From an uncultured Gammaproteobacteria bacterium (lineage in GTDB: Bacteria > Patescibacteriota > Microgenomatia > Levybacterales > UBA12049): 64,000 nt of DNA. A program made the translations under genes and the position numbers. Where the stretch lies: NCBI GenBank assembly GCA_964507055.1, contig CAZDOJ010000001.1, forward strand, positions 977,313 through 1,041,312. The letters run 5' to 3'. Positions 1-64,000 of this stretch are shown here, one piece after another. The notes below the pieces were generated by a model. It was not told where the DNA came from, did no database searches, and saw nothing but the letters and a program-made list of their open reading frames with translations. How positions within the stretch are numbered: the stretch's first letter is position 1; each line of letters starts with the position of its first letter.

Positions 1-405
1 AATGTCCCAGGGGTTCCATTTTTCAGAAAAACAGCACTTATGTTCAACGTACTCTTAGACCATATTCTTTGGCCAAGTAGTTGGTTCATTGTCACTATTG
101 CAGCAAATGTCATGGCAATAATTAATCCTGTTTATTCAAGAACGGCACTTGGATTTAGTTTGCCGCAACTCGCAGGTGCTATCCTTAATTTTGCTCTCAT
201 CGCACTACTAGCTATGCTTTATATTGATTACAAAAATAGACCCGCAAATAAGAATCTACCGATGTATAGAAAATTACTTTTCCCATTTGAATTTTTGCTT
301 ATGCCATTGGTCGGATTTTTCTTATCAGCTCTTCCTGCTTTAATATCACACACACAATTAATGTTGGGTAAACGACTTGAGTATAAAGTGACAGATAAAG
401 TCTAA
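1..405 (+). CDS. C-terminal part of a polytopic membrane protein (5'-truncated by the window edge); possibly a glycosyltransferase-associated membrane protein
   Basis: Frame 1 is open from nt 1 to the stop at 405. The 121-aa ORF track entry is hydrophobic with several predicted TM helices. No family motif recognised. Confidence 0.45.
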   Translation, partial: NVPGVPFFRKTALMFNVLLDHILWPSSWFIVTIAANVMAIINPVYSRTALGFSLPQLAGAILNFALIALLAMLYIDYKNRPANKNLPMYRKLLFPFEFLLMPLVGFFLSALPALISHTQLMLGKRLEYKVTDKV

Positions 406-473
406 CTCCATTCTCTCCCAAATTACTAATTGAACTCTGAGGCAATAAAGTAGAAAATAGATATAGGTATTTT

Positions 474-1970
474 ATGAAATTTCTCTCTAACTTAGAAAAG
501 AATAAAACATTCTGGTCAATTTTTTCACTATGTATTATTTTTTTCATACTTCGTTTGCCATCACTCATCGAACCACATTGGTACGGTGATGAAGGGATAT
601 ATCAAGTTATTGGGCAAGCACTTCACCAAGGTCAATTGTTGTATAAAGATATTTGGGATAACAAACCACCACTACTGTATGTATTCTATGCTTTTGCAAA
701 TGGTGATCAAGCAACGATGCGATTACTTTCAATGATAGCAGGACTTGTATCTGTACCACTGTTCTTTTTTTTAACCCAAAGATTATTCCAATCGCATAAA
801 ATAAGTACTATCGCTACTACAGTTTACGTTATTCTCTTTGGTTCCCCTTTCCTTGAGGGAAATATCGCAAACGCTGAAAACTTTATACTTCCTCTCACAA
901 TTTTTTCTGGTCTTCTTATATATTCTTCGACAAACACTCATGACAATTTAAAATTAAACACAAACAAAAGAGTTATATTTTTTGTAAGCGGACTCTTACT
1001 GGGAATAGCGTTTCTCTTCAAAATTGTCGCAATTTTTGATGCCATAGCCTTTACGCTTTTTCTTCTTTTTCTTGCCGTTCCCAAACTTTCAAAGCGATCG
1101 TTGAAACTTGCAACAATATCAATTCTTCCATTACTGATTGGATTCCTCGTACCATTTGTCTTTTCGATAATCTATTTTTCAATGCACGGAATACTCGCTG
1201 AATACTTATCTAGTGCTTTCTCACGTAATATTGACTATGTGGGTTTTGAAAACTATCTATTTGGAGTACCTCAAGGATTACTCATAGTAAAAATATTCTT
1301 GTTAATTGGAGCGACAATACTTATTTTTATAAATCGTCGTTTGTTTCATAAGCCAACTCTTTTTCTTTTATTGTGGACTACTTTTGCATTGTTTAGTGCA
1401 AATTTCTCAGGCAGACCATATACTCATTATTTGCTCGTTCTCTTACCGACTTTCTGTCTCTTTATTGCTTACTTAATCCAAGCAAAGAAACGACGTGAAC
1501 AGAAGCTTGCAGTCCTGGTAGTTCTTGGAATGAGTATTATCTTCTCATTAACTTTTCCACTCTATGGCGTAGGAAAAACATTTGCATATTATCAAAATGC
1601 AGTTTCGTTTTTAACTAATACGAGAGACCTACGATCATATCAATCATTTTTTGATCCAGAGACACCAAGAGACTATGCCATTGCTTCATTTCTCAAAGCG
1701 AATACAAATGAAAAAGACAGAATTTTCATCTGGGGAGATAGTGCACAAATATATGCTATGTCGGAGAAACTTCCTCCATATAAATATGCAGTGGCATATC
1801 ATGTTATACAAAGTCCGCAGCTATTGCATGAAACACAACAAGCAATTGATACTGTCAAGCCCAAATATATAATAGTACTCCCAGAAACCCAGCCCTTGCT
1901 GTTTAGCGTGCCACTTTATATAATTCGATTTAATATAGAAGGGGCTATTATTTATGAACGGAGCATTTAA
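474..1970 (+). CDS. GT-C superfamily glycosyltransferase (ArnT/PMT-like, dolichyl/undecaprenyl-phosphate-sugar dependent)
   Basis: 498 aa with more than 10 TM helices. First periplasmic loop carries HWYGDEGIY...DNKPPLLY, the acidic DE-type motif typical of GT39/GT83 enzymes. Confidence 0.7.
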   Translation: MKFLSNLEKNKTFWSIFSLCIIFFILRLPSLIEPHWYGDEGIYQVIGQALHQGQLLYKDIWDNKPPLLYVFYAFANGDQATMRLLSMIAGLVSVPLFFFLTQRLFQSHKISTIATTVYVILFGSPFLEGNIANAENFILPLTIFSGLLIYSSTNTHDNLKLNTNKRVIFFVSGLLLGIAFLFKIVAIFDAIAFTLFLLFLAVPKLSKRSLKLATISILPLLIGFLVPFVFSIIYFSMHGILAEYLSSAFSRNIDYVGFENYLFGVPQGLLIVKIFLLIGATILIFINRRLFHKPTLFLLLWTTFALFSANFSGRPYTHYLLVLLPTFCLFIAYLIQAKKRREQKLAVLVVLGMSIIFSLTFPLYGVGKTFAYYQNAVSFLTNTRDLRSYQSFFDPETPRDYAIASFLKANTNEKDRIFIWGDSAQIYAMSEKLPPYKYAVAYHVIQSPQLLHETQQAIDTVKPKYIIVLPETQPLLFSVPLYIIRFNIEGAIIYERSI

Positions 1971-2307
1971 AAAAGTTCAGGCGGACAAAATCATTCGTGT
2001 TGCAATGGGTATTTCACTCGGCTTAGTCGTCATGCATGCGTTGTATATTGCCATTCACTTCCTATCACTTCCACCAGTCCTACCACTTTATAATCAAATG
2101 CCATGGGGAGAAACACGACTAGGGTCAAAGTTTGAAATATTCATCCCACTTATAATTACATTTTCATTCTTTCTTTTTAACTACTTTCTTTTGGCTAAAC
2201 TGTATACAGCAATGCCTCTGGTCTCTCGTATATTGGGAATTACATCGTTACTCGTTTCAGTTTTATCAATTATATTTATAATCAGGACGCTACAGCTTAT
2301 TTTATAA
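1954..2307 (+). CDS. small integral membrane protein (GtrA-like?)
   Basis: 117 aa with 3-4 TM helices, between GT-C and WecA-like genes. Start overlaps the upstream stop. Confidence 0.45.
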   Translation: MNGAFKKVQADKIIRVAMGISLGLVVMHALYIAIHFLSLPPVLPLYNQMPWGETRLGSKFEIFIPLIITFSFFLFNYFLLAKLYTAMPLVSRILGITSLLVSVLSIIFIIRTLQLIL

Positions 2308-3413
2308 TGACTACTGTACCAGACATAACAACATTTGCAATTTTACCCTTCATTGCAGCTCTTATAATTACTGCATCTTTGACATTTGTAGCAATACACC
2401 TATCCAAAAAACTTGGCTTAATCGATGATCCTAAATTACATAAACATCCAGGAATAATACATACAAAACCAATACCAAGAGGCGGAGGTCTCCCACTTTT
2501 TTTTGGAGCCCTTTTTGCAAGCTTACTATTCATACCTTTCAATGGCATGATGAGTGCTGTTTTTTTTGCAGCATTTCTTGCATTATCTGTCGGTATCATT
2601 GATGACAAACTCAACGCACAATCGAAAGATGTCTCGCCATACATTCGCTTTCTTGTAAACATAGTTACAGCAATTATTGTTGTTGCGAGTGGCGTAACAA
2701 TACACTTTATTACGAATCCTTTTGGTCCGGGAGTTCTTCAACTCGATGCAATTTCATTTGGATTACCATTCTTGCCATTCTCACTTTTACTTTCTGATAT
2801 AGTTTCGATTATTTGGTTGATATGGGTTATGAATATGATTAATTGGAGTAAAGGAGTTGATGGACAGATGCCAGGAGTAGTCGCAATATCAGCTATCGTC
2901 ATTGGTATACTTAGTCTAAAACTTAATTCTACGGGCGATGGTAGCTTTATAGATGCTCAACTCTCGTTCGTTATCGCTGGATGTGCGATAGGATTTTTAT
3001 TATTTAATTTTTATCCAGCAAAGATATTTCCTGGATATGGAGCTACTGCTTTATATCTTCTCCTTGGGGTAGCATCGATCTTGACCAGTGCGAAACTCGC
3101 AACTGCAATTCTTGTTATGGGTGTGCCGATGGTCGATGCATTATTTATCATAATACGCAGAATTTTAAATAAAAAATCTCCTTTCCAGGGTGACAAAAAA
3201 CATCTCCACCATATTCTGTTGAAATTAGGGTATAATCAAAGACAGGTCGCATTGTATTACTGGTGCTTCTCTGCTATATTAGGGCTAATTGCTCTCGGTT
3301 TGGAAAGTAAAAGTAAAATCTTTGCAATTATTATGGTAATAGCAATTACAGGCGGGGCTTTACTCTTTTTACACAGGATTACAAAAACAAAAAATGAAGA
3401 AATCACTTCGTAA
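2307..3413 (+). CDS. MraY/WecA-family polyprenyl-phosphate N-acetylhexosamine-1-phosphate transferase
   Basis: 368 aa polytopic. Motifs IIDDKLN and NMINWSKGVDG (N-x-x-N-x-x-DG-DGL-type) typical of the GT4 MraY/WecA family. Confidence 0.8.
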   Translation: MTTVPDITTFAILPFIAALIITASLTFVAIHLSKKLGLIDDPKLHKHPGIIHTKPIPRGGGLPLFFGALFASLLFIPFNGMMSAVFFAAFLALSVGIIDDKLNAQSKDVSPYIRFLVNIVTAIIVVASGVTIHFITNPFGPGVLQLDAISFGLPFLPFSLLLSDIVSIIWLIWVMNMINWSKGVDGQMPGVVAISAIVIGILSLKLNSTGDGSFIDAQLSFVIAGCAIGFLLFNFYPAKIFPGYGATALYLLLGVASILTSAKLATAILVMGVPMVDALFIIIRRILNKKSPFQGDKKHLHHILLKLGYNQRQVALYYWCFSAILGLIALGLESKSKIFAIIMVIAITGGALLFLHRITKTKNEEITS

Positions 3414-4329
3414 TATTTTCCGTCTGCTCCGTCCACGTCAGTGGATAAAAAACTTTGCAATTTTTGCAGCTCTCCTCTTTAGTGGCCAACTTTTCGATAT
3501 AACACTCATTCAAAAAGTATCAGAAGGATTTTTAATCTTCTGTGCCATATCGAGTGCTATCTATGTCATCAATGATATTCTCGATGTAGAGAAAGACAAA
3601 CTTCATCCTTTCAAGAAATTCCGACCAATTGCGAACGGTGATGTATCAGTAAGAACAGCAATCATTGTCGCAACGATACTTGCAGCAGGATCAATTATAG
3701 CAAGTTACTTTATTGATCCTGCATTCTTTATTATCACAATTATCTATTTTGTTTTACAACTTGGATATTCAGCATATTTGAAGCACATCGAAATTGTCGA
3801 TATTCTTACGCTTGCTGCAGGATATATTCTTAGGGTGTTTGCCGGTGAAATCGTAACTGATACACATATTTCTGCTTGGCTTTTCCTTACCGTTATTTCA
3901 TTGTCACTTTTTCTTGCTATTGGAAAACGCCGCTCTGAAATTACGTTGCTATCACATCAGCCAGGACCACAACTTGCTACACGAAAAACACTTTCTCACT
4001 ACACTGATAAACTCTTAGATATTTATCTTTCAATCTTCGCGACTTCAACATTTATTTCGTACGCATTGTTTACCTTCCTTGAGAATCCTGCGGGCTTACA
4101 ATTTGCATTTGATATTATTCCAGCTGATATTCTTGGCACATACTTACAACGAAAATGGCTTATGATTACAATCATTCCAGTCGCATATGGACTCATGCGG
4201 TATTTACAGAGGATTTACGAAAAACATGAAGGAGAAAGTCCGGAGAGGTTATTGTTCTCTGATCGTCCGCTTCTAATTTCAGTAATTTTTTGGGTAATTC
4301 TTGTCGTTATTCTTACTTATACTCTCTAA
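3394..4329 (+). CDS. UbiA-superfamily prenyltransferase, decaprenyl-phosphate phosphoribosyltransferase (DPPR synthase)-like
   Basis: N-terminal RPRQWIKNFAIFAALLF and the Asp-rich motif YVINDILDVEKDK. 8-9 TM helices. Resembles the UbiA family that makes polyprenyl-P-ribose. Confidence 0.7.
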   Translation: MKKSLRNIFRLLRPRQWIKNFAIFAALLFSGQLFDITLIQKVSEGFLIFCAISSAIYVINDILDVEKDKLHPFKKFRPIANGDVSVRTAIIVATILAAGSIIASYFIDPAFFIITIIYFVLQLGYSAYLKHIEIVDILTLAAGYILRVFAGEIVTDTHISAWLFLTVISLSLFLAIGKRRSEITLLSHQPGPQLATRKTLSHYTDKLLDIYLSIFATSTFISYALFTFLENPAGLQFAFDIIPADILGTYLQRKWLMITIIPVAYGLMRYLQRIYEKHEGESPERLLFSDRPLLISVIFWVILVVILTYTL

Positions 4330-4333
4330 TATA

Positions 4334-5200
4334 TTATTCTTCTTTACTTGCATACTCAGAACTTATCCATCCTTTGGTTCCATCATCAAGTGTAATTTCA
4401 TACCAACCTTCTTGCTCGGTCGTTAAAGGATATGATTGCCCTGGAGAAACTCTTCCTACCTCCGCACCAGTAGTCGATGCAGTTGCACGAACTCTTAGGA
4501 ACCCTGTAGGGGTATCCTGGATCTTTACACGCTGCTGAGCAACAGTAGGGGTTGGTGATGTTAAAGATGCAGAATCAGATGCTGGCTGAGGCAGTGTACC
4601 GCTTGTGCTTAAGTATGCGGTAACAGTCAATTTATATCCTCTTGGTGTTCGAATCCTTACTTCTTTTTCTGAATAACCTTCTTTTCTAATTTTCAGCACA
4701 TGGTCAGACTCAGTAGGATCTTTATAGTGAAGAGGGGTTGTGCCAATCAATGAGTCGTCGAGCAATACTTCTGATCCCTGAGGAAAGGATGCTACAAGTA
4801 ACTCAGTCTTTTGTTTGTCCGCAAGCGGAGAAAGTGAGATAATACTTCCTTCAGAGAGAGCATTTTTACCAAACTTTCTATCTACCACCGTAAGTACTGC
4901 TTGAGAGATAGTTACTTTTTCTTGAAATTCTCGGAGATTGGTATCAAGAGGTACAAGTCGAATTGTATACTCTCCAGCAGATAACATATCTGCTGCTTCA
5001 CACTTACAAAGTGGTGTTTGTCCCAAATATTTATTGTTGAGATATACTTTACTTTCAGGGCTTGAGGTTACCTGCAATGCCCCTTTTTGTGCATTGAGAG
5101 AGAAGTAATACTGTACAGCAAAGTATAATGCTAGAGCGAGCACTAATGAGGCTGTAAATACAATTAAAACTTTCTTCATGAAGCGTTGTTCTGGGTACAA
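4334..5200 (-). CDS. secreted PEGA-like plus SH3b-domain protein
   Basis: N-terminal signal/TM. PEGA-like segment (SSPESKVYLNNKYLGQTPL). C-terminal bacterial SH3 motif (GFLRVRA...GWYEITLDDGTKGWISSEY). Confidence 0.55.
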   Translation of the reverse strand: MYPEQRFMKKVLIVFTASLVLALALYFAVQYYFSLNAQKGALQVTSSPESKVYLNNKYLGQTPLCKCEAADMLSAGEYTIRLVPLDTNLREFQEKVTISQAVLTVVDRKFGKNALSEGSIISLSPLADKQKTELLVASFPQGSEVLLDDSLIGTTPLHYKDPTESDHVLKIRKEGYSEKEVRIRTPRGYKLTVTAYLSTSGTLPQPASDSASLTSPTPTVAQQRVKIQDTPTGFLRVRATASTTGAEVGRVSPGQSYPLTTEQEGWYEITLDDGTKGWISSEYASKEE

Positions 5201-5277
5201 TTCATATTATCATGTGGTACTAAGAATGACAAACTTTAACAGATTGTATCAGGCACATCTATATGCCATAATTCCTT

Positions 5278-6159
5278 ATGTGGTTTTTCTTTGCTTTAGC
5301 TTCGGCAATTATTTATTCTTTTCGTGGCGTTCTTGAGAAGAGAATAATTGGTAATACAAATCGCTATGTCCTGGGATTTGCGGTACGTCTTTTTGCACTA
5401 CCCTTTTTTTTTATTCCTCTTTTTCTTTTTCCAGATAAAGTAATTCCTATTCAAAATTTATCTTTCGAGTTTTGGTTTGCAATTGCATTTATAGCTTTTA
5501 TTTGTACACCATTAGAAACAGTCTTCTATTATAAAGCGTTAAAGGAAGAAGAAGTTTCATTTGTCCTTCCTCTTTTAAGTTTGGCGCCTGTTATCACACT
5601 TGCATGTAGTGCGTTATTTCTTCGCGAGTTTCCAAATATATTTGGAATTATTGGTGTTCTTCTCATTATTCTTGGGATTTACACACTGAAGCTTAATCAC
5701 GCACGAGAAGGGATTATGCAACCTTTTCGCCATATTAAAAATAACAAAGGAGCACAAATGATGACTATTGTATTTCTTTCCTTAGGTATTGGTAGTGTAA
5801 TTGATAAAGTGGGAGTTTCAAATTCAAATGCTTATGTATTTGCATTGGTTAATTACATTGGTGTTTCGACGACGCTTTTCTTTATCACAGTAATTAAAGC
5901 ACGAAAACATCTTCGAGAACTACAAACATATTGGAAACAATTTTTATTACTTGGAGCAGTTGTCGCAGGATATACTTTATTGTATGTGCTTGCACTTGAA
6001 GAAAGTTTTGCGTCTTACGCAATCGCTATTAGAAATGCAAGTATTATATTCACGATCGTTTTAGGCTATTTATTCTTTAAAGAGAAAGATATAAAACAGA
6101 AGATACTGGCGGCAGTAATTATTGCTGCAGGGCTGGTATTTATTAAAATCTTGGGATAA
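5278..6159 (+). CDS. EamA/DMT-family transporter
   Basis: 293 aa, about 10 TM helices in two repeated halves. Confidence 0.7.
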   Translation: MWFFFALASAIIYSFRGVLEKRIIGNTNRYVLGFAVRLFALPFFFIPLFLFPDKVIPIQNLSFEFWFAIAFIAFICTPLETVFYYKALKEEEVSFVLPLLSLAPVITLACSALFLREFPNIFGIIGVLLIILGIYTLKLNHAREGIMQPFRHIKNNKGAQMMTIVFLSLGIGSVIDKVGVSNSNAYVFALVNYIGVSTTLFFITVIKARKHLRELQTYWKQFLLLGAVVAGYTLLYVLALEESFASYAIAIRNASIIFTIVLGYLFFKEKDIKQKILAAVIIAAGLVFIKILG

Positions 6160-6162
6160 GAA

Positions 6163-7680
6163 CTAAACTTCTTTAAATCGTTTTTGTACAAATGATTTGT
6201 CTAATGAAAGAATTAACCAGGCAGCTTTTGGTCCATGGTTTTTCCCAATCAGTGCTGAATAAATTGCAGCAAATGTTTCTTTACCATTAAGCCCCAATGT
6301 TTTACCAAGTTCATAGATTTGTGTTTGTAGTGCTTCAGCATCCCAATCTTTTTGTAATTCGTCAGCAACTTTATGCAATAATTCTTTTTGTTTTTCTGAT
6401 AATGTTTTTACTTCATCAGGTAAAGCATCTCGCACCAAGAATTTATCAGACTCTGAAGCATACTGCTCAATCCAAACTTTCGCATATTTCGCCCATTCTT
6501 CAAGACCTTCTTTTTTAATTTTACTTCGCATATTTGGCATTTGCACCCATTGAGCCAGAGCTGAGAATCGAACTGCTGGTGGCTTTTGAGCAGTATTAAT
6601 TTGTGATAATTCAAAAACCCTTGCAAGATCTTCATCTCCCTTATTAAAGAAAGCTTCAGCCGCTTTTTGATAGTCATCAAATAATTTAGGAATAGTCTCA
6701 CCTTCGGGATCAAAATTAATTGCTTGGTTCATTCTTGTTCGAACCATTAAGAAGCGAAGTAATTCTGGAGGTAAAATCTCAAGCATTTCAGCAGCACTTG
6801 AACCCAAACCTTTTGATGATGACATCTTCTTCCCTCCTATCAGAAAGAATTCGTAAGGCAATGCATAAGGCACTTTATAATTAAAAACTCTTTCTGCAAC
6901 TAACGAAGTTAGGTCATGAGATCCACCTCGGCTCATATGATCTTTCCCAGCACCTTCGACAGTAACACCTAAGACTTTCCATTTAGCAGACCATTCTATT
7001 TTCCAAGGAAGTTTTCCCGCTATCCCTTTTTCAGTACTGAATGGTGAAACTTTCTCTGTTATACCGCATCCCTTTGTCCATTTAACTTGATCAACATTAC
7101 ATGTAAAAGTCACTAATTCACCATCCCAGTCTGTAACCTTCGTTGTTGCAACTTTTCCACAACCAGTACAATAAACTTGAAATGGATACCAATTATTAGG
7201 AAGTGGTTTCTTATACATCTCTTCATAAATTCCTCGTATCGTTTTTGCATTATCTAGTGCTTCTTTAATCACAGGATTCATTTTTCCACTCGTATAAAGA
7301 TCTGTTGACCAAATTATTTCAGGGAAGCAACCAATTGCATTAAATACTTTTATGAAATCTTTTGCGTAGTATTCAGCATAATTTTTGAAACCTTTTTCAG
7401 GTGATGGAACTTTATAAAGAGGCAATCCCATGTATTTTTGATATTCCTCCTGAGGTAAATAGACTGGTAACCCATCCATAGGATCGTGATTATCAAAAAT
7501 GTATGTATATTTTGTTTTGACACCCAAATCCTTAAGCGTTCTAAAAACTAATTCATGTACAACAACACCACGGAGCGAACCGACATGAATTTTGCCAGAA
7601 GGTGTCTTCATATCATCCACCCATTCAAGAGGCAAGTTTCTTTTCTTTAATTCTTTTGCAACTTCATCAGCCCAAAACAT
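6163..7680 (-). CDS. lysK: lysyl-tRNA synthetase, class I (archaeal type)
   Basis: HVGSLRG (HIGH-like) near the N-terminus, KMSSSKG (KMSKS) motif, and CxxC...CxxC zinc knuckle. Matches class I LysRS architecture. Confidence 0.85.
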   Translation of the reverse strand: MFWADEVAKELKKRNLPLEWVDDMKTPSGKIHVGSLRGVVVHELVFRTLKDLGVKTKYTYIFDNHDPMDGLPVYLPQEEYQKYMGLPLYKVPSPEKGFKNYAEYYAKDFIKVFNAIGCFPEIIWSTDLYTSGKMNPVIKEALDNAKTIRGIYEEMYKKPLPNNWYPFQVYCTGCGKVATTKVTDWDGELVTFTCNVDQVKWTKGCGITEKVSPFSTEKGIAGKLPWKIEWSAKWKVLGVTVEGAGKDHMSRGGSHDLTSLVAERVFNYKVPYALPYEFFLIGGKKMSSSKGLGSSAAEMLEILPPELLRFLMVRTRMNQAINFDPEGETIPKLFDDYQKAAEAFFNKGDEDLARVFELSQINTAQKPPAVRFSALAQWVQMPNMRSKIKKEGLEEWAKYAKVWIEQYASESDKFLVRDALPDEVKTLSEKQKELLHKVADELQKDWDAEALQTQIYELGKTLGLNGKETFAAIYSALIGKNHGPKAAWLILSLDKSFVQKRFKEV

Positions 7681-7710
7681 AAGCTCTATTATACACCCTT
7701 CTTGGTATTA

Positions 7711-8862
7711 TCACCCAACTTTTTGGCCACTTTCTATAACACTTTTAATACGTGTACCCGCAGAATTTCGAAACACTTCAATTTCATCTGTTGTATACCT
7801 GGGTTCAAATTGCGGACTCCTCCTAAGAGTTATACCAGCTGCTTCCATTCCTCCAGAATGAGAATAGAGAATGGGAGACTTTACTACTTCTAATAATCCT
7901 TCTTCCCCAATATGCATAAAGTCTCGAGATGCTGGTTGCGGTTTCAATGGATAATGAGAACCATTGGCATCAATACCTCTTTGTACCTCTGATATATTGC
8001 GGCCGAAGACTGTATATCCAAGATGCTGTGCATCCAGAACTGTTGAAACAAGTGCAATATTATTTGACACCGTTAATTCACTAGGAGAGATATCAAATAC
8101 TACTTTATAGCCATACGGTTCTACATGTTGCGGCCGGACGTCAATTCTGTCGGGATCATGTTCTGTATTTAATAAAATCCCTTGAATATATGATTTCATA
8201 AACAGGGCAAGCAAAGAATAATATTCAGGTCCCATTGATTGTTGTTCTGCTTCCAAATGTGCTGTTTTTGTTCTTCCATCAACAATTGATTGCGTGTTTA
8301 TATTTCCAAAATTAGCATGTGGTAGTGGCACAGATCGAGGCATTTTAAGATGAGGGCGATAAACATCTGGTGTAAGATGTTCAATAACAATTGGCTTGTC
8401 ATAATCTCCTGCAGAAGTATGCGATACTTGAAGGCCTCCGAGTTTTGCTCCGACATATGCAAGCTTAGTTTCATCAAGAAGCTGTGTCGGATATATGGTC
8501 GGAACTTTTGAATCCTTATGCTGATGTAATTCTTCAGGCGTTAACTCTGGCATACTTGTTGCGACAATCAAACCACCTCTTTCCCAATACCCTGCAGGTG
8601 TACCAACAACAGAAACACGTCCATCTGTTAAGCGTGATAACGCATGTATCTTTGTAGTACTTGGTCTATCGACAACATTTCCAAAAAATTCATTTTCAAG
8701 ATGACCTCGTGTTTCGTTTCTTGAAACAACCGCACTATTGTTGGCTGCATCGCTTTGACGAGTACCAAGACCTAATTCTGCACGACCGGGATGAATGTGT
8801 ACCTGAGATACACCTTCTGGCAAAATTCTTTTTGAGACTCCTGATTCGATAAGTAATGACAT
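7711..8862 (-). CDS. conserved hypothetical protein
   Basis: 383-aa ORF with a compositionally normal protein. An HIHPGR motif lies near the N-terminus. No family assignment can be supported. Confidence 0.55.
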   Translation of the reverse strand: MSLLIESGVSKRILPEGVSQVHIHPGRAELGLGTRQSDAANNSAVVSRNETRGHLENEFFGNVVDRPSTTKIHALSRLTDGRVSVVGTPAGYWERGGLIVATSMPELTPEELHQHKDSKVPTIYPTQLLDETKLAYVGAKLGGLQVSHTSAGDYDKPIVIEHLTPDVYRPHLKMPRSVPLPHANFGNINTQSIVDGRTKTAHLEAEQQSMGPEYYSLLALFMKSYIQGILLNTEHDPDRIDVRPQHVEPYGYKVVFDISPSELTVSNNIALVSTVLDAQHLGYTVFGRNISEVQRGIDANGSHYPLKPQPASRDFMHIGEEGLLEVVKSPILYSHSGGMEAAGITLRRSPQFEPRYTTDEIEVFRNSAGTRIKSVIESGQKVG

Positions 8863-8872
8863 AGTTTCTCCA

Positions 8873-8898
8873 CAAAAAAACCCCTCATGTGAGGGGTA
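8873..8898 (-). terminator. intrinsic terminator downstream of murB
   Basis: CCCCTCATGTGAGGGG forms a 6-bp GC stem with a 4-nt loop, preceded on the + strand by AAAAAAA (a U-run on the minus strand). Confidence 0.6.
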
Positions 8899-9001
8899 GT
8901 CTTAATGCTTGCAACATAAAGATTCCCTCAAAAGAGAGGTTTCTTTGTTGTCTTAGCAATAATAGTTACGAATTTCATATTGTAGAGGTATTTTAGCAAA
9001 A

Positions 9002-9967
9002 CTATTGTACAATCTCAACTTCCACTTCTGGCTCAAAACCAAAAGTTTTTTTACAGGTATTTTTAATGTGTTTAATTATTTCTAAAACATCCTGTGCTTT
9101 TGCACCTCCAAGGTTTACGATGAACAAAGCATGTTTTTCGGAAACCTGAGCATTACCCACTCGATATCCTTTGAGTCCAAACTTTTCAATAAGGCTTGCC
9201 ATAGCAACTTTACCATACCATTTCTTTTCTACATTTTCTTTAAATTCTGGGAAAACTGATAAGACTTTTTCGATCTCTTCAGGTTTTCTAAGATTTTTAA
9301 AGACTGACCCACAATTAGGATATTCGAGCGGATGACGATCTTTTCGGCTTTGCTTATTTTTTTCTGCTGTTAGTTTTGCTTCTGAAAATTCTTCTTCAGT
9401 TGCTTTTTTTAGACCAAATGTTGCAGTAACTACAACCATTTCTTTTTTGGATTTAACGACACTTCCTCGATAAACAAATTGTAATTCTTCATTCGTTAAG
9501 GTTTTTAACTCTGGTGTTTCTCCGGTATAATCAATTACTTCTGCACGAATTAAACTGTCTTTGATTTCACCACCATATGCCCCAACATTACCTCGTACTG
9601 CTGCTCCAACTGTACCGGGAAGTCCACCTGCCCATTCAAGCCCGATGAGGTGATTATCGAATGCATAATCTATAACCTCTCCTAAAACTATTCCCGCAAA
9701 AGCGGTAACTTCACTTCCTGAGACTTGCAATGTACTTTCTCCTGGTGTTGAAATAATCTGAATTACTGCACCATCGAAATAATCATCGGAGAAAATAAGA
9801 TTTGTCCCTTGACCACATATAAAAACCTTCTTAGGTTTCTTTGCTTTAATAAACGATAATGCCTCCTCTAAATCTTTCCTATTTTTACATTCAAGGAAAT
9901 ATTTTGCTTTACCACCAATTTTATACCAAAGGACTTCTGCTAAGGAAAAATCTTCATGAATTTGCAT
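9002..9967 (-). CDS. murB: UDP-N-acetylenolpyruvoylglucosamine reductase
   Basis: FAD-binding PCMH-domain pattern ...GQGTNLIF... and GLEWAGGLPGTVGAAVRGNVGAYGGE. Confidence 0.85.
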   Translation of the reverse strand: MQIHEDFSLAEVLWYKIGGKAKYFLECKNRKDLEEALSFIKAKKPKKVFICGQGTNLIFSDDYFDGAVIQIISTPGESTLQVSGSEVTAFAGIVLGEVIDYAFDNHLIGLEWAGGLPGTVGAAVRGNVGAYGGEIKDSLIRAEVIDYTGETPELKTLTNEELQFVYRGSVVKSKKEMVVVTATFGLKKATEEEFSEAKLTAEKNKQSRKDRHPLEYPNCGSVFKNLRKPEEIEKVLSVFPEFKENVEKKWYGKVAMASLIEKFGLKGYRVGNAQVSEKHALFIVNLGGAKAQDVLEIIKHIKNTCKKTFGFEPEVEVEIVQ

Positions 9968-10007
9968 GATGGAGTTATTGTAGAGAAAATTTCGTTAAGA
10001 AGCAATC

Positions 10008-11798
10008 TTATTCATTACCTTCAGCGACAAGATGTTCTGGAAGTCTAAAGAGCCCTTCGTCAAGTCTCTTTTGATCTAAGTAATGACTAATAAATCCAAC
10101 TGATCGAGACAATACAAACAATGCATTAAAAAATTCTGTATCAACTAATCTACGTAACTCTGTATGGTCCATATGCTCCTTTTCAGAAAGAATATCTAAG
10201 AGCACTGCTGCGATTGCTCCATCAACATTAAGAATAAGATTACCTTTTTTTGCCGCAGTTATTTTTTCTATTTCTAATGCAAAGGTTATAAATTGTTTCT
10301 CTTTAAGAGTCTTCGTAAACTTTTTAATTTCTGCAACTCGTGGATCAGGGAAATCGACTCGATACTTTTTATGTCCAATTCCAGAAATATATTTTTTCTT
10401 GCGAGCAAACTCTTCAACAAAGCCTGATGGTCGCTCTTGTGCAATAACACCGTCTAACCAATTACCTGCAGCTTGATTAATAGCTCCACCAAATCGAGGG
10501 CCGATTGTAAGTAATCCAGCTGATAAAGAAGATACAAGATCGCGACCCGCACGTGCTGTAATAATTGTATTCATTGCTCCAGAAACATACGGGCCATGAT
10601 CCGCAAGTAAACGGAGAATAAAATCAACAAACTCTACCAGCTCTTTTGATTTTGCTTTCTTCCCCAAAAAGAGTGAGGACACGACACCAGCGAAAGAATT
10701 ATTCTTTGCGAAAGAAAGTAAGTCTTCCTGCAGTAATTGTGGTTGCCCGGCTTTATCAATTGATATTGTTGAGGTAATTAATGACTTTTGTCGAGACTTC
10801 AAAGACGCAACTATTTCATTAAGATCTTGAGAAGTTGATTTTTCATCTGGAATTTGTTTAATGAGATTCATAAACTCAGTATATGAATTTGCGACATTGG
10901 CACCTGCTTGCTGTAATATTTTTCTTTTACCAAGTGCTGTCTCTTCATGTGTCTGAGCTAAAGCTTTTGCATGACCAAATTGCGGAGGTGTTTCAAACAT
11001 ATCAGCAATCGATCCTGCGATATAACAAATTACACGTTTGGTAATTTTCTTCTCTCGGAGTAGCTGAGCAATTTCATATTCATCAGTTCCTCCTAATTCG
11101 CCAAAATATACTATCGCTTTTGTTTGCGGATCTTTCTCAGCAGAAAGAAACGCATCTTTTGGAGTTGTCAGAGGGAACCGCTCACCGCCAAAAGAAAGGG
11201 AAAAAGAAATTCGTTTTCCTAATTGCACAACTGTGTTAATAATTTCATTTGTCATTCCACCAGAAGCAGAGAGAACGGCAACAGATCCGGCATCAAAAAG
11301 TTTTGCTTCACTTAACTGTCGGATATCAACGCCACCAATTGCTCCAAGTTTTATACTATTTGGAATTATTAAACCGATACTTGAAGGACCAATTAAAAAC
11401 TTACCAGTTTTATTTATTTCTTTATGGAGAGCAATTGTATGTTGTTCTGGAACTCCCTCTGCAAAGACGACGCCACCATTTACATTTGGAAAACCATGTA
11501 AAAATTCAAGTGTTGATTGCAAGACACGCCTTCCAGAAGAAAGATTTAAGAAAAAATTACATTCCTTTTTCTTAGGTTCTGGTAGAGCATTTGACGATGC
11601 ATAAACAGGAATTAATATTTCTTTTTTACCAAAGAAGTATCGCTCATTATTTCTTCCTGAAGCAATAATTCCAATAATACTTGGCTTTGATTTTTTTGCC
11701 AAGAAGTCAAAATCTAAAATTGCTTGAATAATTGTAGGATAACTTCCAATTGTAACTATACGTGCTTCAGTTTTTCTTAAAGATGCGATATTTATCAT
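10008..11798 (-). CDS. aclA: ATP-citrate lyase alpha subunit (CoA-binding/ligase plus citryl-CoA lyase domains)
   Basis: Collinear with the C-terminal 2/3 of ACLY. Shared segments: KEILIPVYAS, SASGGMTNEIIN, catalytic QFGHAKA, ADHGPYVSGAMNTIITARAGRDLVSSLSAGLLTIGPRFGGA, NLILNVDGAI, GFISHYLDQKRL. Confidence 0.85.
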   Translation of the reverse strand: MINIASLRKTEARIVTIGSYPTIIQAILDFDFLAKKSKPSIIGIIASGRNNERYFFGKKEILIPVYASSNALPEPKKKECNFFLNLSSGRRVLQSTLEFLHGFPNVNGGVVFAEGVPEQHTIALHKEINKTGKFLIGPSSIGLIIPNSIKLGAIGGVDIRQLSEAKLFDAGSVAVLSASGGMTNEIINTVVQLGKRISFSLSFGGERFPLTTPKDAFLSAEKDPQTKAIVYFGELGGTDEYEIAQLLREKKITKRVICYIAGSIADMFETPPQFGHAKALAQTHEETALGKRKILQQAGANVANSYTEFMNLIKQIPDEKSTSQDLNEIVASLKSRQKSLITSTISIDKAGQPQLLQEDLLSFAKNNSFAGVVSSLFLGKKAKSKELVEFVDFILRLLADHGPYVSGAMNTIITARAGRDLVSSLSAGLLTIGPRFGGAINQAAGNWLDGVIAQERPSGFVEEFARKKKYISGIGHKKYRVDFPDPRVAEIKKFTKTLKEKQFITFALEIEKITAAKKGNLILNVDGAIAAVLLDILSEKEHMDHTELRRLVDTEFFNALFVLSRSVGFISHYLDQKRLDEGLFRLPEHLVAEGNE

Positions 11799-12970
11799 AT
11801 TGTTTTTAATGCTAACGCTACTATTTCCTGTAATGGCATTTCAGGTCCCGAAACATTTCCATATAAGTTTTCTTTTTGTAAAAAGTCTTGCATTTGTGCG
11901 AGTCCTTCAGATTGATGAGGACCACCACGTCGTACAAATACTTGAATATTTTGCTTCTTCAAATTATTTTTCTCTTCATCGAGTGCTTTGATAATACCTG
12001 CAAAAGTTAAGCGAATATCCGTAAAGTTTGCAACACCACCAGCAATAACAAGCACTTTCTTTTTCGCTTTTGATTTTAAAAGTAACTGGAGTAAATGCTT
12101 GGTATACAAATACACTTCTTCAGTATTCGGGTTCCCGCTATACTCTCCATAATTAGCTATCTCTTTTCCATATCCAAGATTATAAACTTCGTCAGCAAGA
12201 ACAATGCTTGCCCCTCCACCGGAGAGAAGCATAAAGACAGAACCATCTGGATTAAGGACATCAAGTTTGAAAGACGCCTGGCTTTTTTTTGCAAGATCTT
12301 CAATAGCTTCTTCTTCCATCAATTTTTTGCGTAGATCTGCTTGTCTAAAATCGCTACTCTTCCACATATCATTAACAAAAAACTCTGCAGAACTATCCAC
12401 TTCTGCCGCAATATCTAGAAAAGCCACAGAGTCTTCAAGTACAATCAATGGGTTAATTTCAAAGAAGGTAAAGTGGTACGTATGAAATATATCGTATATA
12501 GTTTGCAGTATTGGCAACGAAACCCCAAGTTCTTTAGCAACAATATCGAGTTGATTTGCAGAGGTAATCAATAATTTCTGCATTGCACTTTGGTTATCTT
12601 CAACATCAATTCCTCCTTTATTTGAATAGAGGACTTCAACTCCCTCGCGTGTAAGGCTCAATGAGAGATATTTTTCTGTAGTTTTTTCATGTGTGATAAA
12701 AGGTTCAATAATAAAATTTGTATATCCTTTTTTTGATAGTTTCAGTAACCCACTAGCGACTTCAAAAGAAGACTGGTCGAGAAACACAAGCCCTTGCTTC
12801 ATTCGTTTTTTAACGCCTTCATCTACTTTTACAACGTATGTCTTGTCTTTTCTTAATTTTGAATTATCAAATGGTCGTGAGGCGTCAACAGATATTCCTT
12901 CATAAGAAAGTTCGAGTTCTTTGGAGAGAAGCTGCTTTGCTCTAAATTCGCTAATCTTTTTTCGTGCCAT
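11795..12970 (-). CDS. aclB: ATP-citrate lyase beta subunit (ATP-grasp)
   Basis: Collinear with the ACLY N-terminus. Shared segments: FIIEPFITHEK...TREGVEVLYSNKGGIDVED, FEINPLIVLED, LNPDGSVFMLLSGGGASIVLADEV, ANYGEYSGNPN, VFVRRGGPHQSEGL. Confidence 0.9.
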   Translation of the reverse strand: MARKKISEFRAKQLLSKELELSYEGISVDASRPFDNSKLRKDKTYVVKVDEGVKKRMKQGLVFLDQSSFEVASGLLKLSKKGYTNFIIEPFITHEKTTEKYLSLSLTREGVEVLYSNKGGIDVEDNQSAMQKLLITSANQLDIVAKELGVSLPILQTIYDIFHTYHFTFFEINPLIVLEDSVAFLDIAAEVDSSAEFFVNDMWKSSDFRQADLRKKLMEEEAIEDLAKKSQASFKLDVLNPDGSVFMLLSGGGASIVLADEVYNLGYGKEIANYGEYSGNPNTEEVYLYTKHLLQLLLKSKAKKKVLVIAGGVANFTDIRLTFAGIIKALDEEKNNLKKQNIQVFVRRGGPHQSEGLAQMQDFLQKENLYGNVSGPEMPLQEIVALALKTI

Positions 12971-12980
12971 GCTCTGAGGT

Positions 12981-14183
12981 TTATTTTAGCACACCGAGGT
13001 CTTTGCCGACTGCGATAAATGCAGTGATCCCTTTATCGATATCTTCTTTGCTATGCGCAGCTGAAGGGATAACACGGATACGTGCAGCTCCTTTTGCGAC
13101 CATTGGGAAAATAATTGGAGTTGCGAATACATCTTTTTCAAAGAGTTTTGCACTGAATTCTTTTGCAACTTCTTCATCACCAAGCATAACAGGAGTAATT
13201 GGAGTTTGGGAGTTGCCAGTATCAAATCCTGCTTTCTTAAGCTCTGCTCTTAAGTAATTTGTATTGTCCCAAAGTTTTTTAACTACTTCATCTGATTCTT
13301 GAAGAATTGAAACTGCTGTAAGTGCTGCTGCTGTATCAGGAATCGTCAAAGCAATTGAAAAAAGTCGTTGTCTCGCTTTTTGGTTATAATAATCAATTAA
13401 AATTTGCTTTGCTGCGATAAAGCCACCCATTACAGAAAATGCTTTTGAAAGACTTCCAACTTCAATATCAACTTCTCCAACAAGTCCAAAATGATCGACC
13501 ACACCTCGTCCTCCATTCCCCATCACACCTTCTCCATGAGCATCATCAACCATTGTTAAGGCATCGTATTTTTTAGCAAGCTTTACTATTTCAGGAAGAG
13601 GAGCCAAATCACCATCCATAGAAAAGACTCCATCTGTGACAATAAGAATATATGGTTTTTCTCCATTAGCTTTTGCAACGGATTGGATTTCTGTAGCTTG
13701 AATAAGTTTTGCTTCAAGGTCTGACATATCAGCATGCTTGTAAATCATTTTATTCTTTACTCCTGATAATCGAACAGCATCGATGATGGATGCATGATTT
13801 AATTCGTCTGAAATAACAATATCTTCTTTTCCAATAATAGTTTGTATTGCTGCAGCATTTGCCGCATATGCACTTGAAAAAACAACTGCTGCCTCTGTAC
13901 CTTTAAAATTTGCAATTGCTTTTTCTAATTCCAAGTGGAGACTATGTGTTCCAGCGAGTGTTCGATATCCAGTACCAATACCAAATGTATCGAGTGCATC
14001 CTTTGCAGCTTTTTTCAATCGATCATCGACAGCAAATCCCAAGTAATGGCTTGAACAGAAGTTAAGTTTTTCCTGACCATCTATTGTAAGATACGCACCT
14101 TGACTGGAAGTAATGACACGAGGAGATTTTGCAGTTTTTTGAGCGTCTTCTAACTTTTTATAAAAATCTGATTGTGAGTTCAT
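12981..14183 (-). CDS. kbl: 2-amino-3-ketobutyrate CoA ligase (glycine C-acetyltransferase), class II PLP aminotransferase
   Basis: PLP-lysine context (...GSLSKAF...). Operonic and overlapping with tdh. Confidence 0.8.
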   Translation of the reverse strand: MNSQSDFYKKLEDAQKTAKSPRVITSSQGAYLTIDGQEKLNFCSSHYLGFAVDDRLKKAAKDALDTFGIGTGYRTLAGTHSLHLELEKAIANFKGTEAAVVFSSAYAANAAAIQTIIGKEDIVISDELNHASIIDAVRLSGVKNKMIYKHADMSDLEAKLIQATEIQSVAKANGEKPYILIVTDGVFSMDGDLAPLPEIVKLAKKYDALTMVDDAHGEGVMGNGGRGVVDHFGLVGEVDIEVGSLSKAFSVMGGFIAAKQILIDYYNQKARQRLFSIALTIPDTAAALTAVSILQESDEVVKKLWDNTNYLRAELKKAGFDTGNSQTPITPVMLGDEEVAKEFSAKLFEKDVFATPIIFPMVAKGAARIRVIPSAAHSKEDIDKGITAFIAVGKDLGVLK

Positions 14184-15199
14184 GGTTCAAGAATGACTTT
14201 GCCGCATTCACCGGACTTCATAACTTCCATCGCCTTTTCAAACTCTGAAAGTTTAAATTTGTGAGTAACAATCTTTTGCAAGTCCACCTGCTTGTCTACT
14301 AAAAGCTTTGTTGTATCTTCCCATGTTTCCCAAATCATCCGACCAAAAACTGAGCCAATGGTTATCTCCTTATTGATAAGATATTTACCCCAATCGATAT
14401 TAATGGATTCTTTTGGTATACCAAATGCTATAATCTTTCCTCCAATTCGGACAGCATCAAGTGCGATTTCAATACCAATACGATTTCCACTCATTTCCAA
14501 AACAGCGTCAAATGTACCGTATTCTGATTCATCGATCTTTTCTGTAACTCGATCAAATCCGACCTTCATCGCTAAGTCTCTTCGATATTCACGTCTATTT
14601 ACTCCAACAACCTCTGTTGCACCGTATGCTTTTGCGACCATTCCTGCACATAAACCAGTAGGTCCAAGTCCCATGACAAGAACTTTCTTTCCTTTCACTT
14701 CAGCTTTGGAAACTACATTTACAGCGTTACCCAATGGCTCCTGGACACTCATTGCTTCAACGGGAATTGAAGGATCATTTTTCCATGTTGTTCTTACCGG
14801 AATTGTCGCATATTCAGCAAATGCTCCGTCACGTCCAATTCCGAAAAGCTCCATATTCTCACAAATATGGTAATTTTTAATCTGACATTGATAACAATTC
14901 TCGCAGAAAATATGAGTTTCTGAAGACACGAGATCGCCTACTTTGAACTGTGTTTTTTCTTTTGTGTTAATCTTAACAACCTCTCCAACCATCTCGTGCC
15001 CCATGATTTGCGGCGGCTTTATGTGAGCTTCTGCCCAAGGTATCCAATTGTAAATACCTATATCAGTACCACAAATCGAAGCATACTTAACTCGTACAAG
15101 TACTTCTTCGTCTTTCGGTTCGGGTATTGCAACTTGTTTGATAGTTACACCTGGTGCGGGTTTTTCTTTGAGGACGGCAAGCATAGTATCTTTACTCAT
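14180..15199 (-). CDS. tdh: L-threonine 3-dehydrogenase (Zn-dependent MDR)
   Basis: Zn-ADH motifs ICGTD and GHEMVGEV. Rossmann GLGPTG. Cys cluster C..C..C..C. Confidence 0.85.
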   Translation of the reverse strand: MSKDTMLAVLKEKPAPGVTIKQVAIPEPKDEEVLVRVKYASICGTDIGIYNWIPWAEAHIKPPQIMGHEMVGEVVKINTKEKTQFKVGDLVSSETHIFCENCYQCQIKNYHICENMELFGIGRDGAFAEYATIPVRTTWKNDPSIPVEAMSVQEPLGNAVNVVSKAEVKGKKVLVMGLGPTGLCAGMVAKAYGATEVVGVNRREYRRDLAMKVGFDRVTEKIDESEYGTFDAVLEMSGNRIGIEIALDAVRIGGKIIAFGIPKESINIDWGKYLINKEITIGSVFGRMIWETWEDTTKLLVDKQVDLQKIVTHKFKLSEFEKAMEVMKSGECGKVILEP

Positions 15200-15238
15200 A
15201 TGTTGATAATTATATCACGTATACAGAGGATTAAACTA

Positions 15239-15709
15239 TTAGCTTATAGAGACTACTGTGTAGACCATTTTGCCTGCAGGAGCATCTACTTCTATTTCTG
15301 AGCCAACAGTTTTTCCAAGAAGTGCTTTTCCAAGAGGAGATTCATGAGAAATCTTCTTTTCTGCAGGATCAGCCTCCCATTCACCGACGACAGTAAATAG
15401 TACTTCTTTTCCGCTTGTCTTAACTAAAACTTTGGATCCTAAATCGACAGCTTGGGAACTATGTGCTTTTGTGTCTGAAATAATTTCTACACTTTTAAGA
15501 AGTCCTTCAAGCTCTTCGAGCCTTCCGTCTATAAAGGCTAATTCTTCTCTTGCCGCTGTATACTCAGCATTTTCTGAAAGATCACCCATTTCGCGTGCAG
15601 CGGATAATCGTTCGACAACTTCTGGACGTCGCTTATCATTGAGGTCTTTATATTCTTCCTTCAGGTCTTCAAACCCTTTTGGTGTAAGATAAATTTTCTT
15701 TGCATTCAT
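15239..15709 (-). CDS. greA: transcription elongation factor GreA
   Basis: N-terminal coiled coil with the acidic tip (GDLSENAEY). C-terminal FKBP-like domain. Confidence 0.9.
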   Translation of the reverse strand: MNAKKIYLTPKGFEDLKEEYKDLNDKRRPEVVERLSAAREMGDLSENAEYTAAREELAFIDGRLEELEGLLKSVEIISDTKAHSSQAVDLGSKVLVKTSGKEVLFTVVGEWEADPAEKKISHESPLGKALLGKTVGSEIEVDAPAGKMVYTVVSIS

Positions 15710-15757
15710 AGCATTTCATCGCTCAGTAGCCTGAGTCTGAGCCAGTATAATTAATAT

Positions 15758-16699
15758 TCATAGGTTTGTCAATAAACCTAATTGTCGCATTTTTAGCTTT
15801 AACTGCTTAAGCGTTTCCGCCCTATAGTCCCTTGGATGAAATGCTAAATGTGTATTTGTGACAGTTTCGTTGGTTCTATGGTTCTTCATAATGAAAATTT
15901 GTAAGAGACGTAATGCTCTTTCTGATGACAGAAAAAAGATTAATCTACTCAATACTTTTATAAACATAGCATTCGTTTTTGATTTCGGTAATATCATACT
16001 ATCAGAAGTACCATTGGGCAAATATGCTTTTACCCAATTGTTACTTTTTATAAAGGAAGCATACATGTTGTCTCTTTCATAAAGAGGTTTCATTTGAGCA
16101 ATTTCGTGTGCAGTATAAACGTCCCGCTTCTCAATAGGCCATGCTGTCTCTGTTTCGTCTATAATCAGGTTTATACAGAACATATTTTGCGTTTTTGTAT
16201 CTCCTCTCTTACGCCTCTTTCGCATAAAGGTTAAATAGATTAAAACCCAAAATCTTGTCGTAAAAACTTTTCCTTTCTCAGTAATAATAAAAAGATCGAT
16301 GTCATCTTTAGGCATTACATTTCGTGCTGCAAGACCTCCACTGATTCCTAACAATCGAATACTTGGAATTGCGAACAATACACTTGAAACTTCTTCCGCG
16401 ATACTCATTTTTTTTTGCACCTCATCAAGGTTCTTTTTCCTTTTACTGATATTTGCGGTCTTATTGGGTAGAGTAACGTATCCATCCTGAGAAAGAATAT
16501 GTGTACTTAAGCCATTCAAGGCTACTTCAAAATCTTTTTTCTTTATCTTTGTATCAGTAATTAAATACTGCCATAACTCATCCTTTGTTAAAGGAAAATG
16601 AAAGACATCACCATAGATAAGAGTTGTCAGGATTGCACGCTCTCCACGCGTGAAGTTATCATCAAGAGGATTACTTCTTTTTCTTTTCAGAGATCTCAT
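15758..16699 (-). CDS. hypothetical protein with Pol-beta-type nucleotidyltransferase-like motif
   Basis: GISGGLAARN...DDIDLFII resembles the GS...DxD signature. Rest of the protein unassigned. Confidence 0.45.
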   Translation of the reverse strand: MRSLKRKRSNPLDDNFTRGERAILTTLIYGDVFHFPLTKDELWQYLITDTKIKKKDFEVALNGLSTHILSQDGYVTLPNKTANISKRKKNLDEVQKKMSIAEEVSSVLFAIPSIRLLGISGGLAARNVMPKDDIDLFIITEKGKVFTTRFWVLIYLTFMRKRRKRGDTKTQNMFCINLIIDETETAWPIEKRDVYTAHEIAQMKPLYERDNMYASFIKSNNWVKAYLPNGTSDSMILPKSKTNAMFIKVLSRLIFFLSSERALRLLQIFIMKNHRTNETVTNTHLAFHPRDYRAETLKQLKLKMRQLGLLTNL

Positions 16700-18392
16700 A
16701 TTTCTTATATACTTGCAAAACTCCTGCGTTTAGTGGTTCGACGACTGTTTCAGCAGAATCACTATCAACAGTCATTGATCGGACAGCCGTACCCAAATAT
16801 GTATTGAGCATCGTGTTCATACCAGATTCACCATCATGAGTATCACTCGCAAACATAGAAGAAGATGCATCATCCATTTGACTTAAGAATGGATACACAA
16901 GCGGTTCCTCTCGCAAGTTCTCTCGCAAATCTTTCCTTGCATATGGTTCCCCAAAAGCACGAGTTTTTGCAGCTTCTGTATAGAATTTCTCTGAAGTTTC
17001 TTTCTCAGCTAAATACTTCATGAATTCCAATGCAGCCTTTTGATTTTTGCTTTTGGATGATACTCCTTCGACCCAGTAGCTGGCAACAGTTGTTTTCTTT
17101 CCATAAAGCTCGGGAACCGGATGAATCTTAAATTGTAGATCCTTATTTAACCTTTGGATTGCAAAGACATCCCAAGAATATCCAAAGTATATAGCGAGCT
17201 TACCTCGACTAAATGCAAGTAAGGAATTATCCAGTGTACTATCCCACACATTCTCGTCGCCAGTCGCAAAAGATGTATAGAACTCTAAAGCATCTGCTTG
17301 GCTTTTTGTGGAAGTAGTAAACTGATCCATATTCACCCCTTGCTGGATAAAAAGAAGTGAAATGACATCTGGTGCATGATTAATGTTGTCGTATGTACCA
17401 AGGGCTGCCCCAGCTGTTTGAATCTTCCCTGTCGAGTCTTTTACAGTAAGCTGTTTGGATACTTTAACAAAATCATCCCAATTTGTCGGAACCTGCACAC
17501 CTGCTTCTTCAAAAAGCTTCGGGTTAACAAACATTGCAAGGGAATCTGTACTTAATGGTATTCCGTAAATTGCACCATTTGCAATAAGATCTTTTTGCAT
17601 AACAGGATAATATCTTTCTTTGAATTGATCTGGCGTAATAACATCAGATGATAATGGAAGTAATACTCCAGCTAACATTGGACGCCATGTATTGTGGTAA
17701 CGGAAAATATCTGGTCCAGAACCATTATCAACTCTCGCTAATAATCGATCTCTATATTCTTCTGGTGTACGCTTTTGATATTCAATATCTATATTTGGAT
17801 GATCTTTCTCAAAATCAGCGATAAGTACTTGCATCGCATTTCCCTCTTCCCATAATCCCCACCATTGTAACTTCACCTGCTGAGTACTTTGACCTTTTGG
17901 CATGAGGAAAAATATAAGTAGCCCTAAAGCAAGGAGTGCACCGACACCAATTAATATCTTTTTGATCATGCCTCCCCCAAGGAATCCGGCAGGTGGCGGT
18001 GGAGGGGCAACACCTGCTTCTGTTTGTGCCCCATCTGCTGCTGGATCGATTGGCTGACCAGTAGCTGGGTCAATAGCAGGAGCTGCGTCAGGATCTGCAT
18101 TTGGATCAAGCGGTTGTCCTGTCGCAGGATCAACAGCTGGAGCAGCATTAGGGTCAACTGTCGGATCGACAGTTGTAGGGTCAGCAGGAATAGCGTTGGG
18201 ATCTTGATTCGGATCGACAACGGCATTTGGATCTACTTGCTGATTAGGATCGGGTAAAGCATTCGGATCTTGGAGCTGTGGATCAACTGGCTGTGTCGGA
18301 TCAGCCACAGGAGCATTTGGATCTGCGGGCGGAGGATCACTTGCAGGTGTTCCATCAGGATTGGTTTTATTGAAGACAACATTTTCGTCCAT
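16671..18392 (-). CDS. ABC transporter extracellular solute-binding protein (family 1, sugar-type) with N-terminal D/P/N-rich low-complexity tail
   Basis: SBP_bac_1-like body after a TM anchor (MIKKILIGVGALLALGLLIFFL). About 150 aa of DPNA/DPTQ-type repeats lie N-terminal of the TM. Confidence 0.7.
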   Translation of the reverse strand: MDENVVFNKTNPDGTPASDPPPADPNAPVADPTQPVDPQLQDPNALPDPNQQVDPNAVVDPNQDPNAIPADPTTVDPTVDPNAAPAVDPATGQPLDPNADPDAAPAIDPATGQPIDPAADGAQTEAGVAPPPPPAGFLGGGMIKKILIGVGALLALGLLIFFLMPKGQSTQQVKLQWWGLWEEGNAMQVLIADFEKDHPNIDIEYQKRTPEEYRDRLLARVDNGSGPDIFRYHNTWRPMLAGVLLPLSSDVITPDQFKERYYPVMQKDLIANGAIYGIPLSTDSLAMFVNPKLFEEAGVQVPTNWDDFVKVSKQLTVKDSTGKIQTAGAALGTYDNINHAPDVISLLFIQQGVNMDQFTTSTKSQADALEFYTSFATGDENVWDSTLDNSLLAFSRGKLAIYFGYSWDVFAIQRLNKDLQFKIHPVPELYGKKTTVASYWVEGVSSKSKNQKAALEFMKYLAEKETSEKFYTEAAKTRAFGEPYARKDLRENLREEPLVYPFLSQMDDASSSMFASDTHDGESGMNTMLNTYLGTAVRSMTVDSDSAETVVEPLNAGVLQVYKKYEISEKKKK

Positions 18393-18431
18393 AGCGAGGC
18401 CTATTTATAGTATAATACCTATAGATGGACC

Positions 18432-19886
18432 ATGACAATCTTATCTCAAATTAACCAGCTTGTAAAACAATTTCGAAAGAGTTTACCGAAAAAATCGGTT
18501 ATACAGCGTATTGGAAAAAGTGTCTTCTGGTTTACTTTGGGCGGTGTACTCGGGCTATTCTTCTTTATCAGTTTTGTCTATATACTCTATCAAAATGCTC
18601 ACACGGATCGAGTGTATGACGGAGTTTTGGTCAACGGCATAGATTTTGGAGGAAAGTCAGAAAATGAAGTTCGAGACTATTTCCTTGAAAAGAATAGAAA
18701 AATCCAAGATACTACATTTACGTTAACATCTCCTCAGGTAACAGCAACTATCTCAGCAGAACAACTTAATTTTGGCTACGATGCGGATCTCCTTGCAAAG
18801 CAGGCAATGAGTATCGGGAGATCTGATGATCATTTATCCAATATGAGCCTCATTCTCCAGGCGTATGTACAAAATGTACAACTGCCACCTGCATATAGAT
18901 ATTCAGAGAAAGATTTAGATACTACCTTTGCAACGCTAAAGGAAAAGGTGGACATAAAACCGGTTGATCCATTATTTAATTTTGAAAACAATCGGGTTGT
19001 TTCATTTAGGCTTGGCAGCGATGGAAAAGCAGTCGATGAAGATACGCTTGCTGAAGTTATTCTGTCCCAATCACGATCAGCACTGCTCAGTGAAAAACCT
19101 CAAGCTGTGACAATTGCCGTCCCTGTGCGATCTGTCCCATCAGCAGTTGCGGAAGATAAAGCACAAGGGCTGGGAATAAAAGAAAAGGTAGGAGAAGGGA
19201 CATCAAGGTTCATTGGTTCGATTGAAAATCGTATTTTTAATATTAGTCTCGCGGCTACCCGCTTAAACGGTACTATTATAAAGCCCGGTGAAGTCTTCTC
19301 ATTTAACAAAGCTGTAGGTGATATTTCTGTCTTTAATGGATATCGTCAGGCATATGTCATCAGCGGTGGCAAAACAGTCCTTGGAGACGGTGGAGGTGTT
19401 TGTCAGGTATCTACTACATTATTCAGAGCTGCATTGGCAGCAGGACTACCTATTGTTGAACGAAATCCACATGCATATAGAGTCAGTTACTATGAAGCTG
19501 AGACTGGACCAGGAATTGATGCAGCTATTTATACACCAAATGTTGATTTGAAATTTAAGAATGATACTCCAAAATCATTATTGATCCAAACATATATTGA
19601 TTTGGATACCCAAAGACTAACATTTGCTTTGTATGGGACGAAAGATGATCGTGAAGTAGCAATTTCCAAACCAGTTGTTGTCTCAGAATCGCCAGCACCA
19701 GAACCGTCATATCAAGATGATCCAAATTTACCAAAGGGCGAAGTCAAGCAAGTAGATTTTGCTGCACCTGGTGCAAATGTGTACTTTACCAGAACTGTTA
19801 CAAAAGATGGTGATACAAAGACTGATAAGTTTGCCTCAAATTATCGCCCTTGGCAGGCTGTGTTCATGCGTGGCACAAAGGAATAA
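18432..19886 (+). CDS. VanW-family protein
   Basis: N-terminal TM. Central VanW-domain pattern (YRQAYVISGGKTVLGDGGGVCQVSTTLFRAALAAGLPIVERNPH). Confidence 0.8.
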   Translation: MTILSQINQLVKQFRKSLPKKSVIQRIGKSVFWFTLGGVLGLFFFISFVYILYQNAHTDRVYDGVLVNGIDFGGKSENEVRDYFLEKNRKIQDTTFTLTSPQVTATISAEQLNFGYDADLLAKQAMSIGRSDDHLSNMSLILQAYVQNVQLPPAYRYSEKDLDTTFATLKEKVDIKPVDPLFNFENNRVVSFRLGSDGKAVDEDTLAEVILSQSRSALLSEKPQAVTIAVPVRSVPSAVAEDKAQGLGIKEKVGEGTSRFIGSIENRIFNISLAATRLNGTIIKPGEVFSFNKAVGDISVFNGYRQAYVISGGKTVLGDGGGVCQVSTTLFRAALAAGLPIVERNPHAYRVSYYEAETGPGIDAAIYTPNVDLKFKNDTPKSLLIQTYIDLDTQRLTFALYGTKDDREVAISKPVVVSESPAPEPSYQDDPNLPKGEVKQVDFAAPGANVYFTRTVTKDGDTKTDKFASNYRPWQAVFMRGTKE

Positions 19887-20377
19887 TTTTGTTTATGAAT
19901 AAAATCTTCAAGGTAGAACAAGCACGACAATTAGGTGCACAATTGGATGATCAGAGAAAGAATGTTGTGATAGCAGGAGGCTGTTTCGATATTCTTCACG
20001 TAGGACATCTCACATTTCTTGAAAAAGCAAAAGAACATGGAGATACGTTGTGTATTCTTATTGAATCAGATGAAAGTATCAAGAAATCAAAAGGTGAACA
20101 ACGGCCGATAAACATTCAGGCAGACCGATCAAAACTTGTTGCAGCATTATCAATGGTCGATTATGTTATTGAGCTTGCTCCAAATATGTCTAATGATGAC
20201 TACGATGCTCTGGTAATTGATCTAAAACCTGCTATAATCGCAACAACGAAGGGCGATAAAAATAGAGCCCATAAAGAACGACAAGCAGCTATTATAAATG
20301 CAAAAGTAATTGATGTTGTCGATCCTGTTGAGAATCAATCAACAACGAGGGTATTTAAAATATTGCACGAAATATGA
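19850..20377 (+). CDS. cytidylyltransferase-like nucleotidyltransferase (heptose-1-phosphate adenylyltransferase / RfaE domain II-like)
   Basis: GGCFDILHVGH (HxGH) motif. Overall pattern matches HldE C-terminal domain, ending in STT. Confidence 0.65.
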   Translation: MAGCVHAWHKGIILFMNKIFKVEQARQLGAQLDDQRKNVVIAGGCFDILHVGHLTFLEKAKEHGDTLCILIESDESIKKSKGEQRPINIQADRSKLVAALSMVDYVIELAPNMSNDDYDALVIDLKPAIIATTKGDKNRAHKERQAAIINAKVIDVVDPVENQSTTRVFKILHEI

Positions 20378-20850
20378 GTCTCAGTAAAATTATTATTATT
20401 TTTGTTATTATTCTAATCGCATTTGGCGGAGTGCTCTTTTATCAATTTAGCCAAGCGGGTGCTCCGACTTCAAAAGCGACTATTGGCGAACATACATTTA
20501 TGGTCTCGGTCGTACAGACTCCAGAAGATATGCAAAAAGGTCTTTCAGGAAGAAACTCATTACCACAAGACCAAGGTATGCTTTTTGTTTTTGAACAGCC
20601 AAGTGATCCAGCTTTTTGGATGAAGGATATGAAATTTTCACTCGATATGATTTTTATTAACAAAGACAAAATTGTTTCAATTGCAAAGAATGCAAAACCA
20701 GCAGAAGCAAATAACGAAAATCCGCCATTGTACTCAGCAGGTCAACAAGTGGATAAAGTCTTAGAAATTAACGGTGGACTTGCTGATAAATATCAACTAA
20801 AAGTTGGTGACACAATTAACCTCGAACTAAAAGAATCTTCCACGAAGTAA
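20374..20850 (+). CDS. DUF192-family secreted protein
   Basis: N-terminal TM/signal. Conserved DMIFI and WMKDM motifs characteristic of DUF192 (COG1430). Confidence 0.65.
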   Translation: MSLSKIIIIFVIILIAFGGVLFYQFSQAGAPTSKATIGEHTFMVSVVQTPEDMQKGLSGRNSLPQDQGMLFVFEQPSDPAFWMKDMKFSLDMIFINKDKIVSIAKNAKPAEANNENPPLYSAGQQVDKVLEINGGLADKYQLKVGDTINLELKESSTK

Positions 20851-21495
20851 GAAGTAAATGATTAGATAGTGCACAGGGTAGATGAGATAAAAAAGATACT
20901 GCATTTTAATCCCCTCTTTATGATTATAAAAATGAATAAATACGAGTGAAATGAGACCACAAAGCTGCACAATACCAAGAGTATTGCCTTGTGCGAGGAA
21001 GTAAAGTGACATTAAAAAGTAAATCCATATTTGTGAAATAAGTAATCCACGGTAGTTCTTAAAATATATATAAAATGCCACGATAGAAAGAACTCCAAAA
21101 CCTCCATAATCAGTATTTATTGCAGTCGCCAAAGCTGCAGCTACTGCTGTTACCAATACCCAATGAATTTTCATTGGAGTTTTCTTGATCAAAATTATTG
21201 CACCCAACCCAATACTTAGCGTAAAGAATATATTAAGTGTAAGTATATTTGGCTCAACCAATTGATTGACAAGCATATACGGAAACTGAGAAATAATTGC
21301 AAGCACTAGGAGCCGAAGAAAATATTTATTTATATTCTTTGTGTGGAATGCTCCATTAGCAATTAACCAAGCAAACAGTGGAAAAGATAATCTTCCAATA
21401 GCACGAAGTACATAACTTTCGGGGAAAAAGAATAAACCGATATGGTCTATCAGCATTGTAATAAGAGCAATAATTTTTATATGAAAGGCATTCAT
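20827..21495 (-). CDS. TraX-family membrane protein
   Basis: N-terminus FHIKIIALITMLIDHIG matches the TraX signature. Polytopic. Confidence 0.65.
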   Translation of the reverse strand: MNAFHIKIIALITMLIDHIGLFFFPESYVLRAIGRLSFPLFAWLIANGAFHTKNINKYFLRLLVLAIISQFPYMLVNQLVEPNILTLNIFFTLSIGLGAIILIKKTPMKIHWVLVTAVAAALATAINTDYGGFGVLSIVAFYIYFKNYRGLLISQIWIYFLMSLYFLAQGNTLGIVQLCGLISLVFIHFYNHKEGIKMQYLFYLIYPVHYLIIYFLLRGRFF

Positions 21496-21544
21496 TCCTT
21501 TATTATAGAGCTTTCAGTTACAAATGATATAATGAGTCGTAATT

Positions 21545-22555
21545 ATGAAAATATTAGGCATAGAATCGTCTTGTGATGAAACTTCTGCAGCAGTTCTTGA
21601 AGGGACAGGAAATAAACTTGTTCTTAAGTCCAACGTGGTAGCATCCTCTCTCGCAATGCATATACCTACTGGAGGAATTATCCCAGAAAATGCAGCACGA
21701 GAACAACTCAAATATATTCTTCCTGTTATTAACCAAGCAGTTGAAGAAGCAGAGACAAAACTTGAAGATATTGATGCAATTGCTGTGACCTATGGTCCGG
21801 GATTGATCGGATCACTCCTTGTTGGAGTGGAAACTGCAAAAACAATTGCCTATGTTTTACAGAAACCAATTATACCTATTAACCATATGGTTGGACATAT
21901 TTACGCAAATTTCATCGAAGAAGAGAACATTACGTTTCCGCTTCTTGCACTTGTTGTTTCAGGTGGACATACAGATCTGCTGTTGATGAAAAAGCATGGC
22001 CATTTCCAATTGCTTGGAGGAACACGAGATGATGCAGCAGGTGAAGCACTTGATAAAATCGGACGTTTAATTGATGTTGCATATCCTGCCGGACCGGTTA
22101 TAGAAAAACTTGCAAAAGAAGGCGATCCAGGAAGATTTCGATTCCCACGCCCGCTTGTAGGATCACCTGATTTCGATTTTTCATTTTCTGGATTAAAAAC
22201 TGCTGTACTTCGTGAGGTAAAATCGCTGGAAAAAATTGATGACCAAACAAGAAAAGATATTTCGCGTGGGACTCTCGATGCGATCATCGATATCCTTATC
22301 AAAAAAACATTGAAAGCAGCCGAGAAATATAATGTACAATCGATTATAGTATCCGGAGGAGTTGCGGCTAACCAAACTTTGCGAACATCTTTTGAAACAG
22401 AAATTGCAAAAAGAAGATCACAAGTAAATCTTTTTGTACCTCCACGAAAACTCTGCACAGATAATGCAGCAATGATTGCAGCTGCCGCATACTTTAATCC
22501 TGATGAAAAACCATTGAACGATATCACAGCAAATCCTGAACTTTATTTTGATTAA
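21545..22555 (+). CDS. tsaD: tRNA N6-adenosine threonylcarbamoyltransferase
   Basis: MKILGIESSCDETS N-terminus. His pair HMVGH for metal binding. ASKH-fold pattern. Confidence 0.9.
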   Translation: MKILGIESSCDETSAAVLEGTGNKLVLKSNVVASSLAMHIPTGGIIPENAAREQLKYILPVINQAVEEAETKLEDIDAIAVTYGPGLIGSLLVGVETAKTIAYVLQKPIIPINHMVGHIYANFIEEENITFPLLALVVSGGHTDLLLMKKHGHFQLLGGTRDDAAGEALDKIGRLIDVAYPAGPVIEKLAKEGDPGRFRFPRPLVGSPDFDFSFSGLKTAVLREVKSLEKIDDQTRKDISRGTLDAIIDILIKKTLKAAEKYNVQSIIVSGGVAANQTLRTSFETEIAKRRSQVNLFVPPRKLCTDNAAMIAAAAYFNPDEKPLNDITANPELYFD

Positions 22556-23144
22556 TATGTATCCTACGTACGAACAGATAGAAAAACTTCATAAGAAATA
22601 CGCACCTTCAGAAGAGCTTTATGAATTAGTGTTTACTCATTGCCAAATTGTTTGGGAAATTGCTGCACAGATTATCAAAGGTAAAAAACTTCCAGTGAAT
22701 GAAGAACTTGTTAAAGCGAGTGCATTACTCCATGACATCGGCACATACAAATTCATGCAGGAATTTAATGAAACTGGTACATCGAAATACTATCAACATG
22801 GACTTGAGGGCTATCAAATAGTAAAAGCTGAAGGATTGCCAGAAGAACTATGCTTGATACTCCTTCATCATATGCGACTGGGATTAACGAAAGATGCAGT
22901 TATATATGAACAGCTGGATCTTCCAGTTCAGGATTATTCTCCAACCACAATTGAGGAAAAATTGGTTATGTATGCGGATAAATTTCATTCAAAGAAACCT
23001 CAATTCAATTCATTTAAAGGTTATCGAAATTTCATTCAGCAATTTGGACAGGAACAAGTAGATAAATTTGACGCACTAGCACAAGAATTTGGAATACCAG
23101 ATTTAGAAAAATTAGCCTCAAGATATACGCATCCGATAAAATAA
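22548..23144 (+). CDS. HD-domain phosphohydrolase
   Basis: H...HD motif (LLHDIGTYKF) and downstream HH/D residues. Confidence 0.65.
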   Translation: MINMYPTYEQIEKLHKKYAPSEELYELVFTHCQIVWEIAAQIIKGKKLPVNEELVKASALLHDIGTYKFMQEFNETGTSKYYQHGLEGYQIVKAEGLPEELCLILLHHMRLGLTKDAVIYEQLDLPVQDYSPTTIEEKLVMYADKFHSKKPQFNSFKGYRNFIQQFGQEQVDKFDALAQEFGIPDLEKLASRYTHPIK

Positions 23145-23197
23145 CAATCTAGTACAAAATACATCTAGCAATATCAAACTAGTCTGTTATACTAGAG

Positions 23198-23842
23198 GTG
23201 AAAGTACATACGATGAAAATCCTGTCCTTGATCCTCACAAGCATTCTTATATTGATCCTTGCAACTCCAGCAACAGTCTCAGCTCAAGAAAAACGGAACT
23301 ATTCAAATCATATTCTTATAATGCAGCAAATTCTTTTATCTCACTCAACAACAGAACTATATAATACGAAAGTACTTGGATTACAAACAAAAGAAAAAAT
23401 AGTAAAGCCAACACCTGAAACAAAGCATAAAACAAAAACGGCAGAACAAACTCCATCAATCAAACAAGCAGTACAAGAAGCACCATCATCATCCGATGCA
23501 ATGACATATATTATCCAAGGAATTAATGCATATCGTGCAGCACAAGGATTGGGAGCTGTGAGAACAAGTGCGGAGACATGTGCATTTGCTGAGACGAGAG
23601 CTCAAGAAATTAATGGAAGTTTTTCACATGATGGATTCCAAAGCAGAGCAGATAATAAGTCTCTCCCATATAGTTCTTGGTCAGGTATAACAGAAAATAT
23701 TGCAATGACACCAGATTATAAAAGTGTTGTCGATATGTGGGCAAATTCACCTGGACATGCGGCAAATATGAGAGCAAATACACCATATGTTTGTGTCAGA
23801 CAAAATGGAAATTACTTTGCCTATGAAGGTATGAAACCATAA
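23198..23842 (+). CDS. secreted CAP/SCP (PR-1-like) domain protein
   Basis: Signal peptide. C-terminal NSPGHAANM resembles the CAP GHYTQ-type motif. Confidence 0.55.
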   Translation: MKVHTMKILSLILTSILILILATPATVSAQEKRNYSNHILIMQQILLSHSTTELYNTKVLGLQTKEKIVKPTPETKHKTKTAEQTPSIKQAVQEAPSSSDAMTYIIQGINAYRAAQGLGAVRTSAETCAFAETRAQEINGSFSHDGFQSRADNKSLPYSSWSGITENIAMTPDYKSVVDMWANSPGHAANMRANTPYVCVRQNGNYFAYEGMKP

Positions 23843-23879
23843 CTTCCCTTTTCAAAATTCTCCCTGTATAATCTGCTGT

Positions 23880-24860
23880 ATGTCGCCTCTTATTATTGAT
23901 GACCGAATCTATGGAAAAGTAACAATTACCAATTCACTCATCATCGATCTTATATATTCAAAGCCCTTTCAAAGGCTCAAGCATATCAATCAATCAGGTG
24001 CAGGAAATTATATTCAGACATATAGGGATGTTACTCGCTATGAACATTGTATAGGAGCATGGTATCTTTCCAATAAATTTAATCGACCAATAGAAGAACA
24101 AGTCGCATCCCTCCTGCATGATATTCCCCATACTGCATTCTCACACGTGATTGATTATGTAGTCCATGATAAAAAATATGAATATCATGATCACTTTTAT
24201 AAAAAGATTATCTTGAATTCTGAGATCCCACAGATCTTAGCAAACCATAACACTTCTCTAGAAAAAGTATTAGCGAAAGATGCCTTTCCACTTCTTAATA
24301 ATGACCTGCCAGATATCTCATTCGATCGGTGGGATTATTTTATGCGGGACGGATTTTCGTGTCATTTATTGCCAAAAGAAACAATAGATCTTTTTCTTGA
24401 AAAGATCAAAGAACGCAACGAAAAGTTTTATTTTGATGATGTAAAAATTGCCAGCTTATTCGCAATTATGTTTATGAACGCATCAAGATTACTTTGGCTC
24501 GATCCGACTTCTCATGGTGCATTTTTTCTACTTTCGGAGGCAATAAGGATTGGTCTCGATAAGAGATATATTACCCATGAAGATTTTTTTACAACAGATG
24601 CAGTACTTCTTGAAAAATTAAAAGAGACAAATGACCAAGATATACTTCATTATATTGAGCGATTAAAGCCAGGTAAAGAATTCCACTTTGCTCCCAAAGA
24701 AAAAGCTCAATTCTCTGGACCCAATAAACCACGATTCGTTGACCCTTGGGTTTTGCTTGATGATAAACTGGTACTACTTTCAAGTGTCATTCCGGGATTG
24801 CATGAGTATCATATGGAATTCAAAGAACGCTACTCATACGAAGCTGTTTCCCAATCGTGA
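23880..24860 (+). CDS. HD-superfamily hydrolase
   Basis: LLHDIPHTAFSH motif and downstream D residues. Confidence 0.6.
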   Translation: MSPLIIDDRIYGKVTITNSLIIDLIYSKPFQRLKHINQSGAGNYIQTYRDVTRYEHCIGAWYLSNKFNRPIEEQVASLLHDIPHTAFSHVIDYVVHDKKYEYHDHFYKKIILNSEIPQILANHNTSLEKVLAKDAFPLLNNDLPDISFDRWDYFMRDGFSCHLLPKETIDLFLEKIKERNEKFYFDDVKIASLFAIMFMNASRLLWLDPTSHGAFFLLSEAIRIGLDKRYITHEDFFTTDAVLLEKLKETNDQDILHYIERLKPGKEFHFAPKEKAQFSGPNKPRFVDPWVLLDDKLVLLSSVIPGLHEYHMEFKERYSYEAVSQS

Positions 24861-24872
24861 TACAATAACCCT

Positions 24873-25904
24873 ATGCAAGATCTGTCCATCATCCTTACTG
24901 TCATTATCCTCGGATTTGTCGGTTTATTCTTTTTCATTAATAAAAAACTCTCGTCACAAAAACCACAAACTGATCAAGCACTTGTTGAATGGCTAAAAAC
25001 AATGCAGACATCACTTGAAGTGACAAATAGAACGCTCAATGAATCAATGCATTCAAATTCTACAACCATGGTACGAACACTTCAGGAAAATTCAAAACAA
25101 CTAAATGAGCGTTTAGATAAGGCTGCAGAGGTTATTCGCGATGTAGGAAAAGAAGTCGGACAGATGAGTGAGATTGGACGCAGTATGAAAGAATTGCAGG
25201 ATTTTTTGAAGAGCCCAAAACTACGCGGAAACATTGGGGAGCAAGTATTAAAAGACCTTATCACGCAAGTATTTCCAAAGAATAGTTTTCATTTACAATA
25301 TCAATTCAAATCTGGAGAAAAGGTTGATGCCGCAATTCAAACCGATGCAGGGATACTTCCGATAGATTCTAAATTTCCTATGGAGAATTTTCAAAAATCG
25401 GTAAAAGCTGAAAATGAAGCAGATAAAAAAGCTTATCATAAAGAGTTTGCACGAGACATAAAAAAGCACATTGATGCTATCGCCAAGAAATATATCTTGC
25501 CTGAAGAAGGTACTATGGATTTCGCGTTAATGTATGTGCCAAGCGAAAGTGTTTTTTATGATATTGTCATGATGGATGAGATCATCGATTACGCGAGAAC
25601 AAAGCGGGTTTATATCGTTTCTCCTGGAACTTTATATGCACATTTGCAAACAATTCTACTTTCGTACGAGGGCAAAAAGATAGAGGAACAATCGCGACAG
25701 GTTTTGCGTTTACTCCGAGGCCTTCAAGTTGATTACGATAAAGTAAATGATTCGATGGATGTTTTGGGAAAGCACTTAAATAATGCCTCAAACCAATATG
25801 TTAACGTTAATAAAGGCTTTATGGGCTTTGGGCAAAAATTATCAAGTGTAAAACATTTAAATACATCTGTCCAAAAAGAGATTTCTAAGGAATTGGATGA
25901 ATAG
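24873..25904 (+). CDS. rmuC: DNA recombination protein RmuC
   Basis: N-terminal TM then coiled coil. Conserved RmuC C-terminal segment (ILPIDSKFPMENF ... MYVPSESVFYD). Confidence 0.75.
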   Translation: MQDLSIILTVIILGFVGLFFFINKKLSSQKPQTDQALVEWLKTMQTSLEVTNRTLNESMHSNSTTMVRTLQENSKQLNERLDKAAEVIRDVGKEVGQMSEIGRSMKELQDFLKSPKLRGNIGEQVLKDLITQVFPKNSFHLQYQFKSGEKVDAAIQTDAGILPIDSKFPMENFQKSVKAENEADKKAYHKEFARDIKKHIDAIAKKYILPEEGTMDFALMYVPSESVFYDIVMMDEIIDYARTKRVYIVSPGTLYAHLQTILLSYEGKKIEEQSRQVLRLLRGLQVDYDKVNDSMDVLGKHLNNASNQYVNVNKGFMGFGQKLSSVKHLNTSVQKEISKELDE

Positions 25905-25927
25905 TTCTTGTATTTTATATTTTTTCT

Positions 25928-26308
25928 TTGTACACTAAACTTATTATGAATTTCGCATCAATTGCTCCAAGACCAGTCTATCGATCAATGAGCCGCCCTG
26001 TTAAAGTTTCCCCTAATGGAAATATGTACAAGATCGCAGTTGCGAGGAATGATGCCTCCGGAAATACGATTCAAAACCATGAAATCTGGATGACTAAAGA
26101 AGCAGTCCAAAAGCACTTTGGGGGTATGACAGAAGACCCAAAAAATTATCAATTGATGCAGTTTGCGAAACACGTTTACGATAAACAACTACTCACTGCC
26201 AATGGTAAACTTCCGCATAATGGAATTCTTGTTACAAGCAACAGTACTATGCATGGGAATACGAAGCTTTGGCCAAGTACGCTAGTTCATCCTGAAATCA
26301 AATACTAA
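25928..26308 (+). CDS. hypothetical protein
   Basis: 126-aa ORF with no recognisable motif. Confidence 0.35.
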   Translation: MYTKLIMNFASIAPRPVYRSMSRPVKVSPNGNMYKIAVARNDASGNTIQNHEIWMTKEAVQKHFGGMTEDPKNYQLMQFAKHVYDKQLLTANGKLPHNGILVTSNSTMHGNTKLWPSTLVHPEIKY

Positions 26309-26627
26309 ATTCTTCAAGAATAAATTGACCCATTGGACCAAATGCTTCAATTTCCGACCCTTCATGTAAAGAAAATAATTCTCTCTTGAAGCTACTTTTT
26401 CCCTCTTTTATCGAAAGCATAATAAATTGTTCACTTGGCGATGATGCAATTGAAAAATATCTGGCAGTCCCTCTTTCATCTGACGTATGGGGAAGTAGTA
26501 GTTGGAGGTATTGCCCAGCAGAATGCATTAAACTTTGATTTGCAGAGAAATAGAACGCACAAATGTTAGGTTTTAAATACTGTTTTTTCATTAATGTTAG
26601 TCTATATTTTTTAACTGAAAAACTCAT
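26298..26627 (-). CDS. hypothetical protein
   Basis: 109-aa ORF, convergent with the upstream gene. Confidence 0.35.
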   Translation of the reverse strand: MSFSVKKYRLTLMKKQYLKPNICAFYFSANQSLMHSAGQYLQLLLPHTSDERGTARYFSIASSPSEQFIMLSIKEGKSSFKRELFSLHEGSEIEAFGPMGQFILEEFSI

Positions 26628-26677
26628 AGCACCATTATAATCGATTTTTATTTTGCAATCTTTGGAAATATGCTAGA

Positions 26678-29605
26678 ATGTGCTCTATGCCCGATATCTC
26701 CTCTTTAAATCCTGAGCAACAAAAGGCTGTAATGCATGGCGAGGGACCTTTACTTATTATTGCCGGTGCTGGTACCGGTAAAACCACTGTTGTCACAAAA
26801 CGAATTGAACATCTGATCATTGATAAGAATATCCCACCATCAAATATCCTTGCTTTAACATTTACCGAAAAAGCTGCACAAGAAATGGAGACTCGTATTG
26901 ACGAGATCCTTCCGTACGGATACACAACACTTTGGATTGAAACCTTTCATGCTTTTTGTGATCGTATTCTTAGACAAGAAGCGGTTCATATCGGGCTGAC
27001 TCCTTCTTTCACTTTATTAACAGAAGCAGAATGCCTTCTTTTTCTAAGAAAACATTTATTCGAATTTAATCTCGAATATTTCAGGCCGCTTGGGAATCCG
27101 ATGAAATTTCTTCAAGGAATGCTAACGCACTTTAGTAGACTACGTGATGACGATATAACCCCTGAACAATATTTATCTTATGCAAAAAAACTTGAGCAAA
27201 AACAAACAACCGATGATGATCCAATAGATATTAAGAAAACGCTTGAACTAGCAAATGCTTTTGCTAAGTACGAAGAATTAAAAGCCAAAGAAGGAGTTAT
27301 GGATTATTCAAATTTAATTTCTAATACATTAAAACTCTTTCGTGAACGGCCTACAATATTAAAAAAGTATCAAGATCAATTCCAGTATGTTTTCGTTGAT
27401 GAATTCCAAGATACGAATTTCGCACAAAATGAAATGGCAATACTTCTTGCTGGGACTCGGCAAAATATAACAGTCGTTGGAGATGATGATCAGAGTATTT
27501 ATCGTTGGCGTGGTGCAGCAATTGCAAACATGATGCAATTTCGCCAGCATTTTCCAAAAGCCGAAATAATAGCCTTAACAAAAAATTACCGCTCGACAAA
27601 AAGAATTCTCGATGGAGCATATACACTCATCCAAAATAATAATCCTGATCGATTAGAAGTGAAAGAGAATATCGATAAACGACTTGAAGGAATGCGTGGA
27701 ATTGATGGGGATGAAATTACTTTTATATTAGAAAATAACGGGGATGAAGAAGCCGAGGCAGTCGCAAAAGCTATACAAAAAGAAGTCAAAAAAACGAAAA
27801 GACCATATAATGAAATTGCAATTCTTGTCAGAGCAAACGACCATGCGACTCCATTTCAACGATCGCTTGATCGATTAAAAATTCCATTTCAATTCCTTGG
27901 TCCCGGACATCTCTATGAACAAAATGAGATAAAGGATCTTATCGCTTATTTACATGTATTGGCAGATTTTGAAGATACTGGATCTCTTTATCGAGTACTT
28001 ACTATGCCGATCTTTGGACTGCAAGCAAGGGATATTGCAGCAATACTTAATTTCTCCAAACGTGGAAATATGACATTATTTGAAGCGATGGAACGAGTCG
28101 AGGAAACGATGCTGACAGAAGAAGGAAAAGAAAAAATTCTTCAGATCATAAAAATGATTAAAAAGCATCTTGAGCAAGTTCCTCAGGAGCAAGCCGGACA
28201 AATTTTGTATCACTTCTTTGAAGATTCAGGACTTCTTGGGCACTATCTTGATCCTGGTTCGATGCGTACAGAAAAAGAGGCACAGAATGTTGCGAAATTC
28301 TTTGAGAAACTTCAAGGCTTTGCAAATAATAAAACCGATGCGTCAGTTTTTGCGGTCGTAGATTGGATTGATCTCTCAATGGAGCTAGGAGAAAGTCCTA
28401 TGGCAGCTGAGGTTGATTGGACAAAAAATAATGCAGTAAATATTCTCACAATTCACTCAAGTAAAGGTTTGGAATTCCCTGTCGTTTTTGTTGTGAATCT
28501 CGTCACGCAACGATTTCCAAGTCGAGATAGAAAAGAACAAATTCCTGTTCCACCGGACATTATTCGAGAGACACTACCTGAAGGAGATGAAGGCTTACAG
28601 GAAGAGCGACGATTGTTTTATGTAGCAATAACGCGTGCACAAGAAAAATTATTTCTTACAGCTGCAAGGTTTTATAACGAAGGAAAAAGAGAACGAAAGA
28701 TTTCTCCATTTGTCATGGAAACACTCGGCGATGCTTTTGTACAAAACACTATGAAAAAACAAGCAGCTGAACCAATCGGACAACAGCTTTCATTACTTGA
28801 AGTCTTTAATGCCAATATCACAGAGAAACCTGTGGATGAAATAAAGAAACCAGAACCAATCGATATCACCTACATTTCATATTCTCAATTACAGACATTT
28901 GGGATGTGTCCTTTGCATTATAAATTACGTTATTTACTGAATCTTCCATCTCCCACGTCCCCTGCTTTGAGTTATGGAGTTAGTGTTCATGGAGCACTAA
29001 GGGATTTCTTTATGGAGATGAAACAAGGTACAAATGTCTCACAAGAAACAGTAAAAGAACTTTTAAAGAAGAACTGGATTGCTCAGGGATATGCAAGTAA
29101 ACAGCATGAACAACAAACATATCAACAGGCAGAAACTATGCTTCAGGACTACAGCAGTAAAATTGTTACAAACAAGCCCAATACAATTGCGATTGAAACG
29201 CCTTTCAATTTCTGGCTTGGCAAACTAAAAGTTGGAGGAAGAATTGATAGAATCGATCAATTACCTGATGGCCGAATAGAAATCATTGATTATAAAACCG
29301 GTAAGAATGTTCCGACAGAGAAAAAAGTGCAGGAAGATTTACAGCTGTCGATATATGCTTTAGCTGCAACAGAAGTTCATGATAGTATTTTGGGGAAAAC
29401 ACCAGATGAAGTTGTCTTAACGCTCCACTATCTAGAAGATGATATAAAGCTTTCAACAACAAGATCGAAAGACGCATTACTTTTTGCGAAAGAGCAAATT
29501 CTCCAAAAAGTAGATGAAATAAGTAAAAGCTCATTCCATTGTAGTGCAACTATGCAATGCAAAAATTGCGAATATAAAATGCTCTGTCAAAATAGTAAAG
29601 CATAA
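26678..29605 (+). CDS. UvrD/PcrA-family SF1 helicase fused to a C-terminal Cas4/AddB-like PD-(D/E)XK nuclease with 4-Cys Fe-S cluster
   Basis: Walker A AGAGTGKT. Motif II VFVDEFQDT. Motif VI ...VAITRAQEKLFL. C-terminal nuclease region: C at GMCPLHY, DRIDQL...IIDYKTGK, and a CSATMQCKNCEYKMLC cluster. Confidence 0.8.
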   Translation: MCSMPDISSLNPEQQKAVMHGEGPLLIIAGAGTGKTTVVTKRIEHLIIDKNIPPSNILALTFTEKAAQEMETRIDEILPYGYTTLWIETFHAFCDRILRQEAVHIGLTPSFTLLTEAECLLFLRKHLFEFNLEYFRPLGNPMKFLQGMLTHFSRLRDDDITPEQYLSYAKKLEQKQTTDDDPIDIKKTLELANAFAKYEELKAKEGVMDYSNLISNTLKLFRERPTILKKYQDQFQYVFVDEFQDTNFAQNEMAILLAGTRQNITVVGDDDQSIYRWRGAAIANMMQFRQHFPKAEIIALTKNYRSTKRILDGAYTLIQNNNPDRLEVKENIDKRLEGMRGIDGDEITFILENNGDEEAEAVAKAIQKEVKKTKRPYNEIAILVRANDHATPFQRSLDRLKIPFQFLGPGHLYEQNEIKDLIAYLHVLADFEDTGSLYRVLTMPIFGLQARDIAAILNFSKRGNMTLFEAMERVEETMLTEEGKEKILQIIKMIKKHLEQVPQEQAGQILYHFFEDSGLLGHYLDPGSMRTEKEAQNVAKFFEKLQGFANNKTDASVFAVVDWIDLSMELGESPMAAEVDWTKNNAVNILTIHSSKGLEFPVVFVVNLVTQRFPSRDRKEQIPVPPDIIRETLPEGDEGLQEERRLFYVAITRAQEKLFLTAARFYNEGKRERKISPFVMETLGDAFVQNTMKKQAAEPIGQQLSLLEVFNANITEKPVDEIKKPEPIDITYISYSQLQTFGMCPLHYKLRYLLNLPSPTSPALSYGVSVHGALRDFFMEMKQGTNVSQETVKELLKKNWIAQGYASKQHEQQTYQQAETMLQDYSSKIVTNKPNTIAIETPFNFWLGKLKVGGRIDRIDQLPDGRIEIIDYKTGKNVPTEKKVQEDLQLSIYALAATEVHDSILGKTPDEVVLTLHYLEDDIKLSTTRSKDALLFAKEQILQKVDEISKSSFHCSATMQCKNCEYKMLCQNSKA

Positions 29606-29651
29606 AAGCCCCCTACTTGAAAAATAACCCCAAGTAAGCCAGTATAGAAGT

Positions 29652-30440
29652 GTGGGTATAAAAAAATTAATACATATTTGGGACCATAAAGCCTGGCAAC
29701 GCGGTAAAGTAGATACAGGTACGATGTACATTATCGTCATCTTACTCATCCTCTTTGGCATTGCATATCTTGTGACTGGTCCTTCCCCGACGCAATCAAC
29801 TGTTAATACTGGTACCGAAGTAGTTATTGGGGAAGCACAATCGGAAGATGCTAAGGCTCGATTACAGTTATATACATTTGCGGCAGCGACAATTACGCCG
29901 CCGGCATCATCTGTTTGTTCCAAAGGCGGTATCAATACAAGACCTGAAATTCTTGTGTATAGTACCCCTAAAAACGGCGAAGCAATAAGTATAGATGGGC
30001 AGATAAAGGTTTGGGCAAATGATACTGCACCTCTGCTTATTGCACCAGGAGAAAGGATCACAAGAAATTCCGGAGCAATCATCGCACCAGGTGATCGTGC
30101 AGCAAAAGCACCTGATGGCTATATCTGGGCCCCTGCTTTATATATATTTCCACAAACAGTAGACGCTGGAGGACAACCATATTTTCCTTCAAGTATTCGA
30201 GGAGATTACAATAATGGCACGATACGATTGGCTTTTGGAATAGAACGTCTACCCGCAAGTATTCAACTACAAAATCGCTATACTGCACAATATATATGGA
30301 ATGTTAAAGATCTAGGACTTCAACCTGGTTCATATCAGTTACAATTTGTAATTCATGATGGAGGGACAGGTCGTGCAGTTAAATGTATAAGTATGCGAGT
30401 TTACGAGAATCCTGATAAACGCTGGACAATCCCCGACTAA
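29652..30440 (+). CDS. membrane-anchored extracytoplasmic hypothetical protein
   Basis: Single N-terminal TM (MYIIVILLILFGIAYLV), then a 230-aa domain of unknown type. Confidence 0.45.
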   Translation: MGIKKLIHIWDHKAWQRGKVDTGTMYIIVILLILFGIAYLVTGPSPTQSTVNTGTEVVIGEAQSEDAKARLQLYTFAAATITPPASSVCSKGGINTRPEILVYSTPKNGEAISIDGQIKVWANDTAPLLIAPGERITRNSGAIIAPGDRAAKAPDGYIWAPALYIFPQTVDAGGQPYFPSSIRGDYNNGTIRLAFGIERLPASIQLQNRYTAQYIWNVKDLGLQPGSYQLQFVIHDGGTGRAVKCISMRVYENPDKRWTIPD

Positions 30441-30469
30441 TTTGCCTTTCATATTGCTATAGGGTAAAA

Positions 30470-30820
30470 TATCCATATCCTGGGAAGAAGGATCGTTACC
30501 TTGATGTATTTCAGGGAGGAAAGTCCAGACAACAGTATGCAGGGGATGGAGTGTAAGCTCCGACTGGTAAGCTCTGAGTAATCAGAGTGAACAGCTGGTA
30601 TCCAAACATTTTGCTCACGAAAGGTGTTTGGAGCAGATTCTGAATTGACAGAATTTGAGAGCAGCAGAGACGAGTGAGTATGAAACGGGCAATCCCACCT
30701 GTTGCAACTTCCGAATGATATGTAGCCCCGCTTTGCGGGACGAGAGGTGCATACCCGAGTATCGAAGCGAAGGCACTTGCCGCATAGGCAGGCTTGATGA
30801 ATAAATATCATCACAGAGAA
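30470..30820 (+). ncRNA. rnpB: RNase P RNA (bacterial type-A-like)
   Basis: A 500-nt ORF-free, locally GC-richer stretch contains GGAGGAAAGTCCAGACAACAGTATGCAGGGG. This matches the universal CR-I box (GGAGGAAAGUCCGGGCUCCAUAGGGCAGGG). A P3-like hairpin AAGG-ATCGTTA-CCTT lies just upstream. The 3' region CATAGGCAGGCTTGAT resembles CR-V ACAGAAnCCGGCUUAU. Confidence 0.55.
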
Positions 30821-30951
30821 AAATTACGATCACGAACAGAATCTGGCTTACTCTCTTCCTAGGATATTTTATATGCGACAACAAAGTTCCAATTTTGGAA
30901 TGTAAGGATATCAGCTTTCTAGAAACTATTGAAAATAGTTCTGTAAAACTC

Positions 30952-31224
30952 TTATCGGATTGATTTCTTCAATGTCTTACCTGCGGTAAAACCAGGTGCT
31001 TTGCGAGCAGCAAGAGTAATAGCTTGTCCAGTTTTTGGATTCCGTCCAACACGCTGTTGTCGACTTCTGACACTAAATGTTCCAAAACCAGTAAGTACAA
31101 CTTTTTCTCCACGCTTTAATGAATCACGGATAGTATTCAGTGTTGTCTGGACAGCATCACGTGATGCTTTATTCGTAAGATTAGCTTTTTTAGCAACAAT
31201 TTCAATGAGATCTTTTTTAGTCAA
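30952..31224 (-). CDS. hup: DNA-binding protein HU
   Basis: 90 aa. GFGTF and the arm RNPKTGQ...AARKAPGFTAGK signature. Confidence 0.9.
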   Translation of the reverse strand: MTKKDLIEIVAKKANLTNKASRDAVQTTLNTIRDSLKRGEKVVLTGFGTFSVRSRQQRVGRNPKTGQAITLAARKAPGFTAGKTLKKSIR

Positions 31225-31403
31225 AGAAACTCACCCCCTTTATTGTGGGCATTACAGAATGAGAATTCAAGAAAAGAAAAGGTTGAGGTGTAACCGAATT
31301 GGAGGAACTACGAAATATGGGCAAGGTAATTGTTGGGCAAATCATTCGATTAGATTAACAATACAAGGAAAATGAGTTATTGTCAAGAGTAAATAACACT
31401 TGA

Positions 31404-32678
31404 TTAACCTATTGTGGTTTCTGGGTAGACTGCTCTGAATTCTCGAATTGCTGTTACTTTTACTTCGCCAGGTATAGCCAAGGATCTACTTACTTCTTCT
31501 TGAATCTTTCGTGAAAGAAGCACTGTTTGTGCGTCATCCAATTTCCCAGGATTGATGATAACTCTGAGTTCACGACCAGCTTCAAATGCATATGCATCTT
31601 CAACGCCTTCGTAATTCTTTGCTATCTGTTCCATTTCAGTCAATCTCTGACCATATTTCTCAAGATCCTCATATCGAGCTCCTGGACGAGATGCAGATAT
31701 AGCATCAGCTATATGCACGATGATTGACTCAACGCTTGAGAACGGCTTATCTTCATGATGTTCAGCAACTGCGTTAATGATCGGTTCTGGGAAGTTATAT
31801 CGCTTGAGGAGCTCTACACCGAGCTTGACGTGGCTTCCATCTCCTTCAAGGATCTTTCCAATATCATGGAATAGACATCCAAGACGGACGATATCCACAT
31901 TGGCCCCAATCTCTTGTGCAATATGAACACCAATCTTTGTTTCTTCAAGAGTGTGGACGAGTAAATTCTGTCCATACGAAGTTCTAAATTTCATTCTACC
32001 AAGAAGTGGATACAGATCAACTGGAAGACTAAAGATATTTACTTCATTTGCAAGCTTCTCTCCTTCTTGAGCCATAATCTTTTCAAGTTCTTCTTTCGTT
32101 TGATTAACAACTTCTTCAATACGGAAAGGCTGAACACGAGTATCTTTTAATAATTTTTCAAGAGATCTTCGAGCAACTTCTCGTCGAACTTGGTCAAATG
32201 AGGAGAGACGAATGATTCCTTCTTCATCTAGATCGACATCTACACCAGTTGCTTGTTCAAATGCACGAATATTTCGGCCTTCTTTTCCGATGATACGACC
32301 TTTCATTTCTTCGTCAGCAACTTTGACGATTGAGACAGTATATTCAGGGATAAAAGACAACGCACCATGCTTGATACTATCTAAAACAATTTCTTGTGCT
32401 CGAACGTCTGATGTTTTTTTCGCTTCTTCTTCTTTATCTTTGAGAATTTTTGCCATCATTTGTGCGGCATCTTTTTCTGTTTCAGAAAGGAGTTGTTTTT
32501 TTGCTTCGTCGATGGTAAGTCCGGAAACCTTTTCAAGTTTCTTTACATATTCCTGTCTTTTTTTCTCAATATCTTCTTTGTCTGATTCTAGGCTTTCAGC
32601 TTTCGCTTCAATTTTTTCCTGTCTTTGGAGAAGTTTTTTCTCTAACTCAATTAAATCTTGTTGTGATGCGTTACTCAT
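31404..32678 (-). CDS. rny: ribonuclease Y (KH plus HD domains, N-terminal coiled coil)
   Basis: KH motif IIGKEGRNIRAFE. HD motif LFHDIGK...H. Long N-terminal coiled coil. Confidence 0.85.
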   Translation of the reverse strand: MSNASQQDLIELEKKLLQRQEKIEAKAESLESDKEDIEKKRQEYVKKLEKVSGLTIDEAKKQLLSETEKDAAQMMAKILKDKEEEAKKTSDVRAQEIVLDSIKHGALSFIPEYTVSIVKVADEEMKGRIIGKEGRNIRAFEQATGVDVDLDEEGIIRLSSFDQVRREVARRSLEKLLKDTRVQPFRIEEVVNQTKEELEKIMAQEGEKLANEVNIFSLPVDLYPLLGRMKFRTSYGQNLLVHTLEETKIGVHIAQEIGANVDIVRLGCLFHDIGKILEGDGSHVKLGVELLKRYNFPEPIINAVAEHHEDKPFSSVESIIVHIADAISASRPGARYEDLEKYGQRLTEMEQIAKNYEGVEDAYAFEAGRELRVIINPGKLDDAQTVLLSRKIQEEVSRSLAIPGEVKVTAIREFRAVYPETTIG

Positions 32679-32839
32679 AATATTTTCTATGCAAAGAGGC
32701 GGACAATGGATGCCTAAGCTGTGTATCTAATGGTGAAGACGATTTTTCTCTTCATACAATACGAAGCAACTTCTCTTGCTAATCTTCCCTGTATTATACT
32801 GCACAAGGCACAATTTATGCAACTGGAATTCTTACAAAG

Positions 32840-33322
32840 TTATTCTGACGAGTTTAATTGACTATCAATTGCCTTTTTTGATGTATCCCAGCTAAACCCA
32901 CGTCGTGCTAAAAATGATCCTACTTTCTGATAAATGACTTGTCGTGGCTCTCCCACGAGTTTTGCTATGCGTTTTCCAATGAGGTTCTTGGCTTGTGTGA
33001 GTTCATCAGGAATATCTTCATGCTTTTCTTCCATAACTTTGGCAATAACTTCTTTTGCAATACCTTTTCGCGCAAGTTCAATCTGAAGCATACGTTTTCC
33101 TCGAGGACGGAACATTGCACGCGACCGTATCCAGGATTTTGCAAATTCTTCATCGTTAAGAAATTTTTGCTCATAAAGTTTAGCAACAATTGCATCGATA
33201 ATATCTGGATCGGCATTCTTTTTAATGAGATAATCACGAATTTCTTTTTCTGAGCGATTACGAATAGTGAGGTAACGATAAACAAGTGAGAAGTATTTTT
33301 CAATTCGATCCTGAAGTTCCAT
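32840..33322 (-). CDS. recX: recombination regulator RecX
   Basis: 160 aa with three-helix repeats. RecX-like YL..R..SE.E. pattern. Located near recA. Confidence 0.75.
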   Translation of the reverse strand: MELQDRIEKYFSLVYRYLTIRNRSEKEIRDYLIKKNADPDIIDAIVAKLYEQKFLNDEEFAKSWIRSRAMFRPRGKRMLQIELARKGIAKEVIAKVMEEKHEDIPDELTQAKNLIGKRIAKLVGEPRQVIYQKVGSFLARRGFSWDTSKKAIDSQLNSSE

Positions 33323-33337
33323 TATGAAATTATACCA

Positions 33338-34387
33338 CTAAGATTCTGTATCTTTTTTAATAGCTCGTGCATATCTTTCAGGTTGTAAACCAATACCCCG
33401 ATGTCCTGACTTCTCAATCATTTCAACATGTTCTTTTGCAGCATCTTCATCACCATAAAACTTAACGAGTATTTCAATTGGGATCAGTAAGTCAAATTGA
33501 GGCATTTTAACCTCCACTGATATTCCTTCCTCTCTTAATTTTACAAAATCTTTAAAGGCTTTACTTCCAAATGCTCGAATTGCTGTACGGACACCTAGAG
33601 CACTTATTTTTAGTTTTCCTTTGTCATCAATCTTATCTGGAGTACCTTCAAACGATTGCTTAAGGGGATCCTTCACTGAATCTCCTCGCTCTAGAAATAA
33701 TCTTAATGCTTCTTCAGGTTCGCTCTCTACAACAGCTGCTATTTGTGCTTCATGACCAGATAATGCTGATTCTTGCTCTTCGCTTAAATATACATCATTG
33801 GAAACTGCTGTATCTGCCGATGAACGGGAAATACCTTCCTGAGTATTTGACTGTGGACCTAAAATCTTATCGAGATCATCTGCACTTATCCCCTGCATAG
33901 GGAAAGCATCTAATGCATCAATTGAAACACCGAGAGGACCATCTAACTGAGTCATACCTCGTCCGTAATGAATTCTTTGCTTAATTCCTTTGTTAAAACC
34001 TGCAGGACTATCGAGCACGATACGCATATTTTCTTTTACCGCTTCTCTTTGGAAGAACTCCGGCTCTTCTTTTTTAATAATTCGTATCGCTCTTCTTAGT
34101 TCTTCTGCACCAAGTGAATGAGCAACAATATCTATTCCAGATGCTGCATGATCTTTGATGACGTTTGCCATGTCTTGATAACGACGGGGATTAGGTTCGT
34201 CTATAGATACGGATGAATTAAACGCAGTAATATTCTCTCGGCCATTGTATACTTTGGCAAAACCCTCAATCATCCCATATTCTGCATGCAAACCGGCAGT
34301 GTTGGTCATCATTCCCGGAAGGATAAGGCAATGACGAGGTCGTTCTCTATCTCGTACTTCTGGTATAGCCTTTAATGTTTCACTCAT
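33338..34387 (-). CDS. alpha/beta-hydrolase-like protein (GHSxG nucleophile elbow), paralog A
   Basis: IVAHSLGAEE nucleophile elbow. Motifs shared with the neighbour at 34403..35545 (ILPG/FISG ... AHS[LF]GA ... LxSPAGF). Confidence 0.5.
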   Translation of the reverse strand: MSETLKAIPEVRDRERPRHCLILPGMMTNTAGLHAEYGMIEGFAKVYNGRENITAFNSSVSIDEPNPRRYQDMANVIKDHAASGIDIVAHSLGAEELRRAIRIIKKEEPEFFQREAVKENMRIVLDSPAGFNKGIKQRIHYGRGMTQLDGPLGVSIDALDAFPMQGISADDLDKILGPQSNTQEGISRSSADTAVSNDVYLSEEQESALSGHEAQIAAVVESEPEEALRLFLERGDSVKDPLKQSFEGTPDKIDDKGKLKISALGVRTAIRAFGSKAFKDFVKLREEGISVEVKMPQFDLLIPIEILVKFYGDEDAAKEHVEMIEKSGHRGIGLQPERYARAIKKDTES

Positions 34388-34402
34388 AGCAGGATTATAC
34401 CA

Positions 34403-35545
34403 TTATTTACTCAATCTCTTTGCGAGTTCAGCAAGAATTCCAGGCTGAGGACCCCATGGAGCCATATGGGTAGAAAGTGGCGTTACTACAAGTCGATCAT
34501 CCCTTCCTTGCAGAAATTGTTTTGCATTATCAACTGTCATTAACGTATCGTATTCCGGAACTACCATATTTATCTTTAGTCCAGCATTTTGAAGTGAATT
34601 CATTTTCTCCAAAACCTTTCCTCGAAGAAACGTATCGAGCATTAATCGCCTACGTGCTTGAGATGCTGAACGGCTTCGGCCATAGCGAATATTTGAAATG
34701 ATAGGATCACTGTAATCATCTGCATATTTGTTTTCCAATGCACCTTTTACAACTTTTCGAGTTAATCTTCCCCGTTGCCGAAGAGCTTTTCGTGCAGACA
34801 TCCGCTGCCGCCATGTAAGTTGATCTGCATATGCATATTCTGCAAGTCTTGCGTCAATTTCCCGCAATTTTTGTTTTTCACTAAAATCCATATACTGAGC
34901 ATAATCTCTATCAGCGTTAGCATCGACAGACAATACATCACTACGCATATGGGATATTTTACCTGCCATAGCCTGAACACTATCAATCATTTCACCACGC
35001 TCAAGCACATGAGAAGGTACGACACTTGCTGAAACAATGCCCTGAAGTACACTGGATTTTCCAGGTAATGTCTTTCCAAAAAACTTTCCAGCCTCTTGCA
35101 CACCAAGCTTTGCATACTTGGCACCATATCGTATGCCCTGTCTCCAATTCTTGAAAAAACCAGCAGGTGAAACCAAAATTAGATTAATATTATCGAGATT
35201 TTCTTTGTTTTTGAAGAAGTTTGGATCGTGTTTTTCTATTTCTTTAAATGCTTCGATCGTTTCAGCCGCACCAAAAGAATGAGCCAGGATTGTTGTTTTA
35301 CCATTCTCAATTTTTGACTTTAGGGATCTACCCATTTCTACAAAACGATTTGGGGAAGATTTGTCTCCAAAAAGAACAGAATTATAAACTGTTACTTTAT
35401 CTCGACCAAACTCATTTTGCAAGGTACTATTAATAGCCCGCAAGCCATCATTGGTGCCTGTAGCCCCTGAGATAAAAACCACTTGTTGTGATGTTTCTTG
35501 TCGTTTAATTTCGGGAGATATCCCCACAGATAAAGTTTCAGCCAT
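34403..35545 (-). CDS. alpha/beta-hydrolase-like protein, paralog B
   Basis: ILAHSFGAAE elbow and LILVSPAGF. Aligns by eye with the gene at 33338..34387 over the N-terminal 150 aa. Confidence 0.5.
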   Translation of the reverse strand: MAETLSVGISPEIKRQETSQQVVFISGATGTNDGLRAINSTLQNEFGRDKVTVYNSVLFGDKSSPNRFVEMGRSLKSKIENGKTTILAHSFGAAETIEAFKEIEKHDPNFFKNKENLDNINLILVSPAGFFKNWRQGIRYGAKYAKLGVQEAGKFFGKTLPGKSSVLQGIVSASVVPSHVLERGEMIDSVQAMAGKISHMRSDVLSVDANADRDYAQYMDFSEKQKLREIDARLAEYAYADQLTWRQRMSARKALRQRGRLTRKVVKGALENKYADDYSDPIISNIRYGRSRSASQARRRLMLDTFLRGKVLEKMNSLQNAGLKINMVVPEYDTLMTVDNAKQFLQGRDDRLVVTPLSTHMAPWGPQPGILAELAKRLSK

Positions 35546-35610
35546 ATCTGAAGTATAGCATAAATCGAGGTCAAAAATAAACTATAGGACTATGTTGGGT
35601 GGTCTAACTT

Positions 35611-36714
35611 TTAGAGGTCTTCTGGGAGTTCGTCGTCATCACTTTCTTCTCCACCAACTACGAGAGGTGCACGGCCGTCTTTGTTTTGTGTCATAATTTT
35701 CTCAACAACTTCCTTTTGCATTGCTGGGTTTTCTTTTAATTTCTCAATTGTCGCGACCTTACCTTGACCAAGAAGTTCATCATTGTAGCGATAGAAAGCA
35801 CCAGATTTACTAATAACACCCATTTCTACTGCAACGTCCAAAATACCACCTTCTCGAGAAATACCTTCTGTTGTAATATCAAATTCTGCCATTCTGAAAG
35901 GAGCAGCAATTTTATTTTTTACGACCTTTACACGATGACGTGAGCCAATAACTCTATCCCCATCTTTCAGAGTTTCAATTTTTCGGATATCCATACGAAC
36001 TGATGAATAGAATTTTAGTGCCATACCACCGGTAGTCGTTTCGGGATTACCAAACATAACACCAATTTTTTGTCGAAGCTGATTTGTAAAGATAACTATT
36101 GTACGAGACTTAGAAATGACAGCTGTAAGCTTTCGAAGTGCTTGAGACATCAAACGTGCTTGTAGACCCATCACTGAATCGCCCATTTCACCTTCGATTT
36201 CAGCTCGTGGAACCAACGCTGCAACTGAATCAACAACCAAAACATCTACTCCACCAGAACGGACCAAACTTTCAGTAATTTCAAGTGCTTGTTCTCCAGT
36301 ATCAGGCTGCGAGATAAGGAGCTCATCAAGTTTTACACCGAGTTGCTGTGCACGAAGTGGGTCGAGTGCATGTTCAGCATCAATAAAAGCAGCAATACCA
36401 CCATGCTTTTGAGCTTGTGCAATGGTTGAGAGACAAACCGTAGTTTTACCAGATGCTTCTGGACCATAGATCTCTACAATTCTTCCTCTTGGGAGTCCAC
36501 CAGCTCCAAGAGCCAAATCAAGCGGAAGACAACCGGTAGAGATAACTGAAATGTCTAATTTTTGACCTGCTTCTCCAAAACGCATAATAGAACCACGACC
36601 ATACTGTTTTTCGATTTGGTCCATCGCCATTTTTATGGATTCAAGCTTTTTTGAGGCATCATTTTGTTGTTCTACTGGAGTTGATTTTTGTGAATTTGCG
36701 GATGATCGAGCCAT
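35611..36714 (-). CDS. recA: recombinase RecA
   Basis: Walker [11 protein letters not shown]1/L2 loops, IVVDSVAAL. Classic RecA. Confidence 0.95.
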
Positions 36715-36820
36715 AATGTATTTAAAATAATAGCACCTTTGAAATAAATTACAAGTACCAGTTTCGGTTATTTTTTAATAACAAAATACTTTTTACATGT
36801 GCTAAAATTTTATTTGCAAA

Positions 36821-36891
36821 CGGAGTGTAGTATAGTGGTAGTACGCTGGGCTGGGGGTCCGGTAGTCGACGGCCTATTCGCAGCACTCCGG
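36821..36891 (+). tRNA. tRNA-like element, possible tRNA-Pro(GGG) with non-canonical T-arm
   Basis: GC-rich 70-nt island in an AT-rich spacer. 7-bp acceptor CGGAGTG/CACTCCG with C1:G72 as in bacterial tRNA-Pro. U8 A9 present. D-arm GTAT-AGTGGTA-GTAC. Anticodon arm CTGGG-CTGGGGG-TCCGG (U33, GGG, G37). No TTCRANY T-loop could be folded by hand. Confidence 0.3.
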
Positions 36892-36967
36892 CCCAAATTA
36901 ATCTTTTTAAAATAGACATATCTCTATAATAATTGGTTTCTAAAATAATTACAATAGGCTTTTTACT

Positions 36968-37393
36968 ATGCGCGACATCAAGCTTGAAGTAGGAACAAAA
37001 GTCTTTCTTCAAAACAAAACAGACCAATTTTTGATGCTCAAACGAGCTCATCCTTATCCAGGGGAAAAGTTCTGTAGCTGGGATATTCCAGGTGGGAGAA
37101 TCAAACCAGGAGAAACACAATTTGAGGCATTAAAGCGGGAAGTCCTTGAAGAGACAGGCTTACTACAAATAAAGATACTAGCGATACTTGGCGTACAAGA
37201 TATTCTCCAAGTCCAATCGAAACATACAGTTCGAGTGACATATTTAGGAAAATGTTCCAATACGAAAACCGTGAAGATAGATACAAAAGAGCATTCTGAA
37301 TATAAATGGCTTTCTTTAAAGGAAATATCTCAGACACCCCATGACAAATTCCTTGACCCAATTATTAAGATACTTCAAGACCAGAAAAAATAA
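36968..37393 (+). CDS. NUDIX hydrolase
   Basis: Nudix box GGRIKPGETQFEALKREVLEETGL. Confidence 0.8.
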   Translation: MRDIKLEVGTKVFLQNKTDQFLMLKRAHPYPGEKFCSWDIPGGRIKPGETQFEALKREVLEETGLLQIKILAILGVQDILQVQSKHTVRVTYLGKCSNTKTVKIDTKEHSEYKWLSLKEISQTPHDKFLDPIIKILQDQKK

Positions 37394-37416
37394 ATCGGTT
37401 AAATTGATACTGTAGA

Positions 37417-38070
37417 TTAGAGTTGAGGGGACTGTCGATTTGGGATAGGTTGACCTTGTGTTGCTCCTGAACCACTTGCTGCACCTGAGCCAGCTGTACC
37501 GACTGTGATTACTGTACCTGTTCCTGATTTAAGAACTGAGTTAGCAACACCTCGAGCTGTTACAAGTGTCGTTGGCAAAAGTCCAAGTTGTGTTTCTTTA
37601 CCCAATGCGTTTGCTCGGACAGTAAATGTAACGGTAGCGACAACCCCTGTTCCTTTAACTGGAGTTCCATTTGGAGTAATACCGAATGCATATGTGTATC
37701 TTCCTGTCTGAGGATCATTTTTATCAATAAGTACTGCAGGGTTTTGGATCAAGGTTCCTGGAATAACTTTCACATTTGAAAGAACAGTTGGATCATATCC
37801 GAGTTCTAATTGAACTGCGGTTACATCATTACTTGTAGTATCAATTGTTACTTGTGCGGTACCTTGTTGCCCTGGAGCAACAGTAAGCGGATTTGGGGCT
37901 AATGCGAGTACTGTATTTGCAGGAGTCGTTGGCTCAGGCTGTTGTACGGTTTGAGATGGTTGTGGTGTTGAAGGAGCATTCTGTTGTTGTCCTGCACGAA
38001 GTGCAACAACGAAAAGAACAACTGTTACAATAACGAGTCCAGTAATAAGGGCAAGTGTTTTTCTTGGCAT
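37417..38070 (-). CDS. secreted cohesin-domain-like protein
   Basis: Signal/TM anchor, P/Q/T linker, then a beta-rich segment (VTIDTTSNDVTAVQLELGYDPTVL...ATVTFTVRA) typical of cohesin-like modules common in CPR. Confidence 0.5.
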   Translation of the reverse strand: MPRKTLALITGLVIVTVVLFVVALRAGQQQNAPSTPQPSQTVQQPEPTTPANTVLALAPNPLTVAPGQQGTAQVTIDTTSNDVTAVQLELGYDPTVLSNVKVIPGTLIQNPAVLIDKNDPQTGRYTYAFGITPNGTPVKGTGVVATVTFTVRANALGKETQLGLLPTTLVTARGVANSVLKSGTGTVITVGTAGSGAASGSGATQGQPIPNRQSPQL

Positions 38071-38189
38071 AGTCTATATCCATAGTAATACATTTTTTTC
38101 ATCTATTGCAATAGACACAAACTGTATCAGAATAGCGAAAATAATTATCCCCTAGCACCTTGTTCATTCTCGTTTTATAATAGCGTAGT

Positions 38190-38855
38190 ATGGTGCTCTT
38201 TTTTCTTTTTCTTACTGAACTGTTTGTCCTTTTCCTCTTATCAAGACAAGTGACACGCACAGTTTCATACCTGCTGTATTTGCTATCAAGAAGTAAGAGA
38301 ATAACCATACACGGTATGGCATTCCTATTTTTTCCCGGAACAGTTATCCATGAACTTTCGCATGCAATTATGGCGGGACTTTTGGGCGTTCGAGTCGGTG
38401 CTATGGAATTTATTCCTGTTATAGAAGGAGATCGAGTAAAATTAGGAAGCGTTCAAGTTGCCCATACAGATTTTGTACGACGTTTTTTTATAGGAGCTGC
38501 TCCATTCTTTACTGGAACACTACTTATTTTGGGACTATTATATTACGCGGCAAGTAATCAACTCTTCGACAATGTATGGATCACACTTCTTATTGGCTAT
38601 GCAGTTTTTGAAATTGGTAATACTATGTTCTCAAGCAAGAAAGACATGGAAGGAGCAATGGAACTCCTCATCACTATTGCTGTAGTTACAATTATAATAT
38701 ACTTACTTGGTGTCAGAATTCCTGCTGCGAATCTAGACAATTTCTTCGCCAATATACTTGTGCAAGATATCTTACAAAAAGGTTCACTTTTTTTACTGGT
38801 GCCTATTGTTCTTGATCTTGCAGTCATTGGATTGTTGAGAATTTTCAAAAGATAA
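38190..38855 (+). CDS. membrane protein with HExxH zinc-metalloprotease motif
   Basis: VIHELSHAIMAG inside a polytopic protein. Family uncertain (M50/DUF3267-like). Confidence 0.45.
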   Translation: MVLFFLFLTELFVLFLLSRQVTRTVSYLLYLLSRSKRITIHGMAFLFFPGTVIHELSHAIMAGLLGVRVGAMEFIPVIEGDRVKLGSVQVAHTDFVRRFFIGAAPFFTGTLLILGLLYYAASNQLFDNVWITLLIGYAVFEIGNTMFSSKKDMEGAMELLITIAVVTIIIYLLGVRIPAANLDNFFANILVQDILQKGSLFLLVPIVLDLAVIGLLRIFKR

Positions 38856-38896
38856 TCCTTTTGTAAAATTACACTTTTTGCGATAGAATATATTTC

Positions 38897-39361
38897 ATGT
38901 CAAAGAATTTTCTCATCGCATGCGTTATTGGTCTCATCGCACTTGTCATTTTTGGATATTTTATATTTGGACTTAATGGGCGACCAACATCAAATACGAT
39001 CACGACAGATGCACCTAGTAGTATGACTCCTACAACAGCTGATAATGTCAAGATTGAAGACATAACAGAAGGATCAGGTCCTGAGGTTAAAAGCGGGGAT
39101 AATGTTGTACTCAATTATACAGGCACTCTTACTGACGGAACAAAATTTGACAGTTCATATGACCGCAATGAGCCATTTCAAACAAAAATTGGAGTCGGTC
39201 AAGTAATTAAAGGTTGGGATTTAGGGGTTGTCGGGATGAAAGTCGGAGGCAAAAGAAAATTAACAATTCCACCTTCTCTAGCATATGGTGATCAGACTGT
39301 GGGAAGTATTCCTGCAAATTCAATCCTTATTTTTGAGATTGAATTGCTTCAAATTAAATAA
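38897..39361 (+). CDS. FKBP-type peptidyl-prolyl cis-trans isomerase, membrane-anchored
   Basis: N-terminal TM. FKBP core ...YTGTLTDGTKFDSS...GVGQVIKGWDLGVVGMKVGGKRKLTIPP. Confidence 0.85.
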   Translation: MSKNFLIACVIGLIALVIFGYFIFGLNGRPTSNTITTDAPSSMTPTTADNVKIEDITEGSGPEVKSGDNVVLNYTGTLTDGTKFDSSYDRNEPFQTKIGVGQVIKGWDLGVVGMKVGGKRKLTIPPSLAYGDQTVGSIPANSILIFEIELLQIK

Positions 39362-39390
39362 CCGCTTATATTTATACTATTTTTTGCAAC

Positions 39391-39470
39391 AAAAAGCAGT
39401 ATCTTACTAAAGAAATACTACACAAGTAACCCTGTATATTTTTCCCAAGTGAAATACTGCTTTTACGCTG
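39391..39470. terminator. bidirectional hairpin terminator between the convergent FKBP and DUF378 genes
   Basis: GCAGTAT ... ATACTGC stem enclosing an inner hairpin. The stem is flanked by an A-run (AAAAA, 39391-39395) on the 5' side and a T-run (TTTT, 39461-39464) on the 3' side, giving a U-tract after the hairpin on both strands. Confidence 0.45.
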
Positions 39471-39732
39471 TTTTTGTTGTGGATGCCGCAGCCTTACGTG
39501 CCTCGCAAACTTTGCAGTCTTTGATATGCGTAACGAGCAAATACAATCCTGAAACACCAACTAAAATATAAAAGAAGTTGAGAACGTCAGGATTAAAACC
39601 AAGCACTTGCTGAATAAGATCGAATCCTTCACCGTTTGCATCTGCAGGGATAACCCCAAACAAACCTAAATCAAGTGCTCCGATTACTACAAGTACAAAT
39701 GCTATCATGTGAAGCCATTTTTTAACTGTCAT
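39463..39732 (-). CDS. DUF378-family small membrane protein
   Basis: IAFVLVVIGALDLGLFGVIP...VLNFFYILVGVSGLY is the DUF378 two-TM pattern. Confidence 0.65.
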   Translation of the reverse strand: MTVKKWLHMIAFVLVVIGALDLGLFGVIPADANGEGFDLIQQVLGFNPDVLNFFYILVGVSGLYLLVTHIKDCKVCEARKAAASTTKTA

Positions 39733-39811
39733 AAAATTACTACGATCACCTCCTATCTGCTGTTGCTCATCTAGTCTACTAATAATGGTAATTTATCGTC
39801 AAGTGGGATTT

Positions 39812-40327
39812 TCAGGAAACTTCAGGGTCAGAATGGTGCTTTTTCTCATTTATCTCAAGGGCATGGTCTTTTTCTTCTTTTTGAGCAATAAGGAGTAAGC
39901 CTGCTGCGATAAATACTAAATTCTTAAGAGCATGTTCGCCAGCTAATGAGAGTACTGGAAAACGAGGAGCAAACCCTTGAGTGAATAAGACGGCTAGTGT
40001 TAAGACAAGAAGATGGACACTCATAATAATGGCTGAGAATTTAACATATTTATTTGAAAGAAATGCCGCTCCAATCAGAATTTCCAGAAATGCAGCCACA
40101 AATAACAATAGCTGCGATTCGCCAAGTCCTGGAATTGCTTTAATAAGAATTTCCTCAACTGGGGATGCATTAAAAAGTTTGAGAACACCCATCCATACAA
40201 AAACAATACCAAGAGAAAGTCGAAGCAGCATTATTGACCTATCTCGTAAAAAGTTCAATGACATGAGGATAGTATACAAGGTTTTATGCGTTTGTAAAAT
40301 AATACGTGCAGCGAATTTAAAGAGCAT
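39812..40327 (-). CDS. DoxX-family membrane protein
   Basis: Four TM helices. LRLSLGIVFVWMGVLKLF N-terminal helix as in DoxX. Confidence 0.55.
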   Translation of the reverse strand: MLFKFAARIILQTHKTLYTILMSLNFLRDRSIMLLRLSLGIVFVWMGVLKLFNASPVEEILIKAIPGLGESQLLLFVAAFLEILIGAAFLSNKYVKFSAIIMSVHLLVLTLAVLFTQGFAPRFPVLSLAGEHALKNLVFIAAGLLLIAQKEEKDHALEINEKKHHSDPEVS

Positions 40328-40543
40328 CTATAATATAACTATGACTTCTGGTGAAACAGTTATCGCATTACTCCTTGGAATTATTGCTTGGTTTCTTTAT
40401 CAGATCGCAAAACAACTTAGTTATCTTACTGGTAAAAAAATACGATTCAGATTTTTTAATTGGAAGATAACTAATCCGCTCAAACAATCACGGACACAAA
40501 TGCGAGAACAAGAGAAACTTCCTAATTAAAATGTATTGACTTT

Positions 40544-40921
40544 ATGCAGGCCTCAATCCATACTCTAGGTATGTTCGAACATCTTACAGATTTTGGATAC
40601 GTCCGCACTCGCAAACAAGCACTCGGTTTTTATATTGTGTACTTACTGTTAACGGCACTCTGTGCAGCAATAATAGGTGCATTTGTTGCCTTTTTTATCT
40701 ATGAAGACGCATTTGATGTAGGCGTAAAACTTGGTACTATCGTCGGAATAATCGGCAGTATTACACTTTCGTTCCTTATCCTTTCCGCAAAGAAACTTAC
40801 GGGAAATTTCTGGCTTCTATTATTTGCATTGATCGGTGGCCTATTGCAAACTTTAGGTGGTGGCGTGATCAGTTTGATTATCCCTGCGTATTTAACTACT
40901 TTGAAGAAGCACAAGTTATAA
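40544..40921 (+). CDS. small membrane protein (paralog of the ORF at 41643..42170)
   Basis: 125 aa with 3 TM helices. N-terminal DFGYVRTRKQALGFYIVYLL resembles DFGYQRRGLEVPVFYITYLI in the paralog. Confidence 0.4.
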   Translation: MQASIHTLGMFEHLTDFGYVRTRKQALGFYIVYLLLTALCAAIIGAFVAFFIYEDAFDVGVKLGTIVGIIGSITLSFLILSAKKLTGNFWLLLFALIGGLLQTLGGGVISLIIPAYLTTLKKHKL

Positions 40922-41386
40922 TTCGTTCTCAAGCTTTTGCAGATCTTGATTAATTTCCTGGGCATGAATTACAGGATCAACATCTTTATAATGTTTTACT
41001 ATATTGCCCTCTGGATCGATAAGATACGTCTCGCGTTTTAATCCTGGCTTTCCCTGAAATTGTTCAGGATACCAGGCACCATATGCTTTACTTACTGTCC
41101 CCTCCTCATCTGATAATAATGGGAAGTTCAAATTATGCTTCTGAGCAAATGCTTGATGTGATGCAACAGAATCTAATGAAACACCCAGAATAATAACATT
41201 CTGTTTTTGCAATTCACTTAAAGCATCACGAAAAGCACATGCTTCAGTGGTACATCCGGGTGTATCGTCTTTTGGATAGAAGTAAAGCACAACCCATTTC
41301 CCTTGATAACCAGCTAATGTATGTTCTTCGCCGTTTTGATCAGGTAAGGAAAATTCTGGTGCTTTCTCGTGTATTTGCATGATCAC
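40916..41386 (-). CDS. bcp: thiol peroxidase Bcp (1-Cys/2-Cys peroxiredoxin)
   Basis: YFYPKDDTPGCTTEACAFRD, the peroxidatic Cys motif of the AhpC/TSA family. Confidence 0.85.
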   Translation of the reverse strand: MIMQIHEKAPEFSLPDQNGEEHTLAGYQGKWVVLYFYPKDDTPGCTTEACAFRDALSELQKQNVIILGVSLDSVASHQAFAQKHNLNFPLLSDEEGTVSKAYGAWYPEQFQGKPGLKRETYLIDPEGNIVKHYKDVDPVIHAQEINQDLQKLENEL

Positions 41387-41642
41387 ATACTACCACTAAA
41401 TGCCAAGGAAACTCAATCGTGATTCTCTGAAGGACCTATTGATGATCGTCGAACTGGTTTGTGCATATCTACAATTACACCTTGTCGTCCCAAACTAGCC
41501 CATGATGGTCTCCAATCAGGATGACCTACGTGAGCTGATTCTCTCTTATCTACAGCATTATTTGCCAGGGCTTCCCCACTTAGTATGCGTAACTCTTCTG
41601 CTGCTTGAGCAGCTGGCATGGATCCTTTCCGTTCCATAAAAA

Positions 41643-42170
41643 GTGTATTATGCCTATTTTTTTCTTGACTTTCAAGCCCATGCAACGCATACTCATTTTA
41701 TGTACTTTCCGAAAGTTTTTAGAGGTCTTTTTGATTTTGGATATCAACGCCGCGGCTTAGAAGTTCCGGTCTTTTATATCACATACCTCATTGGCTCTAT
41801 CATGGCAGGAGCTGTGGTTGGGACAATCGTGTCAGCAATTGCGAGAAGTGACAATGTCCGCATAGCATGGAGTATTGATTACCTCACGGCAAGTATTGTC
41901 TTTCTTATAGTATCCCACATGATAATTTTAAAAAAGGGTTTAGCAGACAATATAAAGATCATTTGGATCCTCCCAATAGTAGCTGCTGCTCTTACCCTTT
42001 TAGCGGGTGGACATCTAACCGGTCTCATAATACCTACTATACTGAGTGCTATGGCAAACAAACATATAACCCAATCTCCATTGAAGTCCGATCCAGAAAA
42101 TGCTAAAACGGAGAACAAGAAAGAAGCTCAAACAAACCAAGAATCTGATCCAAATCAACAAGCAGCATAG
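41643..42170 (+). CDS. small membrane protein with C-terminal hydrophilic tail (paralog of the ORF at 40544..40921)
   Basis: See paralog. 175 aa. Confidence 0.4.
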   Translation: MYYAYFFLDFQAHATHTHFMYFPKVFRGLFDFGYQRRGLEVPVFYITYLIGSIMAGAVVGTIVSAIARSDNVRIAWSIDYLTASIVFLIVSHMIILKKGLADNIKIIWILPIVAAALTLLAGGHLTGLIIPTILSAMANKHITQSPLKSDPENAKTENKKEAQTNQESDPNQQAA

Positions 42171-42208
42171 AGGAATTAGCATAGGAAAAAGCTTCCAAAT
42201 CTGATATA

Positions 42209-43291
42209 TTGATTGCACACTCCTTCTCTATGAATACTCAGTCTTCATCATCCAAATTTACCTTTATTGATTTATTTGCAGGGATTGGAGGTTTCAGACT
42301 CGCTTTAGAAAAATATGGTGGAGAATGTGTATTTAGTTCTGAATGGGACAAAAAATCTCAGGAAACATACGCTGCAAACTTTAAAGAAATTCCCCATGGC
42401 GATATTACAAAAATTAAGGAGAAAGATATACCAGCTCATGACATTTTATGTGCAGGATTTCCATGTCAAGCTTTTAGTATCTCTGGAAAAAGGTTAGGAT
42501 TTAATGATACACGAGGAACTCTTTTTTTTGATATTGCTAGAATAACCAAGCTTCATACTCCCAAAATACTTTTTCTAGAAAATGTCAAAAACTTCACAAA
42601 ACATGATGGTGGAAAAACATTGACAGTAGTTTTGCATACCCTTAAAGAACTCAATTACACGCCTTTTTATAAAGTCCTCAGATCTAGCGATTATAATGTG
42701 CCACAAGCAAGAGAGCGGGTATATATCGTTGCTTTTCGAAATGATCTTAAGGTTGAAGAGTTTCATTTTCCAAACCCATCTAAGAGTATCAACGTAGTTA
42801 AGGATATTCTTGAACCTGCGAATAAAGTAGCAATGGAAAATTATATTCTCCGCAAAGATATCAATATGTATGGACTGGATAAAATTTCTACAGATAAACG
42901 AAAACCCCTCCAGATAGGAAAGATTAGCAAAGGTGGACAAGGAGAAAGGATTTATTCTATAGACGCAGCGGGAATAACACTATCAGCATATGGTGGTGGG
43001 GCAGCAAGTAAAACTGGAGCTTATTGGGTGAATGAAAAAGTGAGAAAACTAACCCCCCGAGAATGTGCAAGATTGCAAGGATTTCCTGAATCCTATATAA
43101 TTCACGGCACGAGGAATGTAGCTTATAGACAATTTGGCGATAGTGTTTCGGTTCCAGTCCTTGAGGCAATTTTTAATAAAATTATAGCTACTTGTCCGAC
43201 AATTCTTCATGACAATGCAAAAAAGAATGTGAAGAAAAATATAATCGTGCAAGCACATCAATTAATCATAAATACATCAAATGCATACTAA
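42209..43291 (+). CDS. DNA (cytosine-5)-methyltransferase, HpaII-like (CCGG-type candidate)
   Basis: Motif I FIDLFAGIGGF. Motif IV GFPCQAFSISGKR. Motif VI ENVKNF. Motif VIII QARERVYIV. Motif X RLQGFPESY. Overall layout as I recall for M.HpaII-like enzymes. Confidence 0.85.
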   Translation: MIAHSFSMNTQSSSSKFTFIDLFAGIGGFRLALEKYGGECVFSSEWDKKSQETYAANFKEIPHGDITKIKEKDIPAHDILCAGFPCQAFSISGKRLGFNDTRGTLFFDIARITKLHTPKILFLENVKNFTKHDGGKTLTVVLHTLKELNYTPFYKVLRSSDYNVPQARERVYIVAFRNDLKVEEFHFPNPSKSINVVKDILEPANKVAMENYILRKDINMYGLDKISTDKRKPLQIGKISKGGQGERIYSIDAAGITLSAYGGGAASKTGAYWVNEKVRKLTPRECARLQGFPESYIIHGTRNVAYRQFGDSVSVPVLEAIFNKIIATCPTILHDNAKKNVKKNIIVQAHQLIINTSNAY

Positions 43292-44048
43292 TCTTACTGA
43301 GCTTATACAACGAGGATCTTCAACAGCAAAAGCTGGTTTTCAAAATGAAAAAGATATCATTAAAAAATTCAATAATTGGAAAGGAGATAAAGATGCACAA
43401 GAATGGTTAGGAATAATGGCATATCCGATTGAGAACATTGAAAAGATTGAAGCTCTGCAGGTTAAAGGTTCACATAAAGCAGATATCCAGATAAAAATTA
43501 CAGTCCGTTCTAACGAAACTCGTATAGCAGAGAATATTTCTATAAAGTTAGCAAGTAACCCTCAAGGTTTCAATCAAATAGATAAAAGGAGAATAGATAA
43601 ATATGTTAAATTATGGGCAATCCCTCAAAACGTGTCAAATCCATTAAGGCTATTTACCGGAGAGACTATGCCTACCTGTAAAAATACCAAAGATCCTCGA
43701 AGAATGTTTCTAAATGAACTTGACGCAGAATCGCAAACTTCCTTAATGAAATTTTTTGATGAAAACAAAACGATGATTATAAGTGATCTCTTTAAAGGCA
43801 GAGATGAATTTTCTGCTTCTTGGATGATAATTTATCAAAAACACGTGAAGATATGGACTTTGCTCCCTATTGCTGTCGTCATAAAATACTATGCTTCAGG
43901 TGACGTTCGGATCACAAAACAAGGAGGGCTAAAGATAGGACGAGTAGGGATGCAACGAAAAGGTGGAGATCAAGGGAGAGAGAGTGCTAAAATGCTTCAG
44001 TTTAAATTTAATCCTTGTGAAATTGTAAACAATAGCTTGTCTCAATAA
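43281..44048 (+). CDS. putative type II restriction endonuclease partnered with the C5-MTase
   Basis: Overlaps the MTase stop by 11 nt. 255 aa and K/D/E-rich. No generic motif recognised; assignment is by context only. Confidence 0.45.
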   Translation: MHTNLTELIQRGSSTAKAGFQNEKDIIKKFNNWKGDKDAQEWLGIMAYPIENIEKIEALQVKGSHKADIQIKITVRSNETRIAENISIKLASNPQGFNQIDKRRIDKYVKLWAIPQNVSNPLRLFTGETMPTCKNTKDPRRMFLNELDAESQTSLMKFFDENKTMIISDLFKGRDEFSASWMIIYQKHVKIWTLLPIAVVIKYYASGDVRITKQGGLKIGRVGMQRKGGDQGRESAKMLQFKFNPCEIVNNSLSQ

Positions 44049-44079
44049 AAGTAACTATGCATGAATCTCTCATTAAATT

Positions 44080-44712
44080 ATGATTAAACTATTTTTTGAC
44101 ATAGAAACTATTCCCTCTGCTGATGAACATAAGGAAACTCATTTAGAGATTTTACGCAAGAAACATGCAGGGAAAGAAGATGATGAACTACATCGTGGGA
44201 CATCTTTTGAAGGGACATTTGGTAGGATCTGTTGCATTGGGGTTATCAAGGAAGGACCAGATGGCGTGATACAAAAAGAAGTTTTCTCAGGTACAGAAAA
44301 AGAGATTCTAGAGAAATTCTGGGAAGCGGGAATTGGTGTACATAGGTTTGTAGGACATAACATTTGGGCTTTTGATCTCCCCTTTATTTACAAACGATCT
44401 ATCATTAACGGAGTCAAACCATTGAAGCTCAACCTTGCACGGTACCGCGATGTACCGATCTTCGATACGATGCTCCAATGGGAACTTTGGAATATGCAAA
44501 AGACACAAAAACTCGATACACTTGCCAAAATATTTGACTTGCCAACAAGTAAAGATGAGATGGATGGATCTATGGTCTGGGATTATTACCAAGCGGGTCG
44601 TCTTGAAGATATCTGCAAGTATTGCATGAAAGATGTAGAACTTACTCGCAAAGTCTACTATAAAATGGCATACGATGATATGCCTTCTTCAAAAGAAGCT
44701 CTCTCTTTCTAA
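44080..44712 (+). CDS. DEDDy-type 3'-5' exonuclease (RNase H-like fold)
   Basis: Exo I FFDIETIP. Exo II FVGHNIWAFDLPFI. Exo III YCMKDVE (Y-x3-D). Confidence 0.65.
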   Translation: MIKLFFDIETIPSADEHKETHLEILRKKHAGKEDDELHRGTSFEGTFGRICCIGVIKEGPDGVIQKEVFSGTEKEILEKFWEAGIGVHRFVGHNIWAFDLPFIYKRSIINGVKPLKLNLARYRDVPIFDTMLQWELWNMQKTQKLDTLAKIFDLPTSKDEMDGSMVWDYYQAGRLEDICKYCMKDVELTRKVYYKMAYDDMPSSKEALSF

Positions 44713-45197
44713 TTTTGACAATGAAGTGGAGCACCATCACATGCTATACCGTCACCATCGCCATCCCTTGCAGAACATCCGCAGCTATTTAGTTGATATT
44801 GTGCTTCAGCACAACTCGTCATCCGTGTACAAGTGAGACTACAATTACAGCTTCCTCCAGGGTTACCAACGGTTGGTGCAACATATATCTTTGTTGGTGC
44901 TGTATAAACTTTTGTGGGAAGGCTTGTGGGGACTCTCGGCCGAACAGTTGGAATTGAGGTGGATGTTACCGCTAGAGTTGGATTATTTGTAGGATCATCC
45001 TGTATAGTTTTCTCTGTAGGAACTTGCGTTACCTCCATGACTGGGGATGCAATCTCTGCATCTTGATTGCCAGAAGTATCCATAGCCGAACCCATGACCA
45101 TACCACTTATAAGGAGTGCTGGAACAAAGAATAGCTTTGATTTATACCATTTTTTAGATTTTTGCTCATCCATAAATTGTGACTCAGTATATGGCAT
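44709..45197 (-). CDS. secreted Excalibur (Ca-binding) domain protein
   Basis: Signal anchor, P/T-rich linker, and a C-terminal Cys-rich region with RDGDGDGIACDG (Excalibur DxDxDGxxCE motif). Confidence 0.6.
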   Translation of the reverse strand: MPYTESQFMDEQKSKKWYKSKLFFVPALLISGMVMGSAMDTSGNQDAEIASPVMEVTQVPTEKTIQDDPTNNPTLAVTSTSIPTVRPRVPTSLPTKVYTAPTKIYVAPTVGNPGGSCNCSLTCTRMTSCAEAQYQLNSCGCSARDGDGDGIACDGAPLHCQN

Positions 45198-45294
45198 TGT
45201 TATTAAATCTATATTAAATAATTCTCAATTTCTTGAGAACTATAGACTACGAATCTTACTTGAAAACTTTCTTCAGCATTGCCATACTGAATAT

Positions 45295-45711
45295 ATGGCA
45301 AGGATTGAAAAAGATGAACTTCTCGAAGAAAAGCGGATGATGATACGCCTAGAAGCTGCGGGATATAGAGACTACAATAAAACACTCCTTCTTATTTCAG
45401 CTGGTGCATTTGTTCTCTCGTTCTTCATCCTTGATAGGATGTCTAATCCTAACTTTATGCTTTTTCTCGTCTATACATGGCTTTTCTGGACAGTCGCCCT
45501 TCTCATGCAACTTGGAGCACTCAGTATGTATCCAAAAGCTATTCGAGAAGAATTAACGGCACTACACGAAGGACCTAAGGAAAAAGAAGGATCAAAATTT
45601 AATCAACCATACTTTGTTATGAGCAAGATGGGATTGTTATCGACAGTATCACTCGGTTTGGGGATATTCTTTTTTATCGTCTTCGTATTATATAACCTCA
45701 ATTGCTTCTAA
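45295..45711 (+). CDS. hypothetical membrane protein
   Basis: The track ORF starts at 45067 but that start overlaps the convergent Excalibur gene. The internal ATG at 45295 (MARIEKD...) avoids the overlap. 3 TM helices. Confidence 0.35.
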   Translation: MARIEKDELLEEKRMMIRLEAAGYRDYNKTLLLISAGAFVLSFFILDRMSNPNFMLFLVYTWLFWTVALLMQLGALSMYPKAIREELTALHEGPKEKEGSKFNQPYFVMSKMGLLSTVSLGLGIFFFIVFVLYNLNCF

Positions 45712-46284
45712 TTATTTCTGCGGAGCGTTACTTGAACGAAGAAAATTCTTTGCCCAGCTTACAGTGCTAACTAATATACTTGTTCTGTGAGGATTTTCCC
45801 CTTTCACGATATTCTTATATCCAGCTGCAAGTACAGCTTCCCTTTCCGTCATTTTTTCAACGTGATCTCCAGGATTTGGAAAGAAGGGAAGAACCTTCCC
45901 GCTATTTCCATTTACAGAACCTTTCTCTGGAGCTGTTGAAAGAGTAACACCAACTATTTCTTCTCCAATACGAGAATATGTGACATCAAACCCTTCACCA
46001 TCTCCATGCATATGGAATTTTAAAGAAACTGGATCGTCATTACCAGTAAAACCCAAGTCCTTAAATACCTTACTTATTGGCAAGGGAGCATAGTGTATAT
46101 CTTCAGATGTGGGCATCAATGTAACTTCGCTGACACCATGTGCATCACGCTCTGTGACCATCACTTTTTCTGAATCATACTCTGTGGGGTTTAAAGTTCG
46201 AAGGGATTGGACGTCTACAACAGCAGCAGCTAGCCGTTGTCGATCTAAGCGTATATCTGCGAGGTGTCCATGTTCTGCACTCAT
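45712..46284 (-). CDS. hypothetical protein
   Basis: 190 aa, no recognised motif. Confidence 0.4.
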   Translation of the reverse strand: MSAEHGHLADIRLDRQRLAAAVVDVQSLRTLNPTEYDSEKVMVTERDAHGVSEVTLMPTSEDIHYAPLPISKVFKDLGFTGNDDPVSLKFHMHGDGEGFDVTYSRIGEEIVGVTLSTAPEKGSVNGNSGKVLPFFPNPGDHVEKMTEREAVLAAGYKNIVKGENPHRTSILVSTVSWAKNFLRSSNAPQK

Positions 46285-46334
46285 TGAATTGATCAGATTA
46301 TATACAATATGATCTACTTACGCAAACCTGGCTA

Positions 46335-46889
46335 TTACTTAGCGGCAATATCCTCAATGGATTTTTTGCTTCGTGCAGAAAAATCATAATCATTCGCATC
46401 GTAGCCGTCCTGAACATGATCATCTTTATGCTTGATGAGAAGCCAGCTATTCTTCGGTCCCCAACCTTTTGTCTTTACCATAGCAAATGATCCTTGCATC
46501 TTTTTGCCATGCAAAACAAATTTGATCTCGCCTTTATCCATTCCCTCCATCATTACTTTTTCACCACGCTCTCGATCAGATATTTCTTCACGGACACCTT
46601 TACTTATTTCAATTTCCGGGATGTAATACCCTTCGTCCCAAATCATCACAGGACCAGCTCCATAATTACCTTCAGGGATAACGCCTTCAAAGTTACGATA
46701 ATCCATTTCATGATCAGTTGTGGGAAGTGCGAGTCGCTTAAAAGCACTGTCTAAAGTTGGTCCTTTGGCGATTGCCCATGAAGGCATGACACCGTTAATT
46801 TCCAAACGGAAATCATAATGAAGCGAAGTAGCTTTGTGCTTGTGGATGACAAATTTTAGTTTTTCTTCGGCCATAGAGCTATTATACAT
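46335..46889 (-). CDS. stand-alone DNA ligase D 3'-phosphoesterase (PE) domain protein
   Basis: FVIHKHKATSLHYDFRLEINGVMPSWAIAKGPTLD matches the LigD-PE signature (HxH...HYDFRLE...SWAVPKGPS). Confidence 0.8.
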   Translation of the reverse strand: MYNSSMAEEKLKFVIHKHKATSLHYDFRLEINGVMPSWAIAKGPTLDSAFKRLALPTTDHEMDYRNFEGVIPEGNYGAGPVMIWDEGYYIPEIEISKGVREEISDRERGEKVMMEGMDKGEIKFVLHGKKMQGSFAMVKTKGWGPKNSWLLIKHKDDHVQDGYDANDYDFSARSKKSIEDIAAK

Positions 46890-47159
46890 CAGAATTTATT
46901 TTTTAAAATCTAAACCTGAGGAGTACGCCAAAAAGACTAAATAAGAGCAATATCAAACTGGGGCTTGCATTATTAAACATCTTATAGTAGAATACCCTTT
47001 TGTTATGATTAACTACGAAGACCTGAGCGATCAGGAAAAATATATAGATTATCCAGAAGAATTCGTTGAAGAACTCCGAAACGAGTATCTTACTGGAAAC
47101 GAAGATGAAGCACTTAATCGTGCTGAAGAAGTTGGACTTGATATCCGAGATATCATCAG

Positions 47160-47921
47160 TTAAATCTTCATCCAACTCTTCACATCCTGGACACATCGGT
47201 CCATATCCCGTTTTATTTCAAAATTCCAGAATCGTATCACTTGCCATCCATTTTCTATCAGCCATAGATTTCGTGTAATATCGTGTGGCCAGATAAGCTC
47301 CTCATGATATCTGATACACCAATCAATATGCGTACTGCACCAACGATAGACTCGTTGCTTGTCTATAGAATCGAAGTTCACGTAAGATCGTTCGTGATCC
47401 ATCCAATCGATTTCTATTTCTGTATTTTCCCCCTTTTTTGCTAACTGACTGTCAATTGAACTCATTGCATCGGCACGTAAATGTTCATAGCCATCAACCT
47501 CAACATCATACTTTCGATCATTCTTCACGACTGCAATATCCAAATGATATACCTTTCTTTTTTTTGGATTCTCAATAGTGTAGTCGAGAGATGATTCTTT
47601 CTCAGAGAAAATCTTATGCTTCATAAGTTCTGTATAGAACTGCACTTCCAAGCCTTTTGCGGCCTCAAATCCAAACCCTTTTAATCGCCAGGTATGCTGA
47701 CCTTTTTCATCTTTATCACGAATGACAGAGGTATGGAGAGAACCATAGAGTAAACTATTTACTTGTTCCCGTTGTGACAAATCTAGCGATAATCGCTGCA
47801 AAATGCCTTTGGTTGATAGAGGACCATCCTTAAGTGATGCTAAAATTTTATCTTCAAGCGATTTTCCAAACATATGTGCATTGTAACAAAAACTGCTATA
47901 GTGAAAATATGCATAGACCAT
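47160..47921 (-). CDS. DUF559 (Vsr/Mrr-like PD-(D/E)XK) endonuclease-domain protein
   Basis: C-terminal ...VIRFWNFEI... is the DUF559 hallmark, with upstream D/E residues (DIAVV...EVDGYEH). The N-terminal 110 aa may be a wHTH. Confidence 0.55.
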   Translation of the reverse strand: MVYAYFHYSSFCYNAHMFGKSLEDKILASLKDGPLSTKGILQRLSLDLSQREQVNSLLYGSLHTSVIRDKDEKGQHTWRLKGFGFEAAKGLEVQFYTELMKHKIFSEKESSLDYTIENPKKRKVYHLDIAVVKNDRKYDVEVDGYEHLRADAMSSIDSQLAKKGENTEIEIDWMDHERSYVNFDSIDKQRVYRWCSTHIDWCIRYHEELIWPHDITRNLWLIENGWQVIRFWNFEIKRDMDRCVQDVKSWMKI

Positions 47922-48051
47922 TAAGCCCTATTACGGAAATGCTTATCAGGGAGATACGAGAAGTTCGTACACTTATTAAAGATATACAGGGAAAAATTGC
48001 AAATGTAGACTTAGAAGAAGAGCTAAAGAAGATAGAAAAGAACAAGTAAGC

Positions 48052-48879
48052 TTAAGGCAAAATATATAAATCCTGATTATATCCACCCACTCCGACAAAT
48101 TCTGCTTCCTTTTTTAGAATTGCTTCAAACGGACGACATGCAAAACACCCACCTTTAGGGCAAATATACTCTCCTTTCATTCGAGCATCTTTTACTTTCT
48201 TTGCGGTTTCCAAAACGATTGCATGTGCTTCTTCAAGCGATGGCAATTTTACTGAAATTGGATCATTATCACGATCCAGATACCAATAACTTCCTCGAGT
48301 TGCTTTGCGTTTCTGACAATTTGCAACAATGAGTGCATAAATCGGAAGCTGTAAAGATGCAGCTGATTCATCATTCTTACCTGTTTTGAAATCTATGATA
48401 TGGACGCTATCATCTTCAGGAAGATATTCGAGCCAATCGATTTTGCCGCACAAGATAATATTTTCTTCTTCAGAAATATAATAATTTGGTAATTCCTTTT
48501 GGATCTTAATTGCTTTATTCGAAAGTGGTCCAGGATTATCCATCACTCGTTGCAACATCTTTGCCCCTCGATCTTTCACATATGCTTCTTGTTCGGCATT
48601 ATTGAACCCTCCCATTTTGCCGGAGACTTTTGCCCAGGATCGTTCATAAGCATCGTGCAATGAGACATTAAATCGGTCTACAGCAGGTAAAAGAGACAGT
48701 GCTTCGAGCACTTCATGCACACTTTGTCCAAGTGCCAGAGAAGGATTAATAATATTTACTTTATGCCTTGTGTGTGGATCTTTGTACACATTACGAAGGT
48801 AATATAACCGAGGACAATTGATGAAATCTCCCATCGACGAATTACTTACCCAAACCGCTGAGAATTTATCTTGTGCCAT
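48052..48879 (-). CDS. Cas4-like PD-(D/E)XK nuclease (DUF83) with Fe-S Cys cluster
   Basis: N-terminal FINCPRLYYL (Cys1), IIDFKTGK (D...K), and C-terminal CPKGGCFAC (Cys2-4). Confidence 0.65.
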   Translation of the reverse strand: MAQDKFSAVWVSNSSMGDFINCPRLYYLRNVYKDPHTRHKVNIINPSLALGQSVHEVLEALSLLPAVDRFNVSLHDAYERSWAKVSGKMGGFNNAEQEAYVKDRGAKMLQRVMDNPGPLSNKAIKIQKELPNYYISEEENIILCGKIDWLEYLPEDDSVHIIDFKTGKNDESAASLQLPIYALIVANCQKRKATRGSYWYLDRDNDPISVKLPSLEEAHAIVLETAKKVKDARMKGEYICPKGGCFACRPFEAILKKEAEFVGVGGYNQDLYILP

Positions 48880-48968
48880 ACGAAGGTTATTATATACTTC
48901 TGATTTTTTAATTTCTACTCGGCTGAATCTTTACAAAACTTACAAAAATAAACTGCTATAATAGATAT

Positions 48969-49325
48969 ATGGCTGATGATCAGAAGCTCAAAATTGAAGA
49001 CATCAAAGTTGGGAACGGACAAGAAGTAAAAGACGGTGATCATGTCACTATCCACTACACGGGATGGCTTGAAGAGCCGCAAGGATCTGGAAAAATAGGA
49101 AAAAAGTTTGATAGCTCAGTAGATCGTGGCACTCCATTTGAAACTCCAATTGGCGTCGGATACGTAATCAAAGGTTGGGATTTAGGTGTTATCGGTATGA
49201 AAGTCGGTGGCAAAAGAAGACTCACTATCCCTCATGAATTAGGGTATGGCAAATATGGTGCTGGTGCAGATATTCCAGGTTTTGCAACGCTCATCTTTGA
49301 AGTCGAACTCCTCAATATTAAATAA
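48969..49325 (+). CDS. FKBP-type peptidyl-prolyl cis-trans isomerase (cytoplasmic paralog)
   Basis: HYTGWLE...KFDSSVDRGTPFETPIGVGYVIKGWDLGVIGMKVGGKRRLTIP, near-identical core to the ORF at 38897..39361. Confidence 0.85.
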   Translation: MADDQKLKIEDIKVGNGQEVKDGDHVTIHYTGWLEEPQGSGKIGKKFDSSVDRGTPFETPIGVGYVIKGWDLGVIGMKVGGKRRLTIPHELGYGKYGAGADIPGFATLIFEVELLNIK

Positions 49326-49329
49326 TCCT

Positions 49330-49620
49330 ATGGTGAAGTACAAACAACAAGTTGCCGATATGCTTTCCGCTCATGAAGATATCTTCAAAGAGTTTAAAAA
49401 ATTGCATGATAAATATGAAGAAGATCCTAAAAAATATCAGACAGAGTTCAATGAAAAAGGTTTAGAGATTCAGGCAATTCTTCGTCGATGGGAAAACAAT
49501 CTTTGCGGTAAATCAGAATCAGGAAAATATGGAAAATTCTCAAGTAACTTAGCAGACAAATTTCGAGAAGAAGTACGTGTCCACTTCCCGAAGATTGATA
49601 ATATCGGAATGCTCCACTAA
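49330..49620 (+). CDS. hypothetical protein
   Basis: The track ORF at 49246 overlaps the FKBP gene. The internal ATG at 49330 (MVKYKQQ...) begins right after the FKBP stop. 96 aa, helical and charged. Confidence 0.35.
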   Translation: MVKYKQQVADMLSAHEDIFKEFKKLHDKYEEDPKKYQTEFNEKGLEIQAILRRWENNLCGKSESGKYGKFSSNLADKFREEVRVHFPKIDNIGMLH

Positions 49621-49955
49621 CTATCTATTAAATAGTTTTCGTAATTCAAATTTCGTTTGTTCCAAGACCCTTTTCTTATTTGCAGGCAACGATCTTCCAG
49701 AACGGTTAATGTAAAAACTTAACATGTTCATTGCCGATTGAAAAGACTTGGATGGGTTTGGATTAGTAACAACAACAGAATGTTTGATAGAAGCCGCAAT
49801 CCGTTTGGGATTACTCCACGTAAGTACATTTGGTTTTTGATCTAGAGCATCAGTTACCATATGACTTTATTTATACCATCGGTGTATGAGAATTCTGTAA
49901 GATTTCATTAAATTGACTTTATGCTCCCTTTATGGAATGCTGAGTAAGATCAGCT

Positions 49956-50564
49956 ATGATTGTTTTACACCAAAATAAAGAACAACTTATTATCGGTGCC
50001 GATACGAGAAAGACTGCTGTACTTACATTTGTGGGATTTATTATCCTTGCATGGATCGTCTTTTCGCTGCTTACCTATTCACCATTTTTTCCCAAAGATC
50101 GAATTGTTCCAGTTGCGACTGGAGCAGTAACGATAATGTGTGTATGTATGGCATACTATTTCTATCGTGTATATGGAAATATCCGTTATACCTTTGATAA
50201 GAAGACAAAAATACTTTTGATATTTTCAGAAACATTATTAGGAACAAAGAGACAGGCTATTGATCTTTATCATATTCAAAGCATCGAAGAAAGAGATACA
50301 TCTACCTATGCATATCATGGACATATGTCCGGTGCAGCAGATGAGTATCACACAACAAAAAATGATAATTATTACACGACTATTGTTTTACATTTTTCTC
50401 GAAAAAGAGAACTCAATCTCGTCCCAAATGCAGCATATTTTTTCCTTCATCCTTTTAACCACCTTACAGATGAGATTGATCACGGACTCGGAAAAGTTAT
50501 CGCTGATTTCTTAGATGTACCATTAGTAAAACAGCAACTGAAGAGAAGTAATTTAGTTAAATAA
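49956..50564 (+). CDS. hypothetical membrane protein
   Basis: 2 TM helices followed by a soluble domain. Confidence 0.4.
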   Translation: MIVLHQNKEQLIIGADTRKTAVLTFVGFIILAWIVFSLLTYSPFFPKDRIVPVATGAVTIMCVCMAYYFYRVYGNIRYTFDKKTKILLIFSETLLGTKRQAIDLYHIQSIEERDTSTYAYHGHMSGAADEYHTTKNDNYYTTIVLHFSRKRELNLVPNAAYFFLHPFNHLTDEIDHGLGKVIADFLDVPLVKQQLKRSNLVK

Positions 50565-51071
50565 ATTGCTAATAAGACTATGTAGTGAGGCTAATTCAGT
50601 TTGTATAAATATGGCAATTGCACCATCTTTATCTTTTACACGCTGCTTTACTTGAATATCCATCTCTTGAACCTTTGCCTCAATTTCCTTTACTTTCTTT
50701 TCCACTTCGGGGCTTGTCGTAACAGTAGGTTCTGGAGTCGTTGTAATTTTTGCTTCTAGAGCCGGTGATGCAGCAACGCTGGATTCAAAATTATTTACCT
50801 CAACTTTTGTTGTACCATCTTCAGATTTATAATCTACGTTCTCGTTCGTAGTCGTACATGTACCATTAATGCAAACAGTTGAAGTATTCTCTCCACCAGT
50901 TGTTGTGCATGTTCCGTTGTGACAGACAGTCGAACTCCCAGAAGTTTCTGAGCTCACATTAACTTGAGAAGACCCTTCACTATTAGAGACTTGGACGTGG
51001 ACTTCTGCAAACGCAGACGAAGGAAAAAGAAGTAAACCGAGTGTGCTAATGAGAATGGCAGCTCTCTTCAT
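50553..51071 (-). CDS. secreted protein with tandem C-x-NGTCTTT repeats
   Basis: Signal peptide, then TVCHNGTCTTTGGENTSTVCINGTCTTTNEN, then a Pro/Thr/Glu linker. Confidence 0.5.
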   Translation of the reverse strand: MKRAAILISTLGLLLFPSSAFAEVHVQVSNSEGSSQVNVSSETSGSSTVCHNGTCTTTGGENTSTVCINGTCTTTNENVDYKSEDGTTKVEVNNFESSVAASPALEAKITTTPEPTVTTSPEVEKKVKEIEAKVQEMDIQVKQRVKDKDGAIAIFIQTELASLHSLISNLFN

Positions 51072-51149
51072 ATTTAATATATCTTACTATAACAATAAAG
51101 AAATCATTTTGCAAATTTGACTATGTTTACGGTATAATTTGATCACGAC

Positions 51150-51713
51150 ATGAGTGGCTCATCACAAAGGGTTAATACAAATCACTTCTCTACTGAAAAA
51201 TTTCCGGAAGTTATTGCTTTTTGTGAACGTGATGAAAGCAGTCATGTCGCAACCGCTACTGAAGAAAGTTACACATATACCCTCAACGGCAAAACTATCT
51301 ATACTCTCAAGAAAATTAACGGTCAGTGGGAATTAATGGAGATGGATGAAAAAAGAGTTGTGCGAGTGAGCACAGGAAAAAGTCTTGGGATGGTTCTTTG
51401 GCACGCTCTTCGATTTTCAGATGCAGATAAACCAAAGCAAGAAGAACGAGTTAATATACTTATCCCAGTCGCCAAAACTGATCTCGAAAAAGCACTCGCC
51501 TTTATGTATTACTATGGCGGCTACCCAGGCAATTTCCTCGACCATACTCCAGATCTTGATGCAATCGTTGAACGATTTGTTGATCCTGATATCTCTATCC
51601 TTTCTTATTCATACGTCCCAGTTACACATCTTGAATGGCTCCGTGAAATCCTTAAAACAGATGGACTCCTCCAAGAAGGTGCTAGCAATGCTTTGTGGAT
51701 TTATAAAAAGTAA
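51150..51713 (+). CDS. hypothetical protein
   Basis: 187-aa ORF with no motif. Confidence 0.4.
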   Translation: MSGSSQRVNTNHFSTEKFPEVIAFCERDESSHVATATEESYTYTLNGKTIYTLKKINGQWELMEMDEKRVVRVSTGKSLGMVLWHALRFSDADKPKQEERVNILIPVAKTDLEKALAFMYYYGGYPGNFLDHTPDLDAIVERFVDPDISILSYSYVPVTHLEWLREILKTDGLLQEGASNALWIYKK

Positions 51714-51748
51714 CCCAAATCCCAATTTTAACGTGTTATAATACCCCA

Positions 51749-52333
51749 ATGGCCCAACCCTCCGTGGAACAAAACTCCGGCCTTGAAGATCAAGCTTTAC
51801 TCATTGCAGGAGAAATTTTCAATTTAATAAATCAATATACGCATGACAGCACCGTCTCAAAATTTTTTCTTGCCGATGAGGTAGCGAATGCATGTTATGG
51901 ACTTGCGGCAGGATTTACAGCAGTTGTGTATACTCCATCATTGGATCCGGAGGAAACCATTGACTGTGCGCTCCTCTCGTTTCTCTATGCATTGATGACG
52001 TATGGTTTTAATATTTACTTAAAAGAGCGTTCACTTCGAACAAATGCAGCACCCTATCGGATGCCAATGGATATAAAAATAATAAAGAATGCACAAAAGA
52101 CAACACTGGCAAAAACATCGAAAGGTAATCTTGTATCGACTCCTTTAGCTGATAAGATAATCGCAATTATCATGGAGAATATTGAGCATCAAATGGATTT
52201 GGATGAATTTCATCTCAAAAAGCATCGCATGAACAAGACAAAATTCTGGAACTATTCAAAGTTATCGTTATATTGGGGATATAATTTTGCGGAGACGTTA
52301 ATTGAACCGAAGCGAAAACCAACGAAAGATTAA
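51749..52333 (+). CDS. hypothetical protein
   Basis: 194-aa ORF with no motif. Confidence 0.4.
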   Translation: MAQPSVEQNSGLEDQALLIAGEIFNLINQYTHDSTVSKFFLADEVANACYGLAAGFTAVVYTPSLDPEETIDCALLSFLYALMTYGFNIYLKERSLRTNAAPYRMPMDIKIIKNAQKTTLAKTSKGNLVSTPLADKIIAIIMENIEHQMDLDEFHLKKHRMNKTKFWNYSKLSLYWGYNFAETLIEPKRKPTKD

Positions 52334-53445
52334 ACAGATTTAACAACTTCCCAAGGGAATTCTTCACGTCCAAAGTGGCCATATGCTGCAGTCTTACTAT
52401 AGATTGGTCGAGCCAAATCTAATGCTTCGATAATACCTTTGACTGAAGTATCAATAAGTTTGTCTTTAAATGCATGCAGTTCTTCATCACTTACTTTTGC
52501 AGTACCAAATGTTTCGATTGTTTGCATCAATGGACGAGGTTGTCCGATAACGTATGCCAAACCAACTTCGCATTTGTCAGCGAGACCTGCTGCAACGATA
52601 TTCTTTGCGATATACCGAGCTGCATATGCACCACTTCGATCAACTTTACTTGGATCTTTACCACTAAATGCTCCGCCACCAACTCTTGCGTATCCACCAT
52701 AGGTATCAACAACGATCTTTCGTCCTGTCAATCCAGCGTCTGATTCTGGTCCAGGAATATGCCATAGACCTGTACCATTTATGATGATATCTTTATCTTC
52801 AGGAAGAGCGAGTTTGTATTTTTCAAGAACTGGAGTAAAAATTGATTTAATTACATCTGCTCGAACTTGTTCTGCACTTGTTTCTTCACTATGAGCAACC
52901 GCTGCAACGAGTTTTTCAATAGCAACTGGTTTGCCATCTTCATAACGAATTGTTACTTGTGTCTTTCCATCAGGTCGAAGCCATGGAAGTTCTTTTGTTT
53001 CACGAGCTTCATCGATTCGTCGGGTAAGTGCATGTGCGAGGGTAATTGGAAGAGGCATAAGTTCAGGAGTTTCATTGCAAGCATAGCCAAACATCATACC
53101 TTGGTCGCCTGCACCATCTTGGTCAACACCCATAGCAATTTCAGGAGATTGTGCATGAATATTGTCAAAGAATGCTGATTCTTGACTAAAACCCCATGCA
53201 GGTACTGTGTATCCAAGCTTTTCGATTGTTTCCCGGACAATTGTTTCGAAGTTAACTTTTGCAGTTGATTTGATTTCCCCAAAAAGACTGATTTGATTTG
53301 CTCCAGCAACTGTTTCAACACCTGCTCGTGAGTGAGGATCTTGTGCCAATAATGCATCGACAATTGCGTCACTGATCTGATCACAGATTTTATCTGGATG
53401 TCCTGCACATACTGATTCTGATGTAAATAATGTTGTATTAGCCAT
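52330..53445 (-). CDS. metK: S-adenosylmethionine synthetase
   Basis: GHPDKICDQISDA, the metal/ATP motifs, and C-terminal GGGAFSGKDPSKVDRS. Confidence 0.95.
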   Translation of the reverse strand: MANTTLFTSESVCAGHPDKICDQISDAIVDALLAQDPHSRAGVETVAGANQISLFGEIKSTAKVNFETIVRETIEKLGYTVPAWGFSQESAFFDNIHAQSPEIAMGVDQDGAGDQGMMFGYACNETPELMPLPITLAHALTRRIDEARETKELPWLRPDGKTQVTIRYEDGKPVAIEKLVAAVAHSEETSAEQVRADVIKSIFTPVLEKYKLALPEDKDIIINGTGLWHIPGPESDAGLTGRKIVVDTYGGYARVGGGAFSGKDPSKVDRSGAYAARYIAKNIVAAGLADKCEVGLAYVIGQPRPLMQTIETFGTAKVSDEELHAFKDKLIDTSVKGIIEALDLARPIYSKTAAYGHFGREEFPWEVVKSV

Positions 53446-53570
53446 AAAAAAATCCCTCTGCTAAAGGGATCGTATAATTTTGCCCTTTAGACCACATCTC
53501 TCCTTATGGAGACTGGCACCCGTTAACGTAAGGGTTGCCGGCTCACCGAAGTGAACTCTCTTGATGTTTT
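53446..53570 (-). promoter_or_regulatory. SAM-I-type riboswitch with RBS-sequestering expression platform, 5' leader of metK
   Basis: Minus-strand RNA reads ACAUCAAGAGAG-UUCACUUCGGUGAGCC-GGCAACC-CUUACGUUAACGG-GUGCCA-GUCUCCAUAAGGAGAG-AUGUGG. This contains the SAM-I core boxes AUCAAGAGAG, GGCAACC, GGUGCCA and a closing AGAUG. It is followed by hairpin CUAAAGGG...CCCUUUAG and AGAGGGAUUUUUUU-AUG, so CCCUUU can pair with either AAAGGG or the RBS AGAGGGA. Confidence 0.75.
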
Positions 53571-53611
53571 CATATTATTGCATAAATACAGTTGGTTTTC
53601 AAGATGAAATA

Positions 53612-54628
53612 CTAAGCTCGAAGCGTGCTTATATTTTTATTCTTTTTTCTTTCCCGAACAAGTGCATAATTAATGACGAAAAGGATAAATACATTTGCAC
53701 CCAGAGCTCCAATTTCATACCATTGCAATCGCATCAATGCAAAAAATTGTGTCAGGAAAATAGTAATAAGCATTGCTATCTGAAAATAACGAAATGCTTC
53801 ATAGCGAGAGAGTCGAAGAGCAAAAAGGCCAATTAATACAAATGCACCAGCCAGAATGGAGGAATAGAGTTGTCCTGTTTCACTAAATGGCAATGATGGT
53901 TTCCCGACAAAAAGTAATATAGACGTCGTAAATATCCATACAGTTTGTGCCGTCAAAAAGACGATAACAAGATTGGTGATGAAACCTGATTTCGCTATAC
54001 GATAATAATAAACCCGCAGCATTTGCCTAAAACGCGTAAAAATACCAGGCTTTGGTGCAGGAACAACGTCCAAATCAGAAAGCAACTTTTTCAGAGAGCG
54101 AACGATTGGATTCTTAGGATCACATTTCTTAAGATACTCTGCAGCCCTTTTTTCCTCCTCTCGATCAAAGTCATTGATCGCTGATTCTTTGATCATCTCA
54201 ATTGCATTAACTAAATATTCCCTTTGAGAAATTTCTCGATATCGAGGAATAAAGCGAGATATCAAAAAGAGCAATACGAAAATAATATAGATTAATGCAA
54301 TTGTCGGTTGAAAGAAGTAATCATTATCTTTTGTTACGAACTTTCCCAACTCATCGATAAAGGCTCCAAAGCCAATCCCTCCAAGTAATGCAGCTACAGA
54401 AGCAGCTTTCTGACTCATAAAAGATAATAGGATGAAAAGTGCAGCCATCATAAAAAACCCACCCCACAACATATGGGCAATATGAAAGGATCCTCCACCT
54501 AATTGGGGATAGTTTGTAAGCTCAAGAAAAATACGAATAACAAAAACACTAACAACAGCAGATACAATAAAGTTCTCACGGTAAGAATCTGCCTCAATAT
54601 TTCTGATAAATAAATCTTTTAGGATCAT
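53612..54628 (-). CDS. polytopic membrane protein, hypothetical
   Basis: 338 aa with about 8 TM helices and a central cytoplasmic loop. Confidence 0.45.
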   Translation of the reverse strand: MILKDLFIRNIEADSYRENFIVSAVVSVFVIRIFLELTNYPQLGGGSFHIAHMLWGGFFMMAALFILLSFMSQKAASVAALLGGIGFGAFIDELGKFVTKDNDYFFQPTIALIYIIFVLLFLISRFIPRYREISQREYLVNAIEMIKESAINDFDREEEKRAAEYLKKCDPKNPIVRSLKKLLSDLDVVPAPKPGIFTRFRQMLRVYYYRIAKSGFITNLVIVFLTAQTVWIFTTSILLFVGKPSLPFSETGQLYSSILAGAFVLIGLFALRLSRYEAFRYFQIAMLITIFLTQFFALMRLQWYEIGALGANVFILFVINYALVRERKKNKNISTLRA

Positions 54629-54684
54629 TTTGCTCTACGTATTATAGCATTCCTTACGCATCAAACTTATGCTACAGTAATGAT

Positions 54685-55179
54685 ATGGCCGAACAGGTGG
54701 AAGTACATCATCATCAATTACGAAACTGGCTTCTTCTTCTGATGGTAGCATTTATCGCACTTGTTGGACTCGCACTCTCCATACAACGTCCAAGCTCATT
54801 ATCTGCAATTCCATTCTTTGCTCCGACAGCGACACCAACTCCACTGGCGTCACAAAATATTACAGTTACGTCTCCAAAAACAAATGACCAGATCAGTCAG
54901 TTATTTACAGTTTCCGGCCGTGCACGTGTCTTTGAGAATGTGGTAATAATTCGTCTGAAAGAAAAGCTTTCGGGTAAAATTGTGGGAGAGATACCTGCCA
55001 CAACAAATGCACAAGATATGGGACAATACGGAGATTTTAATGCGGGCATTCAATTAAGCGATCCCAATCTTCGAGTGGGAACAGAATTTGTTGTTGAAGT
55101 CTTTCAATATTCAGCGAAGGACGGGAAAGAGATTGATAAAGTATCGATACCGGTGACATTTGCACCGACTGCTCAATAA
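54685..55179 (+). CDS. secreted Gmad2-like immunoglobulin-fold protein
   Basis: Signal anchor, then ITVTSPKTNDQISQLFTVSGRARVFENVVIIRLKE...VFQYSAKDG pattern of the Gmad2 Ig-like domain. Confidence 0.55.
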   Translation: MAEQVEVHHHQLRNWLLLLMVAFIALVGLALSIQRPSSLSAIPFFAPTATPTPLASQNITVTSPKTNDQISQLFTVSGRARVFENVVIIRLKEKLSGKIVGEIPATTNAQDMGQYGDFNAGIQLSDPNLRVGTEFVVEVFQYSAKDGKEIDKVSIPVTFAPTAQ

Positions 55180-55183
55180 GCAA

Positions 55184-57037
55184 TTACTTTTTCTTGCGAT
55201 TACTCCTGGCAACAACAAGTACACCCGATTCCTGGACATTGGTTCTATCATTACTTACAGGATCAATCACAGTTGTTTTGTGGGTAAATTGATAACCTTT
55301 AATATCACCACGTTTCGATGCCGTTTTTTTCTGTTCTTCCTGTAAGGCTATCATCAATGGATCTATTTTCGTATCGTCATATCCAAATAATTCATACATT
55401 CTTTTTATTTCATCAAGATATCGAGTTGTAAATGTATTGATAGGGTGACCATTAGGTCCGATATTAGAAGGATTCTGCATTTCCTCTTCTGTCAGAGGAT
55501 TATCTTTTATTTGTGTAAAAGCATGCTTCAGAGCTTCCGGTGTTCGTTGTTCTGCTGGTATTATTTTATTTTGTGCTTCGAGTGACTTCTGACGCCTTCG
55601 GTAAAGTGCAATACCACCTGCCCCAAGTAGGACAGTTCCTAGAACAGCACTTCCAATGGTAGCTACCGTCCCAACATCCGCAGGCTCACCACTATCCAAG
55701 GATCCTGGAGGTGAAATAACAGGAGTTTCAGAACCTCCTGGCACAGTACCTTGTCCTCCAACAGGAGGGGTGGTATCTCCAAAGAGAGCTTCGTTCACTA
55801 CGGGATCACTAAGGAGTGCAAGTACTTGTTCATTCTTTCTAGCTGTATCACTTTCTTGATAGATATGAATAATCTGATCTTTTACAGTCTGAGAAAGCAT
55901 CCCAGGCTTCATTGAAAGAATAATTTTCGTGGCCAACATATCCGCAGAGGTAACTCCATCACTTGCTGACTGATGATTGAGTTCTTGGATATTTTTTATT
56001 CCATCCTTTACCTTTTGCGGTAAAGAAGATTCCTCAATTGCTTCACTATCAACAGATGCAATGGTTCCAATAACAGAAGCAGCAGGATCACTCATGCCTA
56101 TGTATTCTGCATCGACAGGCATCGTTTTGAAATTAATGTGAGGATTTATTGTAGTATTTACAACCTGCTCTACTCTATTAATAGGATTAACTTCTGCATT
56201 GCTCGGATCATGCCCCAGCCCTTCTTTTAGAACAGTTTCAGTATTATCCCAAAGATTATCTCCTTTTTCAGCAAGTGTTCGTGTTTGAAGAACCCCTGAT
56301 GACACTGCTGCATCTACCTCAGGATTCGTTATGACAACATCGGCAATTGGCTGTACATCAAGAGAAGGTGGACTATCTTCAGCACGGACAGGAGTAATAC
56401 CGAGTGTTGTAAGCACATCTACCGCTTCTTCTCTACGATCATCTAGCGTTTGTGCGTGCTTCACTTCATCAACTGCTGTAACCAAATGCGTATCACCACG
56501 GCCTTCTGCAGCTTCCGCAATTGTATGACTGACACCATCGTCCAAAATGTTAAGAATAGTTCTATTCGCAAAAATTAAATTGCGATCAGCTACTTGTGGA
56601 TTTGCGGCTTCAAGTACTGCTCTAGAAACCTTTACTTGCTCTGAAGTAGGATCAGTAGGAAGAGCACCACCTAAAAACGCATCTGCGACTGTGTTCATAG
56701 TATCGCCGTTTTCCACAGCATAAGCATTCATGTCACTTGTCACGACAGTTGGTGTAGAAACTCGCTGTACGGTTGGGGGGACATTTAAAGTTCCGCTCTC
56801 TAAATTTAAGGCTAAACCCTGCGGTCGAGGAATACTATCTAATTGTATGACGCCAGGTTTGTGTGCTTCTGAAGCATTAGCAGAAACTGCTGTTGCAAGC
56901 ATTGTAGGACCTGCCGCAATTGCACCTGTAACAGCCAATGCTGTCAATGCTCTACCTTTTCTCCTTTTAGGAGCTTCACGCTCTAACATGAACGGATTAT
57001 ACTCATTATACTCACATAAATCAATACTATGAGCCAA
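55184..57037 (-). CDS. large type-I membrane protein (N-terminal signal, about 460-aa ectodomain, TM, about 130-aa cytoplasmic tail), hypothetical
   Basis: RRKGRALTALAVTGAIAAGPTMLATAVSA signal. P/G-rich stalk. TM VATIGSAVLGTVLLGAGGIALY followed by RRRQK. Divergent from the AAA+ giant gene. Confidence 0.55.
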   Translation of the reverse strand: MAHSIDLCEYNEYNPFMLEREAPKRRKGRALTALAVTGAIAAGPTMLATAVSANASEAHKPGVIQLDSIPRPQGLALNLESGTLNVPPTVQRVSTPTVVTSDMNAYAVENGDTMNTVADAFLGGALPTDPTSEQVKVSRAVLEAANPQVADRNLIFANRTILNILDDGVSHTIAEAAEGRGDTHLVTAVDEVKHAQTLDDRREEAVDVLTTLGITPVRAEDSPPSLDVQPIADVVITNPEVDAAVSSGVLQTRTLAEKGDNLWDNTETVLKEGLGHDPSNAEVNPINRVEQVVNTTINPHINFKTMPVDAEYIGMSDPAASVIGTIASVDSEAIEESSLPQKVKDGIKNIQELNHQSASDGVTSADMLATKIILSMKPGMLSQTVKDQIIHIYQESDTARKNEQVLALLSDPVVNEALFGDTTPPVGGQGTVPGGSETPVISPPGSLDSGEPADVGTVATIGSAVLGTVLLGAGGIALYRRRQKSLEAQNKIIPAEQRTPEALKHAFTQIKDNPLTEEEMQNPSNIGPNGHPINTFTTRYLDEIKRMYELFGYDDTKIDPLMIALQEEQKKTASKRGDIKGYQFTHKTTVIDPVSNDRTNVQESGVLVVARSNRKKK

Positions 57038-57127
57038 AATTCTCTCTTTTCATAACAAGTTCTTACACACAGAAAAAGTTTATATTCTTTGCCTGGGCCT
57101 TATGCTATGATTTAAATACGTAGTATT

Positions 57128-60100
57128 ATGTCAACGCCAGATGGATCATTACCAGAAGTACAACAGTCGCAGACAGAATCAGAGCAAGGTTCTGAACCAG
57201 AACTTGAAGTTACAAGATTAGGCAGATCAGCAGATCGAGTACTTTCACCTGAAAATGTAGGAAAATCCGAAAATGCAATTGTGAGAGTAGGAAAAGACGC
57301 TTCAGTAGTTATAGGGAAGGGAGATAAAAACCTTACAGTGTATAGTGATGATGGAGAGATTGTGGGACTATCGAACACTAATCTTGTTATGGCAGATTGG
57401 GGTGCACTTGCATCACCGGAAGACGGTTCATGGAAACTTATACGGAGTGTGGCAGACGCACAAATAGATGAGAATAATATCTTACTTGAAGATTTACCTA
57501 CGGAATTACGATCTGTAGCACAGAATCTTCTTGGATCTGGAACTTCAGTAGAATTACCGCAAGAATCTTGGGAAATAAAAACCACCGATATGAGTCAGGT
57601 TGCCATTGATAATGATGACGGCTATGTTGTTATATACCAACCAGGCACTCCTAACTTTATTGCTTTTAAGACCGAAAATGCACAAGGTGAGGCTTTGGCT
57701 GTACGGAATTGGCAACGGATTGACACACAAACAGATGACCCGAGACAAATTTTCCAAGAGAGAGCTCACTATATGCAACTTGAAAATACTCGGTCGTTGC
57801 GACATACAAGGAATGGTGTATCCATTATTGTTGCAGAAAATGGTGTTGATTTTCGAAGAGGTGCTCAAGGTGTACATGCTGAAAATCTTCCCAATGTGCA
57901 AAATAATGTTAGTGAAGACCCAAGTTCTCCGGGAGTTGTTTACTTCTGTAGCGAAAACGATACAGTAATAAGACGTATTGATACAAACTCTTCAAATCCA
58001 AAATCAGAAGAAATTCCACTCCCTTCCGAGTATCCTGGAATCCAAAATCTTACGCTAGATAAAACAGGAAACTTTCTCACATTTACATCGAAAGGTACAT
58101 TCTATGTGCTTGAAAAAAATACTTTACGCGAAGTACATGAAATACCCAATATATATCACGCTTCATTAGATGCTAGCGATATTATAAAAGGAATAGATGT
58201 AGAGGGACATTTAGTTACATTCCAAGCAGACTTCCAACCACTTGTTCAGGCTATTCGTGCGAGAGAAGTAGCAGAAGCTGCACAGAAAGCTGCTGAACAA
58301 CTTGATCCTGATGCTATTGCGACACAAAAGGCTGCTGAATTGGATAGACAATTTGGCCATCTTAAAGGACAGCGAGATGATTTGGCAGCACAAATCAAAA
58401 GTAGAGTTGAAGGGATTACTGATCTTAACGCATTTAATGAAGAATTTGATCGAGTCACACAGCTTATCAATGGAATGGGATTACAACCTGGAGAACAAGA
58501 TTATATGCGTCCGGCTTTAGAAAAAGTGGTCCAAGAGCGAAGACAGGCAGTCGTTGCAGATGTCTTTTCTACTGATTTAACTTCCCTCCAAGAACTCATT
58601 GAAGGATCCATGGATATGTCCACATACGCACAAGCGGCAAATGTTCTCGCAAATCTTAATTCTTTACGTGGAGATATAACTGATGAAACTGTCAAGCAAC
58701 GGCTCCAACAACTTGAAGGTCGTTTTCAGGAAAAAGATAAGCAGTTCCGAAGAGAACAAAATGAGCATATCAAAGTAACAACAGCAGATGTTCTTGCAAG
58801 AGCGAAGCAAGCTATTGCTGCAATGAAAAGTAAAAGTGCTTTAGCAGTTTGGTCTGAGGAAGAGCTATCAACATTCAGATCAGAACTTGGAAACCTTCGT
58901 GTTATCAGTATTCCCGAGAACCATGGAGTTATTGATCAAGCACAGACTGCAATCTTCCGTGCAATCAAAGAACGTCGGGAAGCAATTGAAGATATGGAAG
59001 CAGCAACTGGAACAACAGAGACAGACCTGCGTGAAATTCAAATTAATTCATACAAGGAAGAAATAAGAAGCCTTCTTGAAACAATGGGAGATCAAGGTTT
59101 CCAAAATAGAGATCAAATTGCTCGGTACCTCGAAGGGAGTAATCGTTACACTGATTTGCAAGAGCAGGTTATAGAATTATTACGAAGCGATCCTCAAGCA
59201 GGTCGAGAAATTAGAAGAGAGCTCGGAGTTTCTTTAGCTCTTTATATGGCAGAGGTTGAGAGAGCTACTCGCTCTGATGCAGACGGTGACGGACGACCTA
59301 TGGTGATGCTAGGAGAGGTTCCGTTCCCTGTATGGCAAGAACGACGTAAATCCAAACGTGAAAAAGAAAAACATGTTGAACTCACTTTTATTCCTGATCC
59401 AAATGCTGCCCCAATGAGAGAAAACGGAAAAACAGTAACACTTGGAGAGATTGGCGTACAAGTAAGAAATGGCAAACCAGACGTAACAATTTCACGAGTC
59501 TATCAAGGCAAAACTGACGAGGAGGATTGGAGAAATGGCTTAGTCGAATACCGTGGAACATACACAGAAGGAACTCGAGTTACTAATATTGAGATGCAAA
59601 AGATAAAAAGTGATTATCGAGATTGGCAAAAAGGCGAAGGTTCTGATATCAGAAAAGAGTTATCAGCAAAGAAAAAAGCATTCCAAGACTTCTTCCTTGA
59701 GCGTCCTGTAACACTGCCGGACGGATCAGAGGTAACACTAAGTGAAGCAAAGTCACGTATAAAAGGCTTTAGAGAGCGAGGAGAAGAAGTCCCAATGATT
59801 GCTGTTGATACAAAAAAAGGTACAACAATACAAAAGCCATATGAATTTGCTGAAGGAGATACTGCAACGGATTGGGAGCAAGAATACAAAAGATTAGTGG
59901 AAGAGTATGGAGAATTTGCAGCAGAAAAGCATACACTTCTTTTTGAGCGTCTCGATGAATTGAAGAAAGCACCGGATACTGACGAACCAAGTAGTCTTGG
60001 ATATGTTCCTGAATGGAAGAGTCATTGGACGATAGATAAACAAACATCAGAATACCTCGGAAAGATGGCAAAAGACGCAACAATGCAGTTAGAACTTCAG

Positions 60101-61054
60101 CAAGGCATCATCAATCTTGAAGGTCACGCTGGAACAGGGAAAGACGTCTTGGTTAAGATGTTCTGTCATGAAACAAAGAGACCGTACTTTGCCTTTGATT
60201 GTTCCAAGTGGACAGTAGAAAGTGATCTCGCAGAAGATATCACACTTGAAAATGGCAGTGTGGTAAAGATACCGTCAGCAGTTCTTCAGGCAATTGAAAC
60301 TCCAGGAGCAGTACTTTACTTTAATGAAATTAACGCAATGCCTGAGCCTACTCAAATTTTCCTCCACTCACTTCTGGATGAAAAACGTACACTTACATTG
60401 AAAACAAGTGGAGGAAAATCAGTTAGAGCATTACCAAGTGTTCTCTTTATGAGTTCCATGAATCCGAATTACCCAGGAACTTTTGATCCACAATTTGCGA
60501 CAAAGAGTCGTATGGATTACCTCCCTATAGACTATCCACCACTTGTCGATCCTGAGAATACAAGTAAATTTAGTGCATCAGAAGCACTTCGTATCGCACG
60601 AGGTGTTGATTCACTTGAAGAACATACATATGACCTGGACCTCAAACATAATGAGTTTGTAAAAATTTGGGATAAATATATAAACGGTGAAGCAAATGAT
60701 GCACCACATATCAGCCGAGAACAGCATTTTGATTTGCAAACCATTCAGGCACTTGTACAATTTGCTGATCAATTACGAACCGCATTTAAAGATAAGTTTA
60801 GTCCGTCAAGAGCTACTCAGAGAGATAGGGATGCTCTTAAAATTAGTCAGCCAATGACAGGACGTGAGCTTGCAAAATGTGCATATGATTTAAGTGTCAT
60901 GGATGATACTCAAAAAATTGGTACAGGGGCTGATCCAGTAGCAACTGCAAAAAGACTTATTGAGCAACGACTTCTAACAAAAGTTTCGAATGCCCAGGAA
61001 TTAGAAAAAGTTACGACAGAGCTCAGAACCTGGACAGTACAACCACGACCGTAA
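57128..61054 (+). CDS. giant (1308 aa) protein with C-terminal AAA_5 / MoxR-like AAA+ ATPase domain; N-terminal about 980 aa of unknown, coiled-coil-rich architecture
   Basis: Walker A LEGHAGTGKD. Walker B AVLYFNEINAM. Sensor-1 region VLFMSSMNPN. These give the AAA_5 layout (dynein/midasin/MoxR/CbbQ clade). Confidence 0.75.
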   Translation: MSTPDGSLPEVQQSQTESEQGSEPELEVTRLGRSADRVLSPENVGKSENAIVRVGKDASVVIGKGDKNLTVYSDDGEIVGLSNTNLVMADWGALASPEDGSWKLIRSVADAQIDENNILLEDLPTELRSVAQNLLGSGTSVELPQESWEIKTTDMSQVAIDNDDGYVVIYQPGTPNFIAFKTENAQGEALAVRNWQRIDTQTDDPRQIFQERAHYMQLENTRSLRHTRNGVSIIVAENGVDFRRGAQGVHAENLPNVQNNVSEDPSSPGVVYFCSENDTVIRRIDTNSSNPKSEEIPLPSEYPGIQNLTLDKTGNFLTFTSKGTFYVLEKNTLREVHEIPNIYHASLDASDIIKGIDVEGHLVTFQADFQPLVQAIRAREVAEAAQKAAEQLDPDAIATQKAAELDRQFGHLKGQRDDLAAQIKSRVEGITDLNAFNEEFDRVTQLINGMGLQPGEQDYMRPALEKVVQERRQAVVADVFSTDLTSLQELIEGSMDMSTYAQAANVLANLNSLRGDITDETVKQRLQQLEGRFQEKDKQFRREQNEHIKVTTADVLARAKQAIAAMKSKSALAVWSEEELSTFRSELGNLRVISIPENHGVIDQAQTAIFRAIKERREAIEDMEAATGTTETDLREIQINSYKEEIRSLLETMGDQGFQNRDQIARYLEGSNRYTDLQEQVIELLRSDPQAGREIRRELGVSLALYMAEVERATRSDADGDGRPMVMLGEVPFPVWQERRKSKREKEKHVELTFIPDPNAAPMRENGKTVTLGEIGVQVRNGKPDVTISRVYQGKTDEEDWRNGLVEYRGTYTEGTRVTNIEMQKIKSDYRDWQKGEGSDIRKELSAKKKAFQDFFLERPVTLPDGSEVTLSEAKSRIKGFRERGEEVPMIAVDTKKGTTIQKPYEFAEGDTATDWEQEYKRLVEEYGEFAAEKHTLLFERLDELKKAPDTDEPSSLGYVPEWKSHWTIDKQTSEYLGKMAKDATMQLELQQGIINLEGHAGTGKDVLVKMFCHETKRPYFAFDCSKWTVESDLAEDITLENGSVVKIPSAVLQAIETPGAVLYFNEINAMPEPTQIFLHSLLDEKRTLTLKTSGGKSVRALPSVLFMSSMNPNYPGTFDPQFATKSRMDYLPIDYPPLVDPENTSKFSASEALRIARGVDSLEEHTYDLDLKHNEFVKIWDKYINGEANDAPHISREQHFDLQTIQALVQFADQLRTAFKDKFSPSRATQRDRDALKISQPMTGRELAKCAYDLSVMDDTQKIGTGADPVATAKRLIEQRLLTKVSNAQELEKVTTELRTWTVQPRP

Positions 61055-61057
61055 TAT

Positions 61058-64000
61058 ATGGCAGAAGAATTTCATGGACCACGCCCTGAGTCGGAAGACC
61101 GACAACAGACAAGACCTATTAATCCAACAACTTCTGAGGAGGTCAAGGGAAACCGTGTTATAGAATGGGTCAAGAACTTGTTTACGAGAAGAGATAAAAC
61201 GACACATAGAGAGGTAGAAAAGCCAGAAACTCCACGATTCAGGCCTCCGGAGAGACCCGAACAGGACAAACAACAACCCGAAAATTTTGATAAGACACAT
61301 GCACGGGAAAAATTATTCTTGGCAGAACAAGGAACAGATGGCTTACAAGTATTACCAGGTAACCACTGGGCTATGCATTATCCCAATGGTGCAGAAGAAA
61401 AAAAGGCTGCTGTTGAAAGATTATTTGATGGATCTTCTCGACCATCAGCAGAAATTGCCAATGTCACGCCTGATGCATTAATTTATGATCAAAAAGATAT
61501 CCAAAGACATGGATTGGATCCTGTGAGGCAGCGAATTGATAAAACTGTTACTACTTTTGAAAATTTTGATTTCCCCCGCTTTACGGCATTTGTTTCTGAG
61601 ATGAGCGGCACCACTATGACTCCTGAAATGGCCGAAAAGTATTACCACACAATTGCGGAAGATAAAGCAAAACAAGTAATGCTCAATACCTATGATCACG
61701 CGGACAAAGATGCTGTTATAGCTTCTCTCCGGCAGGAAATAACATCTGTGGCAACGAATGCAGCCTCCATTGAACCTATGCAAAAAATACTCTCTGCTGG
61801 AGGCATCAACGCACTAAATCCGCAGGGTATGGGCATGTTCCAAGAGCAACGACAAATTGAAGACTCATTGCAGAGTGACCAAAAAGCTATATATGAAGAG
61901 ATAAAGAGCGCATATAAAGATTACATTGAACATGGAGATGAACAAGCATACAGAACAATTGTCGAGACGATTAAATCATTCCATGCGGCCGAACAAGAGC
62001 AACAGACTCAAGAAGAAAAACCTACTCCCCCTTCAGAATCAGAGTTAAGTGAGCCGCCGGAAGCAAGTGACGAATATAATCCACCGAAAGAATCTGATCC
62101 AACAAATAAACGATATTATGAAGTAACTCCAGCGGGCAAAAATACTGAGCCTCCACAAGGATATTATGCAAGCCGTAAAGATTCTGATTTTGACTTTGAT
62201 ACAAAATCTTGGTCTACACCTACTCGAGTGGTGCCATGGACACAATCAATTTCAGGAGATGATAGACAAACAATTACCGGTATCTCTGGAACAACTACTT
62301 TTGGGATTCCGGTTCCTGAAGGATATGCACTGGATATGAATTCGTTTAAAGTATCTGGCAATCCAACGATCACCCGTGACCAACATGGTTGTTTTTATAT
62401 CCAAAATACCGAACGCGGACAATTTAAAATTGATTTTGTAAAGGAAGAACCGCCCTTCCAAAAAGATGCAAGCTTTGCTGATACACAAACAATTCATAGA
62501 GGGCTTCTTACGCATGACGCTGAATCATTTATTGCTGAATTAAAACAAGCCAATGTACCGGCTATAGAGCGTGCAGAAAAGATTCTAGAATTTATCCACC
62601 AAAGGCATGTTTATCCGGCAGATTTTGCAGAAGCTGCACAAATTCAGGATGAGCTGAGAAATAGATCAACCCCTGATAATTATATTCAAACTCTCGAGCT
62701 ATCAAGAAAGCTTGAATGCCTTTCTGCAAATACATTGTTTATTGCAATGCTCAGACATGCTGGAGTTTCCTCACGAGTCATCGGAGGACACAATGTTTCA
62801 GAACTCACCGACCAAAAAGTTGTGATGGATGAATCGACTTCTCATGCATGGTCTGAAGTTTGGGATGGAGACAAATGGATAACAATGGATGCAACACCAC
62901 CCAAAGAACAACAAGTTCAAGAACAAGGCAATGAAGGACAGGAGAAAGAAAGCCCCTCAGAGTTTGGAGAAGATGGTCTTCCAAAAGAAGCAGTAACTGA
63001 TGAAGAAAAAGCTGAAGCAGAAAAAAACCTTGAAGCGTCACATGAAGCAGCAGAACAGGCTCTCCAACAAAGAGATCATATGCAGGAACAGATGGAAAAT
63101 GCCGCTTCATTTCAGGATTTTGAAGATCTCAAAAATGATATAGCAAATGATCCAGCACTTTTTGAGGATATGAAAGAAGCACTGGAAAAGATCATTGAAG
63201 CAAAAGAAGAACAGAAAAAAGAAGAAGTAAAAGAAGAGCTCAACCAGATGATGGAAGATGGTTTTTTAAGCGAAGAAGATGAAAAACGAATACGAGAGCT
63301 CATAGACCAACGCTCAGGACAAGGTCTTGATGAATTAAAACGTCAAATCGAAACTGAAAGTAAAGCATTTCAGGAATTTGATAATTTGCGTGAAGAAGTC
63401 ACACCATTGGTTGATGAATGGTACGATTACTTTGTCGAGCGACTTCCAAAAGAAGACGTTATTGAACTAGATGAAGATAGTACAGGTAGAAAAGGAACAA
63501 TTAACAAGCAAGCATTAAAACGACCAGGGAGTCAAATGTTTGGACAAGTATTCAATCCTCGGACTTTCCGACCTGAAATTCGTCCCAAATTCCTTGCATC
63601 AATTGCTGTAGATGTAAGTCTATCAATGGCCACACCAACTCCAGGAGGAAGTACACGACTTGATGATGCAAAAAAACTGATGGTATTTTATAACGAACTC
63701 TTTTCAAGGATCAGCAAAGAGCACGGATACATCCGTTTCTCTCTCTATTCCTTCGCAAAAGATGTCAATGTTATTAAGCAATTTGATCAGGAATACAATT
63801 CATCTGAACGATATGATTTCCCTGATGGAAAGCAATCAACTATCAAAAAACGATTGATGGAAAGCTTGAAATTAGATCAGTATACAAATATGTTTGGGGC
63901 TGTCCAAACTGCAGCACATGACCTTAATGAGGAAATACAGAGTTATCCGGATTATGCATCATCACTCTACTTTGTGGGAGACGGAGGAGATTCATTCGTT
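61058..64000 (+). CDS. large protein with transglutaminase-like cysteine-protease core and C-terminal vWA (MIDAS) domain; 3'-truncated by the window edge
   Basis: ATG lies 3 nt after the upstream TAA (TAA-TAT-ATG), in the same frame, and is open to nt 64000. This ORF is absent from the supplied track. TGase-like core: ECLSANTLFIAMLRHAGVSSRVIGG...SHAWSEVWDGDKWITMDAT (Cys/His/Asp). vWA: IAVDVSLSM (DxSxS MIDAS) ... LYFVGDGGD. Confidence 0.7.
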   Translation, partial: MAEEFHGPRPESEDRQQTRPINPTTSEEVKGNRVIEWVKNLFTRRDKTTHREVEKPETPRFRPPERPEQDKQQPENFDKTHAREKLFLAEQGTDGLQVLPGNHWAMHYPNGAEEKKAAVERLFDGSSRPSAEIANVTPDALIYDQKDIQRHGLDPVRQRIDKTVTTFENFDFPRFTAFVSEMSGTTMTPEMAEKYYHTIAEDKAKQVMLNTYDHADKDAVIASLRQEITSVATNAASIEPMQKILSAGGINALNPQGMGMFQEQRQIEDSLQSDQKAIYEEIKSAYKDYIEHGDEQAYRTIVETIKSFHAAEQEQQTQEEKPTPPSESELSEPPEASDEYNPPKESDPTNKRYYEVTPAGKNTEPPQGYYASRKDSDFDFDTKSWSTPTRVVPWTQSISGDDRQTITGISGTTTFGIPVPEGYALDMNSFKVSGNPTITRDQHGCFYIQNTERGQFKIDFVKEEPPFQKDASFADTQTIHRGLLTHDAESFIAELKQANVPAIERAEKILEFIHQRHVYPADFAEAAQIQDELRNRSTPDNYIQTLELSRKLECLSANTLFIAMLRHAGVSSRVIGGHNVSELTDQKVVMDESTSHAWSEVWDGDKWITMDATPPKEQQVQEQGNEGQEKESPSEFGEDGLPKEAVTDEEKAEAEKNLEASHEAAEQALQQRDHMQEQMENAASFQDFEDLKNDIANDPALFEDMKEALEKIIEAKEEQKKEEVKEELNQMMEDGFLSEEDEKRIRELIDQRSGQGLDELKRQIETESKAFQEFDNLREEVTPLVDEWYDYFVERLPKEDVIELDEDSTGRKGTINKQALKRPGSQMFGQVFNPRTFRPEIRPKFLASIAVDVSLSMATPTPGGSTRLDDAKKLMVFYNELFSRISKEHGYIRFSLYSFAKDVNVIKQFDQEYNSSERYDFPDGKQSTIKKRLMESLKLDQYTNMFGAVQTAAHDLNEEIQSYPDYASSLYFVGDGGDSFV

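Follow-up and report, generated by a model that had tools for sequence, protein, structure and literature searches.

The two genes at the end of the window (the whole 64,000-nucleotide stretch of DNA that was analysed), here termed g1 and g2, appear, on a modest balance of the evidence, to encode a two-component, soluble AAA+/vWA remodelling machine of the CbbQ/NorQ/CobS branch of the MoxR family, and on the best reading of the data the vWA partner, g2, would deliver a thiol-peptidase/transglutaminase activity. The layout of the pair is as follows:

57128..61054, plus strand: g1 open reading frame, 1308 aa, 147 kDa, ATG start
61052..61060, plus strand: g1/g2 junction TAA-TAT-ATG, read from the sequence
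61058..64000, plus strand: part of the g2 open reading frame within the window, the first 981 of 1057 residues (full-length protein 121 kDa)

The initial annotation had described a gene starting at 57128 and a second, starting at 61058, that ran off the window. The former is present as an open reading frame at 57128..61054, and the latter is open through the window end (981 codons) and stays open, with no interrupting stop, on a Logan contig that is identical to the window across 16,873 bases and served as the source of the missing 3' end of g2, where 77 further codons complete a protein of 1057 aa (contig L001, 13931-17104). The ATG of g2, at 61058, lies 3 bases past the TAA stop of g1, with TAT intervening, and the intergenic gap is 3-27 nt in 28/30 orthologous pairs, which bears out the tight juxtaposition of the genes; the translational coupling that had also been claimed may be proposed from this spacing alone. 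Both starts are indeed 2 mod 3, as had been pointed out, but this shared frame is not conserved, with 8/30 junctions in frame where ~10 are expected by chance. The common reading frame of g1 and g2 is a matter of chance and, because so few junctions are in frame, read-through or fusion of the two genes was rejected. Promoter and terminator scans returned counts equal to the shuffled expectation.

Thirty-one complete pairs were recovered (30 and that of the window), all of them on CPR/Patescibacteria-type contigs, in agreement with the CPR association that had been suspected. In 31/31 of these the adjacent vWA/MIDAS partner gene, g2, lies directly downstream of g1, and g1 was found directly upstream of g2, in fixed order, at every locus where the contig permitted the check. 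The pairwise identities of g1 and those of g2 correlate with r = 0.96; the two genes are strictly adjacent and co-inherited. An apparent rarity of the pair was rejected by an exhaustive HMMER search and a genome scan, and its wide distribution within the CPR had been overlooked in the initial annotation. Presence is patchy, the 1.84 billion representatives having yielded ~107 clusters at 50% identity, and this fits an accessory and a housekeeping function equally well. Related TGase-vWA/AAA_5 pairs are present in many CPR classes, and in other CPR lineages similar TGase-vWA proteins are paired with different large AAA_5 proteins. No gene other than g1 and g2 is conserved beside the pair across the family (31 loci), the neighbours being otherwise unrelated between genomes and, given this lack of any other conserved neighbour, the g1-g2 pair is regarded as the functional unit. 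Downstream of g2, outside the window, lie g3 (123 aa), g4 (1197 aa, with coiled coils and a hydrophobic hairpin) and the tail-anchored g5 (557 aa), whose synteny is kept in four genomes of the window's clade although the flanks are rearranged. These three genes were not found beside any other pair, HMM search included, and were rejected as members of the system owing to their absence beside all pairs outside this clade; they are left as a clade-specific association.

The motor and the preceding regions of g1 are arranged as listed below:

57128..58225, plus strand: predicted WD40-like beta-propeller region, g1 residues 1-366 (the first 108 residues lie outside the model)
58235..59272, plus strand: predicted all-helical long stalk, g1 residues 370-715 (model helices H262-607, pLDDT ~80-90)
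59297..59851, plus strand: predicted mixed alpha/beta domain, g1 residues 724-908 (secondary structure of the model)
59858..61030, plus strand: CbbQ/NorQ-type AAA+ module, g1 residues 911-1301 (N-terminal helices, alpha/beta core and lid)
60122..60145, plus strand: Walker A GHAGTGKD, with Asp1006 in place of the canonical Ser/Thr
60311..60328, plus strand: Walker B VLYFNE, with Asn1066 in place of the canonical Asp and the catalytic Glu1067 retained
60461..60511, plus strand: sensor-1 Asn1112 to arginine-finger Arg1128, aligning with SYNP and STKQRF of CbbQ

The assignment of the g1 ATPase to AAA_5 is upheld by a Pfam match at residues 997-1129 (E 7.8e-14). The motor is nearest to CbbQ/NorQ by both sequence and fold, and its best profile match, at 68 bits, is PHROG_249 (CobS-like). 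The unusual N-E of Walker B, which had been read correctly, reflects an Asn that in the alignment occupies the place of the Asp in CbbQ and NorQ, while the anomaly in Walker A (GKD) had been missed. Neither the canonical Walker A GxxGxGK[ST] nor the canonical Walker B hhhhDE is found in g1; the sensor-1 Asn and the arginine finger are present, which at the sequence level suggests a ring-competent active site. The whole G-x-x-G-x-G-K-D pattern of Walker A, D1006 included, is invariant in a 49-sequence alignment, as are N1066, E1067, N1112 and R1128; the nucleotide site is non-canonical yet under strong selection. The representative search yielded 149 relatives, of which 88 have the GKD form of Walker A. 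When the two motifs are taken together, GKD is paired with NE in 80 and GKN with DE in 29, with one exception each way, the sister family being that with a GKN Walker A and a DE Walker B. Given that GKD/NE and GKN/DE split two clades, very few independent events are indicated. One carboxylate is retained across the Walker A and Walker B positions, with Asp in A and Asn in B, and because of this Asp1006 is taken as a putative relocated Mg2+ ligand of an ATPase that would be active, rather than the mark of a dead site; the catalytic Glu, the sensor-1 Asn and the Arg finger are invariant. Alternatively, these changes could allow ATP to be bound without hydrolysis, or could accommodate another nucleotide or metal. 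Full-text literature searching found no publication on this GKD/NE g1-g2 family.

The region that precedes the motor had been left unassigned and described as rich in coiled coil. An AF2 model of g1 residues 109-1308 (49 sequences, mean pLDDT 85.9) predicts instead a WD40-like propeller followed by a helical stalk and then an alpha/beta domain, such that the earlier description is correct only in part. The stalk, at roughly 350 aa, has a gap-free alignment over 49 orthologues, whereas residues 859-908 at the end of the alpha/beta domain form an insertion particular to the clade of the window, with 68% gaps in other orthologues. The alpha/beta domain (residues 724-908) has no sequence match in PDB or Pfam, and a profile of the g1 N-terminus gave nothing significant against PDB sequences. 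Matches of the N-terminus to Flg_hook in 8/31 orthologues (best E 3e-4) were too weak to use. A hydrophobicity scan found no TM, hydrophobic or signal-like segment in g1 or g2 (for g2 the maximum KD19 is 1.05), and both proteins are soluble and cytoplasmic. Each also aligns from end to end, hypervariability being confined to the terminal tails.

In g2, a variable tail is followed by a conserved helical N-domain, a beta-sandwich, the TGase core, a helical linker and the vWA domain, of which the following lie within the window:

62510..62902, plus strand: transglutaminase-like core, g2 residues 485-615 (Pfam Transglut_core in 32/32 orthologues)
62717-62719, 62843-62845 and 62888-62890, plus strand: Cys554, His596 and Asp611 of the TGase triad, invariant in 32 sequences
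62999..63442, plus strand: acidic long-helix linker, g2 residues 648-795 (~150 aa, pLDDT ~75-90)
63590..64000, plus strand: vWA domain, g2 residues 845-981 in the window (extending to residue 1055 outside)
63611-63625, plus strand: MIDAS DVSLS (D852-S854-S856), completed by T943 and D975 further along the domain

The match of g2 residues 534-612 to Transglut_core (E 6.5e-12, 46 bits against a cut-off of 23) and the Cys-His-Asp triad confirm the TGase-like domain that had been proposed, whose nearest solved relative is TgpA (6g49). The vWA domain is likewise substantiated by a complete MIDAS, the residues of which are invariant or at least 90% conserved among orthologues, and by Pfam matches to VWA_2 in 20/32 and to VWA in 10/32 orthologues; the window's own g2 has no Pfam vWA call. 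Foldseek matched the vWA part of the g2 model, which is shallow (5 sequences, mean pLDDT 59, the N-terminal 400 residues unresolved), to CMG2, the MIDAS of Rea1/MDN1, Ku80, Rpn10, integrin I and BatB, with target TM of 0.5-0.69. The helical linker between the TGase core and the vWA domain is conserved among orthologues.

The general principle by which MoxR ATPases act with vWA proteins has been laid out (PMC7159879, section 8), and structures of NorQD revealed a vWA finger in the pore of the ring, a C-terminal contact and twisting of the linker, a mode of interaction that the authors presume to hold for AAA+/vWA pairs in general (PMC13036017). The mechanism suggested here (ring, docking, MIDAS grip, linker twist and the role of the propeller) is drawn from analogy with NorQ-NorD and CbbQ-CbbO; for g1-g2, the ring, its stoichiometry and the contact of a finger inside the pore are accordingly proposed by analogy only. 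Six g1 chains would form a ring through their C-terminal AAA+ modules, with six stalk-plus-propeller arms sticking out, and one or a few copies of g2 would dock on this ring by the C-terminal vWA domain, placing a loop inside the pore while the conserved C-terminal helix rests on the surface of the ring. The MIDAS site may then hold an acidic residue or a peptide of the client while the helical linker of g2 (~150 aa) undergoes twisting or stretching driven by ATP turnover, and this movement would position or activate the Cys-His-Asp domain, such that the client is cleaved, deamidated or cross-linked. The propellers might either choose the client or anchor a complex of ~1 MDa.

The initial annotation considered a conflict system plausible, and an NTP-thresholded defence can be envisaged in which the propeller senses the invader, the AAA+/vWA pair sets the threshold and the TGase-like peptidase is the effector: peptidase heads of the transglutaminase-like kind are used by some VMAP systems, and MoxR-vWA conflict systems repeatedly include beta-propellers (PMC7159879), and g1-g2 is a self-contained module of patchy presence whose neighbours differ between genomes. 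However, this is decidedly unlikely, given that PADLOC returned no match on g0-g5, that a scan of viral contigs found no g1-g2 relative, and that neither a third VMAP-like component nor a conserved neighbour is seen at the 31 loci. Furthermore, the propeller and the TGase domain align throughout, so that neither a sensor nor an effector region is hypervariable, the gene order does not vary and co-divergence is tight, and the P-loop variant of g1 is unlike the GXXXTAKS described for propeller/FtsH conflict systems (PMC7159879). A lineage-specific role in assembly, maturation or quality control is favoured over immunity. It might also be argued that the pair is a signalling or surface-maturation module, akin to the actinobacterial MoxR-DUF58-transglutaminase clusters with Ser/Thr kinases (PFNA; Esr), in which the transglutaminase processes or anchors a partner protein. 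In PFNA a kinase phosphorylates the MoxR ATPase (PMC8430577), and Esr brings together MoxR, vWA, a propeller protein, TGase and kinases (PMC13622651); the domain types of g1-g2 correspond (MoxR-family ATPase, vWA-like protein, TGase and propeller), the g2 TGase is closest to TgpA, and in one relative of 70% identity the gene directly upstream of g1 encodes a 699-aa Ser/Thr kinase. This reading is very unlikely.

Among solved and annotated proteins, the motor is most closely related to those of NorQD, CobST, CoxDE and CbbQO-type systems, which raises the possibility that g1-g2 is a metal- or cofactor-insertion chaperone in which the TGase-like domain serves mainly to bind the client. However, genes for metalloenzymes, Rubisco, NOR or cobalamin are not conserved near the pair, the strictly conserved Cys-His-Asp triad speaks for catalysis, and the giant propeller and stalk are without counterpart in metal-insertion systems, such that this role is less probable again. 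A midasin-like biogenesis factor, which would strip proteins from or install them on ribosomes or another large RNP, could be imagined, but is the least probable of the readings considered and scarcely credible: linkage of the pair to ribosomal genes is not conserved, its absence from most CPR lineages by cluster count is a poor fit for a core ribosome factor, and g1 carries just one AAA module, not a fusion of six.

The longest pair-bearing contig is 1.32 Mb, of which the pair occupies 7.1 kb, and the expenditure of this length in the tiny genomes of the CPR suggests an important, so far unnamed function. It is unlikely, though it can be put forward tentatively, that TGase-vWA/AAA_5 pairs, with the GKD/NE family as one branch, constitute a CPR-specific class of ~megadalton, midasin-like protein-modifying machines with a re-engineered Mg-ATP site, in which the carboxylate has shifted from Walker B to Walker A, devoted to a process peculiar to reduced episymbiotic cells, for which the assembly or turnover of a lineage-specific structure is a candidate. 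If true, this would represent a new functional class of AAA+/vWA systems, beyond another chaperone pair. The GKD/NE family is moreover a natural experiment on the P-loop, in which a near-universal Ser/Thr has become Asp with a compensating change of the Walker B Asp to Asn, the sister family having the reciprocal arrangement of Asn and Asp. A catalytic thiol-enzyme domain on a vWA adaptor would also add the covalent modification of proteins to remodelling and metal insertion, the known outputs of MoxR-type motors.

The initial annotation regarded the pair as a redistribution of the triad of MoxR, DUF58 and transglutaminase-like proteins. The AAA_5, TGase-like and vWA domain types are real, the same three types as in the triad, and the g2 TGase core is most like that of TgpA, but the ATPase is not a MoxR-proper (AAA_3, YeaC); because it is instead CbbQ/NorQ/CobS-like, a simple redistribution of yeaC-yeaD-yebA is not shown. 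DUF58 proteins are generally without a canonical MIDAS, and Pfam searches of the pair and of g2 orthologues gave no DUF58 match; in the triad DUF58 is a separate protein, whereas in g2 the TGase and a full-MIDAS vWA domain share one chain. The TGase of TgpA and of YebA is extracytoplasmic and belongs to a membrane protein, unlike that of the soluble g2. To PFNA there is the further likeness of a kinase neighbour, here in one relative. The MoxR-vWA ternary systems (VMAP, iSTAND, FtsH, beta-propeller; Kaur et al. 2020) likewise couple a MoxR-family ATPase to vWA, but have a third component and a diversity of effectors, neither of which is seen with g1-g2, carry the propeller C-terminal to vWA rather than on the ATPase, and occur in multicellular bacteria rather than in the CPR.

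Midasin/Rea1 resembles the pair in its AAA_5-type motor, its ring-docking MIDAS, its very large size and its long helical linker, and at the level of the fold both the motor and the MIDAS match it. Nevertheless, six AAA modules and the MIDAS reside there in one eukaryotic chain of ~5000 aa, whereas each g1 chain has a single AAA module and the MIDAS belongs to a second, TGase-bearing protein. In CobS-CobT, the motor of the aerobic cobaltochelatase that is also borne by phages, CobT has a C-terminal vWA domain, and the profile that g1 matches best is CobS-like; the pair differs in having no CobN or cobalamin context, a g1 four times longer and a TGase on the partner. The best sequence and fold matches of the motor are with NorQ-NorD and CbbQ-CbbO, in which the sensor-1 residue and Arg finger are conserved as in g1, and NorD and CbbO, like g2, are encoded by the adjacent gene and place a C-terminal vWA/MIDAS after a long linker and an N-terminal domain. 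In contrast, NorQ and CbbQ are essentially motor-only proteins of ~260-380 aa with canonical Walker motifs (GK[ST]/DE), while g1 carries ~900 more N-terminal residues and GKD/NE; NorD and CbbO are without the transglutaminase domain of g2, and no NOR or Rubisco genes are found near g1-g2. By analogy, the mechanics of g1-g2 are likely to be the same as those of NorQ-NorD and CbbQ-CbbO (PMC13036017).

The two giant genes at the end of the window are not assembly accidents, since the same two proteins are found on 10 contigs, the largest of 1.32 Mb. The second gene remains open up to the window end, and its missing 3' end, which the initial annotation proposed to seek on the source contig, was recovered from the Logan contig L001, which matches the window without a single difference for 16,873 bases: the frame runs for 77 more codons without an interrupting stop.

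57128..61054, forward strand: g1, ATG start, TAA stop, 1308 aa
61058 to beyond the window end, forward strand: g2, 1057 aa in full

At the junction, the TAA of g1 is followed by three bases, TAT, and then by the g2 start at 61058. A similar gap of 3-27 nt separates the genes in 28 of the 30 complete pairs recovered besides the window, and the two apparent overlaps depend on which start codon is taken. The common reading frame of g1 and g2, pointed out initially, is due to chance.

The assignment of the g1 ATPase to AAA_5 agrees with the Pfam profile (residues 997-1129, E 7.8e-14). In an AlphaFold2 model that covers residues 109-1308 and draws on an alignment of 49 orthologues (mean pLDDT 85.9), the 980 residues initially regarded as unknown fall into three parts upstream of the motor.

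g1 to about residue 366: beta-rich N-terminal part
g1 370-715: all-helical stalk
g1 724-908: mixed alpha/beta domain
g1 911-1301: AAA+ module

The Walker A motif of g1 is GHAGTGKD, with Asp at the position of Ser in CbbQ and NorQ, and the unusual Walker B, N-E for D-E, is indeed read in the sequence as VLYFNE. D1006, N1066, E1067, the sensor-1 N1112 and R1128 are all invariant in the 49-sequence alignment. Among exhaustive-search relatives in which both motifs are readable, GKD is paired with NE in 80 and GKN with DE in 29, with one instance each of GKD/DE and GKN/NE. Relatives with GKN/DE make up a sister family (P0096-P0151 of the representative search) of AAA_5 proteins of ~1060-1200 aa that resemble g1 in the motor only, and their GKN with canonical DE is the reciprocal of the g1 arrangement: both combinations retain exactly one carboxylate across the two Mg-proximal positions. 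As the split coincides with that between two clades, the number of independent events behind it is very small, and the Fisher p-value exaggerates its strength. These patterns suggest that GKD/NE is an active nucleotide site in which the Mg ligand has been relocated.

The g2 model, from 5 sequences, is weak overall (pLDDT 59), with four parts confident.

g2 about 400-470: beta-sandwich
g2 485-615: transglutaminase (TGase) core
g2 648-795: long helices, about 150 residues
g2 845-1055: C-terminal alpha/beta domain, pLDDT about 80

Pfam places Transglut_core at residues 534-612 (E 6.5e-12), Foldseek of the core retrieved TgpA, which the family profile also retrieved (E 8e-6), and the catalytic C554, H596 and D611 are invariant in 32 orthologues. 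For the C-terminal domain, Foldseek retrieved vWA/MIDAS structures (CMG2, the Rea1 and MDN1 MIDAS, Ku80, Rpn10, integrin I and BatB); in the same orthologues conservation of the MIDAS residues D852, S854, S856, T943 and D975 is complete or at least 90%, and Pfam identifies Transglut_core in 32/32, VWA_2 in 20/32 and VWA in 10/32. The combination of AAA+, TGase-like and vWA-MIDAS domains first proposed for the pair is therefore borne out. The C-terminal helix is also conserved, as are residues 85-400, for which the family-profile search gave no match. From its sequence, g2 is predicted to be a soluble protein.

Scanning a single genome for each species gave 244 g2 relatives. In exhaustive HMMER searching, 107 clusters, mostly of 1260-1390 aa, passed E <= 1e-30, indicating a family that is broad, though not universal, in CPR/Patescibacteria. 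The near-uniqueness of the pair in word-indexed searches was an artefact. Labels among the loci listed include Levy-, Parcu-, Pacei-, Kerfeld-, Uhr-, Taylor- and Peregrini-/Peribacteria, Altimarinota and other CPR/Patescibacteria. Some listed g2 relatives are labelled Gammaproteobacteria, Methyloversatilis, Pseudomonadales or Sulfotelmatobacter, suspected to be binning errors, and Acidobacteria and Bdellovibrionales labels fall on the weakest, TGase-only matches. At every locus with a full-length g2 relative and enough upstream contig, the gene immediately before it, in the same orientation, is a g1 relative, and pairwise identities of g1 and g2 correlate across 31 loci (r = 0.96).

No conserved neighbour genes were found around pairs outside the window's own clade. 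Within that clade (four genomes), genes of 123 aa, 1190-1240 aa and 540-560 aa follow the pair despite rearranged flanks; an HMM search included, no homologues of these adjoin pairs elsewhere. They lie just past the window end (L001 17101-22817; window coordinate = L001 coordinate + 47127), and none has a Pfam match.

g3, reverse strand: 123 aa
g4, reverse strand: 1197 aa, Gly/Ala-rich hydrophobic hairpin near residues 240-285, long coiled coils
g5, forward strand: 557 aa, C-terminal TM segment as tail anchor

More distant loci (L049-L084; for example L052 5132-12079, L070 8304-14084 and L059 9560-16010), from Doudna-, Kaiser-, Magasanik-, Morani-, Berkel-, Falkow-, Gracili- and Absconditabacteria, place TGase-vWA proteins of about 860-900 aa beside other large AAA_5 proteins of differing architectures, with either gene first. 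Open frames in several such loci apparently require genetic code 25.

Upstream of the TGase-vWA gene: 870-935 aa, motor near residue 220
Downstream: 750-1100 aa, motor near residue 260
Downstream: ~1140 aa, motor near residue 865

Such variety in other lineages indicates that the window pair is one branch of a CPR-wide association.

Other features of the window were as follows.

6163-7680, reverse strand: class I lysyl-tRNA synthetase
10008-11798, reverse strand: CoA-ligase and citrate-synthase C-terminal domains in one protein, an ATP-citrate-lyase or citryl-CoA-type layout, unexpected for a small CPR-type genome; adjoined by an ORF at 11795-12970 (reverse)
26678-29605, forward strand: UvrD-helicase/PD-(D/E)XK nuclease fusion, AddA-like
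36821-36891, forward strand: Rfam tRNA match (31 bits, barely over the gathering score; not reported by ARAGORN anywhere in the window), possibly an atypical tRNA or else a false positive
42209-43291, forward strand: C5 cytosine DNA methylase
53466-53572, reverse strand: SAM-I/IV riboswitch (Rfam RF01725, 43.6 bits, gathering score 41.1), directly upstream of an S-adenosylmethionine synthetase gene (52330-53445, reverse)

A full-text literature search found no description of the g1/g2 family. It is possible that the pair is a defence or conflict system, given its patchy occurrence and self-contained nature as a module; however, no positive support was found: there was no PADLOC match, a search for viral copies found none, and both a third component and a hypervariable region are absent from the pairs compared. 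Two features hint at signalling of the PFNA/Esr type, namely the set of domains and, in one 70%-identical relative, a 699-aa Ser/Thr protein kinase inserted directly upstream of g1 (L004 4344-6443, forward strand), but g1 has a motor of another subfamily and both proteins are predicted to be soluble, unlike PFNA/Esr. The 3' end of L004 is itself chimeric or inverted, with g2 residues 92-161 on the opposite strand. Cofactor insertion and ribosome biogenesis are each suggested only by the closest relatives of the pair, and gene context supports neither.

Among systems whose complexes have been solved, the closest is NorQD, in which a finger of the vWA domain is inserted in the hexamer pore (PMC13036017), a contact its authors presume to be general for AAA+/vWA pairs. 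Like the NorQD vWA partner, g2 comprises a vWA domain, a long helical linker and an N-terminal body. Given this layout and the conserved C-terminal helix, it is proposed that g1 chains would form a ring bearing six propeller-tipped arms, on which g2 would dock through its vWA domain. Movement of the linker could then position or activate the transglutaminase-like Cys-His-Asp domain, whose target would be a client that the MIDAS site and the propellers hold in place; peptide capture by a MIDAS followed by ATP-driven remodelling is a general principle reviewed in PMC7159879. Ring formation, docking, stoichiometry and chemistry, be it cleavage, deamidation or cross-linking, are all inferred. The initial interpretation holds in part: its reading of the pair as a redistributed MoxR-DUF58-TGase triad is not supported, because the g1 motor falls in the CbbQ/NorQ branch. 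In summary, g1-g2 is a MoxR-family AAA+/vWA pair, a known kind of system, distinguished by its giant predicted propeller-stalk extension, its TGase-vWA fusion and its GKD/NE nucleotide site.
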